Assembly (NCBI GenBank): GCA_000092065.1
Contig: CP000597.1
Length of the DNA stretch: 64,000 bases
Origin: Ostreococcus lucimarinus
Taxonomy: Eukaryota
Strand: one strand, 5' to 3'
Shown: piece after piece, positions 1 through 64,000 of the stretch
How positions within the stretch are numbered: the first letter of the stretch is position 1
How the letters are laid out: each line of letters starts with the position of its first letter
Translations under genes and position numbers: made by a program
The notes under the pieces: generated by a model
Told to the model about the DNA's origin: nothing
The model's database searches: none
What the model saw: the letters and a program-made list of their open reading frames with translations, nothing else

Positions 1-673
1 CGCGCGCGCGCGCCGTCGTCGTCGCGCGCGCCGCGGCGAATCGATCGAGCGCGTTCCGGACGCTTCTCGCGCTTCCCGCGCGCGCGACGACCGCGCACGC
101 GCCGAGCGCGCGCCTCGGCGTCGCGCACGCCGCCGGCGCGCGCGCGTCGACGCGCGCGCGCGCGCGCGCCGTCGCCGCGACGCGCATCGCCGCCAGCGCG
201 CTCCGGCGCATGCGACCGCGGCGCGCTCGGGTCGACGCCGCCGGCGCGCGTCGCGCGCGTGTGCGGCGCCGAGGCGCGCGCGCGCGCGCGGCGCGCGGCC
301 GCGCGGCGATGTCGCGTATGCGCATACAGCGCGCGGTTGGTTTTCACGGTCGCGTCGCCCCCGATGCGGTTTACGTGCGCTTTGAAGGGTGCTCGATGTC
401 CGATGAAAGTGCGCGGTGTGACGATATATGCGATGTTCGGACAAACGGCGCGCGCGCGCCGCGATTCGACGATTCGACGATTGGACGACGGGACGCGCGC
501 GACGCGATCGTGATGATAAGTACGCGTTCGTCGTCGGTTACAACGCGAATAAAACGCGACGCCTCGAGGCGTCGCGCGTCGACGCGGGCGCGCGACGACG
601 ACGGCGGCGCGACGAGCGCGCGCGAGCGGCGCGACGAGCGCGCCGGTCGCGATGGACGGCGAGGCGGCGCTTA

Positions 674-994
674 CATGCCGGCAGCCTTGCGCTCTTCCTC
701 CATCTTCTTCGCGGCGGCGGCGCGACGGGCTTGGATTTCCTTCTCCTCGGCCGCGTTCTTCGCGCGAAGCTCCTCGGGAGAGAGCGTCTTCTCGTCGGAG
801 CCTTCGTAGGCGTTCCAGTTGGACTTGCCGGCGACGGAATCCTTGAATCCGGCGCTGCGAGCGGACGACGCGACGACGACGGCGCGCGCTTCGTCAGTCT
901 TCCGCGGTTCGAATTTTTTCGCGTCGTCGCGACGTCGTCGAACCCTCGCGCCCGTCCTCGCGCGATTTCGACGACGCCGTCCTCGTCATCCTCG
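674..994 (-). CDS. Probable terminal coding exon of a spliced gene (acidic/lysine-rich tail, possibly PP28/PDAP1-like); no start codon in the segment
   Basis: The minus-strand frame is open from the TGA at 995..997 to the TAA at 671..673. It translates to ...DDAKKFEPRKTDEARAVVVASSARSAGFKDSVAGKSNWNAYEGSDEKTLSPEELRAKNAAEEKEIQARRAAAAKKMEEERKAAGM*. The K/E-rich composition and the GC3 codon bias differ from the surrounding R/A-rich low-complexity reading frames. There is no Met in the segment, so it is absent from the ORF track. Its tail resembles the C-terminus of the PP28 phosphoprotein family (…REEAARKKEEERKAK…), recalled from memory only. Confidence 0.3.
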
Positions 995-1496
995 TCATCC
1001 TCGTCAGCATCGTCGACGTCGCCGCGGCGTCGTCGCCGCGACGTCGACGACGAGAAAATTTCCCTCGCGACGCCCCTCGACCCGCCCTCGCGCGCGTCGC
1101 GCCGCCGTATTTCTCCCGTGCCGACGCGCGTCGCGTCGCGTTCGCCCGCGCGTCGCGCGCGCGCCCGCGCGCGCGCGCGCGCGTAACGCATAGGGGGGCC
1201 CATCGCGCGAAATCGCGCGTCGCGTCGTCGCGGCGTCCCGCGTCGCGCGACCTCGCGTCGCGTCGCGCGTCGCTCGAGACGCACCGCGCGGAGACGTTGC
1301 GCTTGAATTGCGCCGGCGCGTTCGCGCGAACGGCCGCGGAGGAGGTGACGAGGGCAAACATCGTGTCGGAGCGCGTGCGTGTGTGTCGCGCGGGGTCGAC
1401 GCGCGCGCGCTGGATAAGGATAAACCCTTGTATTTTTTCGCGAAAATCGGGTATGTTCGTCGCGTTTTCGGGTGACGGGCGTCGGTTACGCGTAAT

Positions 1497-1680
1497 TAGC
1501 CATTTCGGCGCTAATATACGTGTCGTTTCCATGTGATTAGGCGTTTCGGCGGTCGTATACGTGCCGGTCGCGTGCATCCCGCGTGATGCGCCGTTTCGGC
1601 GCTCGTATGCGTGTGAATTCCATGTGATTAGGCGTTTCGGGGCTCGTGTACGCGTCAGCGCCGCGCGCGGGTGCGATTCG
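1497..1680. repeat. Tandemly repeated promoter/intergenic motif: two ~91-bp units, each holding two ~45-bp sub-repeats (CGTTTCGGCGNTCGTATACGTG…CCATGTGATTAGG)
   Basis: CCATGTGATTAGGCGTTTCGG occurs at 1529 and 1620, a period of 91 bp. TTCGGCGCT(A/C)(A/G)TAT(A/G)CGTG occurs at about 1503, 1542, 1592 and 1632. The block lies between the minus-strand gene that ends near 672 and the plus-strand coiled-coil gene that starts at 1769. Confidence 0.7.
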
Positions 1681-1768
1681 GCCGTTGCGCGGTCGCGCGC
1701 GGTCGCGCGCGCACATCGCGACGCCGCGACGCCGCGCGAAACGCGTCGCGCGCGACGCGAGCGTCGCC

Positions 1769-4198
1769 ATGCGCGCGGACGATCCCGACGCCGACGCGTG
1801 CCTGTCCGACGGCGCGCGCGCGCGCGTGGACGCGCGACGCGCGCTCGCGGACGCCGAGAGGGGAACCGACGCGCGACGCGCGACGCGACGGCCGCGGACG
1901 CTCGCGCGCGTCGATCGCGACGACGGGCGAGGCGCGAGGGCGAGCGAGACGATCGCGGACGTCGACGGCCGACGACGGGCGATCGAAGCGAGCGTCAGGC
2001 GGGAGTACGAGCGAGCGCTGCGACGACGCGCGGCGCGGTGCGAGACGCTCGAGCGCGAGGGCGAGGCGCGCGAGCGAGCGACGCGCGAGCTCGAGGCGCG
2101 ACGCGCGGCGGAGGCGGAGAGGTTGAGGACGGAGTTGGAGGCGCGGACGGAGGAGCTGGCGCGCGCGAGAGGAGAGGGCGAGGAGATGGCGAAGGTGAAG
2201 GCGCGGGCGGAGGCGGAGGCGGAGACGCGCGCGCGCGCCGAGGCGGAGAACGAGACGCTGCGACGGCGGTGTGAGGAGGCGTGCGCGAGCGAAAAGAGCG
2301 CGAGGGAAAGCTTGGAAGAGCGCACGCGCGAGCTCGAGCGTTTGGCGAGCGCGATGGAGGCGGTGAAGGCGGATGCGACGCGAGCGAGGACGGCGAGCGA
2401 AAAGGCGAGCGAGCGGTGCGCCGAGCAAGAGGCGCGCGTATTTCGAGCGGTGCGTGCGGCGGAGAGAATGAAGCAGCGCGTCGAGGAAGCGGAACAACGC
2501 GCCAGTCGTGCGCAACGCGCTATGGCGTCGAGCGATGAGTCCAACGCGGCGCACAGTTGCGAGCTCGTCGAGCGTGCGAAGAGAGAAATCACCGACGCGC
2601 GTCGGCGAAACGAAGATTTGGAAACTCGTCTGACGCAGACGACGAGCGAGTTGGAGGCGTTGAGAGAAAAACTCGGTCCGGACATGGAGCGTGCGCGGTT
2701 AGAGGGTGCGCAATCCTATCGCGTTCGCATCGAGGCTCTGACGACCGCGCGAGACGACCTTCAACGCGAAGTCGAGGCGAGGCAGAGCAAAATCGACGAG
2801 CTCGAACGCGCCGACGCCAAAGCGCGCGCGCGGTACGACGAACTCAGGCGTGGAGCGGAGTTTAAGATTCAGACTCTCGAGCAACGCTGCGCGAACGCCG
2901 AGCGGCGCGTGTTGGAGAAGGAGGCGAGCGTGCGCGTGGCTGCGACGGCGCGCGACGCGGCTGAGCGACGGTGCGAAGAGCACGAAAAGATTCTCGAGAA
3001 GTCGTCGTCGCAAGACGTCGTCATCACTTCTTTGCTCGCTAAGCTCGAGCAACGCGTGTGCGAGCTGTATGCCAAAGCCGACAGCGCGGCAAAGCTCATG
3101 CAAACGCAGCGTAAAGGAGACGCGACAAAAATGGCAAAGTTGCAGGCTCGCGTTCGCGCGGCGAGACGCGCGCGAGACGCCGCGAAGACGCGAGCGTCGC
3201 GACTCGTTCGAGAAAATGAAGAGTCCTTGATGCGCATTGGAATCATGGAAGTTCAATTGAAAGATGCCGAGCGTATGATCGAGAACGCCAACCGCGAGTG
3301 GTTGGCGGAATGTAGACGTCGCGAAACCGCGGAGAGCGTCTCGTCCCGCGCCGAGGACGAACTCGGGGAGATCAGAGCGAAGATGAACGCGCTCGAGAGC
3401 GACAGAGCGGTGGTGCAGCGCGAAAACCAAAAGTCATACGCCATGGCGCTCGAGCAAAACGTTCACGCCGAGGAGCGCATCGCTGAATTGACGAGTCAAC
3501 TGGAGGCTTTGAAGTCGGACCTTGCCGCCGCTTCGGAAGCGTTGGCGGCGGCTCAAGTGGACGTGAATGCGGCGACAACCCGCGAGCAGTCGCTTCGCTG
3601 GAAATCTCAGGAGTTGGAGTCGTCGAACGCCAACCTTCAGCGCGCGATCGACGAGCAGCGCGCCGCAATCGACGAACGCGACGGCGTCGAAGCCACCTTG
3701 GCCAAGCGAGAGGAAGAGCTCGCCAACGCCGAGGCGCGCTCAGCTCGACTCGACTGTGAGCTCACGGATGCGAAGATCGACGCGCGACGCGCGAAAGAGG
3801 CGATGGCAAAAATGCAAAGCGAGTTGGACGCGCTGCGAGCCCAGAGACCGGCGTCATCGCTCTCGAGCGAGCTCGCCGTCGTCGAGGCGATTCGCCGCGA
3901 CCTTGCCACCCCCGAACCCGCGAAGACAGTTCCAGGCGCGCTCGCACTGAGCCCCGACCAAGTTCAGCCATCATCCACGACGGCGACGACGACGACGACG
4001 ATCATCGTCGACGCACCGCCGGAACAGAAGGAACAGACTCGGTCGACGCAACCGTCGCCCGCGCGTCGCGCGCGACGCCGCGCCAATCCGTTCGCCGACA
4101 AGGAGAACCCCGACGCCTCTCCCAAGCTCACCGCCGTCCCTCGCCGACAACACACCAACGCCCCTCTGTCCCCGTTATCACTCCTAGGCGTGCGATAA
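1769..4198 (+). CDS. Long coiled-coil protein (E/R/A/L heptad-rich, myosin-tail/SMC-like filament-forming region); function unknown
   Basis: A 2.4-kb uninterrupted ORF. The track starts it at a GTG at 1646; the first ATG is at 1769. It contains long runs such as ELEARRAAEAERLRTELEARTEELARARGEGEEMAKVKARAEAEAE and LEALKSDLAAASEALAAAQVDVNAATTREQSLRWKSQELESSNANLQRAIDEQRAAIDERD. The C-terminus is S/T/P-rich. Confidence 0.6.
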   Translation: MRADDPDADACLSDGARARVDARRALADAERGTDARRATRRPRTLARVDRDDGRGARASETIADVDGRRRAIEASVRREYERALRRRAARCETLEREGEARERATRELEARRAAEAERLRTELEARTEELARARGEGEEMAKVKARAEAEAETRARAEAENETLRRRCEEACASEKSARESLEERTRELERLASAMEAVKADATRARTASEKASERCAEQEARVFRAVRAAERMKQRVEEAEQRASRAQRAMASSDESNAAHSCELVERAKREITDARRRNEDLETRLTQTTSELEALREKLGPDMERARLEGAQSYRVRIEALTTARDDLQREVEARQSKIDELERADAKARARYDELRRGAEFKIQTLEQRCANAERRVLEKEASVRVAATARDAAERRCEEHEKILEKSSSQDVVITSLLAKLEQRVCELYAKADSAAKLMQTQRKGDATKMAKLQARVRAARRARDAAKTRASRLVRENEESLMRIGIMEVQLKDAERMIENANREWLAECRRRETAESVSSRAEDELGEIRAKMNALESDRAVVQRENQKSYAMALEQNVHAEERIAELTSQLEALKSDLAAASEALAAAQVDVNAATTREQSLRWKSQELESSNANLQRAIDEQRAAIDERDGVEATLAKREEELANAEARSARLDCELTDAKIDARRAKEAMAKMQSELDALRAQRPASSLSSELAVVEAIRRDLATPEPAKTVPGALALSPDQVQPSSTTATTTTTIIVDAPPEQKEQTRSTQPSPARRARRRANPFADKENPDASPKLTAVPRRQHTNAPLSPLSLLGVR

Positions 4199-4265
4199 AC
4201 ATCAAATTCGTCTCTTCGCGCGTCGCCGCCGCCGCGCCCCGTCGCCTCACAACGAGTCGCTCGCC

Positions 4266-5360
4266 ATGCGCACCGACGGAGGCGTCGACGCCTCCGTCGG
4301 CGCCCTCGATCCGATGCGCGATGAGGTCACGCTTCGAACGCGCGTCGTCGCCAGCGCTTGCGCCGCGAGCGTCGCCGCCGTCGTCACCAATCCACTCGAC
4401 GTCATCAAGACACAAATCCAAGCCAACCACGCCGCGCTGGCGCGAATCAACCGCCTGAACCTCGCGCCGTACAGCGCAAAGTCGTGCCCGACGACGTGCC
4501 CGACGACCGGCAGCGCGACGTACATGTGCGCGCCCGAGTGCGCGCTGCCGACGAAGACGCTGGACGCGGCGCGAACGCTGGCGAGACGCGAGGGCGCGCG
4601 AGGGTTCTGGCGAGGCACCGGTGGGGCGCTGTTCGTCGCGCTGCCGGCGGTTGGCATATATTTGCCGTGCTACGACTACGCCCTGCGATGGTTGATCGAG
4701 AGTGGGGGCGTGGGAGAGAACGCGGCGCCGGCGCTCGCGGGGGCGGCGAGTCGAACGTTGGCGGTGTCGGCGTGCGCGCCGTTAGAGTTGGCCCGCACGC
4801 GCGTGTTAGCGACGCGTCGCGGGAGTCCGGGGGTGTATGGACAGAGCGGGGGACGGGCGTTCGTGGGAGCGCTCAGAGAGAGCGCGGGGGGAAGAGGAGG
4901 CGGGATGTTGGCGGGCGCTCGAAACGCGTGGACGGGCGTCGGGCCGACGCTGGCGAGAGACGTGCCGTACAGTGCGATGTATTGGTACGCCGTCGAGCAG
5001 TTCCGGTCGATACTCGGAGGCGACGTCGCGGGACATCGTCGAGAACGAACGACGCGAGAGTTGGCGGGGATCAATTTCGTGAGCGGGTGCGCGGCGGGCG
5101 CCGCGGTGGCGGCGCTCACGACGCCTCTGGACGTCGTGAAGACTCGCGTGCAAATACGCGATATCGCGCCAGTAGACTTTGCTTCTTCCACTGAGACCGT
5201 TCCGGGTGTATCTCGTCGTGGGATCGTGGGTGAACTCGCACACATCGCGCGCACCGGGGGAGTCGACGCGTTGTTCGCGGGGTGGGGCCCCAGAGCCGCT
5301 CGAGCGGCGCCTACGGGTGCGATCGTCCTGGTTGCGTACGAGGTCGTGAAGACGATGTGA
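4266..5360 (+). CDS. Mitochondrial carrier family protein, SLC25A39/SLC25A40 (yeast MTM1)-like
   Basis: It has three carrier signature motifs: NPLDVIKTQIQ, PLELARTRV and TPLDVVKTRVQ. A cysteine-rich insert, SCPTTCPTTGSATYMCAPECALP, sits between helices 1 and 2 and is diagnostic of the SLC25A39/40 subfamily. The start is an ATG at 4266. Confidence 0.8.
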   Translation: MRTDGGVDASVGALDPMRDEVTLRTRVVASACAASVAAVVTNPLDVIKTQIQANHAALARINRLNLAPYSAKSCPTTCPTTGSATYMCAPECALPTKTLDAARTLARREGARGFWRGTGGALFVALPAVGIYLPCYDYALRWLIESGGVGENAAPALAGAASRTLAVSACAPLELARTRVLATRRGSPGVYGQSGGRAFVGALRESAGGRGGGMLAGARNAWTGVGPTLARDVPYSAMYWYAVEQFRSILGGDVAGHRRERTTRELAGINFVSGCAAGAAVAALTTPLDVVKTRVQIRDIAPVDFASSTETVPGVSRRGIVGELAHIARTGGVDALFAGWGPRAARAAPTGAIVLVAYEVVKTM

Positions 5361-5456
5361 AAGATAGATTTAGATAGCGCGTTAACGATGAGCGACTTAG
5401 CACTAGCTAGCATTACAGAATATTATTTAGTCGATTGTTTTGACGAGAACAGCGCA

Positions 5457-6866
5457 TTAGAACCACGAAGCCTCGGCACGGGTATTTTGCCTCGTCCCGG
5501 CGAGTGTCGATCGGCAAATCACGCATTGCCCGGTCTCGAACGCCGCTTTTGTCGAATGAAGCGCCCCGCACGCTTTGCATTCGATCCCGTTCGCACTTTT
5601 CGGGATAGATTCCAGAGTCGCCGCGCACATCTTCTTAGGATCTTCGGTTTCCGGAACGTCGTCGGTCCTTTGGCCTCGCATCTCACACTGCGCCAGCATG
5701 GCTTCCAAATTTCCCCAATTTGACGATGATGTTATCGACATTAGCTCTTTGATCATCTCCCCCGCCACCCCGGCGTTGCCTACCTTGAAATTTTTCGCGC
5801 TGGCGAACCGAAGCGACGCCCGGCGGTGTCGATCCTCGACTCTAGGCAGTGCTACGAGGTGCCGCGTCAACCGAGCGCACTCGCTGACGTTACCTGCCAG
5901 AAACGTCGAGCAGTCGCGCAATATTTTGCACGTTGTCGCGTACGCCGCGCATCTAAGCGCGATAGGATCTCCACTGTGCACCGCATTCACGGCTCCCGCG
6001 ACAAACGCGAACAGCGCCTCGCTAAGCTTGTTGGCGTCGAACAGCTCGACTCCGCGATTGAACTCGCGTTGCGGGTTGATGGTATCGGTATCGGGTAGCG
6101 AAATTTGCGCTAGTTCTTCATAGAATGCCGATGATTCCGCTCCGAACGATCCTCTTGAGACGCCCCCGCGCGGGCTCACTACTCCGGACGTCGACCCTCC
6201 GCCTATCGATCGATTCGATGTTCGTCCTTCGTGCTCGCGACCACCTCCTCTTCCATTCAGGGCGTTTAATTCACGATTTTGTAGACTGGATCGACTCGGT
6301 GGAGACGATGTATGATGTCTGTCAACCGTGACGCTATCTATTCCCGACGAATCGGCCGTCGGTGTGCCGACGATGGCGTCGAGCATATCGTAAGGATCGA
6401 CCGCAAGTGGCTTCGGCCTCGGCGTCGAGCGGGTAGGCGCCGCGACCGATTTCGACGCCGTCATCGTCGTGAAAGCCTCTAAATCACGCGTTAGCTGCGA
6501 CAGACCTCCACGTTTCGTCGTTTGCGCCTCGTCTGATCCATCTTTCGCTACATCAACCGCCGCAGACGTCCCCGGCGCTTCATTTTCCGGTCGATCCGTC
6601 GTCGACGTCGCGTTTGAGTCAGCGTTCACACCCTCGACGGCGTCCACGCGCGCCGACATCCTCGCCCGCGGCGGCGGTGCGAAAGAAAACGCATCTAACG
6701 GCTTCTCGTTCGTTTTCGCGTTCGTCATCGCGGATAACGGCTTGATTTCAATCATAATCTTCCCCGGCGCACCGCGTCCAGACGCGCCCGGCCCTTCGGT
6801 TTCGTCGTCCGAAGAATCCACCGCACCACCCTTCTTCGCGTAAAACGACGACGCATCGAGCGACAT
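5457..6866 (-). CDS. Hypothetical protein with a C-terminal CxxC…CxxC zinc-ribbon-like motif (…ECKACGALHSTKAAFETGQCVICRS)
   Basis: A 477-aa ORF in a locally lower-GC segment. The track start at 6890 is TTG; the first ATG is at 6866. It is convergent with the carrier gene, and AT-rich 3' UTRs lie between them (5361..5456). I recognise no family with confidence. Confidence 0.5.
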   Translation of the reverse strand: MSLDASSFYAKKGGAVDSSDDETEGPGASGRGAPGKIMIEIKPLSAMTNAKTNEKPLDAFSFAPPPRARMSARVDAVEGVNADSNATSTTDRPENEAPGTSAAVDVAKDGSDEAQTTKRGGLSQLTRDLEAFTTMTASKSVAAPTRSTPRPKPLAVDPYDMLDAIVGTPTADSSGIDSVTVDRHHTSSPPSRSSLQNRELNALNGRGGGREHEGRTSNRSIGGGSTSGVVSPRGGVSRGSFGAESSAFYEELAQISLPDTDTINPQREFNRGVELFDANKLSEALFAFVAGAVNAVHSGDPIALRCAAYATTCKILRDCSTFLAGNVSECARLTRHLVALPRVEDRHRRASLRFASAKNFKVGNAGVAGEMIKELMSITSSSNWGNLEAMLAQCEMRGQRTDDVPETEDPKKMCAATLESIPKSANGIECKACGALHSTKAAFETGQCVICRSTLAGTRQNTRAEASWF

Positions 6867-7475
6867 CTCCTTATCGTCGACCGCCTCCAACGCCCTCGTG
6901 CCCGGACGCCGCGCGGCCTCGAGCGCTACACCGCGTCAAACACGCGCGAGTGCGTTCCGATTGCGTTTTACACCGTCCACGAAATCAACCGCGCGCGTCG
7001 CCCTCGACGCGTCGATCGTCCGTCGCGCGTCGCCGCGCGCCCGCGCGGGATCCGTGCGCCCGCGCGCCCGCGCCTCGGGCTCGCGACGCGCCGGACGATC
7101 GCGACCCGGCGCGCGCGGAATGCCGCGGGTGCGTCCCCCCATCCTCACCTCCGTGGACCCGAGCGCGGTCGGTCGGTGTCGATCGCCATCGACCATCACC
7201 CAACCCCGTTTCGGGTTCACGACGTAAAAAACGAAACACGCGCGGGTTCGCGAAACGCAACGTGGTTCGATGACCGCGGATCGAACGTCATCGCGCGCAT
7301 CGGAGATCGCGAAATCCAGTCGATCGCGAACGACCGAATCGAACCGCGCGCGTCGTCGATCGATGCGTTCGACGCGATCGATGGGACGAGGTTCGATGTG
7401 ATCGCGCCGATCGATCGATCGATCGATCGACGCGGCGCCGCGCGCGCGCGAATCGTCGGCACATCGCGCCGACGG

Positions 7476-8975
7476 ATGGTGCGCGCGATGGACGTCGACG
7501 TCGTCGACCGGGCGTCGCGCGAGGGCGATGAGATCGCGAAACGCGCCTCGCTGGACGTCGAGACGGGTCGGGACGCGAAGATGGGCGACGCGGGGGCGAG
7601 TTCGCGGTCGAATTCGTCCGCCGCCACGGAGACTATGCGAAATGTCGATCGCGAATGCGGGACGACGGCGGAGCGACGAGGGAAGTACAGGTCGAGCGAG
7701 ACGCACGAGGAGCACGTGAATAAGAAGATACACGCGGCGAAGCGGCGGACGAGGAGCGAGCTGTCGGTGCGACAGGGAGGGTGGGCGAAGCACGGGTACG
7801 CGTACGAGGACGCGGACGCGACGTCGCGGTCGTTGAAACATTTACACGCGATCGAGCGGATATCGGTGAAGACGACGACAAAGGAAGAGTTTATCGAAAG
7901 GTTCGAGAGGACACGGACGCCGTGCGTGATCACGGACGCGATGGAGGATTGGGGGTGTTATAAAAACGACGGCGGGCGGTTTTGGAGCGTAGACACGCTC
8001 GCGGAGCGGTTTCGAGAGGTCAAGTTCAAGGTGGGGACGGACGACGATGGGTACCCGGTGCGGTTGAAGATGAAGCACATTCAGCATTACGTGAACGATC
8101 CGGTGCACATGCGAGACGATAGTCCGATGTATGCGTTCGACGGGAGCGTCTTTGACAAGCCGGAGACAAAGTCGTTATTGGAGGACTTCAAGATTCCAGA
8201 TTGGTTCGAGGAGGATTTGTTCAAGCACGTCGGGGCGAAGCGTCGACCGCCTTATCGATGGATCGTTTTTGGGCCGCCTCGGAGCGGTTCGTCCGTGCAC
8301 GTTGACCCGTTGGCGACGAGCGCTTGGAATGCGTTGATTTCGGGACGCAAGCGTTGGGCGCTTTATCCGCCGCGCTCGGTGGACAAGGCGACGATCAAGC
8401 CGCGAGGAATTGGTCTGGATGGTGAATCGGTGACCTGGTTCAACAAAATGTACCCTCGAACGACGACAGAGGAGTGGAAGCGCCAAGGATTGCCCCCACC
8501 CATTGATGTCATCCAACATCCTGGGGAAATCATGTTCGTTCCAGACGGTTGGTGGCACGCAGTGCTGAATCTCGACCACACCATGGCGGTGACGCAAAAC
8601 TTTTCGACTTCCGCCCGATTCGACGCGGTGTGGCGCATCACGCGTCGAGCGCGACCGAAAATGTCTGCTAGATGGCTGGAAAAGTTGCGACGGGTTCGTC
8701 CAGATTTAGCCGAGGTGGCGGATGCGCAGCCTCGTCGAAGCGAAGTCAGCGCAGGTGAACAAACGAGTTCGACGAGCAGTTCATCCTCTGGTTCAAGCGA
8801 TACCGAAGCCGAAGCCGAGGACGAGGTCATGACGAAAGAACGCGAGACCTTTGAGCGAGCCGCGGGGGGCGGCGGCGACGCCTCGACCAAACGCACGAGA
8901 ACTGGAGACGGTTTGATCGCCGACCTGGCCGCGGAAAAGATGCGCGCGGCGTCGAAATCGATGGACATCAACTAA
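7476..8975 (+). CDS. JmjC-domain 2-oxoglutarate/Fe(II) oxygenase, JMJD6-like (lysyl hydroxylase/arginine demethylase family)
   Basis: YRWIVFGPPRSGSSVHVDPLATSAWNALISGRKRWALYPP and GEIMFVPDGWWHAVLNLDHTMAVTQNF align to the JMJD6 core, which reads [27 protein letters not shown]…[27 protein letters not shown]. The track ORF starts at a GTG at 7176 and has a low-complexity N-terminal extension; the first ATG is at 7476. Confidence 0.8.
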   Translation: MVRAMDVDVVDRASREGDEIAKRASLDVETGRDAKMGDAGASSRSNSSAATETMRNVDRECGTTAERRGKYRSSETHEEHVNKKIHAAKRRTRSELSVRQGGWAKHGYAYEDADATSRSLKHLHAIERISVKTTTKEEFIERFERTRTPCVITDAMEDWGCYKNDGGRFWSVDTLAERFREVKFKVGTDDDGYPVRLKMKHIQHYVNDPVHMRDDSPMYAFDGSVFDKPETKSLLEDFKIPDWFEEDLFKHVGAKRRPPYRWIVFGPPRSGSSVHVDPLATSAWNALISGRKRWALYPPRSVDKATIKPRGIGLDGESVTWFNKMYPRTTTEEWKRQGLPPPIDVIQHPGEIMFVPDGWWHAVLNLDHTMAVTQNFSTSARFDAVWRITRRARPKMSARWLEKLRRVRPDLAEVADAQPRRSEVSAGEQTSSTSSSSSGSSDTEAEAEDEVMTKERETFERAAGGGGDASTKRTRTGDGLIADLAAEKMRAASKSMDIN

Positions 8976-9039
8976 AAATTACGATATCAGAGGCACTCAT
9001 CATTAATTCATTGTACAATTGTTGTGAAACACATATAAT

Positions 9040-10149
9040 CTACACATTCAATGTCCACGCCATATCAATCTCTGTCTCGGTCAGGCGCTCCGAGTACGAG
9101 CTCCTGACGCCACTTTCGTCTAAGAACGCCGTCAAACAAAATCCTAAATATTCCGTCGAGGGCGATCCGAGTCCTCGCGAGACAAGCTCGCGAGCGCCCC
9201 ACAGCGTGGCCGGTCCGTTGACGCGAACGCGAACGCGTCGCTCGCGCTCAGCCGAGGACGCCATCTCGGCATCCGACTGCGCGGCACCCCTCAAATCGTA
9301 ATCCACGCTGATCCTCAACGCGTACCCGCTCCTCACGAACACCTCCGCGATATCTCGCATACCCTCCACCGCGAGATCGAGCCGCTCCTTCCCTCCCCTC
9401 GCCGATACCGGTGCCGGCGTGCCCTTGAAGTACGCCACGTCGAAATCCTCCCCGCGATCGAACCCTCTCCGCAAGCGTTCATAAATCTTTTTCCCACACC
9501 TCTCCGCGATCGCCTCGGGCAAGTTCGCGTTATCCATCAACGCGGGATCCCTCCGCACGACCGTCACGAGACCCTCCGCTCCCGTACGTTCCTCAAAAAC
9601 CTTCGCCGCCTTTGGAATCGCTCGCGACGCGCACGCCATCTGCACGAACGTCACAAAGTCGAAATACAGCGGATCCGTGATTTTCCCTTGCTCGATCCGC
9701 AGCGGTTCGTACAAATACTTGTACGGCTCCCACTCCGACGCTCGAAACTTCCACGACGTCGCCTGGAACTCGTCCATCGGGAGCATGTCCACGTCGTCGA
9801 TCGCCTCGTACGCCGACCGCAGCAGCAGCACCGCGAACGCGCCCTCGAGCGGCTTTCGCGGGAACTTCACCGGCACCGGCGCGCTCGGCGGCGGCGCGAA
9901 CGCGAAATTTCCCGCGTTTTCGCGCGTCGGCGCGTACGCGTTCGCGCGCGCGTCCCTCGCCGCGCGCCGTCGGCCGTCGTCGTCGTCGTCGTCACCGTCC
10001 CTCGTCGCGCTCTCCGCGCGCCTCGTCGTCGCGATCAGGGGCGCCAACGCCGCGTACGCGGACATGACGTCGCGACGCGTCATCGCGCGCGCCGTCACGC
10101 GCCGACGCGGCGCCACCGACGCGCGCGGCGCGACGCGCGCGCGGCACAT
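9040..10149 (-). CDS. Hypothetical protein, probably organelle-targeted (R/A-rich N-terminus)
   Basis: A 369-aa ORF with coding-like composition after about residue 80 (…PLRIEQGKITDPLYFDFVTFVQMACASRAIPKAAKVFEERTG…). It is convergent with the JmjC gene. No family assigned. Confidence 0.5.
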   Translation of the reverse strand: MCRARVAPRASVAPRRRVTARAMTRRDVMSAYAALAPLIATTRRAESATRDGDDDDDDGRRRAARDARANAYAPTRENAGNFAFAPPPSAPVPVKFPRKPLEGAFAVLLLRSAYEAIDDVDMLPMDEFQATSWKFRASEWEPYKYLYEPLRIEQGKITDPLYFDFVTFVQMACASRAIPKAAKVFEERTGAEGLVTVVRRDPALMDNANLPEAIAERCGKKIYERLRRGFDRGEDFDVAYFKGTPAPVSARGGKERLDLAVEGMRDIAEVFVRSGYALRISVDYDLRGAAQSDAEMASSAERERRVRVRVNGPATLWGARELVSRGLGSPSTEYLGFCLTAFLDESGVRSSYSERLTETEIDMAWTLNV

Positions 10150-10160
10150 CGCGGCTCGAA

Positions 10161-12110
10161 ATGATGCGAGTCGTCGTCGCGCGCGCGCTCCGCGCGCACG
10201 CGCTCGAGCGCGCGCGCGGCGATCGCTCGACGAAGACCGTCGTCGTCGCGCGCGCGCTTCGTCGGCGGTCGAGCGCGATCGAGGCGACGCCGAGCGCGAG
10301 CGGTGGCGGCGGCGGCGGCGGTTGGGCGAGCGGATTGCGACGCGCCGCGGGCGACGAGCGCGACGACGACGACCGCGACGCGTACGAAGACGACGGTCGA
10401 GCTTCGCGCTCGCGCGCGAGCGCGCGCGAGGGGCGAACGAGCGCGGGAGGGTTCGGGGAAGGACGAGAGGAGTGGCGCGGACGCGGCGACGGGGACGACG
10501 GCGCGCGGCGACGACGGTCGCGACCGACGGGCGATCGAGCGCGCTCGCGCGGGAGACACGATCAGAGGCACGGCGCGCAGTCGTACGGACGAGGCGGACG
10601 AAGAGACGACGCGAGGGAGGGCGCGAGAGGGCGAGATCGGGAGGCGGCGCGGGAGGACGAGGGGCCGAAGCCGGTTCGAGCGGGACATCGGAGGTTTTAC
10701 GCGACGTGTCATCCGGGTTTGGAGGACGTCGTGGCGCGAGAGTTGGCGTCGCCGATGATAAATGCGAGTGATATCGTGATCGGGAAGTCTGGGGTGTCGT
10801 TTACGGGGACGCAAAGAGTTGGGTACGACGCGAACGTGTGGCTGCGGAGCGCGGTTCGCGTGCTCGTGGAGCTCAAGCGAGGATATTTGGATCCATACGT
10901 GAGCGGGACGCAGAGTGTGTACGAGTTCGTGAAGCACGCCGTGCCTTGGGAAGAGGTCATACCGGGAGGCGAGCGCGGAGATGGGCTGAAGTTCGGCGTG
11001 GAGACGCGCCTGTGGGACTGCTCGCAGATTACTTCGTCGCACGCCGCGAAGATTCGCGTCAAGGACGCCGTGTGCGACGCCCTCGTGGACGCCACGGGAA
11101 CGAGGCCTTCGCCGCCGGATAATTACGCCGCCGCGGATGTGCCTCTTTACGTCACCCTGTATCGCGACGAGATCATCATGTACCGCGATATGAGCGGAGA
11201 ATCGCTGCACAGACGGGGATACCGCAACGCCATGCATCGCGCGTCGCTGAGCGAAAGCGCGGCGGCGGGGATGTTAAGTTTGGCGGGATGGCCCGATATG
11301 CTCGAAGAGTGGCAACGCGACCCCGCTGGATCGCCGCCACCCGTACTCATCGATCCCATGTGCGGAAGCGGGACGTTCCTCATCGAGGGCGCGCTCATGG
11401 CGGCCAACGTCGCCCCCGGTTTGATTCGCAGCGAAACCATCGGGTACGCGTTTGAGCGATGGCCCGATCACAATCCGAGAACTTTTGAGGAGTGCTTAGA
11501 AAATGCCAGAAGAATAGGAGCAGAAACGCGCACGGCGGTACCGACGCCGCCCGTGATCATCGGGAACGATATACATCCAGGGGCGGTGACGTTGGCGGGT
11601 CAAGGATCAGAGACGGCGCGCGTGGCGGGCATGATCGACGTCTTCAGAAACGATTGCGAGATGTTCAACATCACCGCATCGAGCGCTGGGGCGAAAATCG
11701 CCCCGAACGCACCCAAACTCGTCGTGACGAACCCACCGTGGGGTAAACGAATCGGCGCGGGCGAACCCGCCGGTAGACGACGCGTGGGCCCTGGGGATTA
11801 CGACGACGAATACGGCGACGAAGACTCGTTCGATCGCGACACGACGGTTGGTTCGAACGACATCAGCGCAGAAGAAGCGCTCGAGCAGGTGTGGAATTCA
11901 TTAGGCGTATTCTTAAAGCGCGAGTGTCCCGACTCTTCGGCTTTCGTGCTCAGTGGAAACCCAGAGGTATCTCGCGCGATTCGCATGCGAGCGTCTCGTA
12001 AACACGTCGTCGGCATCGGCGGCGTCGATTGCCGGCTGCTCCGGTACGATATTTTGCCCCCCAAACCACCCGGCTACGCCCCAAGGCAGCGATTAGAGGA
12101 GCGCGATTGA
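10161..12110 (+). CDS. THUMP-domain RNA (guanine-N2) methyltransferase, UPF0020/RlmL/Trm14-like
   Basis: THUMP-like region: FYATCHPGLEDVVARELAS…GVSFTG…WLRSAVRVL. Rossmann methylase motifs follow: LIDPMCGSGTFLIEGALMA and the catalytic VVTNPPWGKRIG, an NPPW variant of NPPY. The first ~170 residues are R/G low complexity, so the true start may lie downstream near 10670. Confidence 0.7.
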   Translation: MMRVVVARALRAHALERARGDRSTKTVVVARALRRRSSAIEATPSASGGGGGGGWASGLRRAAGDERDDDDRDAYEDDGRASRSRASAREGRTSAGGFGEGREEWRGRGDGDDGARRRRSRPTGDRARSRGRHDQRHGAQSYGRGGRRDDAREGARGRDREAAREDEGPKPVRAGHRRFYATCHPGLEDVVARELASPMINASDIVIGKSGVSFTGTQRVGYDANVWLRSAVRVLVELKRGYLDPYVSGTQSVYEFVKHAVPWEEVIPGGERGDGLKFGVETRLWDCSQITSSHAAKIRVKDAVCDALVDATGTRPSPPDNYAAADVPLYVTLYRDEIIMYRDMSGESLHRRGYRNAMHRASLSESAAAGMLSLAGWPDMLEEWQRDPAGSPPPVLIDPMCGSGTFLIEGALMAANVAPGLIRSETIGYAFERWPDHNPRTFEECLENARRIGAETRTAVPTPPVIIGNDIHPGAVTLAGQGSETARVAGMIDVFRNDCEMFNITASSAGAKIAPNAPKLVVTNPPWGKRIGAGEPAGRRRVGPGDYDDEYGDEDSFDRDTTVGSNDISAEEALEQVWNSLGVFLKRECPDSSAFVLSGNPEVSRAIRMRASRKHVVGIGGVDCRLLRYDILPPKPPGYAPRQRLEERD

Positions 12111-12167
12111 ACGACGAGGCGCGAACGGTCGCAAGAATGTGTGATGTTGTAATATTTCAGCGAGCTT

Positions 12168-13007
12168 TTACTTCAAGAACGTGCACGTGATCCACATCGC
12201 GACAAAGCTGAACAACGCGAGTATCAGCTCCGGGGCCACACCCTGCGGGAACAGTGGGATGTACACCGGCACGATCGACCCCACGAGCCACGCGAGCAAA
12301 AGCGCGATGAGAGAGTCCCTAAAAGCCTTTCCGAGCGTTCCCTGACCCCCGCGCTTTTCGTTCAAAAAGTACACGCACGTCCCGAACGCGCACGCCATCT
12401 GAAACGCCGGTCCACTCGTCGCCGGCGCCGCGATCGCCCATCCAGATATGATCACATACAGCATCGTCCGTCTGATCAGCGTCTGTTGATCCGGTTTCGC
12501 GAACATCGCCTTCACCCGCTGCACCAACGGCGCGTCGTAATCGACCCCATCCTTATTCTTCTCCTTCTTCATCTTCCTAAGTCCCTTCTGCATCTTCCGC
12601 GTCGACAGTCTCTCGGATATCACCTTATCGTACGCCGCCTCGATCGCCTCCACCCCTCGTTCGTCTCCCGCGTGCTCGCGAATCAAGTAATTAAACGCGC
12701 TCGACACCTCCTCGCTCGTCGCGTCCGCGTCGATCCCTAACCTCTTGTACGGGTCCTTCTCCTTCGTCCGCGCGAACGCGTTCGTCGGCCGCTTCGCCGC
12801 CGCGCCTCGAGCGTCGCTCTCGGCGTCGCCGCGCGCGTCGAACCCGCCGTCGTCGGCGCTCGCGCCGTCCATCGCGGCGTCGGCGCGTCGGACGAGCGAA
12901 TCGCGGCGTCGCGCGCCGCCTCGCGCCTCGGCGCCTCGGCGCGCGCTCGAGAGGCGCGCGCGCGCGCGAACGGCGACGCGCGGGCGCGCGACGACGACGC
13001 GCGACAT
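12168..13007 (-). CDS. J-like-domain membrane protein, DUF3353 (CPP1/CDF1-like, chaperone-like protein of POR), chloroplast-targeted
   Basis: A J-domain-like segment, DPYKRLGIDADATSEEVSSAFNYLIREHAGDE, is followed by C-terminal transmembrane helices (…MLYVIISGWAIAAP…LLLAWLVGSIVPVYIPLF…). The N-terminal presequence is R/A-rich. Confidence 0.55.
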   Translation of the reverse strand: MSRVVVARPRVAVRARARLSSARRGAEARGGARRRDSLVRRADAAMDGASADDGGFDARGDAESDARGAAAKRPTNAFARTKEKDPYKRLGIDADATSEEVSSAFNYLIREHAGDERGVEAIEAAYDKVISERLSTRKMQKGLRKMKKEKNKDGVDYDAPLVQRVKAMFAKPDQQTLIRRTMLYVIISGWAIAAPATSGPAFQMACAFGTCVYFLNEKRGGQGTLGKAFRDSLIALLLAWLVGSIVPVYIPLFPQGVAPELILALFSFVAMWITCTFLK

Positions 13008-13393
13008 CGCGGCGCGCGCGCGTGGGAGTGCGCGCGCGCGAGCCCGGCGCGCGGCGCGAGGGCGCGCAAAGCCCTCGGAGTCCGTCCGTCGAGTCGTGAA
13101 CGGTCAATCAGTCGATCGAGGGAAATCAGAGGAGGACCGAGACGACCGAGCGACGAAGAGAGACGAAGGAGAGATGAAGAAAGAAAGATTGTTATTCGCG
13201 AGAACGTCAGAGATGGCGTCGAAACGACCGATGGCGATGGCGCGATGGCGCGACGACGATCGTCGACGCGAATCGCCGGCGGTTCCTCGCGGAACGGCGC
13301 GCGGAGGCGACGACGACGATCGTCGACGCGGAATCGACGACGATGAATGAGATGTCTTGGTACAGCGACGGTGAGGCGAGAGGGCGTCGCCGT

Positions 13394-14221
13394 TTACGCG
13401 GTGATCGCCGTGGGCATGACGCGCTTACCGATGGCGACGGCGTACTTGCCGCCGGCGACGGCGTACGGCGCGGCGACGTCGATGGCTTTGCTCACGACGG
13501 GCTGCGCCAACACGCGCTCGGCGACCGGGGTCGCCTTTTCGACGACCGCCACGACGCGCGGATTGGTGATGACCTGCTCCCACAACGACTTGACGCGAGC
13601 GAAGAGCTTATCGGAATCGAGAGCCGCGCGCGCTTGCGCGATGGCCATCTTCAACGCCGTCATCGCCTCCTCCGGGAGCTTCACCGCGCGCGTCTTCAAT
13701 TCCTCGATCGCGTGCTCAACCTTGGACAAGTACTCCGATCTCGCTTGTTTCAGCGCATCTAAGTTATCCGGATACTGTTCCTTCGCCTTGATCGCGTACG
13801 CGTACGCCGCGTTCGCCGTCTTCACCGGCGCCGAATTCTTCACGCGCGTCTCGTACGCCTCGTTCAGCACCTTCACCGCCCGGTCCACGTTCGCGTCCGC
13901 CTTCATCAGCGCCACCGGATACGTCTCACACACCTTCTTCGCCACCGGTTGTCCGTAATGCGCGATCAAGCTTTCAATCTTGGTCAACGACCCTCGCAGC
14001 GCGGTCGCGTCTCGCGCCTTTTCGTACGCCGCCGTCGCCCGCTTCGTCAACGCGTGCGTCTTCACGTACTCCAGCGACGTCTCCGTCGCGTTCACCACGA
14101 ACGCCAACTGCTTCAATTCGTTCGTCGCGGTCGTCGTTTCGCCCTTTTCGACCACCGGGGCGACCGTTTTCGGCTTGGGCATCTTTTTAATCTTTTCCAC
14201 GGACGGTTGCTCGAGGCTCAT
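13394..14221 (-). CDS. Hypothetical alanine/lysine-rich amphipathic-helix protein (possibly a lipid-droplet/plastoglobule-associated protein)
   Basis: A 275-aa ORF with markedly lower GC than its neighbours. It has repeated amphipathic segments (…AAYEKARDATALRGSLTKIESLIAHYGQPVAKKV…). No signature motif recognised. Confidence 0.5.
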   Translation of the reverse strand: MSLEQPSVEKIKKMPKPKTVAPVVEKGETTTATNELKQLAFVVNATETSLEYVKTHALTKRATAAYEKARDATALRGSLTKIESLIAHYGQPVAKKVCETYPVALMKADANVDRAVKVLNEAYETRVKNSAPVKTANAAYAYAIKAKEQYPDNLDALKQARSEYLSKVEHAIEELKTRAVKLPEEAMTALKMAIAQARAALDSDKLFARVKSLWEQVITNPRVVAVVEKATPVAERVLAQPVVSKAIDVAAPYAVAGGKYAVAIGKRVMPTAITA

Positions 14222-14447
14222 CTTTTCGTGCGCGTCGTAAAACGTCTCCTCGGGCGCGTCGTCGCGGGCGTCGATCGTCGATCGTTTGATCGTTTTCGTC
14301 TGTGCGCGCGCGTCGCGCGATTCACGGAACGGAATCGTGACGGTGCGTCGCGATGTGATGCATCAGCGGCGCGCGCGGTGCCCTCTGCCAGCGCTGGCGC
14401 CGACGCGCGCGACGGAAGGCGAAAGCGGGACGTCGATTACAACAAGA

Positions 14448-15635
14448 TCAAGACGAGAAAGAGTCGAGGTAGCCGTGTAAAGAGGTGGCGCCGCCGGTGT
14501 GCAAGAAACAGACTCGATCGCCCGGTTTGAAGACGCCGCGCGCGCAATAGTCAATCAAACCGGCGCCGGCTTTGCCGCTGTAGACGGGATCGAGGAGGAC
14601 GCCCTCCGTCGACGCGAAGAGCCTGATGGCGTCGATGGTTTGCGAGGTCGGGATGCCGTAGCCGTCGCCGACGTAATTGGTGTCGGCGACGATCTTGGAA
14701 CGCTCGATCGGACGGATGCCGAGCTCGGCGCACGTCGCGAGGGCGAGCGCGTGCACGTTGGCTTCTTGCGTCGGTTGCGGCGCGCGGACGCCGAACCCGA
14801 GCAAGGGAAGGGAAGAATCGACGGAGTGTAAGCCGACGGCGAGTCCCGCCTGCGTACCCGCGCTACCGGTGGCGTGCACGAGATGATCGAACTCGATATC
14901 CATCTCGCGCGCTTGATCCAAGAGCTCGTGCGCCGCGCGCACGTATCCCAAAGCGCCTCGCGGGCACGACCCGCCGCCTACGATGGTGTACACTTTCTCG
15001 CCTTTCGCGCGAAACTCGTCCGCCACGCGCTCAAGCTCTTCGTTCATGTTTAACCCCTGGTCACCCGGACGGTATTCTCGCGTCGCACCGAACAAATCAT
15101 CCAACAAAACGTTCCCGTTTCGCGTGTAGTTTTCGTCCTCGCGTCCCGTCCGATCCTCGAGCAAGACGTGACACTTCAATCCCAATTTCGCACACGCCGC
15201 CGCGGTTTGCCGCGCGTGATTCGATTGCGTCGCCCCTTGCGTCATCACCATCGTCGCCCCCACGGCGAGGGCTTCGGCCATGAGATACTCCAGCTTTCGC
15301 GTCTTATTCCCTCCCGTCAGCACGCCGTACGCGTCGTCCCGCTTCGCGTACACTCGCACGCCGTTCAACTTCTCGCTCAATCGCGGCAAGTACTCCAACG
15401 GCGTCGGTCCGTGCGCGAACGATTCAACTCTCGGAAACGCTTTCAACGCCTCGCGCGCGTTCACCGCCGACGTCGCGTCCAGCGCCGCGTCGTTCGCGAT
15501 CGCGCGTCGTCGCGACGCTTCGGATCCTCGCGATGTCGACCGCATCGTCTTCGACGCCGCGCTTCGGCGTCCTCCTCGCGTCGTCGCCCCGAGCGCGGGC
15601 GCGCGCGTCTTCATCGTCTTCATCGTCGTCTTCAT
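14448..15635 (-). CDS. PLP-dependent 1-aminocyclopropane-1-carboxylate deaminase/D-cysteine desulfhydrase family enzyme, with organellar presequence
   Basis: [13 protein letters not shown]…[53 protein letters not shown] carries the PLP lysine of the GGNKTRK motif. The C-terminal core matches the ACC deaminase/D-cysteine desulfhydrase fold. Confidence 0.85.
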
Positions 15636-15899
15636 TCGTCTCGCGCGTCGGTCGCGTCGCGCGCGCGCGCGTGTGCGCGGTCGGCACCCGCGCGTCGGCG
15701 TCGACGCCCAACCGTCGGCGACCGACCGATTTTATCCGATCCCGACGCGAACGACAGCGCATATACGAGACGACGCGACGCTTATGTGCGAAAAGCATAC
15801 ACGCGCCGCACACGGTACGGGATTTCATACCGCGCGCGCCCGCGCGCGCGGCGCCGCGACGCGCGCGCGGCGCGACGCGACGCCTCGACGCCGACGGCG

Positions 15900-16442
15900 A
15901 TGGCGGCGACGGCGGCGACGACGACGACGTCGATGAACGCGACGTCGGCGCGCTCGAGCGCGCGCGCGACGCGCGCGCGACGCGCGGATAAAACGACCGC
16001 GCGCGCGCGCCGACGCGCCGACGACGGCGACGACGACGGACGCGCGGCGACGACGACGACGCGCGCGGCGTGCGCGGCGATCGCGGCGATGGCGATGGCG
16101 TGCTCGAGCGCGCGGGCTTACGTCCCGGGATTCTTCGCGGCGAGCGCGGAGGCGAGCGAGACGACGACGACGACCTTCGCGGGGCGGTACGCCGACCCGA
16201 AACACCCGGGGTGCCTGCGAGAGATCTCGGCCGACGGCACGGTGCGAGGCGAAGACGGCGATCCGGGGTGCGGGAAGACGACGCGGACGCGGCCGTGGAC
16301 CCTGAGCGGGGTGATCGACGTGAACGACGACTCGATATTCATCGACTTTAGCCCGAAGGGCGGACCGGCGAACTTGCTCGGCGAACGCGTCGAGGGGGGG
16401 GTGAAATTTCCCGACGGTAACGTCTGGCGCAAGCTCGAGTGA
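15900..16442 (+). CDS. Hypothetical small protein with cleavable hydrophobic N-terminal region
   Basis: It lies inside the long track ORF 15168..16442; the 5' part of that ORF is antisense to the deaminase gene and is discounted. From the ATG at 15900 it reads MAATAATTTT…AAIAAMAMACSSARAYVPGFF…PKHPGCLREISADGTVRGEDGDPGCGKTTRTRPWTLSGVIDVNDDSIFIDFSPKGG…. Confidence 0.4.
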   Translation: MAATAATTTTSMNATSARSSARATRARRADKTTARARRRADDGDDDGRAATTTTRAACAAIAAMAMACSSARAYVPGFFAASAEASETTTTTFAGRYADPKHPGCLREISADGTVRGEDGDPGCGKTTRTRPWTLSGVIDVNDDSIFIDFSPKGGPANLLGERVEGGVKFPDGNVWRKLE

Positions 16443-16642
16443 GGGCTCGGACGATCGGATTGGGACTCGGAACGACGCGCGCGCGCGTCGTTTTCGCGTC
16501 GTTCGCGCGTTCGTTGTCGCACATTTTTCTCGCTCGCGCGTCGTTCTTGTAATGCGCCGACGCGACGCCTCGCCGCGTAACGCGACGCTCGAACGACGCG
16601 CGTCGATACGCGAGTCGCGCGCCCGGACGCGCGATCGCGAGT

Positions 16643-17032
16643 ATGGTCTTCTCCACCGTCGCGTCCGTCGCGAGGCGCGCGATGACGTCCGCGCTCGCCG
16701 GGACGTCGAAAACGGCGCCGAGTGCGATCGCCGCCCCGTTCGCGCTCGCGAGCGCGAGCGCGCTCGCGAACGCGCGTCAGCCGTCGATCGCGACGCGGCC
16801 GATGATCACCATCCCAGTCGAGCGTGGGGACGCCGAACGGGCGTATAAACGACTGCGGAGGATCATGATGAGCGAAGGGATTTATAAAGATTTGCGCGCG
16901 AGCACCGAGGGGCATCGAAAGCCGTCGCAGTTGCGCGTGTTGGCGCGGAAAGAGCGCGAACGGCGGACGAAGCGGAGCAAGTTGAACTCTAAGCTCGGAT
17001 GGATCATGCGTCAGAAGGAGCGTGGGTTTTAG
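16643..17032 (+). CDS. Organellar ribosomal protein bS21 (S21) with N-terminal transit peptide
   Basis: The C-terminal half, ERAYKRLRRIMMSEGIYKDLRASTEGHRKPSQLRVLARKERERRTKRSKL, matches the bS21 pattern (…ALRRFKR…G…E.RRR.YEKPS..RKR….A.KR..K…). The overlapping minus ORF 16118..17155 is antisense noise. Confidence 0.7.
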   Translation: MVFSTVASVARRAMTSALAGTSKTAPSAIAAPFALASASALANARQPSIATRPMITIPVERGDAERAYKRLRRIMMSEGIYKDLRASTEGHRKPSQLRVLARKERERRTKRSKLNSKLGWIMRQKERGF

Positions 17033-17193
17033 GAGGTTGGTCATCGTCGACGAAGCGGCGGCGGCGGCTTTGCGAGGTTTTACTTTAGCGTTAGAGTTGT
17101 TTTGTGACGACGGATGGTTCAGGATTGTGAATGAAAATAAGCGTCTGGGCAACAATTACACCACCAACTACACACGGTAAAGCTACATCGAAT

Positions 17194-17598
17194 CTAATCC
17201 TCGCACGCCGGGTCTTTCGCCATCTCGCTGCCCGGCGCGAAGAGCACCGCGCTCTTGTCCACGATGCCGACCAACAATCCCTCGAATCCACTCGTCTCTT
17301 TCTTCGTCGTGAACACGCTGGCGGATGAATTCTCGCTGATATCGTCCCCATCCGCGGCCATGGCGTCGCACTCATCGCTACAAGCGTCCGCACAGTACCC
17401 GTCGCTGCCGGGCGCGATGCGCAGGCACTCCTTCACGCACTTGCTCTGACAAAACTGCGTGTCCGCCGCGGCCACGCTCGCGCCGACGTTCGTCGCCGAG
17501 ACGGCGGCGAACACCATCGCCGACACGGCGAACGCAAATCGTCGCTCGCGCGCGGTATCGGTCGAGGCGGACGACCGGGACACGGCGGAGGGAGTCAT
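17194..17598 (-). CDS. Hypothetical small cysteine-rich protein with signal-peptide-like N-terminus
   Basis: MTPSAVSRSS…FAFAVSAMVFAAVSATNVGASVAAADTQFCQSKCVKECLRIAPGSDGYCADACSDECDAMAADGDD…. Short and low-complexity. Confidence 0.35.
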   Translation of the reverse strand: MTPSAVSRSSASTDTARERRFAFAVSAMVFAAVSATNVGASVAAADTQFCQSKCVKECLRIAPGSDGYCADACSDECDAMAADGDDISENSSASVFTTKKETSGFEGLLVGIVDKSAVLFAPGSEMAKDPACED

Positions 17599-17894
17599 CC
17601 TATCCACTCGAGAAGCGCGACTTTGGCGTTCGTTCGCTCGGCGCGGCGTCGCCGGGAGCGTCGGTCGGCGGGTGGTGTGGGCGAGCGTCATTACACACGC
17701 CGTGCTCGCGCGTTCAAGGGCGACGAAGGCGTCGGGAAGTGAGGTAAACAAAATTTTGTTGTTGGAAGTTTACATGAGGTGTCCGAAGTATTAATTTCTA
17801 GAACTGTCGAGAGAGACGGACGCTCTCGGCGGTGGGGTTTCTATTCGAGCGATCATCGATTGGTTATCCTGAACGCGTCACGTCACTTAACATC

Positions 17895-19607
17895 CTATTT
17901 CCTGCCGTGCTCGAAGGTGAAGCGCTCGCCGACGCCGCCCGAGACCTCTCGCGCGTTCATCGCGTCCACGCTGCTCATATCCGGGATGCTCGATAGACGT
18001 TTTGCTTTTGGCTCTTGGAGGGACTTCCGATGGTTTTCCGCAGCGACTGACTTCGTGGACAAAGGGAAGAAAAACGGATGCGCCAATGCCTGCTCCGGGG
18101 TGATGCGCTTACTGGCGTCGAGGGTGACCATTCGAGAAATCAGCGCAAGTAAGACTTCGTGCTCTTCATCGAATCTACCGTCTTCTCTCGACATCCCCGC
18201 CGCGGCGTGCATCTTTTCCCTATGCTCTACGGATTCCATAGGATCATCGACATCGTCCATCGCGGCTTGTGCTTGCGCCGACACCGAACCGCGCTTGGCG
18301 AGTTCGTCATACAAAACCTTGGCCAGCGGTCGCGAACCGGGCGCGGGGACAGAGGAGTCGGATTTCTGCGCCGCGCGCAGCGCCTCTGGTGAAGGTTCTA
18401 TACCACCATCCTCGTCAAAATATCTCGCCCGGTACTCGGTAGGAATCCTGTCGAACATCGATCGCGGTACTCGCCCTAAAGTCGCCTCGATTCGACACAA
18501 TTGATCGTGCTCGCTCCAACCCGTAAAGAGCGGCTTGCCGGTGCGAAGTTCGTACATCATGCACCCGGCGCTCCACATATCGATCGCAGGACCGTACTGC
18601 ATTCCTAGCATAACTTCTGGTGCGCGATAAAATCTTGACTGCACGTATGAAAACTGTTGCTTGCCACACTTGCACGCGCTACCGAAATCGATGAGCTTCA
18701 CCGCGCTTCGCTCTGGGTGACAGAGCAACACGTTTTCAGGCTTGATGTCGCAGTGAATGATGCCGAGCGATTTCGTGTACTCTAGCGCGCGCATGATTTG
18801 AATCGCAAACTTTCGCACGAGCTTGATCGAAACTCCGCTGAGGTTGGTGACGCGAAGCAAGTCGTACAGGGAGTGTGACATGATTTCAAACACCAAGCAC
18901 TGGTAGCCCCCGCCGAGTTTTTCCGTCTGGTGCATAAAGACGTCCAGCAAGCGCACACACGCGTCTTTTCCCGGCAAATTCATCGCGTGAACGTCTTCGA
19001 GTGACATTTCCAGCTTTTCGTCCACTGATTCTCCGCCAGTCTCTCGCAAAAACGCAATCTCCTGAGCCACCGCGGCGTCGGCGCGCTGCGAACGTTCGAT
19101 CACCTTGATGGCTACGTGTTTGTCCTCCGCCAAATCGTACGCCAAGACGACTTTCCCGAACGACCCGCGTCCTAAAACTTTATCTAATAAGTACCTATCG
19201 TGCACCACCTCTCTCGAATTCCCCGCCGGTCGCTTCGTCGGCGACACCCACGGCTCGGTGGCTGAAGTCTCGCTCACGCGCACGCCCTCGCGCGACGGAC
19301 TCGACGGCGGCGATACCTCGTGACTCAACCGTCTTCGCGCCTCTAACGCATCGTAGTAGTTGCTATTGATCGACATATAAGTCGTCGTGAGCCCAACCGT
19401 GAGCGCTCGCGCTGGATTCACGTTTTGCGTAAACGTCTCTCCCGAAAGCAATCGCGCCTCGCCGCCCCCCTTCCCCTCGTCCCGTCGCGTCGTCGTCTCC
19501 CGCGCCGTCGTCGACCGCTCGCCCGTCGCAAAACTCACGCTCGCCCTTCCCTCGAGATCCATCGCCTCCGCCGCGCGCTCGACGCTCGCATCGGTGAACC
19601 GCGTCAT
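17895..19607 (-). CDS. DYRK-family dual-specificity protein kinase
   Basis: VLGRGSFGKVV, AIKVI, HCDIKPENVLL, DFGSA and the DYRK activation loop YVQSRFYRAPEV are all present. The track start at 19850 is GTG; the first ATG is at 19607. Confidence 0.85.
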   Translation of the reverse strand: MTRFTDASVERAAEAMDLEGRASVSFATGERSTTARETTTRRDEGKGGGEARLLSGETFTQNVNPARALTVGLTTTYMSINSNYYDALEARRRLSHEVSPPSSPSREGVRVSETSATEPWVSPTKRPAGNSREVVHDRYLLDKVLGRGSFGKVVLAYDLAEDKHVAIKVIERSQRADAAVAQEIAFLRETGGESVDEKLEMSLEDVHAMNLPGKDACVRLLDVFMHQTEKLGGGYQCLVFEIMSHSLYDLLRVTNLSGVSIKLVRKFAIQIMRALEYTKSLGIIHCDIKPENVLLCHPERSAVKLIDFGSACKCGKQQFSYVQSRFYRAPEVMLGMQYGPAIDMWSAGCMMYELRTGKPLFTGWSEHDQLCRIEATLGRVPRSMFDRIPTEYRARYFDEDGGIEPSPEALRAAQKSDSSVPAPGSRPLAKVLYDELAKRGSVSAQAQAAMDDVDDPMESVEHREKMHAAAGMSREDGRFDEEHEVLLALISRMVTLDASKRITPEQALAHPFFFPLSTKSVAAENHRKSLQEPKAKRLSSIPDMSSVDAMNAREVSGGVGERFTFEHGRK

Positions 19608-20073
19608 GCGGAACGTCTCGACAATCAACGACTGAATGCTCGCGAATGTGCGCTCGAATGCCCCCTCGTCGTTCGCGTCGTCGCGACTCCCGCCGCGTTT
19701 TCGCGCGCGCGCGCCTCCTCGCGCCGTCGCTCGCGCGCTCCCGCGCGCCGATCCGACGACGCGCGTCGACGCGCGCGGCGCGCTCTCGCGTCCGCGCGAC
19801 GCGGGACGCCGACGTGGCGTGCGACCGACCGCGCGCGCGATGAAGATCACGTAGAAAGCGTGCGGTTTTGTTAGAAATCTGAAGAGTAAAGTATGAAGTA
19901 TAGCTTCCCCTAGTTAACCTACAGGGACTCATTGACGAGTTAACACTCATGAATCAACTAATCAATCATACTAGCTCGCAGGTTTCGCCGATGTGAAGTT
20001 TTATGATTCACGAAAAAGTCGGACAAAAGATTCGTTCCCGCGCATTTTCGCGACTCGAGGGGTGACTAAGGCT

Positions 20074-20124
20074 GGCTATCGGCTATCGGCTATCGGCTAT
20101 CGGCTATCGGCTATTGGCTGTGGC
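20074..20124. repeat. Heptanucleotide microsatellite (GGCTATC)x7
   Basis: The repeat reads gctggctatcggctatcggctatcggctatcggctatcggctattggctg. It lies between the DYRK promoter and the 3' end of the next gene. Confidence 0.8.
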
Positions 20125-21721
20125 TACGGGCCGCGGCCCACATCGTGAACACCTCGCTCGGTTCGCCGAAATCTTTGGAGACGAACCCGGAGACGGCGGT
20201 CGGGGAGACGGAACCGCAAAACAGCAGGCGACCGCCGGGCCAGGGGTTGCCGGCGTACCGGCCGCGTAAGACCACGCGGGGAGGGCAGACGGGGACGGAA
20301 CCGTCGCGCGCGTCGGAATCGTCGATGACGTAGACGATGCCCTTGAGTTCAGCCTTGCCCAAGCCGTCTTCGAGGTGCGCGGTGATGGTTCGCGAAGAAC
20401 GCGCGTCGACGTCGTCGTCGTCGGACGCGCGCGCGACGGCGTGCCAACCGCCCCGGTGAGCGCGGTCTCGAGTCGACACGAGGGGCTGGTAGTCGGGAGG
20501 AATCAAGAGCTTGAGCTTGAAGACGACGGCGTCCTTCGGGTCGTACCTCGGGTCGGTTGGGTGAAGCGTGTTCGCGTAGAGACGTGGAACGTCGAACGCG
20601 TATCGAAATCCCCGGTAATTCCCATCCATCGCGTTCGCCGTCGTCGGCGCGTCTGAAACGAGCGCGCGACGCTCGAGATCGCCCGTCGGACGGCCGCCGT
20701 GCGGATACGGACCGCCGCCGATGCGAGTGGGAGGGCATAAGTGGAACCCGTCGCTCGTAAACATCGCCGATAAAAGCGGGATCACGTGACACAGCTCGTG
20801 CGCCATTCCATAACTGTTCGATGCCCACATCGCCGTGCGCGCGAGAGTCCAGTCCTGCGATGGACTTCCACTGCCGATCTTCATTAAATTTCCCACGACC
20901 TTCTCATTCTTCTTCCTCTTCAGTGATATTTGAGCCTCCATAGCGCGCGTAGAGTACGCCGACAGAACTTCGCACATCGCCGGAACGAGCCCTTTAAACC
21001 GAGCTTCAATCGCACTCAACATGTCTTCGCGCGTTCCGTTTTTCCATAACCGACGCAGGCCAGGGTCTTTCACCAACAGTTCTCGAATCAATAGCGGAAT
21101 TATCGGCTTCGCTCGGTCGTCGAAAACCGCGTCGTAGTCGTCCGACGGCCTCGTTCCGCGGGCTCCGGATTCCGAATCGCCGTCGGGATCGTCATAATCG
21201 CAGTGCGTCGGCGCCCAAGGCAGCGGTGGTACGGTCAACGCCTCGACCAAGCCCGCAAAGTTTTCGCGCTCGCTTTCGCGCGCCCGATCGAAATCGACCC
21301 CCCTCTCCCGCTCCGCCCGCTCGCTCTCGCGCTCCGGCTCGCGCGTTCTCGTCAGACACGCGACTTTCAACGCGTACTCGTACGCGCGCGCGTCGTCCCC
21401 GAGCTCTCGAAACGACGCTCCGACGTCGTCGGCTCGCGCCGTCGCCGCCGCCGTCGTCGCGCACGTCTTCAGGAACACCCCTCGCATCGTCCGTCGCGTC
21501 GACGTCGTCCCGTCCGCGCGTCCCGGATGCCTCGCCAGCGCGCCTCGGCACGCGCGCGCCATCCTTCGCTCGTAGTGCGCGTCGTCGTCCGTCGCCGCGT
21601 CCGCGTACGCGCCGCATCGCGAGAACGCCGCGATCGTTCGCGCGTCCATCCACGGCAGGACGCAGTCCGCGAACACGCGCGTCGGGACGACGTCCTCGAG
21701 CGTCGTCGCGTCGCCCGTCAT
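20111..21721 (-). CDS. Hypothetical protein with a zincin-like HExxH motif (…SNSYGMAHELCHVIPLL…)
   Basis: A 536-aa ORF with coding-like composition across its length. The HELCH motif could indicate a metalloprotease-like fold. No family recognised. Confidence 0.5.
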   Translation of the reverse strand: MTGDATTLEDVVPTRVFADCVLPWMDARTIAAFSRCGAYADAATDDDAHYERRMARACRGALARHPGRADGTTSTRRTMRGVFLKTCATTAAATARADDVGASFRELGDDARAYEYALKVACLTRTREPERESERAERERGVDFDRARESERENFAGLVEALTVPPLPWAPTHCDYDDPDGDSESGARGTRPSDDYDAVFDDRAKPIIPLLIRELLVKDPGLRRLWKNGTREDMLSAIEARFKGLVPAMCEVLSAYSTRAMEAQISLKRKKNEKVVGNLMKIGSGSPSQDWTLARTAMWASNSYGMAHELCHVIPLLSAMFTSDGFHLCPPTRIGGGPYPHGGRPTGDLERRALVSDAPTTANAMDGNYRGFRYAFDVPRLYANTLHPTDPRYDPKDAVVFKLKLLIPPDYQPLVSTRDRAHRGGWHAVARASDDDDVDARSSRTITAHLEDGLGKAELKGIVYVIDDSDARDGSVPVCPPRVVLRGRYAGNPWPGGRLLFCGSVSPTAVSGFVSKDFGEPSEVFTMWAAARSHSQ

Positions 21722-21779
21722 CGCGCGTCATCGAGTGGCGCCGCATCGCGAGGCGTCTGCGCGCGGCATCGCGCGACGC

Positions 21780-23027
21780 ATGGCGCCGCGCGCCGCGAGC
21801 GACGCGCCGGCGCTGCCGTGCGCCGCGCGCGACGCGCGGTCGTCGCGAAGGCGGACGATGTCGCGAAAGTGGGACCGATTCGCGTCGCGCGGCGACCCGA
21901 CGCCGCTGTGGGTGGCGGACATGGATTTCAGCGCCCCGCGCGCGGTCGTCGACGCGGTGACGGCGATCGCGCGCGCGGGGCACTACGGGTACGCCGATCC
22001 GGACGATGCGGTGACGGAGGCGGCGACGGCGCGGTTTCGGGAGCGGCACGGCGTCGCGGACGCGAACGCGAACGCCCTGCGATGGCTTCCGGGACTGAAT
22101 CCGGGACTCAATCACGCCGTGCGCGCGGCGCGTCGCGCGCGGGGGGGACGAGCGGTCGTCACGGCGGTGTGCACGCCGATTTATCCACCGTTTTTGCACG
22201 CGTCGAGGAACGACGAAAGCGCGAGAGTCGAGGTGGCGCTGAGGCGAGCGATCGAAGACGGACGCGCGCGGTACTCGATCGATTGGGAAGCGCTCGAAAC
22301 CGCGCTGGCGAGAGAAGACGTCGGGTTGCTGCTGTGGTGCAATCCGCACAACCCGGTGGGACGGGTGTGGACGAGGGACGAGATGGTTCGCGTCGCGAGG
22401 CTGTGCGTAAAGCACGACGTCGTTTTGTGCTCGGATGAAGTGTGGCGGGAGTTGATTTTGGACGAAAAGGCGACGCCATTTTGCGGCGCGGGCTCGATTT
22501 TGGACGAAGTCGACGGTTTGCGCGAGCGATTGATCATCATGACGTCGCCTTCGAAGACGTACAACGTCGCGGGGTGCGACGTCGCGATGGCGTACATCGC
22601 CGATAAAGCTCTGCGGCTGCACTTCGCGCGCGCTGGCTCGGATAAAGCCGAAATCACGCCTTTTGGCTACGCCGCGACGCTGGCGGCTTACACAGATCCC
22701 TCGTGCGAAGAGTGGCGGCAGCGCCTTTTGACGTACTTGCGAGCGAATCGCGACCACATCGACGCCGCGCTCTCAGACGACGCCAACGCGCGTGAGCTCA
22801 TGACTTGGACAGTACCTGACGCGTCGTATTTGATGTGGCTCAACTGTGAAAAACTCGTCGATCGCGTCGAGCGATCGCCGTTCGAGCATTTCATCGAACA
22901 CGGCGTGGCGTTGAGCGACGGCGCTCCGTTCTCGGCGCCGCTCAGCGCGCGCATCAACTTCGCCACGAGGCGCGATATCTTAGATCAAGGTCTCGACAGC
23001 ATCGTGACCGCACTCGAGCGGGCGTAA
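21780..23027 (+). CDS. PLP-dependent class I/II aminotransferase, C-S lyase (MalY/PatB cystathionine beta-lyase-like)
   Basis: KWDRFASRGDPTPLWVADMDF resembles the MalY N-terminus. The PLP-lysine motif IIMTSPSKTYNVAGC is present. The track start at 21735 is GTG; ATGs lie at 21780 and 21858. Confidence 0.8.
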   Translation: MAPRAASDAPALPCAARDARSSRRRTMSRKWDRFASRGDPTPLWVADMDFSAPRAVVDAVTAIARAGHYGYADPDDAVTEAATARFRERHGVADANANALRWLPGLNPGLNHAVRAARRARGGRAVVTAVCTPIYPPFLHASRNDESARVEVALRRAIEDGRARYSIDWEALETALAREDVGLLLWCNPHNPVGRVWTRDEMVRVARLCVKHDVVLCSDEVWRELILDEKATPFCGAGSILDEVDGLRERLIIMTSPSKTYNVAGCDVAMAYIADKALRLHFARAGSDKAEITPFGYAATLAAYTDPSCEEWRQRLLTYLRANRDHIDAALSDDANARELMTWTVPDASYLMWLNCEKLVDRVERSPFEHFIEHGVALSDGAPFSAPLSARINFATRRDILDQGLDSIVTALERA

Positions 23028-23088
23028 TATCGAACTGAATCGAATTGAATTGTAACTTACATGCATTGATACCTTCCTATACAGGCGA

Positions 23089-23835
23089 CTACGACTTTTG
23101 CGGTTCTCGCAAAGTATTCGGTTGCGCCCTGGGCGCGATTCGTCCCTTACTCGCCTTCTTCGACGCCTCCGCGCGTATGCGCTCTAATTTCTGCCTCGGT
23201 GTCTCCGGTGCCTTGGTCAAAGGCGACGATTTTGGATTTTCTTTCGTGTACCGCACCACACGCTCGTCCTCCTTTCCGCCGAGCGTGATAATTTTTTCCT
23301 TTTCATACGTCAATTTCTTCTTCCCATACCTCTCCCTTTGCATCTTATCCGCGTACGGTCTCGGCAACCCGCTCCTCGTCATCCACTTATAATTCTTCCC
23401 GAGCGCCTCCATCCGTCGTTTCGCCGCCGCCGTCTGATGAAACGTATTCCACGCGTAAAACGCCAAGCCCGCCGCGCCGACGAGCAACAGCACCACCAGC
23501 AGCACCCTTCGCAATCGATCGCGTTTCATCTTCGCCCTGCGGCTTCGAAACCACGCGTTCACCGCTTGTTCCGTCGTACCGATCTGTTTCGCCAGCCTCC
23601 GTCGCGTCGCCGCGTCGGGTCGTCGTTCGAGTTCGAAGACGCCGCGCAGAATCTCCGCGCCGGCGTCGCTCACCCCCGTTTGCCGCGCCTTCGCCTCATC
23701 CAGCGCGCGCGCCATCGTTCGTCGCCGAAGCGTCGACGCGCTCGAGGACGACACCGTCGACGCGCCGGTCTCGCTCGACGTCGCGCTCGAGCGAGCGACG
23801 CGCGCGTCGTCACCGAAACTCTCCCGTCGCGACAT
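23089..23835 (-). CDS. Hypothetical protein with a homeodomain-helix-3-like segment (TEQAVNAWFRSRRAKMKR) followed by a transmembrane helix
   Basis: WFxxRRxKxKR mimics the homeodomain recognition helix. It is followed by VLLVVLLLVGAAGLAFYAW and a lysine-rich tail. The long R/S-rich extension upstream, out to 24624, is probably not coding. Confidence 0.35.
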   Translation of the reverse strand: MSRRESFGDDARVARSSATSSETGASTVSSSSASTLRRRTMARALDEAKARQTGVSDAGAEILRGVFELERRPDAATRRRLAKQIGTTEQAVNAWFRSRRAKMKRDRLRRVLLVVLLLVGAAGLAFYAWNTFHQTAAAKRRMEALGKNYKWMTRSGLPRPYADKMQRERYGKKKLTYEKEKIITLGGKEDERVVRYTKENPKSSPLTKAPETPRQKLERIRAEASKKASKGRIAPRAQPNTLREPQKS

Positions 23836-24143
23836 CGCGGTCGCGCGCGCGATCGCTCGCTCGCTCGCGCGCGCGCGCGAGTCGCTCGAACGACGCGTCG
23901 CGCGTCTCCGTCGCTCGTCGCGCGCCGATCGCGATCGCGCGCGTCCCGGGCGACGACGTGTGGCGTCGCGTCGCGCGCGGCCGCGCGTCCATCTTCGCCG
24001 CCCGCCGCACTGCGCGTCGCGCGAAAGCGCTCGATCGCGACGCGCGCGCGCGGAATCGCGAGACGAACGCCTCGCGCGCCCGCTCGACGCCGCGATCGAT
24101 CGCGTCGACCGTCGCGACGCGCGAGAGCGACGGAATCGTGACG

Positions 24144-24986
24144 ATGCGCGCCGACGCCTCGATCGCGGCGTCGCGACGATTCTTCGTCGTCGCGTTCGCG
24201 CTCGCGTGCGCGCTCGCGGGCGTCGCGCGCGCGCGCGCGTACGGCTACGATCCGTGCGCGTCGTCCGGCGAGCGCGGGATCGAGATCGCGGGCGCGGTGA
24301 CGATCGGGTTGGCGTTTTGGCCCGGCGGCGCGCTCGAGCGCTGGGACGGGTATCACCCGTGCGCGCAGAGGGCGCAGCTCGCGGCGCTGGGCGTCGGAAC
24401 GACGTCGTTCGTGATAAACAGCGCGGAGCTGACGGCGCTGCGAGGCACGCGGGCGGACGAGGATGGGCTGTACGCGACGAACGCGAGCGCGACGATGATG
24501 TCCGTCGTCGCGTACACGGCGACGCGGGTGAGCGCGCCGAGAGCGGTGCGGTTGGAGGCGGCGGAGCCGACGAACGCGAACGGACGAAGCGGTCGGGTGA
24601 ACGCGCTGACGCTGTTAGTGACATTAGACGGTGGGGACGTGAAGTATTTGCGTTGGCACGACGGCGGGTGCGGAGCGTGCGGCGGCGTCGGGGACGCGCG
24701 GTGCTTGTCCGTGGGCGACGGCGACGTCGCGTGCTCGGCGTCGTTGGCGGGATGCGATGGCACGTGCTCGGGCTCGGCGTGCGACGTGGATTTAGCCACC
24801 GCAGATGCGTTGCGGTGTCAGCTCACGGTGACGGTGGCGACGAGCGGGACGGATAAAAACGACGAAGTCTTCGTCTTGGGTAGCCAGCTCGAGCGGCTTT
24901 CAATGTACGCGAGCTCGGGGGCGTACGCGAGCGCCTCGGCGCAGTCCACGGCGGCGGTGACGGGAGTGACGGGATTCCTCGGTTGA
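24144..24986 (+). CDS. Hypothetical secreted Cys/Gly-rich protein
   Basis: From the ATG at 24144: MRADASIAASRRFFVVAFALACALAGVARARA, a signal-peptide-like start, then …WHDGGCGACGGVGDARCLSVGDGDVACSASLAGCDGTCSGSACDVD…. It overlaps an opposite-strand low-complexity ORF. Confidence 0.4.
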   Translation: MRADASIAASRRFFVVAFALACALAGVARARAYGYDPCASSGERGIEIAGAVTIGLAFWPGGALERWDGYHPCAQRAQLAALGVGTTSFVINSAELTALRGTRADEDGLYATNASATMMSVVAYTATRVSAPRAVRLEAAEPTNANGRSGRVNALTLLVTLDGGDVKYLRWHDGGCGACGGVGDARCLSVGDGDVACSASLAGCDGTCSGSACDVDLATADALRCQLTVTVATSGTDKNDEVFVLGSQLERLSMYASSGAYASASAQSTAAVTGVTGFLG

Positions 24987-25047
24987 GCGTTTTGAGCGTT
25001 TGTTCGCGAAAATCTAACGCGTCTTGTTACACGGTTTGTTCTTTCTT

Positions 25048-25756
25048 CTATAACGACAGGTCGCCGGCGAGAATGTCGGCCAGTTTTTCCAAACGCTCCT
25101 CCTCCTTTAACGCCAACGCGTCGTCGTACAACGCGGCTATGCGCGCCTGCACCACGCCCTCGCCCATCGCGCTCGGCGACTCGGCCGCGTCGTCGCCGAG
25201 CAGCCCGTTTGCCACCGCCAGCGCCTCGACGTCCTCGCGCGTCCTCGTCGTCGTCGTCGCCCGCATCTCTCTCCCCAAATCACTCTCTTCCCCTAAACTC
25301 TTCAGTTCCAACACGTCCCACATCGTCGCTTCCAACGCCGCTATCGTCCTTCGAACGCCGTGCGCGTCCTCGTCCTTCGCCGCGTCCCTCGTCAGCGCCT
25401 CGTCCGCCGCCGCGTCGTCCAACCGCACCTCCACCACCTCAAACATCCGATCCAGCGCCCACGCCCGCACGTCTTCGGGCACGCCCGTCTCGCGCGCCTC
25501 GCTCACGTCGTACGCCACGATCCGCGCGTCGACGCCCTCGAACGCTTCCGTCGCGTCCTCGTCGTCTCGCGCGTCCCGCTCGAGCGCGTCCCGCCCGCGC
25601 GCGAACTCCTCCGCGCTCCCGCACGCCAGCACCACCGCGCGCGCGCGTCCACGACGCGCGCGCGACGCACTCTCGCGTTTCTCGCCCGCCGTCGCGTCGT
25701 CGACGACGCGCGCGCGCACGTCGGCGACGTAATACTTCGTGTCCAGCGTCCAGCGT

Positions 25757-25790
<34 letters not shown>

Positions 25791-25923
25791 GCGCGCCGAG
25801 CGTCGCGCGCACGGCGTCGACGTACGCCATCGCGCGCGCGCCGTACACGTCGCACGCGTTGGCGCGCATGCTCGCGCGCGACGCGTCGGCGCGCGTCGCT
25901 GTGCCGCACTGCGGGACGCGCAT
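25048..25923 (-). CDS. Alpha- and gamma-adaptin-binding protein p34 (AAGAB)-like
   Basis: GRWTLDTKYYVADVRARVV aligns to human AAGAB PWTIDNKYYSADINLCVV. Further matches are VVLACGS/VVYFDST, ARIVAYDVSEA/VMILVCDRVSE and WALDRMFEVVEV/WCIKHGFELVEL. The acidic C-terminal tail also matches. Confidence 0.7.
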
Positions 25924-26065
25924 GTTCGAGCGCGGCGCGCTCGCGCGGCTCGGACGACGCGCGGTCGAGCGCGCGCGCGCGCCGGCGCTCCGTCCAGAGC
26001 GCGGCGCGGCCGGCGCGGCGCACGCGCGGCGACGACGCGCGCGCGCGACGACGACGACGACGACG

Positions 26066-27931
26066 ATGACGTCGAAACCTTTGGACCTGCACGACTCGTT
26101 CGAGGACGCGGCGCGACGCGCGGGCGCGCAGACGTGGATCGAAAGCCTGGACGAGGACCCGGAATCGAGCGCGCGCGCGCCGAACCGAACGTCGCGAGAG
26201 GTGAGATCGGGGCACTACGTGGAGGTCGAGCCCGAGGCGCTGGCGAACCCTCGCGCGCGGTTGGCGTCGACGACGTGCGCGGAGGCGATCGGGTTTAAAA
26301 TCGCGCGAGAGTGCGAAAACTTGGAGGATGGGTTCGTGAAATATTTCAGCGGTGACGTCGGGGGGGCGCGGGAGACGACGATGCGGACGTGGGCGACGCC
26401 GTACGCGCTGAGCATCATGGGACAGCGGATGACGAGCAACTGTCCGTTCGGAAACGGGAACGGGTACGGCGATGGACGCGCGATTTCGGTGGGAGAGATG
26501 GTGAATCCGGTGACTGGACAGAGGTATGAGCTCCAGTTGAAGGGGGGGGGGCGGACGCCGTTTTGTCGCGGCGCGGATGGACGCGCGGTGTTGAGGAGTT
26601 CGATTCGAGAATTTTTGGCGAGCGAGGCGATGCACGCGTTGGGGGTGGATACGACGCGGGCGTTGTGTTTGATCGAAAGCGTTCGCGGGACGACGGCGCG
26701 AAGGCCCTGGTACAGCCCGACGAGCGACGAGGAACACGCCAAGCGCGTGCCCACGGTGGATGACCCGAGACTGAAGGATTACCCGCCCGAGCAACGCGTG
26801 GAAATCGTGGAAATGTTAAAGCAACAGAAACGCGATCCGGACATCATGATACAAGAGCCGTGCGCGATCACGACGCGCGTTGCGCCGAGTTTCATGCGCA
26901 TCGGGCACATTGATCTGTTTTCGCGACGCGCGACGGCGCCTCGAGCGACGGCGCTTCAGAAGGAACAGCTCAAGAAAATCATTCGCCACGCGGCGTTTCG
27001 AGAGTTCCCAGAGACTATCGAAGAGCACGGAGAAGACATGGCGAAAGTCACTCGATCGATGCTCGAAAAATCTGGCAAGAAAATAGCGAAAATGGTCGCG
27101 GGATGGATCCGCGTCGGGTTTTGTCAAGGAAATTTTAACGCCGACAACTGTCTCGTCGGCGGACGAACGATGGATTACGGCCCCTTTGGTTTCATGGACA
27201 AGTACGACCCCTCGTTCGCCAAGTGGACGGGGAGCGGTGATCACTTTGCGTTCATGGCGCAACCCAAAGCTGGGCTCACGAATTTCGCCGTGCTGGCGGT
27301 TTCGTGCGCGCCTTTACTCGCGGGCGGCTCGGACGAGGCGACGGAGCTCGTGCGCGAGATGGAGGCGACGTTTGAGAACGAACTCAACGACGTCTTCCGC
27401 GCCAAGCTCGGGTTTGCGCCGAACGAAGACTCAGTGCGCGTCGCGCGCGACTTGTTCCGCTCAGAAAATGGTCTCGAAGGTTTGATGTACGAGAGCCAGG
27501 CGGATTGGACGGTGACTTGGAGACGGCTCGCGGAGTGCGCCGAAGTCGCCGACGAGAGCGACGACGAGGCGCTTCTCGCCCCGTTGCTGGAGACGTGCTT
27601 TTACGGTAATTCGATGAATGATGAGCGCAAAGCGAGCTGGTGCGCCTTCATACGTCGATGGAGAGACGCACTGAAGGCGTCTGGGACGTCGCTCGCCGAC
27701 GCAGCGAAGCGCATGCGCTCGGAGAATCCAAAGTACGTCTTGCGCGAGCACTTGCTCGTCGATGCGTACACCAAAGCCTCCGACGGCGACTTTTCGCTCG
27801 CTGAAGAGTTGTTTGAGCTCACGCAGCACCCGTACGGGGGTGAAGGCGACGATGCGAAGTACGACGCAAAGTATTTTGTCAAGGCGCCCGAGGAGGCGCT
27901 GACGTCTGGCGGCGTCGCGTTCATGTCTTGA
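26066..27931 (+). CDS. SelO/YdiU-family protein adenylyltransferase (selenoprotein O-like, UPF0061)
   Basis: [46 protein letters not shown] matches the SelO core [31 protein letters not shown].LG. It runs full length from the ATG at 26066. The track ORF extends upstream to 25739 through low complexity. Confidence 0.85.
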   Translation: [621 protein letters not shown]

Positions 27932-28135
27932 TCCTCGTAAGCGAGTCCACTGTTCTTTGAACGGGCTCGCGCGGTCGCAAACGATTGAATTGATTAGTAC
28001 GCTCGGTGTCGTTCACATCTCCACCCACTACGGTGGAAGACGTGACGCGACGACTCGAAACGCGTTTTTAACGCGCGAGCCGTCGCCGATTTTTTGGAAC
28101 GACCCAAATTCGTTTTGTAACGCTAAATTACATTG

Positions 28136-29455
28136 CTAAAGCGATCCCAACTCCGTGGCTTGAATTCGAGTGTACTGCACCACGGGACGACCCGATCCGA
28201 ACATGATGCCGTCTCGCCACCATAAGTACGCGGTGACGGCGATAATGGACGAGAGAAGAACGATGAAGCACGCCAACCAAAGCGAGCCTCCGACCGCCGT
28301 CCCGTGTCGTCTCAACGCCTCCTTGCGATGTTCGACTTGATCGGGATCTACAGGTGGAGGCGGCGGTGGTGGCGACGGATCCGCCGTCGGACTCGCTTGC
28401 CCGAGCGGTGTCCGCAGCGCGCTCGCGCAAAACGCCAAAGTCGCCGAGACGTCGATGTCTCTTCGAGTCTTTTCCTCGTTCACGGCCGCCACGCACACCG
28501 TCTTGATGCGATCGTTCGCGCTCAAATCGCACCCTTCACGACTTTTCACGTCGTCGTATTCGTATTTTGACATCAACGCCGCGCCGAGCGCTCGAGCGCA
28601 CGCCTCGGTCTCGCGCTCGCCCTCCCCCGCGCCGACTAAATCGCTCGACTCGCACGCCCTCGTCGCGTCTTCCACCCCTCGCGCTAAACCAGCGTCGACG
28701 TGCGCCTCGACGACGCCGAATCGGCACGAACGCACGCCATCCACACCATTCGCCCTACCGCACGCCTCCCACGCGTCTCGCGTCGCCCTCTCGACCGCCT
28801 TCGTCGCCCTTCGCGTCGCCCGACCGACGGCGCGCGCGCACGTCCCGTACTTCCCCCCCCCAACCTCATCGCACGTCCTCAGCGCTCGCTCCACCACCGC
28901 CTCGACGTCCCCATTCGTCATCTCTCCCACGATGCGCTCCACCACGCGCTCGAGCACGCCCTCGACGCACCCTCCCTCGCACGTCGCGTCCGCGTCGTCG
29001 CCGCACGCGCTCGCCCCCCCGTCCCCCCTCGCCTCGTCGTACGCCCGCTCCCGCCCGATCGCCCGCCCGACGCCCGCGCACGTCCCCAACAGCGCCTTTC
29101 GCGCCCCCGTCTCGCCCTCGTTCGGCGTCTCCATCGCGCGCGTCGTCGTCGCTCTCGCCGCGCACGTCGCCGCCGCCGCGTCCCGCGCGCCGTCGCGACA
29201 TCGCGTCAGCAGCGCCTCCGTCGCGCACGCCTCGCGGTCGGCGCTCGACGCGCACGTCGCCGCGATCTCGTCCGCGACCTCGCTCCACGTCGTCGGCGCC
29301 CGCGCGTCGTCGAGACGAGACGCGCGAAGATTCGGATTCGTCGCGCGCGGCGCGATCGCGCGCGCGCTCGCTCGCGTCGCCGTCGCGCCCCGCGCGAGCG
29401 CGGCGACGCAGACGACGCAGACGGCGATCGCGCGTCGACGCGCGCCGTCGCGCAT
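28136..29455 (-). CDS. Hypothetical type-I membrane protein: signal peptide, Cys-rich ectodomain, poly-Pro stalk, one TM helix, short cytoplasmic tail
   Basis: MRDGARRRAIAVCVVCVAALARG…, then many spaced Cys residues, …PTADPSPPPPPPPVDP…, and SLWLACFIVLLSSIIAVTAYLWW. The opposite-strand R/P/S-rich ORFs 28455..29801 and 28567..30639 are rejected. Confidence 0.55.
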   Translation of the reverse strand: MRDGARRRAIAVCVVCVAALARGATATRASARAIAPRATNPNLRASRLDDARAPTTWSEVADEIAATCASSADREACATEALLTRCRDGARDAAAATCAARATTTRAMETPNEGETGARKALLGTCAGVGRAIGRERAYDEARGDGGASACGDDADATCEGGCVEGVLERVVERIVGEMTNGDVEAVVERALRTCDEVGGGKYGTCARAVGRATRRATKAVERATRDAWEACGRANGVDGVRSCRFGVVEAHVDAGLARGVEDATRACESSDLVGAGEGERETEACARALGAALMSKYEYDDVKSREGCDLSANDRIKTVCVAAVNEEKTRRDIDVSATLAFCASALRTPLGQASPTADPSPPPPPPPVDPDQVEHRKEALRRHGTAVGGSLWLACFIVLLSSIIAVTAYLWWRDGIMFGSGRPVVQYTRIQATELGSL

Positions 29456-29509
29456 CTCGTCTCGACGTCGCGACGTCGCGATGTGCCGTCGCGGTGATTT
29501 CGCGACGCG

Positions 29510-30796
29510 ATGGCGAACGGCGACGCGCGGCGACGGCGCGCGCGCGTCGACGTCGGCGACGCGACGCGCGACGAATCGCGCGACGCGATCGCCGTCGCGC
29601 TCGACGGCGACGCGTTCGGACGCGACGCGACGCGACGCGCGACGAACGCGCTGGCGACGCTGCGAGATTACGACGACGGGGGAGACGACGACGACGACGA
29701 GATCGCGCGCGACGACGGGACGAACGAGGCGTTACCGCTCGGGTGGAAACGCGCGATCGACGCCGCGAGCGGGCGAGGGTACTACTACAACAAGTCCCTG
29801 AACGCGTCGTCGTGGACGCGGCCGACGACGACGACGACGACGAGGGAACGAGGGACGACGAAGGGACGCGAAGGCGACGATGGGGGAGACGGCGAAGACG
29901 ACGAAACGAACGACGCGACGTTAAACGCGCGGGCGCGCGCGAGAGGGTTGATGGAGGCGTACGAGGCGAGGTGCGCGGACGTGGGCGCGCGGGCGGCGGC
30001 GACGCCGAGCGCGGCGCTGCGATACGCCGAGTTGATGGAGGTCGTGAACGGACGACGCGACGACGTGGGGGCGGAGAGATTGCGAGCGATCGAGCGAGGG
30101 ATGGATGCGGACGTCGAGGCGTACGAGGCGTGGACGAGGGAGGCGGAGGAAGAGACGGCGCGCGAGGAGGCGGCGGCGACGACGAGGGAGGGCGAGGCGG
30201 ACGCGGCGGAAGCGGCGGAAGCGGTCGTCGTCGACGCGCGCGCGAAGGGGACGATACGTCGACCTCCGGCGCCGCCGTTACCGACGCACGAAGCGTTCGT
30301 CGCGCCGCCGGCGCCGCCGGCGAAGAAACCAAAGCGCTCCGCGGCGGCGGCGCTGAGCCACGCCAAGAGACTCGGGGGCGACGTTCAGAAGTGGGCCAAG
30401 CTGCGCGACGTGGAAGCGGAAGACGCGAGGCCCGCGAAGGCGAGCGAACGCATGGAGGCCGAACGCGCGCGCGAGCTCGAGGAATGGCGAAAGGATCGCA
30501 TTCGAGACGGCGTCGATGGGTCGAAGAATCCAAACTTTTTACCCGTCGGCGACTGGCGCGCGCGCGTCAAAGCGGCGGCGGCGAAGACCAAACTCGAGGA
30601 GTTTCGCGCGCGCCGAGAGGATCAAGCGCGAGTGAATAAAACGGCGACGATAGAACGGTCGAACGCAGACGACGCGAGCGCAGAGCTCGAAGCGCCGCTT
30701 CCACCCGGCTGGCGCGCCTTCGTCGACGACGAATCGGGCCGCGTCTACTTCGGCAACTTTGACACGAAGCGAACGACGTGGGAACGACCGCGGTAG
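29510..30796 (+). CDS. Protein with two WW domains flanking a charged helical region
   Basis: The N-terminal WW domain is LPLGWKRAIDAASGRGYYYNKSLNASSWTRP. The C-terminal WW domain is LPPGWRAFVDDESGRVYFGNFDTKRTTWERP. The start is an ATG at 29510. Confidence 0.7.
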   Translation: MANGDARRRRARVDVGDATRDESRDAIAVALDGDAFGRDATRRATNALATLRDYDDGGDDDDDEIARDDGTNEALPLGWKRAIDAASGRGYYYNKSLNASSWTRPTTTTTTRERGTTKGREGDDGGDGEDDETNDATLNARARARGLMEAYEARCADVGARAAATPSAALRYAELMEVVNGRRDDVGAERLRAIERGMDADVEAYEAWTREAEEETAREEAAATTREGEADAAEAAEAVVVDARAKGTIRRPPAPPLPTHEAFVAPPAPPAKKPKRSAAAALSHAKRLGGDVQKWAKLRDVEAEDARPAKASERMEAERARELEEWRKDRIRDGVDGSKNPNFLPVGDWRARVKAAAAKTKLEEFRARREDQARVNKTATIERSNADDASAELEAPLPPGWRAFVDDESGRVYFGNFDTKRTTWERPR

Positions 30797-30883
30797 CGAA
30801 ATCTTAGAAAACATAGACCTAGCGATGCGTAAAATAGAAAATCTAGCAAAAACTACTCATACCCGCGAGAACTACCCGCGCGT

Positions 30884-31819
30884 CTAATCCGCGGCTTCGG
30901 CGGGCTTTTCTTCGTCGTTTTTCTTCGTTCCCGGCGCCGGCGCGTTACCGTTCGCCGTCGCCTTTGCGTGCTCCCGGTCCTCTTTCGTCATCGCCACCAT
31001 GCGCAGATTATACTTGCACAACTTTTCGTAGTCTTGCACCACGGAAAGACACGCGACGCCCTTGACGATCTCCACCATGATGGTCAAGTCTGGGTCTCCC
31101 AGGTTCACCTTGTTCGGCGGCTGTTCAATCATCCCCGCGATGGCTTCGATCACCTCCGTTCTGTGCAGCGTGTTATTCGACCGACGTTCGAACGCGATCG
31201 CGAACGTCTGCTCTCTCCCACTCTTGAAATGTTTCTCGATCAGCGGTTTACACGCCTCCTTGATCTCATCCACCCCCGCGAAGCACGTCGTCTCCACCGG
31301 CACGACGCGCATGGCGTGTCGCGAAAACGTCACATTCGTATCCCTCGCTCGCTCCAAGTCCGCCTTCACCAGCGCCGCGACGTCCGCGACGTCCACGACC
31401 TCCTTCGACGCTCGCACGAACGTGCACGCGCGCATGTCGAGCGATATTTCCTTAAACAGAGGATTCTTTCCCGCCTCGCGCAGTTCCTCCAGCTCCGCCG
31501 CGAGCGCGTCGCCCGCGTCGCCCGCGTCCTCAGCTTTCGTCTCCGCCGTCGCCGCGCCCGTCGCCGCGTCGCTCGCGCCATCCGCGCCCTCGCTCTCTTC
31601 CCTCGCGCGCTTCCGCGCGCGCTCGTGCTGCTCGCCGAGGTTCCTCGCGACGTCTCGCGCCGCGCTTCGCTCCTTCCCGCCGTCGCACGTCACGATGACG
31701 CCGCGCGCGCCGTACGGAATCGTCCCGCCGCTCGCGTGCGAGCTCTTGAACCACTTCGCCTTCTTTTGGCGCCCGCGCTGGGCGCCATCGCGCGCGCGCT
31801 CGCGCTTGCCGTCGCGCAT
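30884..31819 (-). CDS. THUMP domain-containing protein 1 (THUMPD1/Tan1-like)
   Basis: The N-terminus KKAKWFKSS…GARGVIVTCDGGKERSAARDVARNL matches THUMPD1 (KRKGKAQYVLAKR…GILITCNMNERKCVEEAYSLL). A THUMP-like core follows (…FVRASKEVVDVADVAALVKADL…RVVPVETTCFA…). The start is an ATG at 31819. Confidence 0.75.
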   Translation of the reverse strand: MRDGKRERARDGAQRGRQKKAKWFKSSHASGGTIPYGARGVIVTCDGGKERSAARDVARNLGEQHERARKRAREESEGADGASDAATGAATAETKAEDAGDAGDALAAELEELREAGKNPLFKEISLDMRACTFVRASKEVVDVADVAALVKADLERARDTNVTFSRHAMRVVPVETTCFAGVDEIKEACKPLIEKHFKSGREQTFAIAFERRSNNTLHRTEVIEAIAGMIEQPPNKVNLGDPDLTIMVEIVKGVACLSVVQDYEKLCKYNLRMVAMTKEDREHAKATANGNAPAPGTKKNDEEKPAEAAD

Positions 31820-31881
31820 CGTCGCGTCGCGGTGTGGCGGCGCGCGATCGATGTCGCACTTCTCGACGCGCGCGCGCGCGC

Positions 31882-32484
31882 ATGGCGTCGCGAGGCGCCC
31901 ACGTCCCGGGCACCGACGGCAGCGACCACGCGTTTCGTCAGCGCGTCGTCGACAGGTACCAAAACTACGCCACGGCGCGCCGAAGGGCGAAAGTTTTGTT
32001 GCGCGCGCACGCGCTCGTCGCGATGGCGTTCGCGATGTGCACCGCGCTCGGCGCGTTCGCGACGCGCGGGATGCGCCTGGGGGCGACGTTTGACTCGAGA
32101 ACGACGGCGACGCTGATGGCGGGGGTGATGGCGTGCGCGCTCGCGGCGCACGGCGCGCGAGCGGTGGACGATAAGCGCGGGACGGGGGGGACGAGGACGT
32201 GCGCGCTCGCGCTCGGCGCGCTCGGCGCGGCGCACGGAGCGTTCGGGACGTACGCGCGGTGGGTCGGGATCGACGAGATCGGGTCGCCGGCGTGGATGTG
32301 GGCGGAACTGACGTCGATGGCGATCGGGAAAGCGCTCGGCGCGACGTGGGTGTCGCCGGGGATGTGCTATCCCGCGTGCGTCAACGCGGAGACGCTCGCG
32401 GAGATGTTCATGATCGGGACGCCGCTGGGGGTGTACGCGATGTGCGTCGGGATCGATAGTCATCACGGGCGGAAGAATAAGTGA
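31882..32484 (+). CDS. Hypothetical small multi-pass membrane protein
   Basis: It carries about 4 hydrophobic helices (…LVAMAFAMCTALGAFA…LMAGVMACALAAHGA…CALALGALGAAHGAFG…MFMIGTPLGVYAMCVGI…). It is divergent from THUMPD1. Confidence 0.35.
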   Translation: MASRGAHVPGTDGSDHAFRQRVVDRYQNYATARRRAKVLLRAHALVAMAFAMCTALGAFATRGMRLGATFDSRTTATLMAGVMACALAAHGARAVDDKRGTGGTRTCALALGALGAAHGAFGTYARWVGIDEIGSPAWMWAELTSMAIGKALGATWVSPGMCYPACVNAETLAEMFMIGTPLGVYAMCVGIDSHHGRKNK

Positions 32485-32526
32485 GCGCGCTTTATTATTC
32501 ACGAGGGTGACGGACGTTTCGCGAGT

Positions 32527-33723
32527 CTACGCGCGCGCGGGCGTCGACGACGCCCACGCGCGAGGCGAACGCAAGGCGTCGACGAGTCTACTCTCGGGCG
32601 AACCCGGTTCGGGCTTGACGTCGTAATCCCACCGCACGCGCGGTGGTGCGCTCACCATGATGGCTTCGATGCGTCCGCCGTCCAGGCCGAAGCGCACGCC
32701 GCGATCGTACAAGAGATTGAACTCGATGTAACGTCCGCGACGCTGGTGGTGCCATCGCTCCTGCGCCTCGCCGTACGGTTCGTCTCGTCGACGATGGACG
32801 ATGGGGAGGTAGGAATTCAACCATTCGTCCGCGATCGCGCGCGTGAACGCCTCGGCGTCGGTGACGCCGCGCACGCGCGCGCCCTGATCCGATGTCTCGC
32901 CGGTTTCCAAGTCGTCGAAGAAGACGCCGCCGACGCCGCGATGTTCCCTTCGCGCGGGAATGTAAAAGTATTCATCGCACCACTCCTTGCACGCCTCGTA
33001 CACCCCGTGTTCGCTCGGCGCGCTGTCGTACGCATCGCACACCGCCTCGTACTTGTCGTGAAACTCGCTCGCGTCGTCCTCGAACAAATAATATGGCGTC
33101 AAATCCGCGCCGCCGCCGTACCACGCCTTACCGCCGACTCGAAACCTGCGCACGTCCGCGCGAAACGTCGGCACCATGGGCGACCGCGGATGAAACACTA
33201 ACGACAGCGCGCACGCTTCGTACGCTTGTCCGCCGCTCGGATCGATCTCTTGCCGTCCTCGGCTCGACATCGCCTTCGCGCGTTCCGCCGTGAGCGTCCC
33301 GCGAATGATGGACACGTTCGCCGCCGCCTTCTCGAACACTCGTCCGCCCTCGAGCACGCGCGTGAGCCCGTACCCGTCGGCTTTCGTGCCTCGCTCCCAG
33401 TAGTCCTCGCAAAACCCGATCCCGTCGCCCTCGACCGCCGCGAGCGCTTCGCAAAGTTCGCGCTGCTTATCCAAAAGAAAATCTTCAAAAGAATCCAAAT
33501 CGACGCCGCTCGCGACGTCGCGCGCGCTCGACGCGACGCGGCGTCGCGACGACGTCGCCGTCGTGCTCGCACCGCGCTCGCGCCGTCGTCGCTCGCTCGC
33601 GCGCGCGATCGCGGTGCCGGAGACCGTCGCGCGGGACATGGCGGCGCCGACGAGTGCGGCGTCCGCGGCGTCGACCGACGCGATCGGACGCGCCGCGATC
33701 GTTCGCTCGCGCGCGCGTTTCAT
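32527..33723 (-). CDS. CPOX: Oxygen-dependent coproporphyrinogen III oxidase (HemF/CPOX), chloroplast-targeted
   Basis: GRYIEFNLLYDRGVRFGLDGGRIEAIMVSAPP, WYGGGADLTPYY and WCDEYFYIPARREHRGVGGVFFDD are classic HemF motifs. The N-terminal presequence is R-rich. The probable start is the ATG at 33723. Confidence 0.9.
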   Translation of the reverse strand: MKRARERTIAARPIASVDAADAALVGAAMSRATVSGTAIARASERRRRERGASTTATSSRRRVASSARDVASGVDLDSFEDFLLDKQRELCEALAAVEGDGIGFCEDYWERGTKADGYGLTRVLEGGRVFEKAAANVSIIRGTLTAERAKAMSSRGRQEIDPSGGQAYEACALSLVFHPRSPMVPTFRADVRRFRVGGKAWYGGGADLTPYYLFEDDASEFHDKYEAVCDAYDSAPSEHGVYEACKEWCDEYFYIPARREHRGVGGVFFDDLETGETSDQGARVRGVTDAEAFTRAIADEWLNSYLPIVHRRRDEPYGEAQERWHHQRRGRYIEFNLLYDRGVRFGLDGGRIEAIMVSAPPRVRWDYDVKPEPGSPESRLVDALRSPRAWASSTPARA

Positions 33724-33761
33724 TCTATTACTAGCTAAGCTACATCGCTCTCGCGATCCGT

Positions 33762-34478
33762 CTAACGCGACGCCCCGAAGCCGCCGCGCGCCGCGTCGTC
33801 GGCGTCGTCCGCCGTCAACTGTCCCGGCAGCCGCGCGCACCCCGGATTAAATATCGAGTACGCGCTCGCCTCGCCCGGTCGTCGCCGCCCTAAATTCCCG
33901 CACACGAGCGCGAATCCCGTGAGCAGCACGAACGGCGGTCCCGCGTCGATCGCCGCCGCGCACCGCGCGCACGCCGCCCAGCACGCGACGCGAAGCGCCG
34001 GAAATCGCGCGACGACGTTCGCCGTCCACCGCGCCGTCCCGAGCCTCTCCCGCATGAACGTCTCCGCGCGCTTTCGCGTCCCCGTCAACGGTACTACTAA
34101 ATCGTCGTCCTCGTCCTCGCGCTCGTCCTCGCGCTCGCGCGTCGTTCGTCGTCGCGCTTCCTCGCTCGCGCCGTCGTCCCGCCTTCGCGTCGTCGTCGCC
34201 GTCACCGTCGCCCCGTCCTCGATCCCGATCGCCTCGACCGTCGCGTTCGACGTCGCGCTCAGCGCGCGTCCCTCGTGCTCGAACGCGACGTCCGCCGTCG
34301 TCGCGCCCGGCGCGCACCGCGCGAGCATCGCGTCGACGAGTTCGCGCTCGCGCGCGTCCGAACGCGTCTCCACGCGCGTCGCGACGACGTCGTCGACGAG
34401 CGTCCCGCGCGACGTCGCGCGCACCGTCACGCGCACGCGTCGACGCGAATGTTCGTCTCCCGCGATCGCGCGCGCCAT
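33762..34478 (-). CDS. TMUB-like protein: ubiquitin-like domain, TM segment and SAYSvFN domain
   Basis: The UBL-like N-terminus is VRVTVRATSRGTLVDDVVATRVETRSDARERELVDAMLARCAPGATTADVAFEHEGRALSATSNATVEAIGIEDGATVTA. The C-terminus carries SAYSIFNPGCARLPGQLTADD, the SAYSvFN signature. The start is an ATG at 34478. Confidence 0.65.
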   Translation of the reverse strand: MARAIAGDEHSRRRVRVTVRATSRGTLVDDVVATRVETRSDARERELVDAMLARCAPGATTADVAFEHEGRALSATSNATVEAIGIEDGATVTATTTRRRDDGASEEARRRTTREREDEREDEDDDLVVPLTGTRKRAETFMRERLGTARWTANVVARFPALRVACWAACARCAAAIDAGPPFVLLTGFALVCGNLGRRRPGEASAYSIFNPGCARLPGQLTADDADDAARGGFGASR

Positions 34479-34674
34479 CGCGTCGTCGACGAGTGCCGCG
34501 GCGTCGTCGGCGGACGCGCGCGCGGATTCGATGTCGCCGCACTCGTCGCCGCGCGATCTCGACGATCGCGGGCGTCGTCGGACGACGCGCGCGCCGCACG
34601 CGCCGCGCGCGCCGCGCTCTTCGCGCGCGCGTCGCGTCGAACGATCGGTCGAGCGGGGACGAGACGCGCGACGC

Positions 34675-34706
34675 GAATCTGAATTCTGAATTCTGAATTC
34701 TGAATC
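34675..34706. repeat. Short microsatellite (TGAATTC)x4
   Basis: The repeat reads aatctgaattctgaattctgaattctgaatcc and ends just before the PrpD ATG at 34723. Confidence 0.6.
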
Positions 34707-34722
34707 CGCGGCGATTCGGACG

Positions 34723-36342
34723 ATGCGCGAGCGACGGCTGGGGACGAGCGATGGGACGACGACGCGCGAGGACTTTGGGGCGGATCGATTGCTGATCGAC
34801 GTGGCGAATTACGTCGTCGGGTACGAGATCAAGTCGAGGGACGCGGTGAAGACGGCGAGGCACGCGATAATGGATTTCGTCGCGTGCGCGCTGCGGGGAG
34901 GAAGCGATCCGGGGTGCGCGAAATTACTCGGACCGTGCGTGCCGGGAATCGAGTGCAAGCACGGAGCGCACGTGCCGGGGACGGAGTATTATCTCGATCC
35001 CGTGACGGCGACGTTTAACGCGACGACGTGCGCGCGGTGGTTGGATTACAACGATTCGTTTTACGGCGCGGAGTGGGCGCATCCGAGCGACACGATTGGG
35101 GCGATTTTGAGCGTCAGCGAGTACGTCAGTCGATTGAGGAACGATCGCGGGCTGAGCGTGCTGAGCATGCGAGACGTCATCGTGGCGACGATCAAGGCGT
35201 ACGAAATCGTCGGCGTGCTCGCGCTCGAGAACTCGTTCAATCAGATTGGCGTCGATCACGGACTGTTGACTCGCGTCGCCGTGGCCGCAGTGACGACGTC
35301 CATGCTCGGTGGTGGGCGATTAGAGGTGATGTACGCCACTTCGCAGGCTTTCATCGACGGCAGCGGTTTGCGATGCTTCCGACATTACCCGTGCGCGGGG
35401 ACGCGAAAGGGTTGGGCGGCGGGAGATAACGCCGCCCGAGGCGTCACTTTAGCGTTGATGACGATGAGAGGCGAAATAGGATATCTTGGTGCGCTGTCAG
35501 CGCCGGTTTGGGGATTCAACGACGTGTTTTACCGGCGTCAAGACATCGTGCTCAAGCGAGACTTTGGGGAATTCGTCATGGAAAACGTCGTCTTCAAGCC
35601 GTCGTTTCCGAGCGAGATTCACGCTCAAACCGCCATCGAGGCCGCGTTTCGATTGCATCCGCAAGTCGTCCACCGCGTGGACGAGGTTCACAGCGTCGCG
35701 GTTCACACCACACGTAGCGCTGTACGATGCATCGATAAGACCGGGCCGCTGAACGGGCCCGCGGATCGCGATCACTGCTTGCAGTACGCCGTCGCCGTCG
35801 CGCTCCTGTACGGGAATATGACATCAGATCATTACGAAGACTCCGTGGCGAGCGACCCGCGAGTGGATGAAATGAGACGCAAAATTCTCATCGCAGAAAA
35901 TCCACAATACAGCGCCGATTACGTTGATCCAGATCGCCGTTCTTGTTCGAATTCGATTCAAGTGCACTTTAAGGATCGCACGAGCACGAACAAGTTTGAG
36001 GTCGAGTACCCAGTTGGACATCGTCGCAGAAGAATGGAGGGGTTTCCAGCGTTAGAAAAGAAGTTCATATCGTCTTTACACACAAAGTTTCCACCGGAGC
36101 GTGCGGGATTCATCTTTGAACGAGTCACCGACGCGCAAATTTTCGACGCCTTGACACCGATGGACTTCATGGAATTGTTCAACGCCACGCCGCATCCCGT
36201 GCTCTTACCGCCGATGCGCGCGGCACCTGGAGTTTTTGATTACACTCCGATAGATAGTCGAGCGTCGACCCTAGTTCCTCGTCTCACGGATGGTACCGCA
36301 GAGACTCGAGCGGTGGGAGACGGCGCAGACGCGCGCGGTTAG
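34723..36342 (+). CDS. prpD: MmgE/PrpD family 2-methylcitrate dehydratase
   Basis: A 539-aa family member with IMDFVACAL near the N-terminus. It also has the conserved GHRRRRMEGFPALEKKF motif (PrpD GHPxRRxxxxxLxxKF). The start is an ATG at 34723. Confidence 0.85.
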   Translation: MRERRLGTSDGTTTREDFGADRLLIDVANYVVGYEIKSRDAVKTARHAIMDFVACALRGGSDPGCAKLLGPCVPGIECKHGAHVPGTEYYLDPVTATFNATTCARWLDYNDSFYGAEWAHPSDTIGAILSVSEYVSRLRNDRGLSVLSMRDVIVATIKAYEIVGVLALENSFNQIGVDHGLLTRVAVAAVTTSMLGGGRLEVMYATSQAFIDGSGLRCFRHYPCAGTRKGWAAGDNAARGVTLALMTMRGEIGYLGALSAPVWGFNDVFYRRQDIVLKRDFGEFVMENVVFKPSFPSEIHAQTAIEAAFRLHPQVVHRVDEVHSVAVHTTRSAVRCIDKTGPLNGPADRDHCLQYAVAVALLYGNMTSDHYEDSVASDPRVDEMRRKILIAENPQYSADYVDPDRRSCSNSIQVHFKDRTSTNKFEVEYPVGHRRRRMEGFPALEKKFISSLHTKFPPERAGFIFERVTDAQIFDALTPMDFMELFNATPHPVLLPPMRAAPGVFDYTPIDSRASTLVPRLTDGTAETRAVGDGADARG

Positions 36343-36615
36343 CAACGCTTCGGCGACACCCCTTGTTGTAATGGTAGCATGAAACACGAACGCGAGCCGT
36401 CAGCGATTGAGTTTGCGCCAAGCAATCGAAACGACGCGATTTAGTGATGCGATTCAGTGATGCGATTCAGTGATGCGATGGCTAAAAAACGATGAAGTAA
36501 TGATCACTTCCGTGACAAGTCAGATAACAACTCTGAAGCTCCTCGCTTTTTTCAGCGAGAGCGTAACTACCCTCCGCTAACGGCTAATAGTAATATCGTT
36601 CCTTAGGGTAAATAT

Positions 36616-37478
36616 TTACCCTTGGACTTGGCGCTGGTCAACGGCGCACGCAGCTTCGGACGCCGGGCGGTGAGCCAAGAACGCGGAGCATTGCACTTGC
36701 TTGATGTTGTCGAAGCCAGCGACGCGGACGTAGCATTCCGGGAAGCACTTGATGCAGGTGTTGATTTCCGCAATGACTTCATCCGGGTTTTGGCAGCCGT
36801 ACATGGGGAGCTTCCACATAACCCAGTAACGGTTGTCGTAGTAACCGGCGTTGATGGAGGTGTCCATGTTCGCCCAGCCGTGGCCGTCGGTGTACGCGTG
36901 CGCGGAGTCTTCGAACTCGATGCACGGGGTCCAGCCGTTGTTCAACAAGTATTGCACTTGCTTGGAGATTTCGGCGTCGGAGAGCGGCGGCAAGAAGGAG
37001 AAGGTCTCGAACATCCTGCGTGACGACGTAAAAACGAAGCGAAATCGGTCAGTACAGCGCTCGCGCGCGTCGTTCGGACCCTCGTCGGTGACCGAGTTAA
37101 AACCCTAAAACCCAATAACCCAGCGCGCGTTCCTGACCGCACGATCGCCGCCGAACGAGCCCTCGCGCGCACCCCCCACGCCGACCCCTCGCACCGCGAT
37201 CGCGGGCGTTAAAACGTCGAAGAAGAACTTTCTTCAACGAAATATCGCCCTCGCGGCGTCGTCGAGGCGCGCGCGCGCGCGCAGAGGTCGCGCAACGTTC
37301 GCGCGATGCGGCGCTATCCTCTCGCGAAAGATACGCGAAGGTTCGATCGATCGCGCGCGTTCACGTACTTGTTGCCGTGCGGGCGCCAGATCATCATGGA
37401 CTTGGCGTTGGCGACCTTGCCGGTGGTGACGGCGACGGTCTTCGCGACTTGCGCGGAAGCTTGGGTGATGGCGGACAT
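36616..37478 (-). CDS. RBCS: Rubisco small subunit precursor, copy 1. Two exons: complement(join(36616..37015,37369..37478)). Intron 37016..37368 (GT…AG).
   Basis: Exon 2 encodes MFETFSFLPPLSDAEISKQVQYLLNNGWTPCIEFEDSAHAYTDGHGWANMDTSINAGYYDNRYWVMWKLPMYGCQNPDEVIAEINTCIKCFPECYVRVAGFDNIKQVQCSAFLAHRPASEAACAVDQRQVQG*. Exon 1 encodes the transit peptide MSAITQASAQVAKTVAVTTGKVANAKSMMIWRPHGN plus the first two bases (AA) of a codon. The AA|G junction restores …GNK-MFETF, exactly as in Chlamydomonas RbcS (…VNNKMFETFSYLPPL). Confidence 0.9.
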
Positions 37479-37741
37479 GATTGCGTGCGTGTGGATTAGT
37501 GCGGCGCGCGCGCCGCGCGCGCGCGTCGGGGCGGCGCGAGGTGCCGAATGTCCGAATCACGATCGCCCGCCCCTTAAAACGTATTCCAATCGTCTCTACA
37601 ACTATATGATTTCGATTTTGACGGGATAATCTCGACGAGATAAATTCGAGCGCGCGTTTTCGCGCGAATCGTGTGGATTTGCTGACTCGGTGCCGATCAC
37701 GCGAGGGCGTCGGCACTTTCCAGCACGCTTATCTCGAAATC
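37479..37741. promoter_or_regulatory. Shared bidirectional promoter between divergent RBCS copies 1 and 2
   Basis: 263 bp separate the two ATGs (37478 on minus, 37742 on plus). The GC-rich left half contains CCGAATGTCCGAAT at 37544..37557. The AT-rich right half (37568..37650) has TATA-like CTATATGA and GATAA elements. Confidence 0.6.
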
Positions 37742-38633
37742 ATGTCCGCCATCACCCAAGCCTCCGCGCAAGTCGCGAAGACCGTCGCCGTCACCACCGG
37801 CAAGGTCGCCAACGCCAAGTCCATGATGATCTGGCGCCCGCACGGCAACAAGTACGTGAACGCGCGCGCGCGACGGGACGCGAACGTAATCCGAAAAAGC
37901 GACGCGCGCGGATTGCTCGGCCGGTCGTGAAGAAGGGGTCTTCGAGGGGCGCGCGAGGGCGTCGTGACGCGCGCGATGAATGAAAAAGATGCCTGAAGTT
38001 TTTATGCATCGGATCGTCAGCGCGCGGTGGGCGTCGCGCGTCGACGCGAGCGTCGGCACGGGGTTCGAGTGAGCCCCCCCAGGGGGGAGGCCTCCGAGAT
38101 CCATCGTAACCGCCTTCGGAGATTTCTTCTTTAATTTTCCTCGCGACGCGTGGTTGCGCGTTGAAATCGACGGAAAACGATGCACAGAATAATTACTGAC
38201 CCGATTTCGCTTCGTTTTTACGTCGTCACGCAGGATGTTCGAGACCTTCTCCTTCTTGCCGCCGCTCTCCGACGCTGAAATCTCCAAGCAAGTGCAATAC
38301 TTGTTGAACAACGGCTGGACCCCGTGCATCGAGTTCGAAGACTCCGCGCACGCGTACACCGACGGCCACGGCTGGGCGAACATGGACACCTCCATCAACG
38401 CCGGTTACTACGACAACCGTTACTGGGTTATGTGGAAGCTCCCCATGTACGGCTGCCAAAACCCGGATGAAGTCATTGCGGAAATCAACACCTGCATCAA
38501 GTGCTTCCCGGATTGCTACGTCCGCGTCGCTGGCTTCGACAACATCAAGCAAGTGCAATGCTCCGCGTTCTTGGCTCACCGCCCGGCGTCCGAAGCTGCG
38601 TGCGCCGTTGACCAGCGCCAAGTCCAAGGGTAA
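37742..38633 (+). CDS. RBCS: Rubisco small subunit precursor, copy 2. Two exons: join(37742..37851,38234..38633). Intron 37852..38233 (GTACGT…CAG).
   Basis: Same exon structure as copy 1. The mature protein is identical to copy 3 and differs from copy 1 at one residue (CFPDCY versus CFPECY). The last ~45 nt of the intron (…cgatttcgcttcgtttttacgtcgtcacgcag) are conserved in all three copies. Confidence 0.9.
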
Positions 38634-39244
38634 ACGTCTCGACGTTTCCTGCGAACGCCCGCGCGCGTCTGTAGACGCGCGCTGCCGCGGACTCACGCTC
38701 GTGTAGAGATGTAGTCCTATTGAATTACATACGAAGACTTCACGTCACTTCACGCGTTAACGCTTCGCCCTCGCCCTCGCGCGTCGCGCATCTCCGGACG
38801 CTCTCTCTCCCTCTCGCGCGGACCGACCGCCGCGCAGCACACCCGGTCGTAACCGTTCCATTTGACCGTTCCAATCCCTTCTCGAACGCGCGCGAAGATT
38901 TTCCGAGATCGAGGACTCGCCGCGGTTCGCGACTCAAGAAATCTAGATCACGCCGTGAGATCTTCGCCCGCCGTCGTTTCCGCCACACGTTTCCGCGCCG
39001 CCGGGCGAAAATGAGGCTTTAGGGTTTACGCGCGTCGTATGGGCAAACAGTTCGCGAGCACTCTGCGTAGGCCCCCTGAAGGGGGCTTTTTCCTCTATTT
39101 TCTTACATACAGCTTACATAATTTATAATACAGAGAAGATCCCATATAAAGTACATCACGAATACGAATACGAACGCCCTCACAACCCCCTGACGCGCGC
39201 GCCGCCGCGGCCGAGCGACATAATCGCACGCGTATCTCGAGATC

Positions 39245-40364
39245 ATGTCTGCCATCACCCAAGCCTCCGCGCAAGTCGCGAAGACCGTCGCCGTCACCAC
39301 CGGCAAGGTCGCCAACGCCAAGTCCATGATGATCTGGCGCCCGCACGGCAACAAGTACGTATAGTTTACGACGTGTTTCGACGCGATCGCGCGCCGCGTC
39401 CGATCGCGCCGCATCCGACGCCCCGAGGGACGATCGTCGTCGTGTTCGCGCGCGTCCGCGCGCGCGTCGCCGACGCGATCGCGGTCGATCTCTTCGATGA
39501 TTTTCATCGCATCGATCGCGACGCGCGAAAGCGGCGCGCGCGCAACGTGGACGCGTGCGAACCGTCGATCACGGCGCGGTCGCGGGGTGATCGGATAAGC
39601 GCGAAAACCCAAACGCGAAAACCCAAACGGGAACCCGAGCGGGAATTTTCGGGTGTTTGCGTCGAACGGCGCGGCGTTCGACGATTTAGCGTGCGCGATG
39701 ATTTGTGCATCGTCGAGTCGGGCGTCGAGACGTCGAGACGTCGTCGCCGCGCGCGCGGCGGGGTCGGTCGGCGCGCGGATCATCCGTAGATTATCATCGA
39801 CCGGACGATCGGCCGTCGACCGACCTTTGAATGCTCGGCGCGGGAGGGTGTTTCGTACTCGGGTCGGACGCGGTCCACGAGCGACGTCACGGTTGGGCGA
39901 GCGTAGAAGACTCGCGCGAGCGCTGTACTGACCGATTTCGCTTCGTTTTTACGTCGTCACGCAGGATGTTCGAGACCTTCTCCTTCTTGCCGCCGCTCTC
40001 CGACGCCGAAATCTCCAAGCAAGTGCAATACTTGTTGAACAACGGCTGGACCCCGTGCATCGAGTTCGAAGACTCCGCGCACGCGTACACCGACGGCCAC
40101 GGCTGGGCGAACATGGACACCTCCATCAACGCCGGTTACTACGACAACCGTTACTGGGTTATGTGGAAGCTCCCCATGTACGGCTGCCAAAACCCGGATG
40201 AAGTCATTGCGGAAATCAACACCTGCATCAAGTGCTTCCCGGATTGCTACGTCCGCGTCGCTGGCTTCGACAACATCAAGCAAGTGCAATGCTCCGCGTT
40301 CTTGGCTCACCGCCCGGCGTCCGAAGCTGCGTGCGCCGTTGACCAGCGCCAAGTCCAAGGGTAA
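39245..40364 (+). CDS. RBCS: Rubisco small subunit precursor, copy 3. Two exons: join(39245..39354,39965..40364). Intron 39355..39964 (610 nt).
   Basis: Exon 1 is 110 nt and encodes the same transit peptide (atgtctgccatcacccaagcctcc…aacaa|gtacgt). Exon 2 is nucleotide-near-identical to copy 2. Its promoter has TATA-like elements (tttataatacag and ccatataaagtac) at 39120..39150. Confidence 0.9.
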
Positions 40365-40522
40365 ACGTCTCGACGTTTCCTGCGAACGCCCGCGCAAGTC
40401 GACTCAACTCAGTATTATGAAGATTTTTTCCATTTGATTTACGTAGGAAATTGCTTTGTCTGTCATAATGAGATGCATACTTACATATTAAAATGTCCCC
40501 GAATTTCTCGACGCGACTCGGA

Positions 40523-41824
40523 TCAGCGAAGCTCGCCGAGCGCCGCACGCGAGAAGACTGCCCGTGTGCTCTCGTCGCCCGCGCATACCTCTGACGAACT
40601 CGAGTCGTCGGAATTTTTGCTGAAGTCTAATGGTAATGTCAGTTCTAAGTGTCTCTTCGCGCCTGAGTATTTGAATTTGAAATCAAACGTGCGTCGAGAA
40701 CGTTCACGAAGCTCGCGCTTGCCCACGACGGCGGCGCTCGGCGGCGTCCCGGTGGTTACGACCCAACTCCGCGCTCGCTCGACGTCTCGGAGCTGCATCG
40801 TCGCCAACTCGTCCTGGCTTAAAGGCTGAGCTGTGATGGGTTTATGATTCAACCAAACGTTCACGAGGAACGTCACGCGCTTAGACGACTGCGGCGTACC
40901 GCGCGCGAACTCACTCGGGGCGCCGTGCAAGAACCGTCCGTCAAATGTGATTTGCTTCCCCCACTTTGGCCACGAAACGACGCACTCGGTGATATCACCG
41001 CACACCCCGACGTCGCCGTTTTCGTAATCACAATTCACCTTCGTCGGACGGTTCACGACCACCGTCGGCGTCCCTCCGTCGCAAAAGTACGTCACCGTGC
41101 CGAGTTGCGGATGCGCGTTGACGCCCGCGCCCTCGAGGGCGTAGTCTTTGTCCCAGTGCCACCCGATCTCATCACCCTCATCGATGACTTGCGTCCACCA
41201 CTCGGCGCCCGATTTCGAGGGATCATACCTCGCTCTCTCGTCTTCGTCGCGCGCGCCGGCGTCTCGTTCCGCGCGCGCCGCGGCTTCGCGCGTCGCCCTT
41301 CGAAACGTCTCTCGCGCTAAATACTCGAGCGCGCACCTCGGTTCGCTCTCGGCGTTCACCCAAAACGTCCTCCCACTCGACGTCCCGCTCGTCCTTCTCT
41401 TCCCTCTCGCATTTTTCGCCGTGTGCGCCGCCTCGCAATCCTTCGTCAACCGCCTCGCGTCGTCGTCGTCGAGCGCGTCTCGCCCCGCGAACGTCGTCGC
41501 GCTCGTCGTCTCGTACGTCAGGTATCGGTTCACTTCGCACGCGATTCGTCCGAGTTCATCCACCGCGAGTTCGAGCTCGGACGTCGCGCTCGCGTCGTCG
41601 TCGCTCTCGTCGCTCTCGTCGCTCTCGCTCTCGCTCTCGCTCTCGCTCGTCGTCGCCTCGCGCGCGTCGTTCGCGCGCCTCGTCCGTCGCGTCGTCATCC
41701 GCGCCTCGTCGTCGCGTCGTCGACGTCGCGCGTTCGCCGCCCCGCGTCGCGCGCGCCGGTCGCCCGACGCGCGACGGGCGTCGCGCGTTCGCCGCGTCGA
41801 CGGCCGCCGGGCTCGAGCGCGCAA
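40523..41824 (-). CDS. Hypothetical protein with a 2OG-Fe(II)-oxygenase/cupin-like HxD…H arrangement
   Basis: …IGWHWDKDYALEGAGVNAHPQLGTVTYFCDGGTPTVVVNRPTKVN…ITFDGRFLHGAP…RVTFLVNVWLNHKP…. The N-terminus has an acidic SESESESDESDESDDD tract. The first ATG after the low-complexity region is near 41698. Confidence 0.45.
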   Translation of the reverse strand: MRARARRPSTRRTRDARRASGDRRARRGAANARRRRRDDEARMTTRRTRRANDAREATTSESESESESDESDESDDDASATSELELAVDELGRIACEVNRYLTYETTSATTFAGRDALDDDDARRLTKDCEAAHTAKNARGKRRTSGTSSGRTFWVNAESEPRCALEYLARETFRRATREAAARAERDAGARDEDERARYDPSKSGAEWWTQVIDEGDEIGWHWDKDYALEGAGVNAHPQLGTVTYFCDGGTPTVVVNRPTKVNCDYENGDVGVCGDITECVVSWPKWGKQITFDGRFLHGAPSEFARGTPQSSKRVTFLVNVWLNHKPITAQPLSQDELATMQLRDVERARSWVVTTGTPPSAAVVGKRELRERSRRTFDFKFKYSGAKRHLELTLPLDFSKNSDDSSSSEVCAGDESTRAVFSRAALGELR

Positions 41825-41890
41825 GCGGACCCGAATACCACTAAAGCGTAGCGCTGTATACTCATACCCGAATGTCCGAACATCCGCGTG
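41821..41890 (+). promoter_or_regulatory. Conserved 70-bp TATA-containing promoter module, copy A, upstream of the phosphate transporter gene
   Basis: gcaagcggacccgaataccactaaagcgtagcgctgtatactcatacccgaatgtccgaacatccgcgtg. It is about 90% identical to copy B at 44206..44274. It contains TGTATACTCATA and the CCGAATGTCCGAA motif, and ends 240 bp upstream of the PiT ATG. Confidence 0.5.
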
Positions 41891-42129
41891 AAAGTGCTAC
41901 ACTTTGTCAGGAAAATGTCGATTCACAGTCGATTCACAGTTGATGAACATTGCAACAAGTTGCAAAAATCGAGTTCGATTGGAACCAATCGCGTCTTCTT
42001 TCGAGGTTCACGAACCGTGAATTCGTTCCGCGAGGAATATTCTCGGAATCTCGCCTTTTCAAATTCCCGCGTGGGAATATGCGCAGTCGCCGCAAGAACA
42101 CGTCGCGCGCCGTCTCGTCACGCACAACG

Positions 42130-43879
42130 ATGAGCTCTTCGGATGCGCTCGCTCAAGCGTCCCGCCACCTTTTGGCCGGCGCTACTGAAACCAAGAGATT
42201 CGAATGGATCGTCGTTTGCGGCGGTTTCCTCGCCTTCTTCGCCGCCTTTGGCATCGGTACGCACACGATGCGCGCACTTTTTACCTTTCGCGTTCATAGG
42301 CTTTAATGACACGGCTTGGTCGCACACGTGCGATTGGAGTGTATTAGAAGCATCACTGACGTCGTGCGATCAATCGTATTTACCTACAGGTGCCAACGAC
42401 GTCGCGAATGCGTTCGCCACCTCTGTCGGGTCCGGCGCGTTGACCATTAAAAACGCTGTAGTCCTCGCCGCGATCTTTGAATTCTGTGGTGCCATGTTCA
42501 TGGGCGGTCACGTCGTCAACACAATTCGCAAGGGCATTGCTAACCAGAAATGCTTCGCCGGTACCGGTGGTGCCAACGATCCCGGCCTCTTGATGTACGG
42601 CTGCCTATGCGTCATTTTTGCCGTCGCCATCTGGCTCGTCGTCGCATCTGCCTTCGAAATGGCCGTCTCCACGACGCACTCGTGCGTTGGTGGTATGATT
42701 GGAATGACTTTGGTCGCGCGTGGTAGCGAGTGTGTCATTTGGACCAAGAAAGCGGACGAATTCCCGTACGTCAAAGGCGTCGTCGCCGTCATCATCTCCT
42801 GGCTCTTGTCCCCGGTCATCTCTGGCGCCTTTGCGTTCGTCTTCTTCGTGACCCTGCGTACTCTCGTCATGCGTTCCGAACATTCTTATTCTCGTACTGC
42901 CGTCGCGTTCCCAGTGTTGCTTGCGTGCACTCTCATCATCAACATCTTCTTCATCGTGTACAAGGGCGCCAAGTTCCTTGAGCTCGACGACACACCGGTC
43001 GGTACGGCGTGCGCCATCGCGTTCGGCATCGGCGGAGGATGTGGCATTGTTGCGTACTTCTTCGTTACCCCTTACATCCTCAAGACGACCGATGAGCTCT
43101 TCGAGAAGCAACAGCTCGAAAAGGCGGAGCGTGGTTCGGGCAAGAAGGCCGAAGAGAAGGTCGTCCGTCAACCGCGCGAGTATCCTGTCGGGGTCTTTGG
43201 CGCGCCGCGTCGCATGTGGTACGCTCTGCAAGATCATCTTGAATCTTCACTCACCCACAAGGCTGAAGACATTCTTGACGAAGACATGGCTGTATTGGCG
43301 ATCCACGAAAACGCCGAAAAGTTTGACGAAAAGACTGAACTTTGCATGCGATACTTGCAAATCCTCACCGCGTGCTGCGACTCGTTCGCGCACGGCGCCA
43401 ACGATGTGGCCAACTCTATCGGTCCCTTCGCCTCTATGGTAGTCGTCTTCAAGAGCGGTAAAGTTTCGAAGGAAGCTGAAATGGGCGACGATTCATATTG
43501 GATTCTCGGTCTTGGCGCTGCCGGCATCGTCTGTGGCCTCGCCTTGTACGGCTACAAGATTCTTCACGCTCTCGGTACCAAGATTGCCAAGCTCACCCCG
43601 AGTCGCGGTATCTGCATCGAGCTTGGTGCGGCTTGCGTCATCATCATGGGATCCCGTCTCGGCTGGCCGCTGTCTACCACTCACTGCCAAGTTGGTGCCA
43701 CCGTCGGCGTCGCCCTACTCGAAGGCCGCAAGGGCATCAACTGGTTCATCATCGGTAAAACTGTGTTCGGCTGGATCATCACCCTCGTCATCGTCGGCTT
43801 CTCCACGGCGGCGTTCTTCGCACAAGGTGCCTACGCTCCGATGAAGAGCTACCCGTGCTACATCACAGGTAGTTGCTAA
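42130..43879 (+). CDS. PiT/PHO4-family Na+/H+-coupled inorganic phosphate transporter. Two exons: join(42130..42256,42390..43879). Intron 42257..42389.
   Basis: Exon 1 encodes MSSSDALAQASRHLLAGATETKRFEWIVVCGGFLAFFAAFGIG and ends …ATCG|gtacgc. Exon 2 begins after …tacctacag|GTGCCAACGAC and restores the PiT signature GANDVANAFATSVGSGALT (phase-1 intron). A second PiT repeat GANDVANSIGPFAS lies near the C-terminal half. The track splits the gene into ORFs 41950..42306 and 42143..43879. Confidence 0.9.
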
Positions 43880-44205
43880 ATGGGCCCTCCTAGCTTACCC
43901 CCTCCCTAGGTTACCCCCGACGGAGTTATTCTTTGAATACTCTCGGTGTTTTTCCCGCTATTGATAGCGATGAGATTCTCGACAAATTCGCGTTCAGTGG
44001 GGTCTGAAAATTTGCCGTCGCCCACGAGAGCGTCGAATTGCTCCGCCAACGTCCGTCGAATTGCTCCGCCAACGTCAGCGATGGCGCGCCTGTGCGAGAG
44101 AATTCAGACTCAACAATACTTCGCGCGCGCGCTGTTTTGGTTCCAACCGGAGCCGCACGGATCAATTGCACACCGCGTAATCGCCCTGAGTGGTATCGAT
44201 ACCAC

Positions 44206-44274
44206 GCAAGCGGACCCAAATACCACTAAAGCATAGTACTATATACTCATATCCGAATGTCCGAACATCCGCGC
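44206..44274 (+). promoter_or_regulatory. Conserved 70-bp TATA-containing promoter module, copy B, upstream of the PNPOx-like gene
   Basis: gcaagcggacccaaataccactaaagcatagtactatatactcatatccgaatgtccgaacatccgcgcg. It contains CTATATACTCATA, a TATA box, and CCGAATGTCCGAA. It ends about 95 bp upstream of the ATG at 44369. Confidence 0.5.
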
Positions 44275-44368
44275 GATTCCCGCCGCGATTCGCCGCGATT
44301 CGCCGCGACTCCGCGACGCGCGCGACGACGGACGGCGAACGACGCCTCGAGACGACGGCGCGCGCGCG

Positions 44369-45607
44369 ATGGCGACGACGACGACCCCGCGCGTCGCGAC
44401 GACGGGCGCGCGGGCGGCGCGAGGCCGACGCGCGAGGACGGAGGCGACGCGCGCGAACGCGACGGCGACGCGCGCGACGGGACGACGCGCGAACGGGACG
44501 GCCGCGAGGGACGCGCGAGCGAAAAGCGCGGGAAAGGACGACGGCGCGAGCGATCAGGGAGGGTCGAGCGGCGTGGAAAGGGAGACGCGCGCGCGACGGA
44601 CGCCGAGCGCGCGAGAGAGCGCGATGGAGGCGGCGGCGGCGCGCGAGGCGGAAAACGCGGGGATGAAGCCGTCGTCGAGCGGGGAGACGGCGACGCGGAC
44701 GGTGAAGGACGAGGCGCTGGAGATACCGTTTCAGAGCACGAGTCCGAGGAAACGGGTCGGGCGAACGCGGTTGTTGCGGACGCCCATGGCGGGGGGGGTG
44801 GTGAGCCGAGACACCAAGGATAGCAACTTGCCCTCGATGGCGACGGCGGCGAGAAACTTGATGGAACTCGCGGATTACGGCGATTTGAGCACGACGATGA
44901 GCGACATGCATCATCGTCGCGCTGGGTACCCGTTCGGAAGCACGGTGGACTTCGCGACGGACGCCACGGGGCATCCAATCTTTTGCCTGGCGCCGCTCGC
45001 GATTCACACGCGCAACATCGCCGCCGACGGCAAGTGCTCGTTGACGGTGAAGATGAGCGGTTGGGGCGGGTTGGCGAACGCCAGGGTGACGATATTCGGC
45101 GACGTTCAGCGCTTGCCCAACGGAGAGTATCAAACGGCGGCGAACGAAATCTTCAAGTCCAAGTATCACGCGCGCAAGGAAGCCATCGACATGGAGGATC
45201 GCTGGGGCGACTACACGTATTATCGCATGAATCGCATCGTCGACGTGTACTTCGTCGGTGGGTTCGGAACGTTGAACTGGATCAAGCTCGACGAGTACTG
45301 CTCGACGTCCCCCGACACGATCGTCACCGCCGCGCACGGTAAGAGCGTCATCGAAACCTTGGGCGAGCTCAACACGCGCTTCTCCCAGCGTCTCGCCGCG
45401 CACATGGGCAATCTCTTGGACCTCGTCGTGGACGATTTATGGATCATCTCCATCGATCGTCGCGGTATGGACGTTCGCGTGCGCACCGACGGCAGCTCGT
45501 TGATTCGCAGAATCTCTTTCGACACCGACGTCGAGTGTTTCGACGACGCCAAGCGCGCCGTCGAGTGCGCGTTGACCAACGACGACCTCTGTCGCGGCGA
45601 GTTCTGA
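44369..45607 (+). CDS. Pyridoxamine 5'-phosphate oxidase-like FMN-binding split-barrel protein (plant At3g03890/GluTR-binding-protein-like), plastid-targeted
   Basis: The T/A/R-rich transit peptide is followed by …AARNLMELADYGDLSTTMSDMHHRRAGYPFGSTVDFATDATGHPIFCLAPLAIHTRNIAADGKCSLTV…, which matches the PNPOx-like fold. The start is an ATG at 44369. Confidence 0.6.
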   Translation: MATTTTPRVATTGARAARGRRARTEATRANATATRATGRRANGTAARDARAKSAGKDDGASDQGGSSGVERETRARRTPSARESAMEAAAAREAENAGMKPSSSGETATRTVKDEALEIPFQSTSPRKRVGRTRLLRTPMAGGVVSRDTKDSNLPSMATAARNLMELADYGDLSTTMSDMHHRRAGYPFGSTVDFATDATGHPIFCLAPLAIHTRNIAADGKCSLTVKMSGWGGLANARVTIFGDVQRLPNGEYQTAANEIFKSKYHARKEAIDMEDRWGDYTYYRMNRIVDVYFVGGFGTLNWIKLDEYCSTSPDTIVTAAHGKSVIETLGELNTRFSQRLAAHMGNLLDLVVDDLWIISIDRRGMDVRVRTDGSSLIRRISFDTDVECFDDAKRAVECALTNDDLCRGEF

Positions 45608-45745
45608 TCCGCCCGCCCGCTCGCGCTTTCGACGCGTTGTAACCGATATCTTTCGTAATCTTTCGAGATTCGCGCGATCGATTTCGGATTTTCGCGCGCC
45701 GCCTCGTCGTCCTCTCCCGCGCGCGCGCCTCGCGTTCGTCCGACG

Positions 45746-47011
45746 ATGACGTCACCGCCCCGCCCGACGATCCAACCGCCGACGTCACGCCGCGCCGCAC
45801 TCGCGCGCGCGAACGAACGCCGACGCGACGAACGACGTGAGCGAACGACGCGAGCGATGGAAGAGTTCACGTCCGCGTTAATCTACGCCCCCGCCAAGGC
45901 GTTCGGCGACGGCGACGCCGCGCGCGACGTGCGCGCGCGCGTGCGATGCGCGCGCGCGATGCACGCGACGTCATCGTCCGCGGTGACGATCGCGGACGGC
46001 GTCGCGAACGGCGCGGCGATGAGCGCCGGAACGACGCCGCGGACGAAGGCGAAAGTGAACGCGCGCGACGCGCGACGCGTCGTGCGATGCGCGGCGGTCG
46101 GGGACTGGATCGTCGCGGCGAGCGGGACGGACGCGCGCGCCGTCGGGACGACGCTGGCGGAGGCGCGCGCGAGCGCGGAGGGCGGCGCGGCGCGCGTGGA
46201 GGCGATTCGAGACGCGCTTCGACGGGTGACGACGAAGGAAACGACGACGCCGTTTGCGGTGATCGCGTTCGACGGCGCGACGAAGCGCGGATTCGCGGTG
46301 AGACACAAGGACGGGCTTCGGACGAGGTACGGGCACGACGAGCGAGGCGCGCTCGTGCTCGCGCTCGGGGACGACTTTGAGAACGGCGATGCGTTGGAAG
46401 AGCTGTGCGCGGGGAGATTCATCTTCGGACACGGCTACGTCAAGCCGATGGAGTACGGGGCGTTCTGGAAGAGCGCCAAGAGCACTCGCGCGGGGTCGCC
46501 CGCCAAGGCGGCGCACGGCGAGGCGAGATCCGTCCCGCGCTCGCCTCTGGGCGTCGTCAAGACGAACGCGCCGCGCGCGGAAGCGAGCGCGCGCGCCTCT
46601 TCGCCGAACGCGTACGTGCCGCCGGCGCGTCGCGCGGCTTTGGCTGAAGAAAAGAGACGAGAGGAGGAAGCGCGCAGAAAGAGCGAAGCCGTCGATCGGG
46701 CGCTCGCGGAAACCCTGCAAAACCAAGAGCGCGTGGCGTCGGCGCTCGGCGGTGCGCTCGCGAGCGCGCTCATGAAGGCGGTGTCTCGCGCGAGCTTCTC
46801 CAAGGACGAGAGCATGAACGAAGTCTCTCGATTCCACGCCGCTCGATTGAGCCGCCAAAACATCGAGGCGGCGTCGAGCTTCTACGCTCCCGCCGCGCCG
46901 GCGTCGACCGCGCCGCGAGTCGCCTCGCGAGCGTCCATCGACTCCTGCGCTCGTCTCTCCATCGAAAGCCATCGCGAATCGATGGAATTCCTCCGTCGCG
47001 CCGCGTGCTGA
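45746..47011 (+). CDS. Hypothetical protein
   Basis: A 421-aa ORF from the ATG at 45746, with a coding-like central region (…RFIFGHGYVKPMEYGAFWKSAKS…). No family recognised. Opposite-strand ORFs here are low-complexity. Confidence 0.4.
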   Translation: MTSPPRPTIQPPTSRRAALARANERRRDERRERTTRAMEEFTSALIYAPAKAFGDGDAARDVRARVRCARAMHATSSSAVTIADGVANGAAMSAGTTPRTKAKVNARDARRVVRCAAVGDWIVAASGTDARAVGTTLAEARASAEGGAARVEAIRDALRRVTTKETTTPFAVIAFDGATKRGFAVRHKDGLRTRYGHDERGALVLALGDDFENGDALEELCAGRFIFGHGYVKPMEYGAFWKSAKSTRAGSPAKAAHGEARSVPRSPLGVVKTNAPRAEASARASSPNAYVPPARRAALAEEKRREEEARRKSEAVDRALAETLQNQERVASALGGALASALMKAVSRASFSKDESMNEVSRFHAARLSRQNIEAASSFYAPAAPASTAPRVASRASIDSCARLSIESHRESMEFLRRAAC

Positions 47012-47089
47012 GACGCGTCGCCGCTACGATTTAAACGCCGCCGCCGCTTTGTAACAACACGATTCTGCATTTACTATTACTACGCTCTA

Positions 47090-48598
47090 CTACTGCCCCA
47101 AGTGCACGCGCGTCGGGGCGACGTCGCCCTCGATTCGAAACGTCGTGTACTGCCGGAGTTGACGCAAGAAGTCCTCGCTCGCCTCGGGCGACGGCGAAGG
47201 CACGCGCGCGCGATCGCGAGCTCTCACCTCGCCGATGTAAAACTCTTTCAGGTACAAGAACGACTCGCGGCTGGAGTGATACATCTCGAAATGTCGCGCG
47301 GCGTCCATGTCGAGCGATTGTTTTGGGATGATGGTGTCCCCACCCGGGTGCTCGTTCAACCATCGCTTGACGTCCAAGACCATTCCGTCGATGACGAGCC
47401 AGACGCCTCCCGCGGCGTTGTGCGCGACGACTTCGTCCCAATCGTACTCGCGTATCCTCGAACCGTACGCCCCGAGCTTTTCGGCGCAGTATTCTTCGAG
47501 CGAACGGCATTCTAAAACCTCGGCCGCGCGCGCGAGCGCTTCGGTGACGCGAATGTCGAACGCGGGCGGAGGTTGCCCGGTGGCCGCTCGCTCGAGGAAA
47601 ATCAACGCTCGATCGAAGACGTCGGTGTCGATGTCGACATCCGCGCTCACGAATTCATCGGCGTCGTCCTCGCCGAGCTCTCCCGCGCGTCGAACCGCGG
47701 ACGTCAACGCTATGCACTGCCGAAGCAGACGCCTATTCACCGGAAACGTCTCGCCGTCTTTGGTGCGCACCTCGATCACTTCGCGCCGAGCCAATCGCAC
47801 CGAGCGCGCTTTGCCTTCATTATTCGCGATTCTCAACGAATTTTCGTCGCTCGAGCGCACGTAGAACGTCGTCTCAGCGTTTACGCGCGCGCGAAAGCAG
47901 TGATAGCCCAACGTCGCCGCTTCCTCTTCGCACGTCTTTGAGTTGACGTCGGCGACGCGCGCTCGATACGTCGACCCGTCGATGTCGAGCACGAACACCT
48001 CGGACGTCGTCAACACGCGACCGAGCTCTCCGAAGTGCGCCCTCATCGCGCGTCTCGCGACCTCGCTCTCGATTTCTCGCTCGTCGTCGTCGTCGTCGTC
48101 GTCGTCTCGAACGCGCGAGAGCTCCATCGCGACGTCCACCGCGTCGTCCACCTCGCTCGCCTCCACCGCCTCGAATTCCGCGTCGTTATCCAGCGCCAGT
48201 CGCATGTTGTGCCGCATCGCTCGTGTCATCGCCACGCATCCCACCGGGACGTCTCGCGACGGTTCGAATCGCACCGTCGACCCGCCCAACGCGGCGCCTC
48301 GTCTCGCGAACCGCCGAAGCGCGTCGTCTCGCGTCGCCGTCTCGCGCAGCCCTTCGTGCACGCGCGCCGCGCTCGACGTCGACGTCGCGTCGTCCGCGTC
48401 GTCATCGCTCGCGATCACTCGCAATCGCGCGCCTCGTCGCGCGTCGTCCGCGCGCGCGCCGGTCGCGTCGTCGTACCGCACGCGGTCGCCGAAACTCACG
48501 AATCGATCGCTCGCGGTCGGTTTTTCGTCATCCAGGGCGCGTCGGGAGACGCCCGCGGTCAGCGTGTTCGGCCCGCGCGGGAGTTTGAAGTTTACCAT
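47090..48598 (-). CDS. Cytochrome b5 heme-binding-domain protein with a long N-terminal region
   Basis: The C-terminal domain is YDWDEVVAHNAAGGVWLVIDGMVLDVKRWLNEHPGGDTIIPKQSLDMDAARHFEMYHSSRESFLYLKEFYIGEV. It shows the HPGG signature with H-P-G-G and a downstream His. The start is an ATG at 48598. Confidence 0.65.
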   Translation of the reverse strand: MVNFKLPRGPNTLTAGVSRRALDDEKPTASDRFVSFGDRVRYDDATGARADDARRGARLRVIASDDDADDATSTSSAARVHEGLRETATRDDALRRFARRGAALGGSTVRFEPSRDVPVGCVAMTRAMRHNMRLALDNDAEFEAVEASEVDDAVDVAMELSRVRDDDDDDDDEREIESEVARRAMRAHFGELGRVLTTSEVFVLDIDGSTYRARVADVNSKTCEEEAATLGYHCFRARVNAETTFYVRSSDENSLRIANNEGKARSVRLARREVIEVRTKDGETFPVNRRLLRQCIALTSAVRRAGELGEDDADEFVSADVDIDTDVFDRALIFLERAATGQPPPAFDIRVTEALARAAEVLECRSLEEYCAEKLGAYGSRIREYDWDEVVAHNAAGGVWLVIDGMVLDVKRWLNEHPGGDTIIPKQSLDMDAARHFEMYHSSRESFLYLKEFYIGEVRARDRARVPSPSPEASEDFLRQLRQYTTFRIEGDVAPTRVHLGQ

Positions 48599-49397
48599 CG
48601 CCGGAAACCGACGACGGCGACGAGACGACGCGATGCGGAGTGACGATTACAATCGCGTCGCGGCGAGCGCTCGCGGCGCGTCAACCGACGCCGAGGCGCG
48701 TCACGGAATCAATCCGCGTCGATCGTGCAGACCGACCATCGCGGCGCACGATTTCGCGTAAACGTCGTCGAACGACGCCGCGATGTCCGCGTTCAAGGTC
48801 TCGGCGCGTCTGACGCGCCTCGACGGCGCGGCGCCGCCGCCGCCCGCGCGTCGAGCGCGGCGGCGCGCGGCGTCCAGATACCCGACGGACACGCGCGCGT
48901 GCGCCGCCTCCGCGCTCGCGGGATCGGCGTGCGCGCGCCGGAAAAACGTCGTCGCCATCGCGCACCTGGCCGTGAACTCGCGAACCTCCCTTTCGTCGTC
49001 GCCTTCGCCTCGGCCGTCGCCTCGGTCGTCCCGCTCGACCGCGCTCGACCGCGCGAGCTCGACGACGCGATCGAGCAGCACCGCGCGCGCGCGCGCGGTG
49101 ATGGGCGCGATCGACGACGCCGCGTCCGCCGTCGCCGTCGTCGTCGTCGTCGCCGTCTCGTCCGCCGTCTCGTCCGCCGTCGCCGGTCGTCCCATCACCG
49201 CGCGCAGGACGGCGCGATACGACGCGCGCGCGAGCGCGACGGACGCGCGCGACGCCCTCGGCGCGCGCGCGAGCGGCATCGACGCGTCGGCGTCGATCTA
49301 CGACGGCATCGAGCCCGCGATCCGCGATCGATCGTCGACGACGCGCGCGCGTGTGCGGCGAATCGGCGCGGCGCGGCGTCACTCGACGTCGCGCGCG

Positions 49398-50183
49398 ATG
49401 GCGCGCGACGACGACGACGACGGCGACGTCGACGCGACGCGCGCGAACGCGCCGAACGTCGACGCCGACGCGCGCGCCGGCGACGGGGCGACGGAGGCGG
49501 ACGCGGCGCGCGAGCGCGAGGAAAGACGGCGCGCGTCGACGAGACGTTGGTTGGATTTCGTGCACTCGAAGGCGTTCAGAGATGAAGTGAGCGACGTGTT
49601 CGCGCGCGCGAGTGCGGTGCACAGAGACGACGGCGTGATGGATTGCACGGAATTGCAGTTCGCGATCGATTTGCTGCACGAACGATTGCGCGAGAAAGGG
49701 GCGAACGGGCACGCGATGCCGAGGGGACCGCGAGCGGGACGGCGCGAGGCGCGCGAGCTCTTGCGCGACTTTGATTTGGACAGAGACGGCGCGCTGGACG
49801 AGCGAGAGTTTCACTTGTTGTGTCAAAGGTATTTCAGTAGATTAGAGTGGCCGATGTGGCGCGTGTTCACGCGAGGGGCGACGATCGGGTTGGCGCTGTA
49901 CGCCGCGCACGAGCTGTGGATTTCGCCGTTGGCCCAAAACGTGTACTGGAATCACTTTTACCCGAAAATCGTGCAAAGGCTCAAGAAGAGGTATCAGAAG
50001 CGGTACGCGGGGCGCGTGAACACGTTTTTGAAGAAATTCCGCCGACCGCCCAAGAAGGAAGAGCTGCTGGAGCTCGAGCGAATCGCGCAGGAGGAGTTGA
50101 AGAAGAAACGGATTCGAAGAATCAAAGCCGCCGCGAGCGCCAGCGTCATCGGCGGAACGACCTCGGCGTTGGGGATACTTTAG
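49398..50183 (+). CDS. Hypothetical EF-hand-like motif membrane protein
   Basis: DFDLDRDGALDEREFHLLCQRYF is an EF-hand-like loop. It is followed by the TM segment GATIGLALYAAHELWISPLAQNVYW and a basic tail. The first ATG of the ORF (track start 48783) is at 49398. Confidence 0.45.
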   Translation: MARDDDDDGDVDATRANAPNVDADARAGDGATEADAAREREERRRASTRRWLDFVHSKAFRDEVSDVFARASAVHRDDGVMDCTELQFAIDLLHERLREKGANGHAMPRGPRAGRREARELLRDFDLDRDGALDEREFHLLCQRYFSRLEWPMWRVFTRGATIGLALYAAHELWISPLAQNVYWNHFYPKIVQRLKKRYQKRYAGRVNTFLKKFRRPPKKEELLELERIAQEELKKKRIRRIKAAASASVIGGTTSALGIL

Positions 50184-50341
50184 CGCTCGACGTGTCGACG
50201 CTTTTAGGAGCGACGCGTTTTATTTCATGTATTGAAGATATTTCATGTATTGCAGTGAAGGGTGATGAAAGACTGGTCGCGCCCGCCGAAGCGAGACGCG
50301 ACTTCTGGTTTTGAGCGTCGCGCGCGCGAAGCAATCCTATG

Positions 50342-52915
50342 TTAAACGTTGTGCACCACGTACGAGCTCTTGAACGCGGTGGTACCGCTCTTCCGAGACT
50401 TGTGCAACGCGATGGAGCCAACGATGACGCCAGCGAGGGCGACGATGAAGCTAATCGCCGCGAGCGCCTCCGCGGCGCGAATTTCCTTTGTGGACACGCC
50501 TCCCGAGCTGAGACCGTGCACGTGCGCCACCAAATCGGCGTAGCTCGTGCTGGAGAATTCCGTCTTGATGTCGCAGTGGACGTGATACGCTTTGTGGTAT
50601 TGGCCGAGTTCGGAGTCGGTGAAACCAAACACGCCCTTCAAGTTGGCGATGGCGGTGCAATAGTTGTCGTAGGCCCACGTACCGCGCGCGGGCGCGGTGC
50701 GCACGTCGAATAGCGCGTCGAAGAATTGGTACGCATCCGAGAACGTCGACGTACCCTTGGCCTTGACGTCGCCCGCGATGACGCGGTACAACGCCTGGCC
50801 CTCGGCTTGGTCGTCCCCGTACGCCGCGACGGCGCCGCTCTTGAGCGCCGTGTCAATCTTGAACGCGTACTTGATGACGCACTGAGAGTACACGATGCGC
50901 AGTTGCCTTTCGATGCCCTCGTAAATGTTGTGGAGGTCGGTGCAGTCCTTCTGTTCTTGCCCCGAGCGCAACAGCTTCAGGATGGTCTCGTACGGCTTCG
51001 CCGTGTGCGCCGTGCCCATGGTGCCGAACTCGACGCCGCGCTTTTGCGCGCGACCCATGACGGAGTGGTAGCCGTCGCCGATGAGCAGCGCCGCGGCGAC
51101 GTCCCACGCAGCCTCTTGATCCGCAGACTTTTGATTGTTCACGCACACCGTGGAGCTTTGAGCATAACTCAAGTGATTGAGCGCGGCGTGGAAGCCGACG
51201 GCGTCCAACATCGTCTTTTCAATCATTTCTTTGGCCGCTTCGTGATAATTTTTACCGCTCTTCGCGAGCGTCACGGCCTCGGCGATGTAACCTGAAAGCG
51301 GCGTACCCGTAGCCGCATGTTTGCCCGACGACCCCACGGCAACCTTGGTGAATTCGTACTGCGTCATACGCGGGTTCCATTCGTTCGACGTGTACGGCGC
51401 GGTTTCGGTCCACGCCTTGTACGCTTCCACGAAATCAGACGACATGTCATCCCAAGAGGCGCTGACGTCTTCGTTGCGAATGAACGTGTCCATCTCGGCG
51501 ACGATGTGCGCCACGTTCTTGCTCAAGCCCAACGCCTTTGCGTACTGCGTCTTCGCGCTCACGGTGGCTTGCGCGGTGCTGCTGTGCGTGAGTTCTGACG
51601 TGAAGTACGAGCCGGCGAGAGACTTGAGCTCTCTGGCCGGATCCTCGTTCGTTTCCAACGCGCAGTTCACGTAAGCGGCGTCGGAGTACGTGCCGAGCGA
51701 CGCCTCCTTGACGCCGTGAGAAGACATCGTGTTGATGAAGTCGACGACGTGCGTCCTGGCGGTGCAATAATTGCCGTAATCCCAGGTGCCTCTCTGCTTT
51801 GAGATTTCGATGTCAAAGAAGGTATTGAAGAACCCAACGGCACCACTGCAAGCGGTCGCGCACTTACGAAGCATGTCACCGGCGATGACGCGGTACATCG
51901 CCTGACCTTCCGCGACGATGTCGTCGTAGGCGTTGACGGATGCCCCGGACGCGAGCTTCTTGTCAATCTTGTATGCATACTTCAAGATGGATTGCGCGTA
52001 CACCACCCGCATCTGCGCTTCGATGTCTTCGTAGATGTTGTGCAAATCAGCGCACATGTCGTTCGTGCCCTCGATTTCTTGACCGTCTCGTAAGAGTTTG
52101 ACGATGGTTTCGTACGGCTTGGAGATGCCCGCCGCGCCCATGGTGCCGAACTCGAGCCCACGCTTTTGCGCGCGCCCCAAGACGGAGTGATATCCATCAC
52201 CGATGAGTAACGCGGCGGCGACGTCCCAATGCGCCTTCATAGCGTCGGTTTGAGAGCTACCCGTGCACAAGCTGCCGGCACCCACGTCTTCTTGCGCCGC
52301 CGCCAACGCCAACAGCGAGCCTTGATAGCCGACGGCGTCCCAGACGGTCTTTTCGATGATTTCGCGCATCGCCTCGAGCCTGGTTCCGGCCGTATCCGCT
52401 TTCGCGATAACCACCGCCTCGGCGATGTACGCCTCCAACGGATTAGCGACAGCAGTCACGCCATTGATGCCGCGCAAGACCTTCGGAGTGGAAATCCAAG
52501 TCCACTCGTTGGACGTCGTTGCATAGTTGGCGACGGCGTCCTCGACCCAAGTCTTCGACATCGAGTCGTAATTCGTATCCATTTTGTCCCAATTATCAGA
52601 GCTGTTCGTGAACGTGCGAAGCTCGGCGATGATGTGCGCGACGCTGTTCCCGTAGTCGAGCGCGTTTTCAATACTCGTGTGCGCGTTGCCGCCGTTCACT
52701 GATTCCGTCGTCGTACTCAACGTATTGAGCTTGTAGCTCCCCGCCAGCGTCGAGATGTGCGTCAGTGCGTTCGCACCGACGCCGCACGCGCTCATCACCC
52801 CCATCGCCGCGATCGTCGCCCGCTTCGTCGCGCGTCGCCCTCGCGCGCATCGCCCCCGCCTCGCGTCCCCGTCGTCGTTCTTCTTCCCCGTCGCGTCTCC
52901 CGCGCGTCGCGCCAT
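50342..52915 (-). CDS. FEA1/ISIP2a (phytotransferrin)-like iron-assimilation protein with an internally duplicated ~330-aa domain, signal peptide and C-terminal TM anchor
   Basis: There are two homologous halves. The motif HWDVAAALLIGDGYHSVLGRAQKRGLEFGTMG in the first half and WDVAAALLIGDGYHSVMGRAQKRGVEFGTMG in the second are near-identical. A C-terminal TM, AISFIVALAGVIVGSIALH, follows. The architecture fits algal Fea1/ISIP2a-type ferric uptake proteins; the family assignment is from memory. Confidence 0.55.
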   Translation of the reverse strand: MARRAGDATGKKNDDGDARRGRCARGRRATKRATIAAMGVMSACGVGANALTHISTLAGSYKLNTLSTTTESVNGGNAHTSIENALDYGNSVAHIIAELRTFTNSSDNWDKMDTNYDSMSKTWVEDAVANYATTSNEWTWISTPKVLRGINGVTAVANPLEAYIAEAVVIAKADTAGTRLEAMREIIEKTVWDAVGYQGSLLALAAAQEDVGAGSLCTGSSQTDAMKAHWDVAAALLIGDGYHSVLGRAQKRGLEFGTMGAAGISKPYETIVKLLRDGQEIEGTNDMCADLHNIYEDIEAQMRVVYAQSILKYAYKIDKKLASGASVNAYDDIVAEGQAMYRVIAGDMLRKCATACSGAVGFFNTFFDIEISKQRGTWDYGNYCTARTHVVDFINTMSSHGVKEASLGTYSDAAYVNCALETNEDPARELKSLAGSYFTSELTHSSTAQATVSAKTQYAKALGLSKNVAHIVAEMDTFIRNEDVSASWDDMSSDFVEAYKAWTETAPYTSNEWNPRMTQYEFTKVAVGSSGKHAATGTPLSGYIAEAVTLAKSGKNYHEAAKEMIEKTMLDAVGFHAALNHLSYAQSSTVCVNNQKSADQEAAWDVAAALLIGDGYHSVMGRAQKRGVEFGTMGTAHTAKPYETILKLLRSGQEQKDCTDLHNIYEGIERQLRIVYSQCVIKYAFKIDTALKSGAVAAYGDDQAEGQALYRVIAGDVKAKGTSTFSDAYQFFDALFDVRTAPARGTWAYDNYCTAIANLKGVFGFTDSELGQYHKAYHVHCDIKTEFSSTSYADLVAHVHGLSSGGVSTKEIRAAEALAAISFIVALAGVIVGSIALHKSRKSGTTAFKSSYVVHNV

Positions 52916-53030
52916 CGTTCTCTCGTTTCGCGCGCGCGTTCGCGTCGCGTCGCTCGCCGTTCGTTCGCTCGCGCGCTCGTCCGTCGCGGTGTGTCGCCGC
53001 GCCGCCGCGCCGTCGCCGTCGCCGCGATAT

Positions 53031-53070
53031 CGGGTTTATCGCGAGATGGCGCGCCATCTCGCGATAAACC
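53031..53070. promoter_or_regulatory. Perfect 40-bp palindrome (20+20) in the bidirectional promoter between the FEA1-like gene and the DUF4281 gene
   Basis: ggtttatcgcgagatggcgc|gccatctcgcgataaacc. The two arms are exact reverse complements, and the centre is a GGCGCGCC (AscI-like) site. It lies 116 bp upstream of the FEA1-like ATG at 52915. Confidence 0.7.
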
Positions 53071-53296
53071 AATCATTCGGACATTCGTCATTGGGTTCAC
53101 GCGCGTCACAATGCGTCCCGTCGATCTCGCGTTTCGATTGGTTCGCGCGAGATCGAGCTCGTCGCTTTCGTTCGACGTCGGACGACATCGGACATTCGGA
53201 CACGCGATCCTGACGCGCGATTCTGACACACGGATCGCATCGCGCGCGTCGCGTCGCGTCGAGGCGCGTTCGTCGAGGCGCGAGTGCGCGGCGTCG

Positions 53297-54049
53297 ATGC
53301 GAGGGACGACGTCGGCGTCGCGCGCGACGTCGAGCGCGAACGCGCGCGCGATGCGCGCCGCGAGCGCGACGTCTCGAGGGGTCGTTCGCGCGAACGCGCG
53401 CGCTCGGACGACGGCGTCGACGCGACCGAGGCGCGGCGACGGCGTCGAGGCGCGGCGCGCGCGTCGAGGACGGACGACGACGGGACGACGAAGGCGCGCG
53501 CGCGCGGACGCGGGCGCGGATGAAATCGCGTGGTGCTGCGCGACGGCGTACACCGTCGGCGCGGTGGTGATGTGCGCGCGAGCGGCGCGGGCGAGGCGAG
53601 AGGACGAAGACGTCGACGCGCGCGACTTCGCGGCGTCGCTCGCGAAGATGTTCGCCGCGCCGTGCGCGCTGTACGGAATCTTGCTCGCGCGGTCGTGGAC
53701 GCCGGAAACGCTGTCGCTGATGATGCCGGGAAGCCTGGAGCGAGGACTGGCGACGGGGGAGGTGCAATTCGTGCCGACGCTGCGCTCGATCATGACGCTC
53801 CTGAGCGCGCGCGCGACGGCGACGAGCGCGTGGGCGCACTTGCTGTGCGTCAACCTCTTCGTCGCTCGACACGTGGCGTTGAAAACGCGCGAACGAAACG
53901 TGCGCGACGGGCACGCGCCGCCGATCGCGCACACGCTCGTGTTGTCCACGCTCGTCGGGCCGCTCGCGCTGCTCTCGCACGTCGTCACCGACGCGGCGTA
54001 CTACGCCGTCGTTCGCGCGCGCGACGAACGACGACGGGCGACGGCGTGA
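53297..54049 (+). CDS. DUF4281 (ABA4/neoxanthin-synthase-associated-like) small membrane protein with R-rich presequence
   Basis: …FAASLAKMFAAPCALYGILLARSWTPETLSLMMPGS…ATSAWAHLLCVNLFVARHVAL…HTLVLSTLVGPLALLSHVV resembles the DUF4281 pattern (…AWVHYLAFDLFVGRW…). The ATG at 53297 lies within the longer track ORF. Confidence 0.5.
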   Translation: MRGTTSASRATSSANARAMRAASATSRGVVRANARARTTASTRPRRGDGVEARRARRGRTTTGRRRRARADAGADEIAWCCATAYTVGAVVMCARAARARREDEDVDARDFAASLAKMFAAPCALYGILLARSWTPETLSLMMPGSLERGLATGEVQFVPTLRSIMTLLSARATATSAWAHLLCVNLFVARHVALKTRERNVRDGHAPPIAHTLVLSTLVGPLALLSHVVTDAAYYAVVRARDERRRATA

Positions 54050-54261
54050 GACGACGGGCGACGGCGTCAGACGTCGACGACTTTGAAATGTGTAATATAC
54101 GAACGTAACGCGCGCGTCGACCTCGCGCGCGCGGTTTCCGCCGTCGGCGTCCGAGACGCGCGCGCGCGCCTGGGGTTTAGAGAGGCTGCGGCGTCGCGCG
54201 CGCGTCAATTCCCGACGCGCCTCGCGCGCGGCGCGATCGCCGCCGCGAGCGAATCCTCGCG

Positions 54262-55530
54262 ATGTGGACGAGCGATGAGGATGAAAAGCTGTTGGCGCTC
54301 ATCGAAAAGCACGGCGCGCGGCGATGGAACTCGCTCGCGAGCGCGATGGAGACGAAAACCGCCAAGCAGTGTCGAAGGCGTTGGAGCGGCCACTTGACGA
54401 CGGAAATCAAAGAGCACGAGTGGACGGAGGCGGAAGATCTCGCCCTGCTCGACGCGCACGAAAAGCTCGGTAACAAGTGGACGGCGATCGCCAAGTTAGT
54501 GGGCGGGAGAACCGATAACGGGGCGAAGAATAGATTCAAGGCGCTCGTGGACAAGCAGACGAAGAGCAAGCGAAGACGCTACGACGCAAAGGGAACGGCG
54601 CGGCGCGCGATGGTGGCGAGCGAAAGATCGACTCCGGCGAAGCGAGGCCGGAAAAAGCCCGCGCCGCGCTCACCGACGAATCAAGAGGGGATCGGCCGCG
54701 ATGTCAAGCGATCGAAAGTCGAGTCGTCGTTGGAGGAACTCGCGGCGACGCGAACGGGCGTCGGCAAGAACGGCATATCGCCGTCGCTTTTCGTGAGTTC
54801 GCCCACGAACTCGGCGAGCGCGGATCGACAGAATAAGATGTGGCGTCCGAGTTTGTCGATAAAAGTCAACAGCCGCGAGCAGAGCGCGGCGGGCGCGAGC
54901 GGGATGGACGGCTTCAAGACTGGCGCGTCGCTGAGCAACTTCCTTCCAACCAACTATTCGGTAGGGAAGACCCTGAGCTTGTCGTGCGCCGAGCTCGATT
55001 TGTTGCGAGAAGTGCAAGAGATGGTTTCACCGCGCGTCATGGCGAATTCGCACGGTGGCGGAAGCAACGCGAATAGCGCGTTCAATCGTTACGGCGGCGG
55101 CGAGAAATCAAACGCGACGAACGACATGCAGAGCGTGATGAATTGGTTACTCAGCGCGAGACCCGCGGGTGGTGGAGACGGTGCAGATAATAGATACAAA
55201 GCCAACGGAATCGTCTCGAATGGTGACGCGGTGACCGTGTCATTAGCCCCGAACGAAGACGGCACGGCGAACATCCAGCGAGGAACGACGTTGAAGCACT
55301 TCCTGAGCATCAAAGCTGACGCACCGACGCCCAAAGGCGGTAAAGGCGCGGATTCGAAACCGATTTCAATTCCGTCGTTCACGTCGAGCGAGTTGAATTT
55401 GCTCTTGAACGCCCTCGGTACGACACCTTCCGTCGCGAGCAGCCCCGTCGCCGCGAGCGAGTCCGTAGTTGCGAAACCGCGAGCGCGACCGACGCGAACG
55501 CCTCAAAGGCGCGCGTCGCGAAGGTCGTGA
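54262..55530 (+). CDS. R2R3-type MYB transcription factor
   Basis: It has two SANT/Myb repeats at the N-terminus: WTSDEDEKLLALIEKHGARRWNSLASAMETKTAKQCRRRWSGHL and WTEAEDLALLDAHEKLGNKWTAIAKLVGGRTDNGAKNRFKAL. The C-terminal region is low-complexity. Confidence 0.85.
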   Translation: MWTSDEDEKLLALIEKHGARRWNSLASAMETKTAKQCRRRWSGHLTTEIKEHEWTEAEDLALLDAHEKLGNKWTAIAKLVGGRTDNGAKNRFKALVDKQTKSKRRRYDAKGTARRAMVASERSTPAKRGRKKPAPRSPTNQEGIGRDVKRSKVESSLEELAATRTGVGKNGISPSLFVSSPTNSASADRQNKMWRPSLSIKVNSREQSAAGASGMDGFKTGASLSNFLPTNYSVGKTLSLSCAELDLLREVQEMVSPRVMANSHGGGSNANSAFNRYGGGEKSNATNDMQSVMNWLLSARPAGGGDGADNRYKANGIVSNGDAVTVSLAPNEDGTANIQRGTTLKHFLSIKADAPTPKGGKGADSKPISIPSFTSSELNLLLNALGTTPSVASSPVAASESVVAKPRARPTRTPQRRASRRS

Positions 55531-55668
55531 GCGCTCCGACGCATAGTTTTAGCGTGATTGTTGTACTACCACCGTGTGAAATTTCCTCCGAAGACTCGTC
55601 GGTCCGCGTCGCTGGCGCCGCGTCGCGCTCGCCGCACACGCTGACTGTGCGCGGCGTCCCGGGTCACC

Positions 55669-56616
55669 ATGCGCGCGTGGTTTCGCGCGCGCGCGGAGCC
55701 GGTGCGCGCGTCCCCGGGCCCGAGAACAAAAGCACTCGAACTCGCTGCGCGTTCACGTCGTTCGTGCGGTGACGCGCGGCGACGCCACGTCGTTTCGAAC
55801 GCCATCAAGGATCCGAGGCCAACGGAAGGTGAAAACGAAACGAATGACGCGCCGTCGACGAGTAAGAAGTCGCTTAAAGAGCAGCGACAGGCGACAAAAG
55901 TATCGGTCGACGTTCAACGCGCGTTGGCGAGACGAATTTTAGACGCCCAACGCGGATGGGTGAGCCCGAAACGGGCGAGGGAGACGAGCGAGCTCATAGA
56001 CACGGCGCCGAGCGGGGAAGTCGTCGACATCGACGCTGAGGTCGTAGGCGTCATACCCGAAGCGTACACTCGTGTGCGGTGGTTACTCGGGTTGCTCATA
56101 TTACAAAGCACGTCGAGCTTGGTGCTGGCGCGATACGAGGATCTCATCAAGGAGAATATCATCGTCACGTTGTTTTTGACCATGCTCGTCGGCGCCGGCG
56201 GAAACGCGGGAAACCAAAGCGCTATCCACGTCATTCGAGGACTGGCCACTGGAGAGATGGAGAACACCGAAGAGTGCATGCGTAAAACGCTCGCCGAGCA
56301 GTTTCAAGTCGGTTTATTGCTCGCCACCGCGTTGTCGTCCGCGGGTTTCGTGCGCGTGTTGCTCACGTCGCCGCAAGGCTCGGACGATTTGGTCGGACCG
56401 TTCGCTATCGCCACTGCTTTATTTGCGATAGTCACCACGTCCACATGCGTTGGTACGATTCTCCCGTTCGCACTGGTGAAATTAGGGCAAGACCCCGCCA
56501 ACGCCGGGACGAGCGTGCAGGTGATAATGGACGTAAGCGGCGTCATCATCACGTGCACGGTGGCGAGTTTCATTTTCGCAAACGCAGATAAAATTCCAGG
56601 CTTGGTAGCATTCTAA
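55669..56616 (+). CDS. MgtE/SLC41-like divalent-cation (Mg2+) transporter membrane domain protein
   Basis: LFLTMLVGAGGNAGNQSAIHVIRGLATGE matches the MgtE TM signature GAGGNAG.QS. It has 5 TM helices. The ATG at 55669 gives a 315-aa product, and further upstream exons are possible. Confidence 0.6.
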   Translation: MRAWFRARAEPVRASPGPRTKALELAARSRRSCGDARRRHVVSNAIKDPRPTEGENETNDAPSTSKKSLKEQRQATKVSVDVQRALARRILDAQRGWVSPKRARETSELIDTAPSGEVVDIDAEVVGVIPEAYTRVRWLLGLLILQSTSSLVLARYEDLIKENIIVTLFLTMLVGAGGNAGNQSAIHVIRGLATGEMENTEECMRKTLAEQFQVGLLLATALSSAGFVRVLLTSPQGSDDLVGPFAIATALFAIVTTSTCVGTILPFALVKLGQDPANAGTSVQVIMDVSGVIITCTVASFIFANADKIPGLVAF

Positions 56617-56683
56617 AAGATTCATTTCAAAGCTTTAAAAGACGCGCGAGACCACTTGTAAAACAAAACTGTAGCACGCAAAC

Positions 56684-57436
56684 TCACGCGACGTCGACTG
56701 GAATTCGTTTCACGGTCTGCGCCGCCGCCGATGCCTTCGGAACGACAATCTTGAGCACACCATTTTTCACGTTTGCGCTGATTTCTTCGACGATAGCGTG
56801 CGGTGGTAAAGTGAATTTGTTCATGAAGCTTCCGAAGTGGCGCTCTCTCTTGTGCTTGTGCACGTCCGATCCCACGTCCGATCCCGCGTCCTCGACGCGT
56901 TCGCCTCGAATCGTTAGCACATTCGTCGGCACGTTGACTTCGATGCTGAGATTCTTCTCGACATCGATTCCCGGAACATCGGCGGTAAAAGTGATCGAGG
57001 ACGCAGTTTCTTCGACGTCCATGGCAGATCTCCCGATCAACGTCGAAAAGATCTGTGCCAAGGGTGATTTGTGCCGCGCGCTCTCGTCCTCGACGTCGGC
57101 GCTCAAGACGGAAAAGATCTGTGCCAAGGGTGATTTGTGCCGCGCGCTCTCGTCCTCGACGTCGGCGCTCAAGACGGCGCCGCCGCCCGAGCCGCTCGCT
57201 GCTGGAGCACACACGTCGAAGCTACGAACGAGCTGTTGGACCGTGTCAAGTGCGCGCGTGAGTTCGTTCATCGGCGTCGATGAAGCCACGCCACCGCTTT
57301 CGGGCGTACTCGTTGAAGAAGCTTTTTCTCTCTTGGGGAAAAGCTGGAACGCGCGCGCGGGTGCAAAGCTTTGCACGACGACCGCAATGGAGAGCAGTAG
57401 TGCGGGAGCGAAGGAAAATTTCCGACGCGAATGCAT
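56684..57436 (-). CDS. Small heat-shock protein (HSP20/alpha-crystallin domain) with signal-peptide-like N-terminus and an internal 22-aa tandem duplication
   Basis: The alpha-crystallin domain is MDVEETASSITFTADVPGIDVEKNLSIEVNVPTNVLTIRGERVE…HFGSFMNKFTLPPHAIVEEISANVKNGVLKIVVPK. The N-terminus MHSRRKFSFAPALLLSIAVVVQSFAPARA is hydrophobic. Confidence 0.8.
   Translation of the reverse strand: MHSRRKFSFAPALLLSIAVVVQSFAPARAFQLFPKREKASSTSTPESGGVASSTPMNELTRALDTVQQLVRSFDVCAPAASGSGGGAVLSADVEDESARHKSPLAQIFSVLSADVEDESARHKSPLAQIFSTLIGRSAMDVEETASSITFTADVPGIDVEKNLSIEVNVPTNVLTIRGERVEDAGSDVGSDVHKHKRERHFGSFMNKFTLPPHAIVEEISANVKNGVLKIVVPKASAAAQTVKRIPVDVA
57045..57176. repeat. Perfect 66-bp in-frame tandem duplication inside the sHSP gene
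   Basis: gaaaagatctgtgccaagggtgatttgtgccgcgcgctctcgtcctcgacgtcggcgctcaagacg occurs twice, giving LSADVEDESARHKSPLAQIFS(V/T) twice in the protein. Confidence 0.8.
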
Positions 57437-57547
57437 GCTCGTTGGTATTGGTTTGATGAGCGAGAAACGTCGCGAGATCGAGCGCGCGGATTTATGAGGA
57501 GTGCTTACAGAATATAGATACATGAGATATTCATCGTCGGCGTGGCG

Positions 57548-60022
57548 CTAAATTTCATCGTCATCGTTCTCCGCGACTGCCCGTGCGACTTTCGTTTGAT
57601 CGACATCTCGATAGGTGGCACTGTTTGGCAAGTATCCCGTGCCTTGACGATACTTTTTTTTGTGCTTTTGGTTCAGACGCGCGACCGCTTGCAGCACCGT
57701 ATCGGCTTGATCGACGTCTAGACGAGACTTTTTCACTTCCTCTTCATTTTCGATTGGTCCAGGCACCGTCTCAAGCCTTGACTCATCGACTAATAATTTG
57801 TTCAGAATGTCGCCAACGTCGAAGATCGCGCTCTTCTTCGACGGATCGCGCGCTTCATCTTCAGCCTTGCGTTGAGCGCGCGCCTTGAGAACGTATTCCC
57901 TGCGAATCTTTTCGTAGTTCTCGTCCCCTGGTTCGAGAACGGATGCATCGACCGAACATGACTGGAGGAACTCAGAAAACCTCTCCGATGTTCTCACCGA
58001 GACGCTCGTCGCGGGTTCGCTCGGGTCCGTTCTGACCTGCATTTCTTCCAAATTATTTTCCATACTTGTACCGAAACGTCCCTCTGATCCTAACACTTCT
58101 TGCTTAACGCGCATCCTACGCACCTTTTGTCGTTCGGCAGGGTCCAGATCTTTCAACGCTTCTCGAAAAGCGGACATGTCCACGATGGATGAAATTTGTA
58201 CCAAGTCCTTTTCCGCGAGTTCGCTCGGAAGCAAGCTCGAAAGTTCCGAGCCGCTGTCGTCGCCGTCGCCGTCGCCATCGCCGGCTACGACGTCCGCGCT
58301 CGCAAACGACGACAAATTGCCGCTCGTCACCGTTCGATCGCGCAATGAAGGCTTTGACGCGGTCTTCTCATATTCCCAAAGCTTTTTCGACGTCTGTTCT
58401 CGACTTCGACGCTTTTGCCGCCTCAGAGCGCACGCCGTGGCGTTGTAGCACGGCACCGCGACTCGCACGAACGTGTGCAGCACGATGTACTCATATTTGG
58501 CAATATTTTCCTCTTGCGAATAATCGGGCTGATCAATAATCCAAAGCTGAAAACTCAGCAAGCTCTGCACCGCCAAGAGCATGGCGAGAAGCTCGACGTT
58601 GCTCGCCGGCAGTCTAAGCCGGCGCGCGCCGGCCACTAACAATGGATTGTAAAAGTACACAGTCGTCGTCGATGTCTTCGACTCTAAACGACGCTTCATA
58701 ACGCGGTTCGTTTGTATCCACTCGTAATAATGCCACAAGTACAACGGTCCGAGCATGAGAAACAAGGCGGCGGGCGCCGAGCCGAAGAGGCGGTCGATGT
58801 CTTCTAGCGGATCTGGGATGTTGCCAATCTCGGCAGCCAGGGCTGCTTCGGCGTCCACGCGTTCGTCCTTGGCCAATCGCTTCGCCTCGAGCGCTCGCTC
58901 TTTTCCGAACTCAGCAATTCTCCGACGACGCTTTTTAATATCCATTTTTACCCCGTCGCGAGTGAAGAGCATTCTTTTCAACGTAATTTCAATTTCTCTG
59001 ATTCGGTTTTGAAGCTCGAGCGCTCGTGGATCCGTCTTCAGCATCTCCACTGTAAAGTTTCCGCGAACGGAGTGCACGAGCCGTTTCATGTCCAAGAAGA
59101 GTTGTCCACAATTGAGCTCCAGCGTAGCCAACTTCACTTCCAAGTCGACGAGCGTCTTTCGCTCTGATTCGTAGTCGAACACCGCCTGCAGCTGCGTCTC
59201 TTCTTCTACGCTCTCCGATTCACTCGAAGCCGAGACGGTTTTCTTATCTCTTCCGGCACCGAAACACGCGAAGCAACCGGTCGGCGGTTCTTCCAACGCC
59301 GCCTCGGGTGCCTCCGGCGGCGGCGACGCTTCTGTGGTTTCCTCTTCCTCCTCCGTCGCCGCCGTTGACTCTTCCTCGGTGTCGGGCTCCTCCACGAAAC
59401 CATCCCTCTTGACGAACTCTTCGGCAAATATCCAATTCGCTACGCGTATGGGCGTCGCGTTCACGCTCCCGTCTGGGAACCGCGTCTGCGGCGCCACACG
59501 TTTTTCATAATAGCTCAAATTGATGTACTTCGACGTCACTTCCTCGTAAGTATGGACGTCAAACGCCGCCGGATCGGCGTCGTCCGCGTACACCACGCGT
59601 CTATCGCGTCCGTCGTCGTCGCTCTCGTCCGCCGACTCTCCGCTCGGTTCGGCCACGGGCGTCTGTAATCGTGTACGCCACGCTCGCTCTTGCGCCATCG
59701 CCGCGAAGCGTCTCGCCGCGCGCGTGAGCGATTCCTCCACCTCCCCCGCGCGCGTGCTCCCCGGTATCATCACCCCGAACGTGGCGTCGATGAGTTCGTC
59801 TTCGCGCACGCCCACGATCGCTTTACCGCCGTTCGTCGTCGCCAGCGCCTGGACGTAGCGCGCCTCGTCGTCGTCGTCGTCGTCGTCCGCTCGAACACCA
59901 TTCGTGTGGTCGGCGCCGAACACGTACGGTGCGTCGCCGTCGCGTCTCGTTCGACGCTCGCGCGCGACGTCGTACCCGACGATTTCGACCACGTCCGCCT
60001 TCGCGTCGTCGTCGTCCGCCAT
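57548..60022 (-). CDS. Hypothetical large protein with acidic N-terminal region, central coiled coil and C-terminal transmembrane segments
   Basis: A 902-aa track ORF (GTG start at 60256; first ATG at 60022, MADDDDAKADVVEIVGYDV…). Its coiled coil is QLQAVFDYESERKTLVDLEVKLATLELNCGQLFLDMKRLVH…. Hydrophobic helices follow (GPLYLWHYYEWIQ and LLAMLLAVQSLLSFQLWII). Confidence 0.5.
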   Translation of the reverse strand: MADDDDAKADVVEIVGYDVARERRTRRDGDAPYVFGADHTNGVRADDDDDDDEARYVQALATTNGGKAIVGVREDELIDATFGVMIPGSTRAGEVEESLTRAARRFAAMAQERAWRTRLQTPVAEPSGESADESDDDGRDRRVVYADDADPAAFDVHTYEEVTSKYINLSYYEKRVAPQTRFPDGSVNATPIRVANWIFAEEFVKRDGFVEEPDTEEESTAATEEEEETTEASPPPEAPEAALEEPPTGCFACFGAGRDKKTVSASSESESVEEETQLQAVFDYESERKTLVDLEVKLATLELNCGQLFLDMKRLVHSVRGNFTVEMLKTDPRALELQNRIREIEITLKRMLFTRDGVKMDIKKRRRRIAEFGKERALEAKRLAKDERVDAEAALAAEIGNIPDPLEDIDRLFGSAPAALFLMLGPLYLWHYYEWIQTNRVMKRRLESKTSTTTVYFYNPLLVAGARRLRLPASNVELLAMLLAVQSLLSFQLWIIDQPDYSQEENIAKYEYIVLHTFVRVAVPCYNATACALRRQKRRSREQTSKKLWEYEKTASKPSLRDRTVTSGNLSSFASADVVAGDGDGDGDDSGSELSSLLPSELAEKDLVQISSIVDMSAFREALKDLDPAERQKVRRMRVKQEVLGSEGRFGTSMENNLEEMQVRTDPSEPATSVSVRTSERFSEFLQSCSVDASVLEPGDENYEKIRREYVLKARAQRKAEDEARDPSKKSAIFDVGDILNKLLVDESRLETVPGPIENEEEVKKSRLDVDQADTVLQAVARLNQKHKKKYRQGTGYLPNSATYRDVDQTKVARAVAENDDDEI

Positions 60023-60157
60023 GGCGTGACGGCGCGTCGGCGTCTGACGCGCGGAACGACGCGCGCGTCGACGCGCGCATTCATCCGCTCGGTCGTCACA
60101 TCGCGGACGCGCGGATCGAGCGCGGGCGCGAACGTCCACGGCGCGTCGAACGTCGCG

Positions 60158-61516
60158 ATGGATCAAGAGTACGACGCCATCATCTTGGGCACCGGCCTGA
60201 AGGAGTGCCTCGTCGCCGGCTTGCTCGCGAGCGTCGAAGGCTACAAGATCCTGCACGTGGACCGAAACGATTACTACGGTGGGGAAAGCGCGAGTTTAAA
60301 TTTGACGCAGCTGCACGAGAAGTTCGCACCCGAGAAGGCGCAAGACAAAGCGGCGCTGACGGCCAAGTACGGACGATGGCAAGACTACAACATCGATTTG
60401 GTCCCCAAATTCATGATGGGAAACGGATTGCTCGTGCGCGTGCTCGTCCGCACCGGCGTGCACAACTACTTGCAATTTCGCGCCGCCGAAGGGTCGTACG
60501 TGCAAGGAAAGGGTGGAAAGATTCATAAAGTGCCGTCGAACGATAAGGAAGCGCTGCGGAGCTCGCTGATGGGAATGTTTGAAAAGTTGCGAGCGCGCAG
60601 CTTTTTCATCTTTGTGCAAAATTTCGTCGAGACGGACCCGAGCACGCACGGCGGATACAACTTACAGCGCATGCCGGCGAGAGATTTGTACGAAAAGTTT
60701 GGTTTAGCCGCGGAAACGGTGGAGTTCATCGGTCACGCGTTGGCGTTGAAGACGAACGAACGCTATTTGGACGAGCCCGCCGTCGACCTCGTCAAGGCGG
60801 TGAGACTTTACTCCGATTCTATGGCGCGATTCGACACCGGTTCGCCGTACATTTATCCGCTTTACGGCCTAGGAGAACTCCCGCAAGGATTTGCACGTCT
60901 CAGTGCGGTGCACGGGGGGACGTACATGCTGGCGAAATCCGACGTCGAGGTCGTGTACGACGAGGAAACCGGTCGCGCGTGCGGCGCGAAATCCGAGGGC
61001 GAAACCGCCAAAGCAAAGTTCGTCGTCGGTGACGCGAGCTACTTTCCAGGGAAGACTCAAAAGGTCGGTCAAGTCGTTCGAGCGTTGTGCTTGCTGAGCC
61101 ATCCGATTCCGAATGTGAACGACGCGGAGAGCGTACAAATTATCATTCCAGCGGCGCAGTGCGGCCGCCGCCACGACGTCTACGTGCTCGGCACGAGCTC
61201 GGCGCACAACGTTTGCGCAAAGGGACGCTACTTCGCGTCGGTGAGTACGACTGTTGAAACGAACGATCCTCATCGCGAACTCGAGGCTGGTCTTCGCATG
61301 CTCGGTCCGATCGACGAGCTCTTTTACAACGTCACCGACGTGCACGCGCCTCTCGCGGATGGAACTGCCGACGGCGCGTTCATCTCCACGGGTTACGATG
61401 CCACGACGCACTTCGAGACGACGGTTCGGGATGTCGTCGATATTTATCGACGAATCACGGGCAAAGAATTAGACTTGTCCAAGGACGACGCGGCCGCGGC
61501 GAACACTTCGGGCTGA
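60158..61516 (+). CDS. GDI: Rab GDP-dissociation inhibitor (Rab-GDI)
   Basis: MDQEYDAIILGTGLKECLVAGLLASVEGYKILHVDRNDYYGGESASLNL… shows full-length Rab-GDI/REP family conservation through to …GYDATTHFETTVRDVVDIYRRITGKELDL. The start is an ATG at 60158. Confidence 0.9.
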   Translation: MDQEYDAIILGTGLKECLVAGLLASVEGYKILHVDRNDYYGGESASLNLTQLHEKFAPEKAQDKAALTAKYGRWQDYNIDLVPKFMMGNGLLVRVLVRTGVHNYLQFRAAEGSYVQGKGGKIHKVPSNDKEALRSSLMGMFEKLRARSFFIFVQNFVETDPSTHGGYNLQRMPARDLYEKFGLAAETVEFIGHALALKTNERYLDEPAVDLVKAVRLYSDSMARFDTGSPYIYPLYGLGELPQGFARLSAVHGGTYMLAKSDVEVVYDEETGRACGAKSEGETAKAKFVVGDASYFPGKTQKVGQVVRALCLLSHPIPNVNDAESVQIIIPAAQCGRRHDVYVLGTSSAHNVCAKGRYFASVSTTVETNDPHRELEAGLRMLGPIDELFYNVTDVHAPLADGTADGAFISTGYDATTHFETTVRDVVDIYRRITGKELDLSKDDAAAANTSG

Positions 61517-61633
61517 TGATGTTATGAAACGAAACGAAACCAAACGACTCACCCACGCTGATCTCGACGACGAACTCGCGCAATCGAGATTCAGGATGAA
61601 AGAATACTAATTTTACAAACTTTTTAAATTTTT

Positions 61634-62767
61634 CTACATTTTTTGGCCCCATTCCTCAAAGTCTGGAAATCGTTCAATGAACTTGGCCGCCGACGTATTC
61701 ACGGCGACTATCGCGCTCGTCGTATCGTGCGGGTGCCTCTCGTGGAGAAACGCCAAACGCGATATCACGCGTTCGCTCGATGTGAGCATGCGCGCTAAAG
61801 ATGCCGGCTTCAGTGCGTACTGTTGAATCGCGCCCGGTTTCGTGCGCGCGAGCTGTGCGCACCTATCAGCGAAGGTGTTTGGGTTGGTCGTCAGTAATCG
61901 CGGCGAATACATGATCATCGCCTCGACCGTTGACTCGCTCACGCCTTCAGACGCCAGCGTTTGACGCATGGCGCGAAGATTCGAACTGACGCTCGATGAA
62001 ATATTCATCGAAAGCAACTTGGGATGAGAATCAATCAAGGCGAAGACATCGGTGTACGGCAACAGCTTTGACAACTCGCGCAGCTTTGCCGGTATCGTCA
62101 TGGTGAAATCCATGCCGAGCACCTGCGGGTTCCGTTCGATCAACCGCTTCAAGTCCACGGTCGGTAAAAGTTCGCGTAAAAGTTCCAACTTTTCCGCCGT
62201 CCAGTCTAAATCGCAGTAAATCACGCGTGGACATCGTCCGACGATGACGCCCAAATCGACGCCGCTCAGCGACGCGCCCAACCACAGCGCGTCTTCGAGC
62301 TGCGCCAATCGCTCGAGTAGACGAACAGGGTCTCGATAGAGTCCGGCTTTACACGCCATATCAATCAAACGCTCGCGATGCGCCTTCTTGCGCACTCCGA
62401 CGCCAATCCAGAACGCTTCCATGATTTTAACTTGCTCGCGCGTGAGCGACACGCTTCCAGCCTCTTTCACTTGCGTCGAGGCGTCCACCTCCATGAGCGC
62501 GCTGATCAAATCCTCCCGGAGCAACATCTCCCCGTGACCGTGGTAATACAACCGCTTCCCGTGCCGCTCTTTCACGCGGCGCGGGTCGGGAACGACGTAC
62601 GACGACGAGGCTCCTCCATCAGCACCCCCGGCGTCGTTCGACGAGCGTCCTCGCGCTGCGCGCGACGCCGTCGCACCGCGCGACGGGTGACGCGGACATC
62701 GAGCGACGCGTGGTACCGCGCACCACGTTCCGCCACGACCGGATGATTCCGCCGTCACCGCGCGCAT
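61634..62767 (-). CDS. mTERF-family (mitochondrial transcription termination factor-like) protein
   Basis: It has repeated mTERF-type helical motifs (…LRELLPTVDLKRLIERNPQVLGMDFTMTIPAKLRELSKLLPYTDVFALIDSHPKLLSMNISSSVSSNLRAM…). It sits in a lower-GC segment. The track start at 62854 is GTG; the first ATG is at 62767. Confidence 0.6.
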   Translation of the reverse strand: MRAVTAESSGRGGTWCAVPRVARCPRHPSRGATASRAARGRSSNDAGGADGGASSSYVVPDPRRVKERHGKRLYYHGHGEMLLREDLISALMEVDASTQVKEAGSVSLTREQVKIMEAFWIGVGVRKKAHRERLIDMACKAGLYRDPVRLLERLAQLEDALWLGASLSGVDLGVIVGRCPRVIYCDLDWTAEKLELLRELLPTVDLKRLIERNPQVLGMDFTMTIPAKLRELSKLLPYTDVFALIDSHPKLLSMNISSSVSSNLRAMRQTLASEGVSESTVEAMIMYSPRLLTTNPNTFADRCAQLARTKPGAIQQYALKPASLARMLTSSERVISRLAFLHERHPHDTTSAIVAVNTSAAKFIERFPDFEEWGQKM

Positions 62768-62926
62768 GACGCCGCTCGCGTCGCCGCACTGTGAGGAATT
62801 CAACAGATTTGGCGGTTGACGTTCGATCGACGCGATCGCGTCGCATTTCGGCACACTCTCGCGGGACGCGTGGGATCTACTTCATTCTTACATAGCGTTA
62901 CGCATTTTTGATGATTTCTTGGAGCG

Positions 62927-63505
62927 CTAAGCCAAGCCGTTTTCTCGCGCCCACTTCGGCGAGTACGTCGCCGCGCACTCCGCATCTATTTTGGCAGCGA
63001 GGATGAAGTCAAACCGCGAGAGTCCCCCGATAGCGTGTGTGGCGATCACCACTTCCACGTCGCGATAATTTTTAATGGCGACGTCCGGGTGGTGTCCTTC
63101 GCGCTCGGCGACGACGCTCACGGCGTTTAGAAACTCCATCGCCGCGGACCAGTTCTTTGAAGTGAACGCGCGTGAGATCGCGCGCCCATCCGCGGTGCGC
63201 CGCCACAACGGTCGCTGACGGAGTCCTTCTTCGATGGAACTTTCGCTCAATCGTGGGGTGTCCCTCGAACACGCGCCCTCGCACGAACTCTTTTCATCCA
63301 TCGCCGCGGTTTCACGAACGCCGCTCGTGACGCGCGAACTGAAACGACGTCCGACGGCGACGCGCGCGAACGAACGCGATGCGAACCTGTCGCACAACGC
63401 TCGTCCGGCCACGCGCGCTATGTATGCCGTCGTCGTCGCGCTCGTCGAACGACGTCTCCGTGGCGTCGCGCTGTGACGGTTACGCGTCACGGTCCCGCGC
63501 CACAT
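62927..63505 (-). CDS. PCBD: Pterin-4a-carbinolamine dehydratase (PCD/DCoH) with organellar presequence
   Basis: EGLRQRPLWRRTADGRAISRAFTSKNWSAAMEFLNAVSVVAEREGHHPDVAIKNYRDVEVVIATHAIGGLSRFDFILAAKID carries the [ED]-x-H-H-P-x5-Y-x2-V-x-V-x3-TH signature. Start candidates are ATGs at 63505 (with presequence) and 63301. Confidence 0.8.
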   Translation of the reverse strand: MWRGTVTRNRHSATPRRRRSTSATTTAYIARVAGRALCDRFASRSFARVAVGRRFSSRVTSGVRETAAMDEKSSCEGACSRDTPRLSESSIEEGLRQRPLWRRTADGRAISRAFTSKNWSAAMEFLNAVSVVAEREGHHPDVAIKNYRDVEVVIATHAIGGLSRFDFILAAKIDAECAATYSPKWARENGLA

Positions 63506-63575
63506 CGCGGCGCCGTGATGCCGAGCGAGCGCGGGGGCGGGTTTTGTCGAAGGAGGCAAGAAACATCGACCAGAC

Positions 63576-63851
63576 ATGGTCATCGACAACGCTTTCGACG
63601 ACAACGTCAAGATTGTGTTCGACCTCACCAACCAGGCGCCACTCACTCGCCATGGCACAAACATTCTGGCAGTTGACAACCACCTTGAGAGCGCGGAAGA
63701 GAAGAAGAGAAACTCGCCCGCATGGGCGAACTTTGTTCCCTTGGACGGCTTGACGAGCGAATTCGTGCCTTTTGCAATCGGTTGGTACGGTGAGATAGGT
63801 GGAGAAGCGTTGAGTTTCATTCGAAGAATCGTTGGCTTTTTTAGGGTTTAG
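63576..63851 (+). CDS. Terminal ORF (91 aa) abutting the telomere; its stop codon is provided by the first TTTAGGG repeats. Possibly a truncated gene fragment.
   Basis: MVIDNAFDDNVKIVFDLTNQAPLTRHGTNILAVDNHLESAEEKKRNSPAWANFVPLDGLTSEFVPFAIGWYGEIGGEALSFIRRIVGFFRV*. The last codons are …ggc ttt ttt agg gtt tag, with the final three lying inside the telomere repeat. The segment has lower GC and a non-low-complexity composition. No family recognised. Confidence 0.3.
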   Translation: MVIDNAFDDNVKIVFDLTNQAPLTRHGTNILAVDNHLESAEEKKRNSPAWANFVPLDGLTSEFVPFAIGWYGEIGGEALSFIRRIVGFFRV

Positions 63852-64000
63852 GGTTTAGGGTTTAGGGTTTAGGGTTTAGGGTTTAGGGTTTAGGGTTTAG
63901 GGTTTAGGGTTTAGGGTTTAGGGTTTAGGGTTTAGGGTTTAGGGTTTAGGGTTTAGGGTTTAGGGTTTAGGGTTTAGGGTTTAGGGTTTAGGGTTTAGGG
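63843..64000 (+). repeat. Telomere: about 22 tandem TTTAGGG repeats (plant/green-algal type), G-strand 5'→3' toward the window end
   Basis: A perfect tttagggtttaggg… array runs from 63843 to the end of the window. There is no subtelomeric satellite between it and unique sequence. Confidence 0.95.

What the first reader, a model, noticed from the sequence alone, without database searches (positions are those of the whole stretch)
41821..44274. A 70-bp TATA-containing module present twice (~90% identical), flanking the phosphate-transporter gene as direct repeats
Copy A (41821..41890) lies upstream of the PiT gene. Copy B (44206..44274) lies 327 bp downstream of the PiT stop and about 95 bp upstream of the next plus-strand gene. 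Both contain TATA-like CTATATACTCATA or TGTATACTCATA, then CCGAATGTCCGAACATCCGCG. Both even create identical spurious ORF tails (…ADPNTTKA*). Two explanations fit: a duplicated portable promoter cassette that includes the TSS/leader, or the direct-repeat termini of an insertion that brought in the PiT gene. I see no target-site duplication or terminal inverted repeats, so I favour the promoter-module explanation.
Basis: seen in the sequence. Interest (0 to 1): 0.6.

Follow-up and report, generated by a model that had tools for sequence, protein, structure and literature searches.

The report
Target-site repeat around inserted phosphate-transporter gene
The two 72-bp repeats are copies of the host's own spacer sequence, one on each side of a recently inserted second copy of the phosphate-transporter gene that some wild Ostreococcus strains carry and others lack.

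Summary
There are two 72-nt direct repeats, 90% identical, at 41820-41891 and 44205-44276, and no other copy in the window.

The window is Ostreococcus (lucimarinus-like) nuclear DNA. The repeats are not a portable promoter cassette. Three wild haplotypes lack the phosphate-transporter gene (PHO4/HAPT) here and carry one module between the same two flanking genes. A sister species has the same empty arrangement and keeps a 19-nt core of the module, inverted.

A 1,977-bp PHO4 unit (41985-43961) is 99-99.7% identical to a second copy at a constant low-GC locus (RFC1-Fip1-PHO4-PheRS). That copy has no module. The unit holds 146 bp of upstream sequence with two P1BS phosphate-response motifs.

At this locus the insert also carries a truncated fragment of a pogo-like transposase gene. 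It has no terminal inverted repeats.

The repeat is therefore native target sequence, probably the CREG-like gene's promoter block. It was duplicated at the borders of an ectopic, repair-type insertion of PHO4 DNA from the low-GC region.

The exact route to the upstream copy is unresolved, because haplotypes with PHO4 but without copy A also exist. This is a clear natural copy-number polymorphism of an ecologically important gene, produced by a known kind of event.

The parts
41820..41891 (+). Copy A of the 72-nt module, upstream of PHO4. It is absent from PHO4-carrying haplotypes L014 and L015.
44205..44276 (+). Copy B of the module, 93 nt upstream of the CREG-like gene ATG. It is present in every haplotype, including those without PHO4.
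41868..41886 (+). 19-nt core CCGAATGTCCGAACATCCG inside copy A.
44253..44271 (+). The same 19-nt core inside copy B. It is conserved, in inverted orientation, in the syntenic spacer of a sister species.
41892..41984 (+). AT-rich stretch between copy A and the duplicated PHO4 unit. About 84 nt (41892-41975) have no homologue in anything fetched. Only haplotypes that have copy A carry this stretch.
41985..43961 (+). 1,977-bp PHO4 unit, 99-99.7% identical to the copy at the low-GC locus RFC1-Fip1-PHO4-PheRS.
42035..42082 (+). Two P1BS (GNATATNC) motifs, at 42035-42042 and 42075-42082, 96 and 56 nt before the PHO4 ATG. They mark the gene's own short phosphate-responsive promoter.
   Evidence: O. 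tauri HAPT promoter, PMC3236181
42131..43879 (+). PHO4/HAPT coding region: exon 1 42131-42256, intron 42257-42389, exon 2 42390-43879.
43962..44204 (-). Remnant of a pogo-like (DDE_1) transposase gene convergent with PHO4. 43962-44053 is the 3' coding end (99.5% to L019). 44054-44072 is a short tandem duplication. 44073-44204 is the 5' part that adjoins the full gene in L010/L011.
40523..41698 (-). Left flanking gene (391 aa, no Pfam match), divergent from PHO4. In empty haplotypes it directly neighbours the CREG-like gene.
44369..45607 (+). Right flanking gene, CREG beta-barrel / putative haem-utilisation protein (412 aa).

Best explanation
The 72-nt module is native non-coding DNA of the short spacer between two divergently transcribed Ostreococcus genes, the 391-aa gene and the CREG-like gene. 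It is most likely the promoter or cis-regulatory block of the CREG-like gene, built around a conserved 19-nt element.

In part of the O. lucimarinus-like population, DNA copied from the low-GC region that corresponds to atypical chromosome 2 was pasted into this spacer at ...GACG^GACCC.... The DNA comprises the self-contained PHO4/HAPT gene with its 146-bp P1BS promoter, plus part of an adjacent pogo-like transposase gene. The insert now sits between two copies of the module, so the repeats are duplicated target sequence, not part of the cargo.

Shown here:
- a presence/absence polymorphism, with one module in the empty alleles;
- an ancestral empty state;
- a near-identical second PHO4 copy on another contig of the same samples;
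- the lack of transposon hallmarks.

Inferred: the mechanism was break repair or replicative template switching, not transposition.

Two routes to copy A fit the data. (i) A one-step insertion re-copied about 64-72 nt of the target, and the A-less haplotypes are later deletions. (ii) A clean insertion came first (haplotype L015), and later repair templated on a different allele added copy A plus 84 nt of filler. I slightly favour (ii).
For: Organism:
- An exact protein match to a UniRef entry of Ostreococcus sp. 'lucimarinus', and a cluster that contains O. lucimarinus XP_001422172.
- O. lucimarinus pho4 is XP_001422167, five accession numbers away.

Empty alleles:
- L001, L013 and L049 join window ~41814-41822 to 44211 with one module and no PHO4.
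- Their modules and left spacers differ from one another. Copy B is near-identical in about 20 PHO4-carrying contigs.

Outgroup:
- In L039, L042 and L054 the CREG-like gene is 77% and the left gene 66% identical at nucleotide level.
- These contigs have a 319-bp spacer, no PHO4, and the 19-mer in inverted orientation.
- The chance rate of the 19-mer is about 10 per 596 Gb.

Not cargo:
- The PHO4 unit 41985-43961 at the second locus has no module at either junction.
- The two loci lie on separate long contigs of the same samples, 3300046167 and 3300050343.

Not a multi-copy cassette:
- A metagenome-wide scan found the core only at this locus, in the sister species' syntenic spacer, and in 6 unrelated chance contexts.

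Own promoter:
- Two of the three P1BS motifs in 64 kb lie at -96 and -56 of PHO4, as in the 119-bp O. tauri HAPT promoter.

Not transposition:
- There are no terminal inverted repeats.
- The insert's right end cuts the transposase gene at least 570 bp short of the 5' extent seen in L058.

Route (ii):
- The L015 insert starts at 41976, within 0-9 nt of where homology to the second locus starts.
- Copy A shares its variant bases with empty alleles L049/L001, and copy B with L013.
Against: - No donor haplotype holding the 84 nt at 41892-41975 was found. The primary form of the insert is therefore not settled.
- Route (ii) needs a second, complex event. Route (i) needs a later deletion whose two ends coincide with the module start and with the start of donor homology.
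- Junction microhomology is only about 2 nt (CG), which is uninformative.
- In the window-type haplotype, A and B also share 6 extra nt (CGCAAG) that belong to the insert's right end. L020 and L034 lack this feature, so further exchange between the copies must be assumed.
- Some short-read contigs join this locus's left flank to the second locus's right flank (L020, L021). These may be assembly chimeras.
- Promoter function of the module is inferred from position, composition and conservation only.
Confidence: 0.8

Rival explanations
1. Portable promoter cassette. The module is a reusable TATA/TSS unit that has been copied in front of PHO4 and in front of the next gene.
For: Both copies point towards a downstream plus-strand gene, contain a TATA-like stretch and share an identical 21-mer. 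The 19-nt core is conserved between species, so it is probably a functional cis-element.
Against: Only this locus carries it in a metagenome-wide scan. The second genomic PHO4 copy, and haplotypes L014 and L015 at this locus, have PHO4 without copy A. PHO4 has its own 146-bp P1BS region.
Confidence: 0.04
2. Terminal direct repeats of a mobile element (LTR/TRIM-like, or att-type repeats of an integrating element) that carries PHO4. On this reading the 'empty' alleles are solo repeats left after excision or recombination.
For: Direct repeats flank a 2.3-kb insert, and a single copy remains in alleles without the insert. A transposase-gene fragment lies inside the insert.
Against: The same PHO4 unit at the second locus has no such repeats. 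A sister species with no PHO4 here keeps the 19-nt core in the same spacer. The single-copy alleles are more diverse than the repeats in filled alleles. Neither a reverse transcriptase nor an integrase is encoded in the insert. The DDE gene is a truncated fragment and there are no inverted termini.
Confidence: 0.04
3. PHO4 is ancestral at this locus, and the empty alleles are deletions produced by recombination between copies A and B.
For: Direct repeats of 72 nt can mediate pop-out deletions. The region shows several independent deletions (L005, L052, L014).
Against: The sister species is empty. More distant PHO4 relatives (L017, L018) lie in low-GC contexts next to an ACP gene, and O. tauri HAPT is on chromosome II. 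Empty alleles hold 90-98 nt of left spacer, including a two-unit GGGCCCGCGA..GACG array, that A-bearing haplotypes lack or have fused. They therefore cannot derive from A x B exchange.
Confidence: 0.08
4. Assembly artefact. The repeats or the empty alleles come from mis-joined metagenome contigs across a repeated gene.
For: PHO4 is a 2-kb repeat at 99% or more identity. Contigs with mixed flanks exist (L020, L021, L019).
Against: Both arrangements recur on independent long contigs from different projects. These are filled contigs of 229-362 kb and empty contigs of 117 and 356 kb, plus a 4-kb JGI contig. Each has its own sequence variants at the junctions.
Confidence: 0.02

Closest known systems
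O. tauri HAPT (PHO89/PHO4-like) gene and its 119-bp phosphate-regulated promoter on atypical chromosome II (Djouani-Tahri et al. 2011, PMC3236181)
   Same: It is the same gene family. Both have a very short upstream region with P1BS GNATATNC motifs. Both have a low-GC, transposon-rich home region.
   Different: Here a second, near-identical copy sits in a GC-rich region about 8-25 kb from the end of a ~362-kb contig. It is present or absent among wild strains and is bracketed by duplicated target DNA. It has two P1BS motifs instead of one.
Dispersed ('transposed') gene duplication by double-strand-break repair or microhomology-mediated template switching (MMBIR/FoSTeS-type templated insertion). 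Named from my own knowledge, not tested against a database.
   Same: A near-identical donor exists elsewhere in the genome. The segment ends are arbitrary and cut through a neighbouring gene. There are no transposon termini. Target sequence is duplicated at the borders. An empty allele is still segregating.
   Different: Microhomology at the junctions is minimal (about 2 nt). The two target copies look like different alleles, which suggests at least one step templated on a homologous chromosome.
Recently duplicated 'modular' paralogues in distinct contexts on O. tauri chromosome 19 (Yau et al. 2016, PMC5082852)
   Same: Single genes are copied at very high identity into new neighbourhoods in Ostreococcus. 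Transposon-related genes lie nearby and the mechanism is stated as unclear.
   Different: Those are glycosyltransferase and sugar-transporter genes within the small outlier chromosome. Here the gene is the phosphate transporter, copied from the low-GC region into an ordinary GC-rich region. The empty site and both junctions are available.
Host-derived pho4 genes of prasinoviruses (Monier et al. 2012, PMC3429862)
   Same: It is the same gene, and it is known to move between genomes in this system.
   Different: Virus-sized contigs carry PHO4 proteins only 61-64% identical to this one. No viral contig holds the module or the 84-nt leader. The source here is the alga's own second copy.
Target-site duplications of Tc1/mariner/pogo DNA transposons
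   Same: Direct repeats of target DNA flank an insert that contains a DDE_1 transposase sequence.
   Different: Pogo-type elements make a 2-bp TA duplication and have terminal inverted repeats (my own knowledge). Here the duplication is 64-72 nt, there are no inverted termini and the transposase gene is a truncated passenger.

Membership tests
Portable / multi-copy promoter cassette | The same module is found upstream of several unrelated genes in the genome | tested here: not met
   There are two copies in 64 kb, both at this locus. The metagenome scan with the 19-nt core found only this locus, the sister species' syntenic spacer and 6 chance contexts. A whole reference genome was not available.
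Portable / multi-copy promoter cassette | The module travels with the gene it drives | tested here: not met
   The PHO4 unit at the RFC1-Fip1-PHO4-PheRS locus has no module. L014 and L015 have PHO4 at this locus without copy A.
Tc1/mariner/pogo DNA transposon insertion | Terminal inverted repeats at the insert ends | tested here: not met
   The best left/right inverted match is 13 nt, internal, and scores 21 against a shuffle mean of 14.5 and maximum of 25. None was found in the L058 copy either.
Tc1/mariner/pogo DNA transposon insertion | 2-bp TA target-site duplication | tested here: not met
   The insertion point is GACG^GACCC. The flanking duplication is 64-72 nt.
Tc1/mariner/pogo DNA transposon insertion | A complete transposase gene inside the element | tested here: not met
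   The window holds only a 243-nt remnant. L010/L011 hold a DDE_1 gene (E=1.8e-5) whose homology to the L058 copy stops at least 570 bp short of that copy's 5' extent.
LTR/TRIM retroelement or solo-LTR | The repeats belong to the element and recur at its other insertions; the sites are empty in relatives | tested here: not met
   The other PHO4 locus has no repeats. The sister species keeps the core of the module although it has no insert.
Integrase-mediated site-specific integration (att repeats) | An integrase/recombinase gene in the insert and an attP-bearing circular form | tested here: not met
   The only ORFs in the insert are PHO4 and the DDE fragment. A circular form cannot be tested with these tools.
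Dispersed gene duplication by repair/template switching | A near-identical donor copy elsewhere in the same genome | tested here: met
   The unit is 99-99.7% identical over 1,977 bp. The two loci lie on separate long contigs of the same samples.
Dispersed gene duplication by repair/template switching | A segregating or ancestral empty target site | tested here: met
   L001, L013 and L049, plus sister species contigs L039, L042 and L054.
Dispersed gene duplication by repair/template switching | Microhomology or filler DNA at the junctions | tested here: inconclusive
   About 2 nt (CG) are shared at the junctions. There are 84 nt of unmatched sequence next to copy A.
PHO4/PiT phosphate transporter with P1BS promoter (Ostreococcus HAPT) | PHO4 domain, and GNATATNC within about 100 bp upstream | tested here: met
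   Pfam PF01384 at E=2.9e-111. P1BS motifs at -96 and -56, which are two of the three in 64 kb. Phosphate regulation itself was not tested.

The most novel reading that the evidence does not exclude
The conserved module may be a recurrent break and repair hotspot in a promoter near a chromosome end. The same position (CG^GACCC) is the insertion point, the border of the A-less haplotype and the end of several deletions. DNA from the low-GC chromosome has been captured there. The resulting extra phosphate-transporter copy would then be kept as a balanced or locally adaptive dosage polymorphism, for example tracking phosphate scarcity in wild Ostreococcus populations.
Probability: 0.15. Interest if true: 0.65.

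Novelty: new member of a known kind. Interest (0 to 1): 0.42.

Why it matters
PHO4/HAPT is the high-affinity phosphate uptake gene of a globally abundant picoalga. It is also one of the few host genes that its viruses have captured.

- Wild O. lucimarinus-like genomes differ by a whole extra copy, and the empty site, the filled site and intermediate forms are all recoverable. This gives a ready marker: the junction k-mers can be used to ask whether gene dosage follows phosphate availability.
- It provides a rare, fully resolved example of how single genes leave the atypical low-GC chromosome region and settle elsewhere in these tiny genomes.
- It pinpoints a 19-nt non-coding element conserved between species, a candidate regulatory site in an organism for which few such sites are known.
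- For annotation, the module's direct repeat should not be read as a promoter family or as transposon termini.

Tried and rejected
- Viral origin. Three scans of viral contigs, with both halves of the module and with the 84-nt leader, found nothing. Virus-sized contigs carry PHO4 proteins only 61-64% identical.
- RNA gene. No Rfam match at E<=1 and no tRNA in 41000-45000.
- Transposon termini. No significant inverted repeats were found at the insert ends or in the L058 copy.
- Origin of the 84-nt stretch. A sensitive blastn against everything fetched found only the same locus.
- Bacterial and archaeal genomes. The 5' half gave no match. The 19-mer gave 10 chance matches, which were used only as a background rate.
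- Exact-protein look-ups of the left gene and of the 578-aa read-through ORF failed.
- The attempt to fetch the CCE9901 reference chromosome through P0293 returned only an 804-bp contig. Identity of the window with the reference strain is therefore inferred, not shown.
- The local alignment of the sister species' spacer to this species' spacer is dominated by GTC/GAC low-complexity runs and adds nothing beyond the exact 19-mer.
- The sigma-70 promoter scan was not used because the organism is a eukaryote.
Full report
**1.

The repeat finder returns a two-copy direct repeat of 72 nt at 41820-41891 (copy A) and 44205-44276 (copy B). It is 90% identical, ungapped, and the copies are 2385 nt apart. 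Each half of the module occurs only at these two places in the 64-kb window, even with 3 mismatches allowed. The chance expectations are 0.03 and 0.00.

**2. What the window is**

The gene between the repeats has a GT..AG intron at 42257-42389. Once spliced (ATG 42131, stop 43879) it gives a 538-aa protein that matches Pfam PHO4 at E=2.9e-111.

The neighbourhood holds three nuclear rbcS genes and other eukaryotic genes. Exact and 90%-cluster look-ups tie the sequence to Ostreococcus:
- a protein from a related contig is identical to a UniRef entry of Ostreococcus sp. 'lucimarinus';
- the window's Myb protein clusters with O. lucimarinus CCE9901 XP_001422172.

Monier et al. give the O. lucimarinus pho4 as XP_001422167, five accession numbers away. 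This fits the gene order seen here. The reference strain therefore very probably has PHO4 at this locus (inference).

On three ~362-kb contigs the stretch fetched around the locus lies about 8-25 kb from a contig end.

**3. Empty sites exist**

I looked up contigs that encode exactly the right-hand gene (CREG-like, 44369-45607), its close variants and the nearby rbcS. This returned many independent haplotypes.

Two long contigs (117 kb and 356 kb; L001, L013) and one 4-kb JGI contig (L049) join window ~41814-41822 directly to 44211. They have no PHO4 and exactly one module.

The three empty alleles differ substantially from each other in the module and in the 90-98-nt GC-rich spacer to its left. 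That spacer contains a degenerate tandem copy of the module's 5' half. Copy B, in contrast, is almost invariant in about 20 PHO4-carrying contigs apart from one or two TCCGAATG octamers. The empty class is therefore old and diverse, and the filled class is young.

**4. Empty is ancestral**

I classified them by blastn:
- nine are this locus of this species;
- six are unrelated chance contexts;
- three (L039, L042, L054) come from a sister species whose CREG-like and left genes are 77% and 66% identical at nucleotide level.

In the sister species the two genes are separated by a 319-bp spacer without PHO4. The 19-mer sits in that spacer in the opposite orientation, 128 nt from one ATG and 172 nt from the other.

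The background rate of the 19-mer is about 10 matches per 596 Gb of bacterial genomes. A match in that particular spacer is therefore not chance.

More distant PHO4 relatives (79% and 73% nucleotide identity; L017, L018) lie next to an acyl-carrier-protein gene in ~45% GC DNA. The O. tauri orthologue (HAPT) lies on the atypical, low-GC, transposon-rich chromosome II.

**5. The cargo has a twin elsewhere, and the twin has no module**

Contigs that encode the identical 578-aa read-through ORF show the same 1,977-bp unit (41985-43961; 99-99.7% identity) between PheRS and Fip1/RFC1 in ~45% GC DNA. Neither junction there has any trace of the module.

This second locus and the window's locus occur on separate long contigs of the same samples:

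| Sample | Contig with second locus | Contig with this locus |
|---|---|---|
| 3300046167 | 341 kb | 362 kb |
| 3300050343 | 532 kb | 362 kb |

These genomes therefore really have two PHO4 copies.

The two copies share the same minor variants irrespective of locus, which points to ongoing gene conversion.

The unit holds only 146 bp upstream of the ATG. That stretch contains two of the window's three P1BS (GNATATNC) motifs, at -96 and -56. This mirrors the 119-bp phosphate-regulated HAPT promoter of O. tauri. PHO4 therefore does not need copy A.

**6. The rest of the insert**

Downstream of the unit, 43962-44204 is the remnant of a gene convergent with PHO4. In haplotypes L010/L011 the same position holds an intron-containing gene with a DDE_1 (pogo-like transposase) domain. 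That gene abuts copy B through the same 132 nt as in the window.

The window keeps only the 3' coding end, which is 99.5% identical to the version seen next to PHO4 in L019, and the 5' part. The two pieces are joined at a GTC microhomology with a 23-nt tandem duplication.

The family is small: nine clusters were found. A 75%-identical copy in a different, transposon- and glycosyltransferase-rich context (L058) extends at least 570 bp further 5' than the copy here. The insert's right end is therefore a truncation point, not a transposon terminus. No terminal inverted repeats are detectable. Homology to the transposase family starts exactly where the PHO4 unit ends, at 43962.

The inserted piece is thus a chunk of 'PHO4 plus part of its transposase neighbour'. 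This arrangement is seen in the low-GC contig L019. It was copied, not transposed.

**7. How the module came to be on both sides**

Five forms are seen at the left junction:
- (a) L020: the full ancestral-type left spacer, then copy A, 84 nt of AT-rich DNA and the unit.
- (b) L034 (62-kb contig): the same with a shorter spacer. As in (a), copy A is preceded by the ancestral-type GACG (CTGTGACG in L034, as in the empty alleles; CTATGACG in L020).
- (c) The window, L002 and L007-L009: a shorter spacer, with copy A preceded by CGCAAGCG as copy B is.
- (d) L015: the ancestral spacer joined directly, GTGACG|ATTGGAACCAATCG, to window 41976. Copy A and the 84 nt are both absent.
- (e) L014: the same as (d) with a further 30-nt deletion.

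L020 and L015 share the same derived fusion of the two GGGCCCGCGA..GACG units. They therefore differ by a single event, the presence or absence of 'copy A + 84 nt'.

There are two routes to copy A.

Route (i). The primary insertion included the 84 nt and re-copied 64-72 nt of target. A staggered break, or template switching that re-entered behind the departure point, could do this. L015 would then be a later deletion.

Route (ii). L015 is the primary, clean insertion at GACG^GACCC. Copy A plus filler was added later, by repair templated on an empty homologue.

Two observations favour route (ii):
- The L015 insert begins within 0-9 nt of the point where homology to the second locus begins.
- Copy A and copy B carry different allele states. 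At three of the four positions that separate them (A has G/G/G/C, B has A/A/A/T), copy A matches empty alleles L049/L001 and copy B matches empty allele L013. At the fourth, copy B alone carries A where every other copy carries G.

Route (i) is simpler in the number of events.

Either way the repeats are target DNA. I put about 55:45 on (ii) over (i).

**8. Function of the module (inferred)**

The module is the only AT-rich block in an otherwise GC-rich spacer. It has a TATATA-like stretch, and it ends about 93 nt before the CREG-like ATG.

Eight-nucleotide octamer copy-number changes within it shift the frame of an upstream ATG. Gene callers therefore report 412- or 449/452-aa products, which shows that the block is non-coding.

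The 19-nt core is invariant in all copies and alleles and in the sister species. I read copy B as the CREG-like gene's core promoter or cis-element, and copy A as a by-product that may or may not add to PHO4 or left-gene expression. No transcript data were available.

**9. Comparison with known systems, and verdict**

The PHO4 gene and its short P1BS promoter are known from O. tauri (PMC3236181). Host-to-virus transfer of the gene is also known (PMC3429862). Unexplained 'modular' duplication of single genes has been noted for O. tauri chromosome 19 (PMC5082852).

In the papers I searched I found no description of any of the following:
- a second PHO4 copy at this locus;
- its presence/absence polymorphism;
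- the target duplication;
- the conserved 19-mer.

The event type, a dispersed gene duplication by repair with flanking target duplication, is known. I therefore rate it a new member of a known kind.

It is of moderate interest for two reasons. The gene is ecologically important, and all stages of the event are preserved in wild populations.

Noticed in passing
L010:1-1548 (minus strand), L011; remnant at window 43962-44204: An intron-containing pogo-like DDE_1 transposase gene sits between PHO4's position and copy B in some haplotypes, and both contigs end inside it. A 75%-identical copy lies in a transposon- and glycosyltransferase-rich context (L058). The family has only 9 protein clusters in the database.
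   Followed up: partly
window 36615-37071 (-), 38194-38664 (+), 39909-40395 (+): There are three rbcS genes, 99.3-100% identical to each other, in mixed orientation just left of the locus. One copy is more diverged in the empty haplotypes L001 and L013 (about 95-96%).
   Followed up: no
window 44245-44260 and the same place in L002-L016: The octamer TCCGAATG occurs once or twice in copy B depending on haplotype (L004 has a larger internal duplication). The 8-nt change puts an upstream ATG in or out of frame, so gene callers give 412- or 449/452-aa CREG-like proteins.
   Followed up: partly
window 42035-42042 and 42075-42082: Two PHR1/PSR1-type P1BS motifs (GNATATNC) lie 96 and 56 nt upstream of the PHO4 ATG. 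Only one other occurs in the whole 64 kb.
   Followed up: yes
window 43877-43902 (PHO4 3' UTR): Two 3'-UTR length variants (with or without CTTACCCCC) occur at both PHO4 loci irrespective of flanks. This suggests gene conversion between the copies, or strain-wise homogenisation. L014 and L015 have a third, more diverged version.
   Followed up: partly
L005 (del 43939-44099), L052 (del ~44033-44201), L014 (30-nt del at 41960-41989): Several independent small deletions cluster around the insert borders in different wild haplotypes. One of them (L052) ends at the GACCC start of the module, the point where the insert and the L015 junction also break.
   Followed up: partly
L019:7764-8603 (minus strand), L019:8969-9730: A Tara contig shows PheRS-PHO4 followed by a 279-aa gene, whose C-terminus is homologous to the transposase C-terminus, and then a GPN-loop GTPase instead of Fip1. 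This is either a third arrangement of the low-GC locus or a chimeric assembly.
   Followed up: no
window 50768-51106 and 51875-52228: An internal ~350-nt repeat (about 72% identity) lies inside the long minus-strand ORF (~900 aa) right of the locus.
   Followed up: no
L017:257-1621, L018:464-1963: PHO4 relatives at 79% and 73% nucleotide identity lie next to an acyl-carrier-protein gene in 45% GC DNA. L017 comes from the same sample as L034, so it could be a co-occurring Ostreococcus clade or a further paralogue.
   Followed up: no
L054:10735-10750 (sister species spacer): A palindromic G-box-like GCCACGTGGC lies 20 nt from the conserved 19-mer in the sister species' spacer. It has no counterpart in this species' module.
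   Followed up: no

What the first reader, a model, noticed from the sequence alone, without database searches (positions are those of the whole stretch)
50342..52915. Iron-uptake FEA1/ISIP2a-like protein with a clear internal two-domain duplication and a membrane anchor
The 857-aa protein consists of two ~330-aa homologous halves, each containing (H)WDVAAALLIGDGYHSV(L/M)GRAQKRG(L/V)EFGTMG. It has an N-terminal signal-like region and a C-terminal TM helix. This pseudo-two-lobed architecture recalls phytotransferrin-type ferric-binding proteins. The gene sits next to the palindrome and motif-bearing promoter and 6 kb from a phosphate transporter, so this subtelomeric stretch is enriched in nutrient-acquisition genes (Pi, Fe, Mg via MgtE).
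Basis: partly seen in the sequence, partly recalled or inferred. Interest (0 to 1): 0.55.

Follow-up and report, generated by a model that had tools for sequence, protein, structure and literature searches.

The report
Ostreococcus two-domain FEA1 iron-uptake protein

Summary
Window 50342-52915 (-) is one 857-aa ORF. Its two ~350-aa halves are 47% identical (E=3e-99), and it has one C-terminal transmembrane helix. From Met38 the protein is identical to NCBI XP_001422274.1, a 'predicted protein' of Ostreococcus lucimarinus CCE9901. It is 54% identical, end to end, to the O. tauri protein that carries the peptide used to raise the anti-Ot-Fea1 antibody. It is therefore the ortholog of Ot-Fea1 (ostta18g01980). 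Lelandais et al. [quoted passage not shown] Membership of the FEA1 family is supported directly: NCBIfam FEA1_rel_lipo gives E=1e-26, and a profile-profile comparison with Pfam-Fea1-positive proteins gives 99.5%. The transferrin comparison does not hold at fold level. The predicted domain is all-helical, has no significant match to any solved structure, and shows no transferrin, periplasmic-binding-protein or imelysin relation. The gene lies 11 kb from a real telomere. The 'nutrient island' idea is weak, because most neighbours are housekeeping genes. Verdict: interpretation essentially right, already known, low interest.

The parts
50342..52915 (-). Complete intron-less CDS (857 aa plus stop) of the O. 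lucimarinus Fea1 ortholog. The NCBI model XP_001422274.1 uses Met38 (starts at 52804, 820 aa).
   Evidence: ORF list. Exact-sequence look-up of the Met38 form gives XP_001422274.1 / A4SA30, O. lucimarinus CCE9901. It is 54% identical over 845 columns to Ot-Fea1.
52760..52915 (-). N-terminal targeting region (aa 1-52): basic n-region, h-region IAAMGVMSACGVGA, and an A-N-A | L cleavage-type site.
   Evidence: Hydropathy and motif scan. The n-region and h-region are conserved in frame in the 85%-identical lineage L010, and orthologs have comparable N-termini. pLDDT is below 50 for aa 1-50. PSORT II predicted a signal peptide for Ot-Fea1 (PMC4855317). No predictor was run here.
51620..52759 (-). 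Fea1 domain 1 (aa 53-432), all-helical. Family-conserved residues: E185, K189, D231, G239, K251, R252, Y306, Q308, Y313, D318, E336, G337, C384, G408.
   Evidence: Self-alignment. D1 is closer to D1 of orthologs than to D2. Model. Conservation.
50546..51619 (-). Fea1 domain 2 (aa 433-790), all-helical. Family-conserved residues: E563, K567, D605, G613, K625, R626, Y676, Q678, Y683, D688, E705, G706, C753, G771.
   Evidence: NCBIfam NF038033, best stretch aa 535-773. hhalign 99.5% against Pfam-Fea1-positive proteins. Single-domain AF2 model, pLDDT 90.4, pTM 0.91.
52136..52231 (-). Core motif copy 1, HWDVAAALLIGDGYHSVLGRAQKRGLEFGTMG (aa 229-260).
   Evidence: Sequence. The WD...G...RAxKR..xFGT core is the best-conserved block of the whole family.
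51014..51109 (-). Core motif copy 2, AWDVAAALLIGDGYHSVMGRAQKRGVEFGTMG (aa 603-634).
   Evidence: Sequence. Family conservation.
50402..50476 (-). Single C-terminal transmembrane helix (aa 814-838).
   Evidence: Kyte-Doolittle 19-residue mean up to 2.5. Modelled as a helix. Conserved in all orthologs.
50345..50401 (-). Short cytosolic tail (aa 839-857, KSRKSGTTAFKSSYVVHNV) with K839, R841, K849, S851, Y852 and V853 invariant across orthologs. Candidate sorting or endocytosis signal.
   Evidence: Invariant columns of the 24-sequence ortholog alignment. The tail is near-identical in O. tauri and other lineages. The function is inferred.
53033..53070 (.). 38-nt perfect palindrome GGTTTATCGCGAGATGGCGCGCCATCTCGCGATAAACC, at -118 to -155 from the Met1 ATG, in the divergent FEA1 / ABA4-like promoter.
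   Evidence: It is unique in the window. Only its left arm is present in closely related strains (L009, L010), and it is absent upstream of O. tauri FEA1. It is probably not a conserved regulatory element.
53133..53143 (-). CCAAT-box-like element GAACCAATCGAAAC, conserved upstream of FEA1 orthologs in five lineages.
53199..53206 (-). CGCGTGTC element. Its reverse complement GACACGCG contains CACGCG. It is conserved upstream of FEA1 orthologs in five lineages.
   Evidence: Two 8-mers were shared by all five lineages, and 0.5% of Markov-1 randomisations gave two or more.

Best explanation
The gene encodes the Ostreococcus lucimarinus ortholog of Ot-Fea1. It is a type I membrane protein of the secretory pathway. 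After removal of an N-terminal signal sequence, two tandem all-helical Fea1 domains face the outside of this wall-less cell. One C-terminal transmembrane helix holds them in the membrane, and a short, strictly conserved tail faces the cytosol. By homology with Ot-Fea1, C. reinhardtii FEA1 and, according to the literature, diatom ISIP2a, each domain is expected to bind ferric iron at the cell surface. The protein would then feed a non-reductive high-affinity Fe(III) uptake route, either by internalisation through the conserved tail or by hand-off to a permease. Expression is expected to rise under iron limitation.

Shown here: the ORF, the duplication, the TM helix, orthology with Ot-Fea1, FEA1-family membership of both halves, retention of the family-conserved residues in both halves, and the all-alpha predicted fold.

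Inferred: iron binding, surface location, the uptake route and the regulation. The likely ligand set is also inferred: the family-conserved acidic and tyrosine residues D231/D605, Y306/Y676, Y313/Y683 and E336/E705, with K251-R252 / K625-R626 as a possible anion site. I could not check this in three dimensions.
For: Orthology. The Met38 form equals XP_001422274.1 of O. lucimarinus. The O. tauri protein CEG00808.1 (P0077) contains the anti-OtFea1 immunogen TKYEFPKTRASGNY (PMC4855317). It aligns with the window protein at 54% identity over 845 columns. D1 pairs with D1 and D2 with D2 across species. The neighbours ABA4-like, Myb and MgtE are shared.

Family. NCBIfam FEA1_rel_lipo gives E=1.2e-26 in two stretches. 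The domain profile finds 171 proteins among 1.84 billion representatives. Of 95 distant hits scanned, 27 match Pfam Fea1 PF07692. hhalign against Pfam-Fea1-positive proteins gives 99.5%, E=2.7e-23, 307 columns. Further PF07692-annotated hits scored E=1e-34 to 1e-59 against the broad profile.

Topology. One TM helix at aa 814-838. Signal-like N-terminus with an AxA site. In D2, C591, C658, C753 and C781 are invariant in the ortholog alignment; in D1, C384 and C418 are invariant and C217 nearly so.

Both halves keep every family-conserved residue. Three R/K-E/D-x-x-E motifs are present (aa 184, 276, 562), the same number reported for Ot-Fea1.

Function of the ortholog, from the literature. Ot-FEA1 is among the most strongly Fe-limitation-induced and most highly expressed genes of O. 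tauri, and the protein was identified among the iron-loaded proteins (PMC4855317). [quoted passage not shown] 2019, as cited in PMC7676907).
Against: Pfam's own Fea1 model does not hit this protein directly at E<=1. The NCBIfam score of 93 bits is far below that model's equivalog cutoff of 250. Family membership therefore rests on profile-profile comparison and on hits to intermediate sequences.

No expression, binding or localisation data exist for the O. lucimarinus protein itself. The metal site is unverified, because no solved structure of any family member was found and model coordinates could not be inspected. The tail lacks a canonical YxxPhi motif (it reads Y-V-V-H). Ot-Fea1 levels also respond to zinc (PMC4855317), so metal specificity is not fully settled.
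Confidence: 0.85

Rival explanations
1. It is a true transferrin-type (phytotransferrin) receptor. Each half would be a transferrin-like lobe that binds Fe(III) together with carbonate, homologous to animal transferrin lobes and to periplasmic binding proteins.
For: Two homologous halves recall the transferrin N and C lobes. The family-conserved residues include Asp, two Tyr and a Lys-Arg pair, reminiscent of the Asp/Tyr/Tyr/His plus Arg set of transferrin (the comparison is from general knowledge). The literature calls ISIP2a a phytotransferrin and describes Ot-Fea1 as distantly related to it (PMC7676907, PMC7972479).
Confidence: 0.07
2. It is an imelysin / peptidase-M75-like (EfeO/EfeM-type) metal-binding protein rather than a FEA1 protein.
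For: Three M75-family structures appear among the Foldseek hits: Algp7 5y4c (E=2.5), EfeO 7wgu (E=3.2) and EfeM 7q1g (E=4.9). Both families are helical bundles linked to FTR1/EfeU-type iron uptake. One distant relative is fused to an FTR1 domain, and one matches DUF4856.
Confidence: 0.03
3. It is a FEA1-family surface protein whose main role is not iron import. It could buffer or sense another metal such as zinc, or serve as a structural surface protein.
For: Ot-Fea1 abundance rises under zinc deficiency as well (PMC4855317). The role of C. reinhardtii FEA1 is described as still debated (PMC4855317, PMC7676907). No functional data exist for this protein.
Against: Ot-Fea1 was found loaded with iron, and it is the one uptake-related gene induced by Fe limitation under all conditions tested (PMC4855317). 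It was purified with ferric iron (cited in PMC7676907). The strict conservation of acidic and tyrosine residues in both halves fits a hard-cation site.
Confidence: 0.05

Closest known systems
Ot-Fea1 (Ostreococcus tauri ostta18g01980; CEG00808.1 / XP_022840596.1), Lelandais et al. 2016
   Same: It is the ortholog. Identity is 54% over the full length. The architecture is the same: signal-like N-terminus, two Fea1 domains, C-terminal TM helix. The cytosolic tail is near-identical (…TAFKSSYVVHNV). Three R/K-E/D-x-x-E motifs are present. The flanking genes ABA4-like, Myb and MgtE are the same. Both genes are subtelomeric.
   Different: It comes from a different species and has a longer basic n-region at the N-terminus. 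In O. tauri the gene is the last one before the telomere, about 0.2 kb from the repeats. Here it is 10.9 kb from the telomere, with the block arranged differently. No experimental data exist for the O. lucimarinus protein.
Chlamydomonas reinhardtii FEA1/FEA2 and the Pfam family Fea1 (PF07692, low iron-inducible periplasmic protein)
   Same: The domain is homologous over about 307 columns (hhalign 99.5% against Pfam-Fea1-positive chlorophyte proteins). It shares the core WD…G…RAxKR…GT, YxQ…(K/R)YA…D and AEG…R motifs and a conserved YC.
   Different: FEA1 and FEA2 are about 360 aa, single-domain and secreted (literature). This protein has two domains and a TM anchor with a cytosolic tail. Pfam's model does not reach it directly. 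C. reinhardtii FEA1 itself was not compared here.
Diatom ISIP2a / phytotransferrin (pTF)
   Same: According to the literature, ISIP2a carries a Fea1-type domain, is a cell-surface Fe(III)-binding protein induced by low iron, and has a C-terminal endocytosis motif (PMC4855317, PMC7676907, PMC7972479). The expected working principle is the same.
   Different: The relation was not tested here, because no ISIP2a sequence was available and none of the hits was named. Domain number and anchor type may differ. Most distant relatives end directly in a hydrophobic C-terminus without a tail. Carbonate synergy is shown only for the diatom protein.
Bacterial FEA1-related lipoproteins (NCBIfam NF038033) and DUF4856 (PF16148)
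   Same: Both halves match NF038033 (E=1.2e-26). One distant family member matches DUF4856 above its cutoff, in the conserved core region.
   Different: The score of 93 bits is far below the equivalog cutoff of 250. The bacterial proteins are single-domain lipoproteins of unknown function.
Transferrin / lactoferrin
   Same: Tandem duplication gives two potential Fe(III) sites in one chain. Asp/Tyr-rich conserved positions sit next to a basic pair.
   Different: The predicted fold is all-alpha, not an alpha/beta periplasmic-binding-protein fold. No sequence, profile or structural similarity was found. The resemblance is at most analogy.

Membership tests
FEA1 family (Pfam Fea1 PF07692 / FEA1-related) | Significant similarity to the Fea1 domain over most of its length | tested here: met
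   hhalign of the domain alignment against 12 relatives of a Pfam-Fea1-positive chlorophyte protein (two confirmed by hmmscan, PF07692 E=1e-24 and 4e-28): 99.5%, E=2.7e-23, 307 columns. NCBIfam NF038033 E=1.2e-26, two stretches. 27 of 95 distant profile hits match PF07692. Caveat: direct hmmscan of the protein against PF07692 gives no hit at E<=1.
FEA1 family (Pfam Fea1 PF07692 / FEA1-related) | Family-wide conserved residues (WD, G, RAxKR, GT, YxQ, (K/R)YA, D, AEG, YC, G) | tested here: met
   Conservation was computed over 190 domains of distant relatives and over a 24-sequence curated alignment. All these positions are present in both D1 and D2 of the window protein.
FEA1 family (Pfam Fea1 PF07692 / FEA1-related) | Secreted or cell-surface location (signal peptide) | tested here: inconclusive
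   Basic n-region, h-region, an A-N-A|L site and conserved cysteines fit a secretory protein. No signal-peptide predictor or localisation data were available.
FEA1 family (Pfam Fea1 PF07692 / FEA1-related) | Induction by iron deficiency and Fe(III) binding | not testable with these tools
   Reported for the O. tauri ortholog only (PMC4855317; Scheiber et al. 2019 as cited in PMC7676907).
Ot-Fea1 orthogroup (prasinophyte two-domain, TM-anchored Fea1) | Full-length collinear similarity to Ot-Fea1, with D1-D1 and D2-D2 correspondence | tested here: met
   54% identity over 845 columns with the protein that carries the anti-OtFea1 peptide. D1 against ortholog D1 is 41-59% identical, and it exceeds D1 against ortholog D2 in the closer orthologs.
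Ot-Fea1 orthogroup (prasinophyte two-domain, TM-anchored Fea1) | C-terminal TM helix plus conserved cytosolic tail | tested here: met
   TM helix at aa 814-838. H838, K839, R841, K849, S851, Y852 and V853 are invariant in 24 orthologs.
Ot-Fea1 orthogroup (prasinophyte two-domain, TM-anchored Fea1) | Conserved gene neighbourhood | tested here: met
   ABA4-like, Myb and MgtE flank the gene in the window, in O. tauri chromosome 18 and in a metagenomic lineage. Pterin-4a dehydratase, mTERF and GDI recur nearby.
Transferrin superfamily | Alpha/beta bilobal periplasmic-binding-protein-type fold in each lobe | tested here: not met
Transferrin superfamily | Sequence or profile similarity to transferrin domains | tested here: not met
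   No Pfam transferrin hit. No PDB sequence hit with the protein or with two family profiles at E<=10.
Transferrin superfamily | Fe(III) bound synergistically with carbonate by Asp/Tyr/Tyr/His plus Arg/Thr | not testable with these tools
   Conserved D, Y, Y, E and K-R positions exist. Their geometry could not be inspected, and no binding data exist.
Imelysin / peptidase M75 (EfeO, EfeM, Algp7) | M75 domain profile match, or a significant fold match | tested here: not met

The most novel reading that the evidence does not exclude
The Fea1 domain, which the literature says is shared with diatom ISIP2a ('phytotransferrin'), may be a distinct all-helical Fe(III)-binding fold with no solved representative and no structural relation to transferrin. 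On that reading the 'bilobal' two-domain prasinophyte proteins, and perhaps phytotransferrins in general, would be functional analogues of transferrin that arose by independent tandem duplication. They would not be homologues of transferrin. This Ostreococcus protein models with high confidence and would be a convenient target for the first experimental structure of the family.
Probability: 0.6. Interest if true: 0.45.

Novelty: already known. Interest (0 to 1): 0.15.

Why it matters
Fea1 and ISIP2a-type proteins are central to how marine picophytoplankton acquire scarce ferric iron. Ostreococcus lacks the classical reductive uptake system, so this protein is probably its main high-affinity iron receptor.

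For this window the value is mainly in annotation. A gene labelled 'predicted protein' in O. lucimarinus can be named as the Ot-Fea1 ortholog, and its start codon probably lies 37 codons upstream of the NCBI model.

Two by-products may be useful to specialists. First, the domain is confidently predicted to be all-helical with no solved relative, which bears on whether 'phytotransferrins' are really related to transferrin. Second, two short promoter elements are conserved upstream of FEA1 in five prasinophyte lineages. They are candidates for an iron-responsive element in a group where no iron regulon has been identified.

Tried and rejected
- Direct Pfam scan of the protein gave only noise (HTH_47, DUF3961) and no Fea1 hit.
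- Searches of PDB sequences found nothing relevant, whether with the protein, the ortholog domain profile or a broad family profile.
- Foldseek with the full-length two-domain model (pTM 0.52) gave meaningless long alignments. I therefore modelled a single domain.
- The AFDB50 fold library was not available, so the model could not be compared with predicted FEA1 or ISIP2a structures.
- Imelysin / EfeO relation: weak Foldseek hits were followed up by hhalign against the E. coli EfeO M75 domain, with no signal. Rejected.
- A second 829-aa gene next to Ot-FEA1 in O. tauri looked like a paralog because of its length. It is unrelated, and the window holds only one copy.
- The word-indexed homolog search with the broad profile returned only 15 hits and no named FEA1 or ISIP2a protein. 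Cluster look-ups of ten distant hits gave only Tetraselmis and Tetradesmus names. The ISIP2a link therefore could not be tested.
- McQuaid et al. 2018, which reports the iron and carbonate ligand residues of pTF, is not held.
- The upstream palindrome is not a conserved regulatory element. Only its left arm is present in close strains, and it is absent in O. tauri.
- GGCGCGTGTC is not a general promoter motif here. It is not enriched in the window (18 matches against 28.7 expected).
- The 'nutrient island' idea: PiT was not among the called genes around FEA1 in any other lineage examined.
Full report
**Observation**

Window 50342..52915 on the minus strand is a single uninterrupted ORF of 857 codons. 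Splitting the protein at residue 440 and aligning the halves gives 47% identity over 354 columns, E=3e-99. Residues 77-422 align with residues 453-785.

The only strongly hydrophobic stretch is aa 814-838 (19-residue Kyte-Doolittle mean up to 2.5). It is followed by a 19-residue tail. The N-terminus has a long basic stretch, a moderately hydrophobic segment (IAAMGVMSACGVGA) and an A-N-A|L site.

**Identity of the organism and the gene**

An exact-sequence look-up of the protein starting at Met38 returns NCBI XP_001422274.1 / ABP00591.1 / UniProt A4SA30, 'predicted protein [Ostreococcus lucimarinus CCE9901]', on a 366,173-bp record. A neighbouring ORF also matches an O. lucimarinus protein exactly. 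The window ends in (TTTAGGG)n at 63840-64000. It is therefore a chromosome end of O. lucimarinus, and the gene starts 10.9 kb from the telomere repeats.

**Orthology with Ot-Fea1**

The homolog search found 44 close relatives, all unnamed. One cluster (54% identity, full coverage) contains O. tauri CEG00808.1 / XP_022840596.1. That protein contains TKYEFPKTRASGNY. This is the peptide used to raise the anti-OtFea1 antibody in Lelandais et al. 2016 (PMC4855317). It is therefore Ot-Fea1 (ostta18g01980).

The window protein aligns with it over 845 columns at 54% identity. In the closer orthologs, each of the two domains is closer to the same-position domain than to its own partner. D1 against ortholog D1 is 41-59% identical and D1 against ortholog D2 is 42-46%. 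D2 against ortholog D2 is 49-63%. The duplication therefore predates the divergence of these lineages. One metagenomic relative has gained a third domain (1197 aa).

Gene order supports orthology. In O. tauri chromosome 18 (CAID01000018.2) Ot-FEA1 is transcribed divergently from an ABA4-like gene, with Myb and MgtE genes beyond it. The window has FEA1(-), ABA4-like(+), Myb(+), MgtE(+). Metagenomic lineages show the same set plus pterin-4a dehydratase, mTERF and GDI in varying order.

**What is already published**

Lelandais et al. [quoted passage not shown] They report three R/K-E/D-x-x-E motifs. [quoted passage not shown] They also note that Fea1 domains have multiplied independently several times in algae. 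[quoted passage not shown]

The window protein has the same three motifs (REIIE at 184, RDGQE at 276, KEMIE at 562).

**Family membership, tested here**

- Pfam gives no Fea1 hit on the protein itself.
- NCBIfam NF038033 'FEA1-related lipoprotein' matches both halves, E=1.2e-26, 93 bits against a cutoff of 250.
- A profile of 13 single domains, searched against 1.84 billion representative proteins, finds only 171 proteins at E<=0.001. This is a small family.
- Of 95 distant hits scanned, 27 match Pfam Fea1 PF07692, best E=3e-54.
- hhalign of the domain alignment against 12 relatives of a Pfam-Fea1-positive chlorophyte protein gives 99.5% probability, E=2.7e-23, over 307 columns. This covers nearly the whole domain.
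- A broader profile hits further PF07692-annotated proteins at E=1e-34 to 1e-59.

Both halves are therefore bona fide Fea1 domains. Across the whole family the conserved positions are WD, G, RAxKR, GT, YxQ, (K/R)YA, D, AEG, YC and G. Both halves keep all of them.

**Fold**

- The full-length AF2 model has mean pLDDT 77.6 and pTM 0.52. The two domains are confident but their relative arrangement is not.
- D2 alone gives pLDDT 90.4 and pTM 0.91, and it is all-helical.
- Foldseek gives nothing at E<0.99.
- No transferrin or periplasmic-binding-protein fold appears.
- Three M75 / imelysin-type iron proteins (Algp7, EfeO, EfeM) appear at non-significant E=2.5-4.9. hhalign against the E. coli EfeO M75 domain gives no signal.
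- No profile reaches any solved structure.

The two-lobed resemblance to transferrin is therefore architectural only.

**Mechanism**

The best-supported picture is a type I membrane protein. It would have a signal sequence, two extracellular Fea1 domains, a TM helix and a short cytosolic tail. In D2, C591, C658, C753 and C781 are invariant in the ortholog alignment; in D1, C384 and C418 are invariant and C217 nearly so.

K839, R841, K849, S851, Y852 and V853 of the tail are invariant in 24 orthologs. This points to an interaction with cytosolic sorting machinery. Most distant relatives instead end directly in a hydrophobic segment.

Iron binding, surface location and the uptake route are inferred from the O. 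tauri and diatom literature. The ligand set D/Y/Y/E with an adjacent K-R is inferred from conservation alone.

**Start codon**

NCBI uses Met38. The sequence RRGRCARGRRATKRA(T/A)IAAMGV upstream of Met38 is conserved in frame in a lineage that is 85% identical. Other orthologs also have basic n-regions before the hydrophobic core. Met1 is therefore the more likely start.

**Context claims**

PiT (PHO4, E=7e-111) and MgtE (E=3.5e-21) are confirmed. The other genes of the terminal ~22 kb are:
- a CREG-barrel / DUF2470 protein;
- an unknown protein;
- a cytochrome-b5-domain protein;
- an ORF with only a sub-threshold EF-hand match;
- ABA4-like;
- Myb;
- HSP20;
- a ~900-aa unknown protein;
- GDI;
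- mTERF;
- pterin-4a dehydratase.

PiT was not among the called genes around FEA1 in any other lineage examined. A nutrient-acquisition island is not supported.

**Promoter**

The palindrome is a perfect 38-mer at 53033-53070 and is unique in the window. Close strains keep only its left arm, and O. tauri lacks it.

Two 8-mers are shared upstream of FEA1 in five lineages: ACCAATCA, within GAACCAATC(A/G)AAAC, and CGCGTGTC. Only 0.5% of Markov-1 randomisations give two or more shared 8-mers. The reverse complement of CGCGTGTC contains CACGCG, the FeRE2 hexamer of Chlamydomonas FOX1. Such a hexamer is common in GC-rich DNA, so this remains a lead only.

**Verdict**

The feature is an ortholog of a published, experimentally studied protein. 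Novelty: already known. Interest: low.

Noticed in passing
window 52805-52915 (-), codons 1-37: The NCBI model XP_001422274.1 starts at Met38 (820 aa). The upstream basic stretch is conserved in frame in an 85%-identical lineage, and other orthologs have similar basic n-regions before the hydrophobic core. The deposited gene model is probably truncated at the N-terminus by 37 codons.
   Followed up: partly
window 53133-53143 and 53199-53206; L004 (O. tauri) about -231 and -202; L001, L006, L007 upstream of FEA1: Two short elements are shared upstream of FEA1 orthologs in five lineages: GAACCAATC(A/G)AAAC, a CCAAT-box type, and GACACGCG(CC). Only 0.5% of Markov-1 randomisations give two or more shared 8-mers. 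In three lineages the two elements lie 27-29 nt apart. GACACGCG contains CACGCG, the FeRE2 hexamer of Chlamydomonas FOX1 (PMC4259311). They are candidate iron-responsive promoter elements, untested.
   Followed up: partly
window 53033-53070: A perfect 38-nt palindrome lies in the divergent FEA1 / ABA4-like promoter and is unique in the window. Close strains (L009, L010) keep only the left arm, and they carry a 29-nt insertion after the CCAAT box that resembles that arm. O. tauri has no palindrome. It looks like a recent, strain-specific rearrangement, or else the metagenome assemblies collapsed it.
   Followed up: partly
L004 (O. tauri CAID01000018.2, 332904-345706), positions 12490-12803 and about 9520-9600: Ot-FEA1 is the last gene on O. 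tauri chromosome 18, about 0.2 kb from the (TTTAGGG)n repeats. Degenerate telomere-like repeats (GGTTTAAGGTTTAGGATTTGGGT) lie both upstream and, inverted, downstream of the gene. Compared with O. lucimarinus, the FEA1-ABA4-Myb-MgtE-HSP20-GDI block is rearranged relative to the telomere.
   Followed up: partly
window 44369-45607 (+): A 412-aa ORF about 4.7 kb from FEA1 has a CREG beta-barrel domain (PF13883, E=7e-17) and a weak DUF2470 match. JGI names it 'putative heme iron utilization protein'. In the diatom P. tricornutum a CREG-fold protein (pTF.CREG1) colocalises with phytotransferrin (PMC7972479). This may be coincidence. The Ostreococcus protein has a basic, Ala/Arg/Thr-rich N-terminal extension.
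   Followed up: no
window 54262-55530 (+) and orthologous loci L004, L006, L007, L008, L009: A two-repeat Myb transcription-factor gene lies within a few kb of FEA1 in the window, in O. tauri and in four metagenomic loci, although the surrounding order varies. It was absent within 10 kb in one lineage (L001). I could not tell whether this is plain synteny or a regulatory pairing.
   Followed up: no
protein aa 839-857 (window 50345-50401); distant relatives P0124 and P0130: The cytosolic tail …AFKSSYVVHNV is almost invariant in orthologs. Two distant TM-anchored relatives also end in -NV. Most other family members end directly in a hydrophobic, GPI-signal-like C-terminus with no tail. This may be a trafficking signal. 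It is not a canonical YxxPhi motif.
   Followed up: no
P0010 (metagenomic relative, 1197 aa): One lineage carries three Fea1 domains (D1, D1', D2), so a further tandem duplication of domain 1 has occurred. Lelandais et al. 2016 reported that even numbers of domains are generally detected.
   Followed up: no
distant family hits: Among 95 distant relatives, one carries an FTR1 iron-permease domain (PF03239, E=1e-45) in the same protein. That would be a physical fusion of a Fea1-type domain with the permease it is thought to serve. The protein was not examined individually.
   Followed up: no

What the first reader, a model, noticed from the sequence alone, without database searches (positions are those of the whole stretch)
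53031..53070. Perfect 40-bp palindrome in a bidirectional promoter, adjacent to CGAATGTCCGA motifs
ggtttatcgcgagatggcgc/gccatctcgcgataaacc is an exact 20+20 inverted repeat centred on GGCGCGCC. It sits 116 bp upstream of the FEA1-like iron-uptake gene and about 230 bp upstream of the divergent DUF4281 gene. A perfect 40-bp palindrome does not arise by chance. It is a candidate binding site for a dimeric regulator, or a cruciform/insulator-like element between two divergent genes. The GATAA and TTATC half-sites also resemble GATA-factor sites.
Basis: seen in the sequence. Interest (0 to 1): 0.5.

Follow-up and report, generated by a model that had tools for sequence, protein, structure and literature searches.

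The report
Young palindrome in algal iron-gene promoter
A perfect 38-bp palindrome really sits between an Fea1-like iron-uptake gene and its divergent neighbour in a Micromonas-like marine green alga. Only one half is an old, conserved promoter element; the other is a recent mirror-image copy found in a minority of natural variants, so the symmetry looks like a fresh mutation rather than an evolved binding site for a paired regulator.

Summary
The palindrome is real but is 38 bp (19+19), at window 53033-53070, not 40 bp. It is the longest perfect palindrome in the window and lies far beyond chance. Its distances to both genes and the two CGAATGTCCGA motifs are confirmed.

I compared ten orthologous loci from marine metagenomes (89-99.3% DNA identity). 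Only the arm distal to the Fea1-like gene, GGTTTATCGCGAGATGGC (53053-70), is conserved, together with the adjoining CGAATGTCCG motif and, in all but L135, the CCAAT box.

The proximal arm (new bases 53036-52) is absent from the closest relative (99.3%) and from all the others except one independent contig. That contig, L013, carries a perfect 36-bp version: the ancestral 18-mer followed by its exact reverse complement. Of 29 over-extended public gene calls that translate this promoter, 1 is palindromic.

The best explanation is a recent fold-back or template-switch mutation that copied a conserved promoter element in inverted orientation. It overwrote 16-30 bp of spacer and removed the adjacent TGGCACGCG box. 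The variant is polymorphic in the wild population.

Perfect symmetry therefore reflects youth, not selection for a dimeric site. No effect on expression has been tested, and the transcription start site is unknown. Interest is low to moderate. The conserved half-module and the dispersed CGAATGTCCGA motif are the better leads.

The parts
53033..53070 (.). Perfect 38-bp palindrome GGTTTATCGCGAGATGGCG|CGCCATCTCGCGATAAACC (19+19, no spacer).
   Evidence: Folded as single-stranded DNA it gives a hairpin of -20.2 kcal/mol, z = -5.7.
53053..53070 (-). Conserved (old) arm. Read in the Fea1 orientation it is GGTTTATCGCGAGATGGC. It is part of the proximal promoter module.
   Evidence: It is present in all ten orthologous loci (L001-L005, L013, L014, L034, L135). 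The invariant positions are GGTTTATC.CGAGA.GGC (alignments A1-A3).
53036..53052 (-). Derived (young) segment GCGCCATCTCGCGATAA, which completes the second arm. It is the exact reverse complement of the neighbouring conserved arm. It replaces ACGCGCCCCGACGCGCGGCGGCGGCGACAC of the L001 haplotype, or ACGCGCCCGACGCGCG.. of the ancestral type.
   Evidence: It is absent from L001 (99.3% identity), L002-L004, L014, L034, L005 and L135. It is present only in L013, as the 36-bp version.
53033..53035 (-). ACC (Fea1 orientation), the outermost 3 bases of the young arm. L001 already has them (..GACACACCCGATAT..). They are a candidate microhomology for the return switch.
   Evidence: Alignment A2/A3. The microhomology role is an inference.
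53069..53073 (+). CCAAT box (AACCAATCA, which fits RRCCAATSR). It overlaps the last 2 bases of the conserved arm.
   Evidence: It is conserved in all orthologues except L135, which has ATGAGGG.
53077..53087 (-). Proximal CGAATGTCCGA motif, in sense orientation to the Fea1-like gene, 6 nt from the palindrome.
   Evidence: CGAATGTCCG is invariant in all orthologues, including L005 and L135.
53188..53198 (-). Distal CGAATGTCCGA motif, in the same orientation.
   Evidence: It is conserved in the 96-99% relatives and in L135, and absent in L005.
53129..53141 (-). Distal CCAAT module CCAATCGAAACGC. In the window, L001 and L013 its 3' continuation (GCGATTTCGAGATGGCACGCGCCACGCGT, 29 nt) is deleted.
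   Evidence: A CCAATC(G/A)AAAC module is also found upstream of the 50-61% identical Fea1 orthologues L006, L009 and L012.
53123..53154 (.). Second, shorter inverted repeat GATCTCGCG-N14-CGCGAGATC. It brackets the distal CCAAT box and sits at the 29-nt deletion junction.
   Evidence: Read.
50342..52915 (-). Fea1-like gene: 857 aa, two internal repeats, and a C-terminal helix.
   Evidence: The architecture matches the description of Ot-Fea1 in PMC4855317. There is no Pfam or PDB hit.
53297..54049 (+). Divergent ABA4-like/DUF4281 gene (250 aa).
   Evidence: PF14108, E = 3.3e-20. The same gene is called in L002, L004 and L005.

Best explanation
The palindrome is a young structural mutation specific to some haplotypes, not an anciently maintained symmetric site.

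What was there before (shown). The ancestral promoter of the Fea1-like gene carried a conserved proximal module. Read towards the gene it is CGAATGTCCG - ATGATTGG (a CCAAT box in reverse) - TTTATCGCGAGATGGC - ACGCGCC. Most haplotypes also carry a second, direct copy of CGAGATGGCACGCGCC about 100 nt further upstream, next to another CCAAT box.

What happened (inferred). In one lineage of this species a fold-back or template-switch error during replication or repair copied the 18-19 nt GGTTTATCGCGAGATGGC(G) back in reverse complement, right next to itself. This overwrote 16-30 bp of poorly conserved GC-rich spacer. It also overwrote the adjacent CACGCG box, so TGGCACGCG became TGGCGCGCC. The copying probably returned at an ACC microhomology.

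Result (shown). The product is an instantly perfect palindrome. It segregates in the natural population as a minority allele in two forms, 36 bp (centre GGCGCC) and 38 bp (centre GGCGCGCC).

Function (inferred). The conserved arm with its CCAAT and CGAATGTCCG neighbours is the functional unit, most likely a binding platform for factors that drive the Fea1-like gene. The mirror copy at most adds a second, inverted copy of that site. If it is transcribed it also adds a 17-19-bp hairpin to the leader. Its perfection reflects recency, not selection.
For: 1. Eight of ten orthologous loci lack the second arm, while all ten keep the first. They lack it whether they are close or distant: L001 99.3%, L002/L003 98.1%, L034 97.2%, L004 96.8%, L014 96.6%, and L005/L135 89% DNA identity over 3.6-7.7 kb.
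2. The 89% outgroups L005 and L135 share the non-palindromic arrangement, so the palindrome is the derived state.
3. L013 (98.9% identity, from a different sample) reads GGTTTATCGCGAGATGGC+GCCATCTCGCGATAAACC. That is the ancestral 18-mer followed by its exact reverse complement. This is the signature of a one-step inverted copy, and it is independent proof that the allele exists in nature.
4. The new segment replaces sequence rather than simply adding to it (17 nt for 30 nt relative to L001). This is a cluster of differences explained by one event, as in the template-switch model of PMC5453318 and PMC8794818.
5. Twenty-nine over-extended public gene calls translate this promoter. Twenty-eight encode the non-palindromic variants (GLSRDGTRPTRAGG.., MARAPTRGGG....TRPDARRRRHTRYRG..). 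One (P0003, MAPSRDKPDI) encodes the palindrome.
6. The half-site does not recur elsewhere in the window, and no palindrome with arms of 12 nt or more occurs at this place in the other loci.
7. The promoter plus the 5' half of the gene is a local diversity hotspot. It shows about 4% differences against 0.3-0.7% in the flanks, with several other indels, so structural turnover is common here.
Against: - Both palindromic alleles are perfect, and they differ by a symmetric CG at the centre. That could be read as selection maintaining symmetry. Slippage in the central (GC)n, or two independent events, explains it equally well.
- Overall, L001 (no palindrome) is closer to the window than L013 (palindrome). 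The history therefore needs recombination, loss, or recurrent origin, and I could not resolve the order of events. The origin of the shared CCCGATAT flank is also unexplained.
- The same lineage (window, L001, L013) has lost the distal copy of the CGAGATGGCACGCGCC element. Gain of an inverted copy could therefore be compensatory rather than neutral.
- No expression, transcription-start or binding data were available.
- The allele-frequency estimate is biased. The 38-bp allele creates an in-frame TAA and cannot be seen in the protein-call assay.
Confidence: 0.75

Rival explanations
1. Evolved operator for a dimeric regulator. A homodimeric transcription factor, possibly iron-responsive or GATA-type, recognises the two inverted half-sites and controls one or both divergent genes.
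For: - The dyad symmetry is perfect and the element lies in the shared promoter.
- One half-site is conserved and contains an invariant GATAA core.
- Related haplotypes and species show short inverted repeats of the neighbouring box: GCACGCG-CCA-CGCGTGC in L003, GGCGCGTG-N5-CACGCGCC in L005, and CACGCGCC-A-GGCGCGTG in L006/L009. Dimer-type sites are therefore plausible in this promoter.
Against: - The second half-site is missing in 8 of 10 orthologous loci, including one 99.3% identical, and in 28 of 29 translated calls.
- The half-site does not recur anywhere else in the 64 kb.
- A TF dimer typically contacts 12-20 bp, not a contiguous 38 bp.
- Forming the palindrome destroyed the more deeply conserved CACGCG box.
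Confidence: 0.1
2. Leader hairpin. If transcription of the Fea1-like gene starts upstream of 53070 (for example near the CGAATGTCCGA motif), the palindromic allele places a 17-19-bp perfect stem in the 5' leader. That would lower translation and make it a natural low-expression allele.
For: - Folded as RNA, the leader forms the full stem.
- In two other window promoters, CGAATGTCCGA lies about 20 nt downstream of a TATA-like box, which is compatible with a position near the start site.
- In Micromonas pusilla, 5' UTR structure is associated with lower protein abundance (PMC4951065).
Against: - The transcription start site is unknown.
- The adjacent CCAAT box would normally lie 60-100 bp upstream of a start site. 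That would place the palindrome in untranscribed core promoter.
- The whole leader is GC-rich, and its fold is only modestly better than shuffles (z = -2.5).
- This reading concerns the consequence of the mutation and does not contradict its recent origin.
Confidence: 0.1
3. Cruciform or insulator-like structural element that separates the two divergent transcription units.
For: A spacer-less 19-bp-arm palindrome can extrude a cruciform under negative supercoiling (established knowledge). The DNA hairpin energy is -20.2 kcal/mol, z = -5.7.
Against: It is not conserved, so the same divergent gene pair works without it in nearly all haplotypes. No other promoter in the window or the loci has a comparable palindrome.
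Confidence: 0.03
4. Remnant of a mobile element (MITE or terminal inverted repeats), or a member of a dispersed repeat family.
For: None beyond the inverted symmetry.
Against: - One arm is orthologous, conserved promoter sequence.
- There are no other copies in the window or in about 130 kb of related loci.
- There are none in viral contigs or in bacterial and archaeal genomes.
- There is no target-site duplication and no internal sequence.
Confidence: 0.01
5. Sequencing or assembly artefact (chimeric fold-back read).
For: Perfect spacer-less palindromes can be produced by amplification chimeras.
Against: An independent assembly from another sample (L013, ENA ERZ23487338) has the same arm junction as a 36-bp perfect palindrome, within otherwise collinear sequence.
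Confidence: 0.01

Closest known systems
Short template-switch (quasi-palindrome / fold-back) mutations, as modelled by Loytynoja & Goldman 2017 (PMC5453318) and Monttinen & Loytynoja 2022 (PMC8794818)
   Same: A stretch of derived sequence is the exact reverse complement of the adjacent ancestral sequence. It replaces the previous bases in one event and creates a perfect inverted repeat or hairpin. The ancestral state is visible in close relatives and outgroups.
   Different: - This case lies in a promoter of a wild marine picoalga and is seen as a segregating polymorphism with two centre variants.
- I did not run the formal four-point model.
- The downstream flank (CCCGATAT..) differs among haplotypes, so more than one step is needed.
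Chlamydomonas reinhardtii iron-deficiency response elements: type I FeRE (FOX1: CACACG, CACGCG; consensus C(A/G)C(A/G)C(G/T)) and type II FeRE with a TGGCA core (FEA1, ATX1, FTR1), as summarised in PMC4259311
   Same: - The ancestral element next to the conserved arm reads GATGGCACGCGCC. That is TGGCA overlapping CACGCG, upstream of an Fea1-type gene.
- A GGCAC(G/A)C(G/A)CCA box about 30 nt downstream of a CCAAT box recurs upstream of Fea1 orthologues that are only 50-61% identical and have different neighbours.
   Different: - These are 5-6-nt motifs in a 64% GC, CpG-rich genome, so chance matches are likely.
- No functional data exist for this alga.
- In the window itself the palindrome has erased both cores, leaving TGGCGCGCC. 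The palindrome is therefore not an FeRE.
- O. tauri is reported to have 'no obvious iron regulon' (PMC4855317).
NF-Y CCAAT box (RRCCAATSR; consensus from general knowledge)
   Same: AACCAATCA abuts the conserved arm (53067-53075). A second box, AACCAATCG, lies 65 nt further from the gene. Both are conserved in most orthologues.
   Different: The CCAAT box lies outside the duplicated 19-mer apart from its first 2 bases, so the palindrome does not duplicate it. L135 lacks the proximal box but keeps the arm.
GATA-factor sites (WGATAR), including the fungal iron-responsive GATA repressors (general knowledge)
   Same: A GATAA core is present in each arm and invariant in the conserved arm of all orthologues. 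L135 has a canonical TGATAA.
   Different: The window and most relatives have CGATAA, with C instead of W. Two GATA cores 24 bp apart in a 38-bp palindrome is not the known arrangement of any GATA factor that I can document. Binding was not tested.
TCTCGCGAGA / DRE-like (TATCGATA) promoter motifs of animals (recalled from memory, not checked in a database)
   Same: The conserved arm contains TATCGCGAGAT, one mismatch from TCTCGCGAGAT. It is a CpG-centred element in a promoter without an evident TATA box.
   Different: These motifs come from a different kingdom. L135 has TATCACGAGAC, so the central CGCG is not invariant. No homologous factor was sought. This is a lead only.

Membership tests
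Template-switch / fold-back mutation product | The derived segment is the exact reverse complement of adjacent ancestral sequence. | tested here: met
   L013 is the ancestral 18-mer GGTTTATCGCGAGATGGC followed by GCCATCTCGCGATAAACC. The window is the same with a CG added at the centre.
Template-switch / fold-back mutation product | The ancestral (unswitched) state is recoverable from close relatives and outgroups. | tested here: met
   L001-L005, L014, L034 and L135 all read GA(T/C)GGC(A/G)CG(C/T)G.. without the inverted copy. The 89% outgroups agree.
Template-switch / fold-back mutation product | A clustered replacement is explained by one event, with microhomology at the switch points. | tested here: inconclusive
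   17 nt replace 30 nt relative to L001, and ACC is shared at the return point. However, flanks differ between the window and L013, the formal four-point model was not run, and the order of events is unresolved.
Dimeric transcription-factor operator / palindromic response element | Dyad symmetry of two half-sites. | tested here: met
   Perfect 19+19.
Dimeric transcription-factor operator / palindromic response element | Both half-sites are conserved at the orthologous promoter. | tested here: not met
   The second arm is absent in 8 of 10 orthologous loci and in 28 of 29 translated gene calls.
Dimeric transcription-factor operator / palindromic response element | The site recurs at other promoters of a regulon. 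| tested here: inconclusive
   There is no second occurrence in 64 kb with up to 3 mismatches, and the 11-mer core is not enriched. The rest of the genome was not available.
Dimeric transcription-factor operator / palindromic response element | Demonstrated binding of a dimeric factor. | not testable with these tools
   Needs EMSA, DAP-seq or ChIP.
Chlamydomonas-type FeRE | Core C(A/G)C(A/G)C(G/T) or TGGCA within the element. | tested here: not met
   The window palindrome reads GATGGCGCGCCATC, with no TGGCA and no CACGCG. The cores are present in the ancestral haplotypes as GATGGCACGCGCC. The consensus is taken from PMC4259311.
Chlamydomonas-type FeRE | Iron-deficiency-dependent activation shown by reporter mutagenesis. 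| not testable with these tools
   No expression data are available for this organism or locus.
GATA-factor site | WGATAR core. | tested here: inconclusive
   CGATAA in the window and most relatives (the 5' W is not met). TGATAA in L135. The GATAA core is invariant.
NF-Y CCAAT box | CCAAT pentamer with the RRCCAATSR context, conserved in orthologues. | tested here: met
   AACCAATCA at 53067-53075 and AACCAATCG at the distal box are conserved in all but L135 (proximal box). The box is adjacent to the palindrome, not part of the duplicated unit.
MITE / transposon terminal inverted repeats or dispersed repeat | Multiple genomic copies and a target-site duplication. | tested here: not met
   It is a single locus in the window and the related loci. 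There are 0 hits in viral and prokaryotic collections. The flanks cgatatcg / aatcattc show no duplication.
Fea1 / Ot-Fea1 family (the neighbouring gene) | Duplicated Fea1 domains, a signal peptide, a C-terminal TM helix and R/K-E-x-x-E motifs (PMC4855317). | tested here: inconclusive
   There are two repeats 46% identical to each other, the motifs REIIE and KEMIE, and a C-terminal helix at residues 809-841. No profile or structure match was available to prove homology to Cr-Fea1: Pfam, PDB sequence and PDB fold searches were all empty, and the AFDB library was unavailable.

The most novel reading that the evidence does not exclude
The palindromic allele may be an adaptive, compensatory cis-regulatory variant. 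Its lineage lost the distal CGAGATGGCACGCGCC element through a 29-nt deletion. Inverted duplication of the remaining proximal element would then have rebuilt a two-site (now dyad) enhancer, or a leader hairpin. Either would retune iron-responsive expression of the Fea1-like uptake protein in a subpopulation of a globally abundant picoalga. That would be a natural example of template switching creating a functional regulatory site in one step, within a locus that is itself a diversity hotspot.
Probability: 0.08. Interest if true: 0.5.

Novelty: new member of a known kind. Interest (0 to 1): 0.22.

Why it matters
For the scan, this case is a caution. A statistically impossible-looking perfect palindrome in a promoter can be a one-step mutation only a few generations 'old' in evolutionary terms. 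Comparison with near-identical haplotypes is what distinguishes that from a functional dyad.

For algal biology, the useful outputs are three:
- A conserved promoter module of the Fea1-type iron-uptake gene: CCAAT box, CGAATGTCCG, and TTTATCGCGAGATGGC(A)CGCG. A related CCAAT...GGCACRCRCCA module is shared with distant orthologues.
- The dispersed, orientation-consistent CGAATGTCCGA motif.
- Three or more natural promoter alleles (ancestral, L001-type, palindromic). These form a ready-made allelic series for testing iron-responsive regulation in Mamiellophyceae, where no iron regulon or regulator is known.

Tried and rejected
- **Exact look-up of the window's Fea1-like protein in public assemblies.** It is not on record. 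I found orthologues by homology instead.
- **JGI metagenome scan with the 16-mer TTTATCGCGAGATGGC.** The pattern was too short for that collection. Only L034 was a true orthologue.
- **Viral-contig scans for both palindrome versions and a prokaryote-genome scan.** All returned 0 hits.
- **Rfam on the whole window.** No match.
- **Bacterial promoter/terminator scan of the region.** Irrelevant for a eukaryote and empty.
- **Confirming 'Fea1-like'.** Pfam gave no hit, PDB sequence search none, and the AlphaFold model (pLDDT 77) searched against PDB with Foldseek gave nothing significant. AFDB was unavailable.
- **Literature searches for Micromonas/Ostreococcus promoter motifs or transcription-start data.** Nothing specific was found.
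- **Is the conserved block coding, as an N-terminal extension of the protein?** Some haplotypes keep an open frame through it, so I considered this. I rejected it because the frame is broken by a 14-nt (window) or 10-nt (L013) length difference and by an in-frame TAA in the window. The long 'proteins' are over-extensions by a prokaryotic gene caller.
- **CACGCG and TGGCA as evidence for iron regulation.** I kept these only as a lead, because such short motifs are frequent in this CpG-rich sequence.
- **Full order of events among the ancestral, L001, window and L013 haplotypes.** I tried to reconstruct it and could not resolve it.
Full report
**1. The observation**

Window 53033-53070 reads GGTTTATCGCGAGATGGCG|CGCCATCTCGCGATAAACC. 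This is a perfect palindrome of 19+19 = 38 bp with no spacer. The next bases out, g53032 and a53071, do not pair.

It is the longest perfect palindrome in the 64-kb window. The runner-up has 14-nt arms and the rest are CG-rich low-complexity runs. In 200 second-order Markov simulations of the window the longest arm ranged from 8 to 15. The 19-mer half-site with up to 3 mismatches occurs only at these two places, against 0.04 expected. As single-stranded DNA it folds into the expected hairpin (-20.2 kcal/mol, z = -5.7).

**2. Context**

The sequence is about 64% GC and CpG-rich. The window carries nuclear RbcS genes, a PHO4 transporter, a Myb gene and an ABA4-like gene. Its closest relatives all come from marine metagenomes, many from Tara Oceans. 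I take the source to be a Micromonas-like green picoalga. This is an inference, because no named sequence was matched.

The gene on the minus strand (50342..52915, 857 aa) has these features:
- two internal repeats that are 46% identical to each other;
- R/K-E-x-x-E motifs (REIIE, KEMIE);
- a C-terminal helix.

This is the architecture described for Ot-Fea1 in Ostreococcus tauri (PMC4855317). Pfam, PDB sequence and PDB fold searches gave nothing, so 'Fea1-like' is consistent but not formally proven.

The divergent gene is ABA4-like/DUF4281 (PF14108, E = 3e-20), with its ATG at about 53297. The ATG-to-ATG spacer is about 381 bp. The palindrome lies 117 nt from the Fea1-like ATG and 226 nt from the other ATG.

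Both CGAATGTCCGA motifs are there (53077-87 and 53188-98, minus strand). The window has five exact copies against 0.16 expected.

**3. Comparison with orthologous loci**

The homology search found 44 relatives. I fetched the DNA around 12 of them, and one more orthologue came from a DNA scan.

Ten loci are collinear with the window, with the HSP20, MgtE, Myb and ABA4-like genes upstream of Fea1 wherever the contig reaches that far. Their DNA identity over 3.6-7.7 kb is:

| Locus | DNA identity to window |
|---|---|
| L001 | 99.3% |
| L013 | 98.9% |
| L002, L003 | 98.1% |
| L034 | 97.2% |
| L004 | 96.8% |
| L014 | 96.6% |
| L005, L135 | 89% |

Alignments A1-A3, read in the Fea1 orientation, show the following.
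- The block ATGACGAATGTCCG(A)ATGATTGGTTTATCGCGAGATGGC is essentially invariant. The invariant positions within the arm are GGTTTATC.CGAGA.GGC.
- What follows the block is not conserved.
  - Most haplotypes and both 89% outgroups continue with (A/G)CG(C/T)G.. and then a GC-rich spacer. An example is GATGGCACGCGCCCGACGCGCGCCGGCGG.
  - L001 has a longer variant, ..GCGGCGGCGACACACCCGATATCGCGG.
- Only the window continues with GCGCCATCTCGCGATAA-ACC. Only L013 continues with GCCATCTCGCGATAA-ACC.
- L013:2989-3024 is a perfect 36-bp palindrome. It is exactly the ancestral 18-mer followed by its reverse complement.

The arm at window 53053-53070 is therefore old and conserved. The segment 53036-53052 is new.

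**4. Frequency in the population**

Public prokaryote-style gene calls often over-extend this ORF upstream through the promoter, so their N-termini translate the site. Of 29 such calls in five 90% clusters, 28 encode non-palindromic variants and one (P0003, which is L013) encodes the palindrome, with N-terminus MAPSRDKPDI.

There is a caveat. The 38-bp allele puts a TAA in that frame, so this assay cannot see it. Thirteen calls that start at the real ATG are uninformative. Two of them (L001 and L014) were checked at the DNA level and lack the palindrome.

The palindrome is therefore a real, independently observed minority allele.

**5. Origin**

A derived segment that is the exact reverse complement of the adjacent ancestral sequence, and that replaces rather than merely adds bases, is the signature of a short template-switch or fold-back mutation. 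Such events are known to create perfect inverted repeats in a single step (PMC5453318, PMC8794818). The ACC shared with L001 at the outer end of the new arm is a plausible microhomology for the return switch.

The 36- and 38-bp forms differ by a CG at the centre (GGCGCC against GGCGCGCC). This could come from slippage. It could also come from independent events on GGC-A and GGC-G backgrounds, since L005 and L135 have the G.

I could not resolve the full order of events:
- L001 is closer to the window overall than L013 is.
- The three share a 29-nt deletion and an extra A.
- The flanks after CCCGATAT differ.

Recombination, loss or recurrence is needed to explain this. The origin is an inference, not a demonstration.

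**6. What the conserved part is**

Most haplotypes, including the 89% relatives L005 and L135, carry a second, direct copy of the element: GCGATTTCGAGATGGCACGCGCCACGCG. It lies just downstream of a distal CCAAT box (AACCAATCGAAACGCG). The window, L001 and L013 have lost it through a 29-nt deletion.

A similar module stands about 200-260 nt upstream of Fea1 orthologues that are only 50-61% identical and sit among different neighbouring genes (L006, L009, L012):
- CCAATCAAAACGCGGGAATTTT..ACACGCGCCAGGCGCGTG in L006/L009;
- CCAATCAAAACACTGGAATTC..GGCACACACCACGG in L012.

The module therefore belongs to the Fea1 gene rather than to its divergent neighbour.

The box GATGGCACGCGCC contains TGGCA and CACGCG. 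These are the cores of the type II and type I iron-deficiency elements of Chlamydomonas (FEA1/ATX1/FTR1 and FOX1; PMC4259311). These are 5-6-nt strings in a CpG-rich genome, so I treat this only as a lead.

Formation of the palindrome erased these cores in the window, leaving TGGCGCGCC. The window allele therefore lacks both copies.

The CCAAT box AACCAATCA overlaps the conserved arm by two bases and was not duplicated. In the window it is CGATAA, which does not fit WGATAR.

**7. The CGAATGTCCGA motif**

All five window copies are intergenic and in sense orientation to the next gene downstream. Their positions are:
- -172 and -283 from the Fea1-like ATG;
- -274 from a PHO4 phosphate transporter;
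- -115 from a CREG-like gene;
- between two divergent RbcS genes.

The PHO4 and CREG copies sit in a roughly 70-nt direct repeat with a TATA-like TATATAC about 20 nt upstream. The motif may therefore lie near transcription starts (inference).

If that holds for the Fea1-like gene, the palindrome would be transcribed and would form a 17-19-bp stem in the leader. In M. pusilla, 5' UTR structure goes with lower protein levels (PMC4951065). The transcription start is unknown, so this remains a rival or add-on hypothesis about the consequence of the mutation, not its origin.

**8. Dispersed repeat?**

I found no other copies in any of the following:
- the window;
- about 130 kb of related loci;
- viral contigs;
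- one genome per bacterial and archaeal species.

My JGI metagenome scan used a 16-mer that was too short. It returned only chance hits plus one orthologue, so a genome-wide count for the source organism is still missing.

**9. Verdict**

It is not chance in the sense of random sequence.

The best-supported explanation is a young, polymorphic inverted duplication of one conserved promoter element (confidence about 0.75). It is not an evolved dyad site for a dimeric regulator (about 0.1) and not a cruciform insulator (about 0.03).

It is a new instance of a known mutational kind. Interest is low to moderate. The conserved Fea1 promoter module, the CGAATGTCCGA motif and the natural allelic series are the parts worth following up.

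Noticed in passing
window 37545-37555, 41869-41879, 44254-44264 (+); 53077-53087, 53188-53198 (-): CGAATGTCCGA occurs 5 times exactly, against 0.16 expected. Every copy is intergenic and in sense orientation to the next downstream gene: RbcS, the PHO4 phosphate transporter, a CREG-like gene, and the Fea1-like gene (twice). It looks like a dispersed promoter or transcription-start-proximal motif of this genome. It was not found in the 50-61% identical Fea1 loci L006-L012.
   Followed up: partly
window about 41820-41890 and about 44205-44275 (+): A roughly 70-nt direct repeat, GCAAGCGGACCCRAATACCACTAAAGCRTAG..CTRTATACTCATAYCCGAATGTCCGAACATCCGCG. The two copies lie 2385 bp apart and flank the PHO4 gene. 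One is upstream of PHO4 and one is upstream of the CREG-like gene. Each has a TATA-like box about 20 nt before the motif. There is no Rfam match.
   Followed up: partly
L003:4055-4105, L005:3739-3790, L006:3741-3790, L009:3742-3790, L012:3655-3705: A CCAATC(G/A)AAAC..GGAATT/GCGATTT..GGCAC(G/A)C(G/A)CCA module lies upstream of Fea1 orthologues from lineages that are only 50-61% identical in protein and have different neighbouring genes. In several of them the CACGCGCC box forms a short inverted repeat with a nearby GGCGCGTG. The cores resemble the Chlamydomonas FeRE cores TGGCA and CACGCG.
   Followed up: partly
window 53123-53154, compared with L003:4030-4110: The window, L001 and L013 share a 29-nt deletion. 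It removes the distal CGAGATGGCACGCGCCACGCG element and leaves a 9+9 inverted repeat (GATCTCGCG..CGCGAGATC) around the distal CCAAT box.
   Followed up: partly
window about 51700-53200 (promoter plus the 5' half of the Fea1-like gene), compared with the flanks 49000-51700 and 53300-56500: This is a local diversity hotspot among near-identical haplotypes. The promoter and the first Fea1 repeat show about 4% differences (68 per 1600 columns against L003). The neighbouring genes and the second repeat show 0.3-0.7%. This could reflect diversifying or balancing selection, or introgression at the first domain.
   Followed up: no
window 53090-53094: A window-specific C-to-A change turns ACCCCATGACG into ACCCAATGACG. 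This creates a third CCAAT box (ATTGG on the plus strand) between the two conserved ones. All relatives have CCCCAT, or GCTAT/GCGAT.
   Followed up: no
proteins P0002-P0008, P0076, P0078, P0111 etc. (public clusters): Prokaryote-style gene calling on these eukaryotic metagenome contigs extends the Fea1-like ORF by 43-298 codons through the GC-rich promoter, and even through the antisense of the ABA4-like gene. The resulting 900-1150-aa 'proteins' in public collections are artefacts. Their N-termini were nevertheless useful as a read-out of promoter haplotypes.
   Followed up: yes
window 36616-37014 (-), 38235-38633 (+), 39831-40364 (+): There are three RuBisCO small-subunit gene copies within 4 kb (PF00101, E about 1e-39 each). 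Two of them form a divergent pair.
   Followed up: no
L034:1-1594 compared with L034:11145-12740: In the JGI contig Ga0209666_1001654, the first 1.6 kb is a 99.6% reverse-complement match to window sequence that L034:11145 onward matches in forward orientation. This is either an inverted duplication about 9.5 kb apart or a chimeric metagenome assembly.
   Followed up: no
window 4273-4300: The second-longest perfect palindrome in the window, CCGACGGAGGCGTCGACGCCTCCGTCGG (14+14). It lies at the boundary between ORF 1769..4198 (+) and ORF 4266..5360 (+). In shuffles, an arm of 14 or more occurred in 4 of 200.
   Followed up: no
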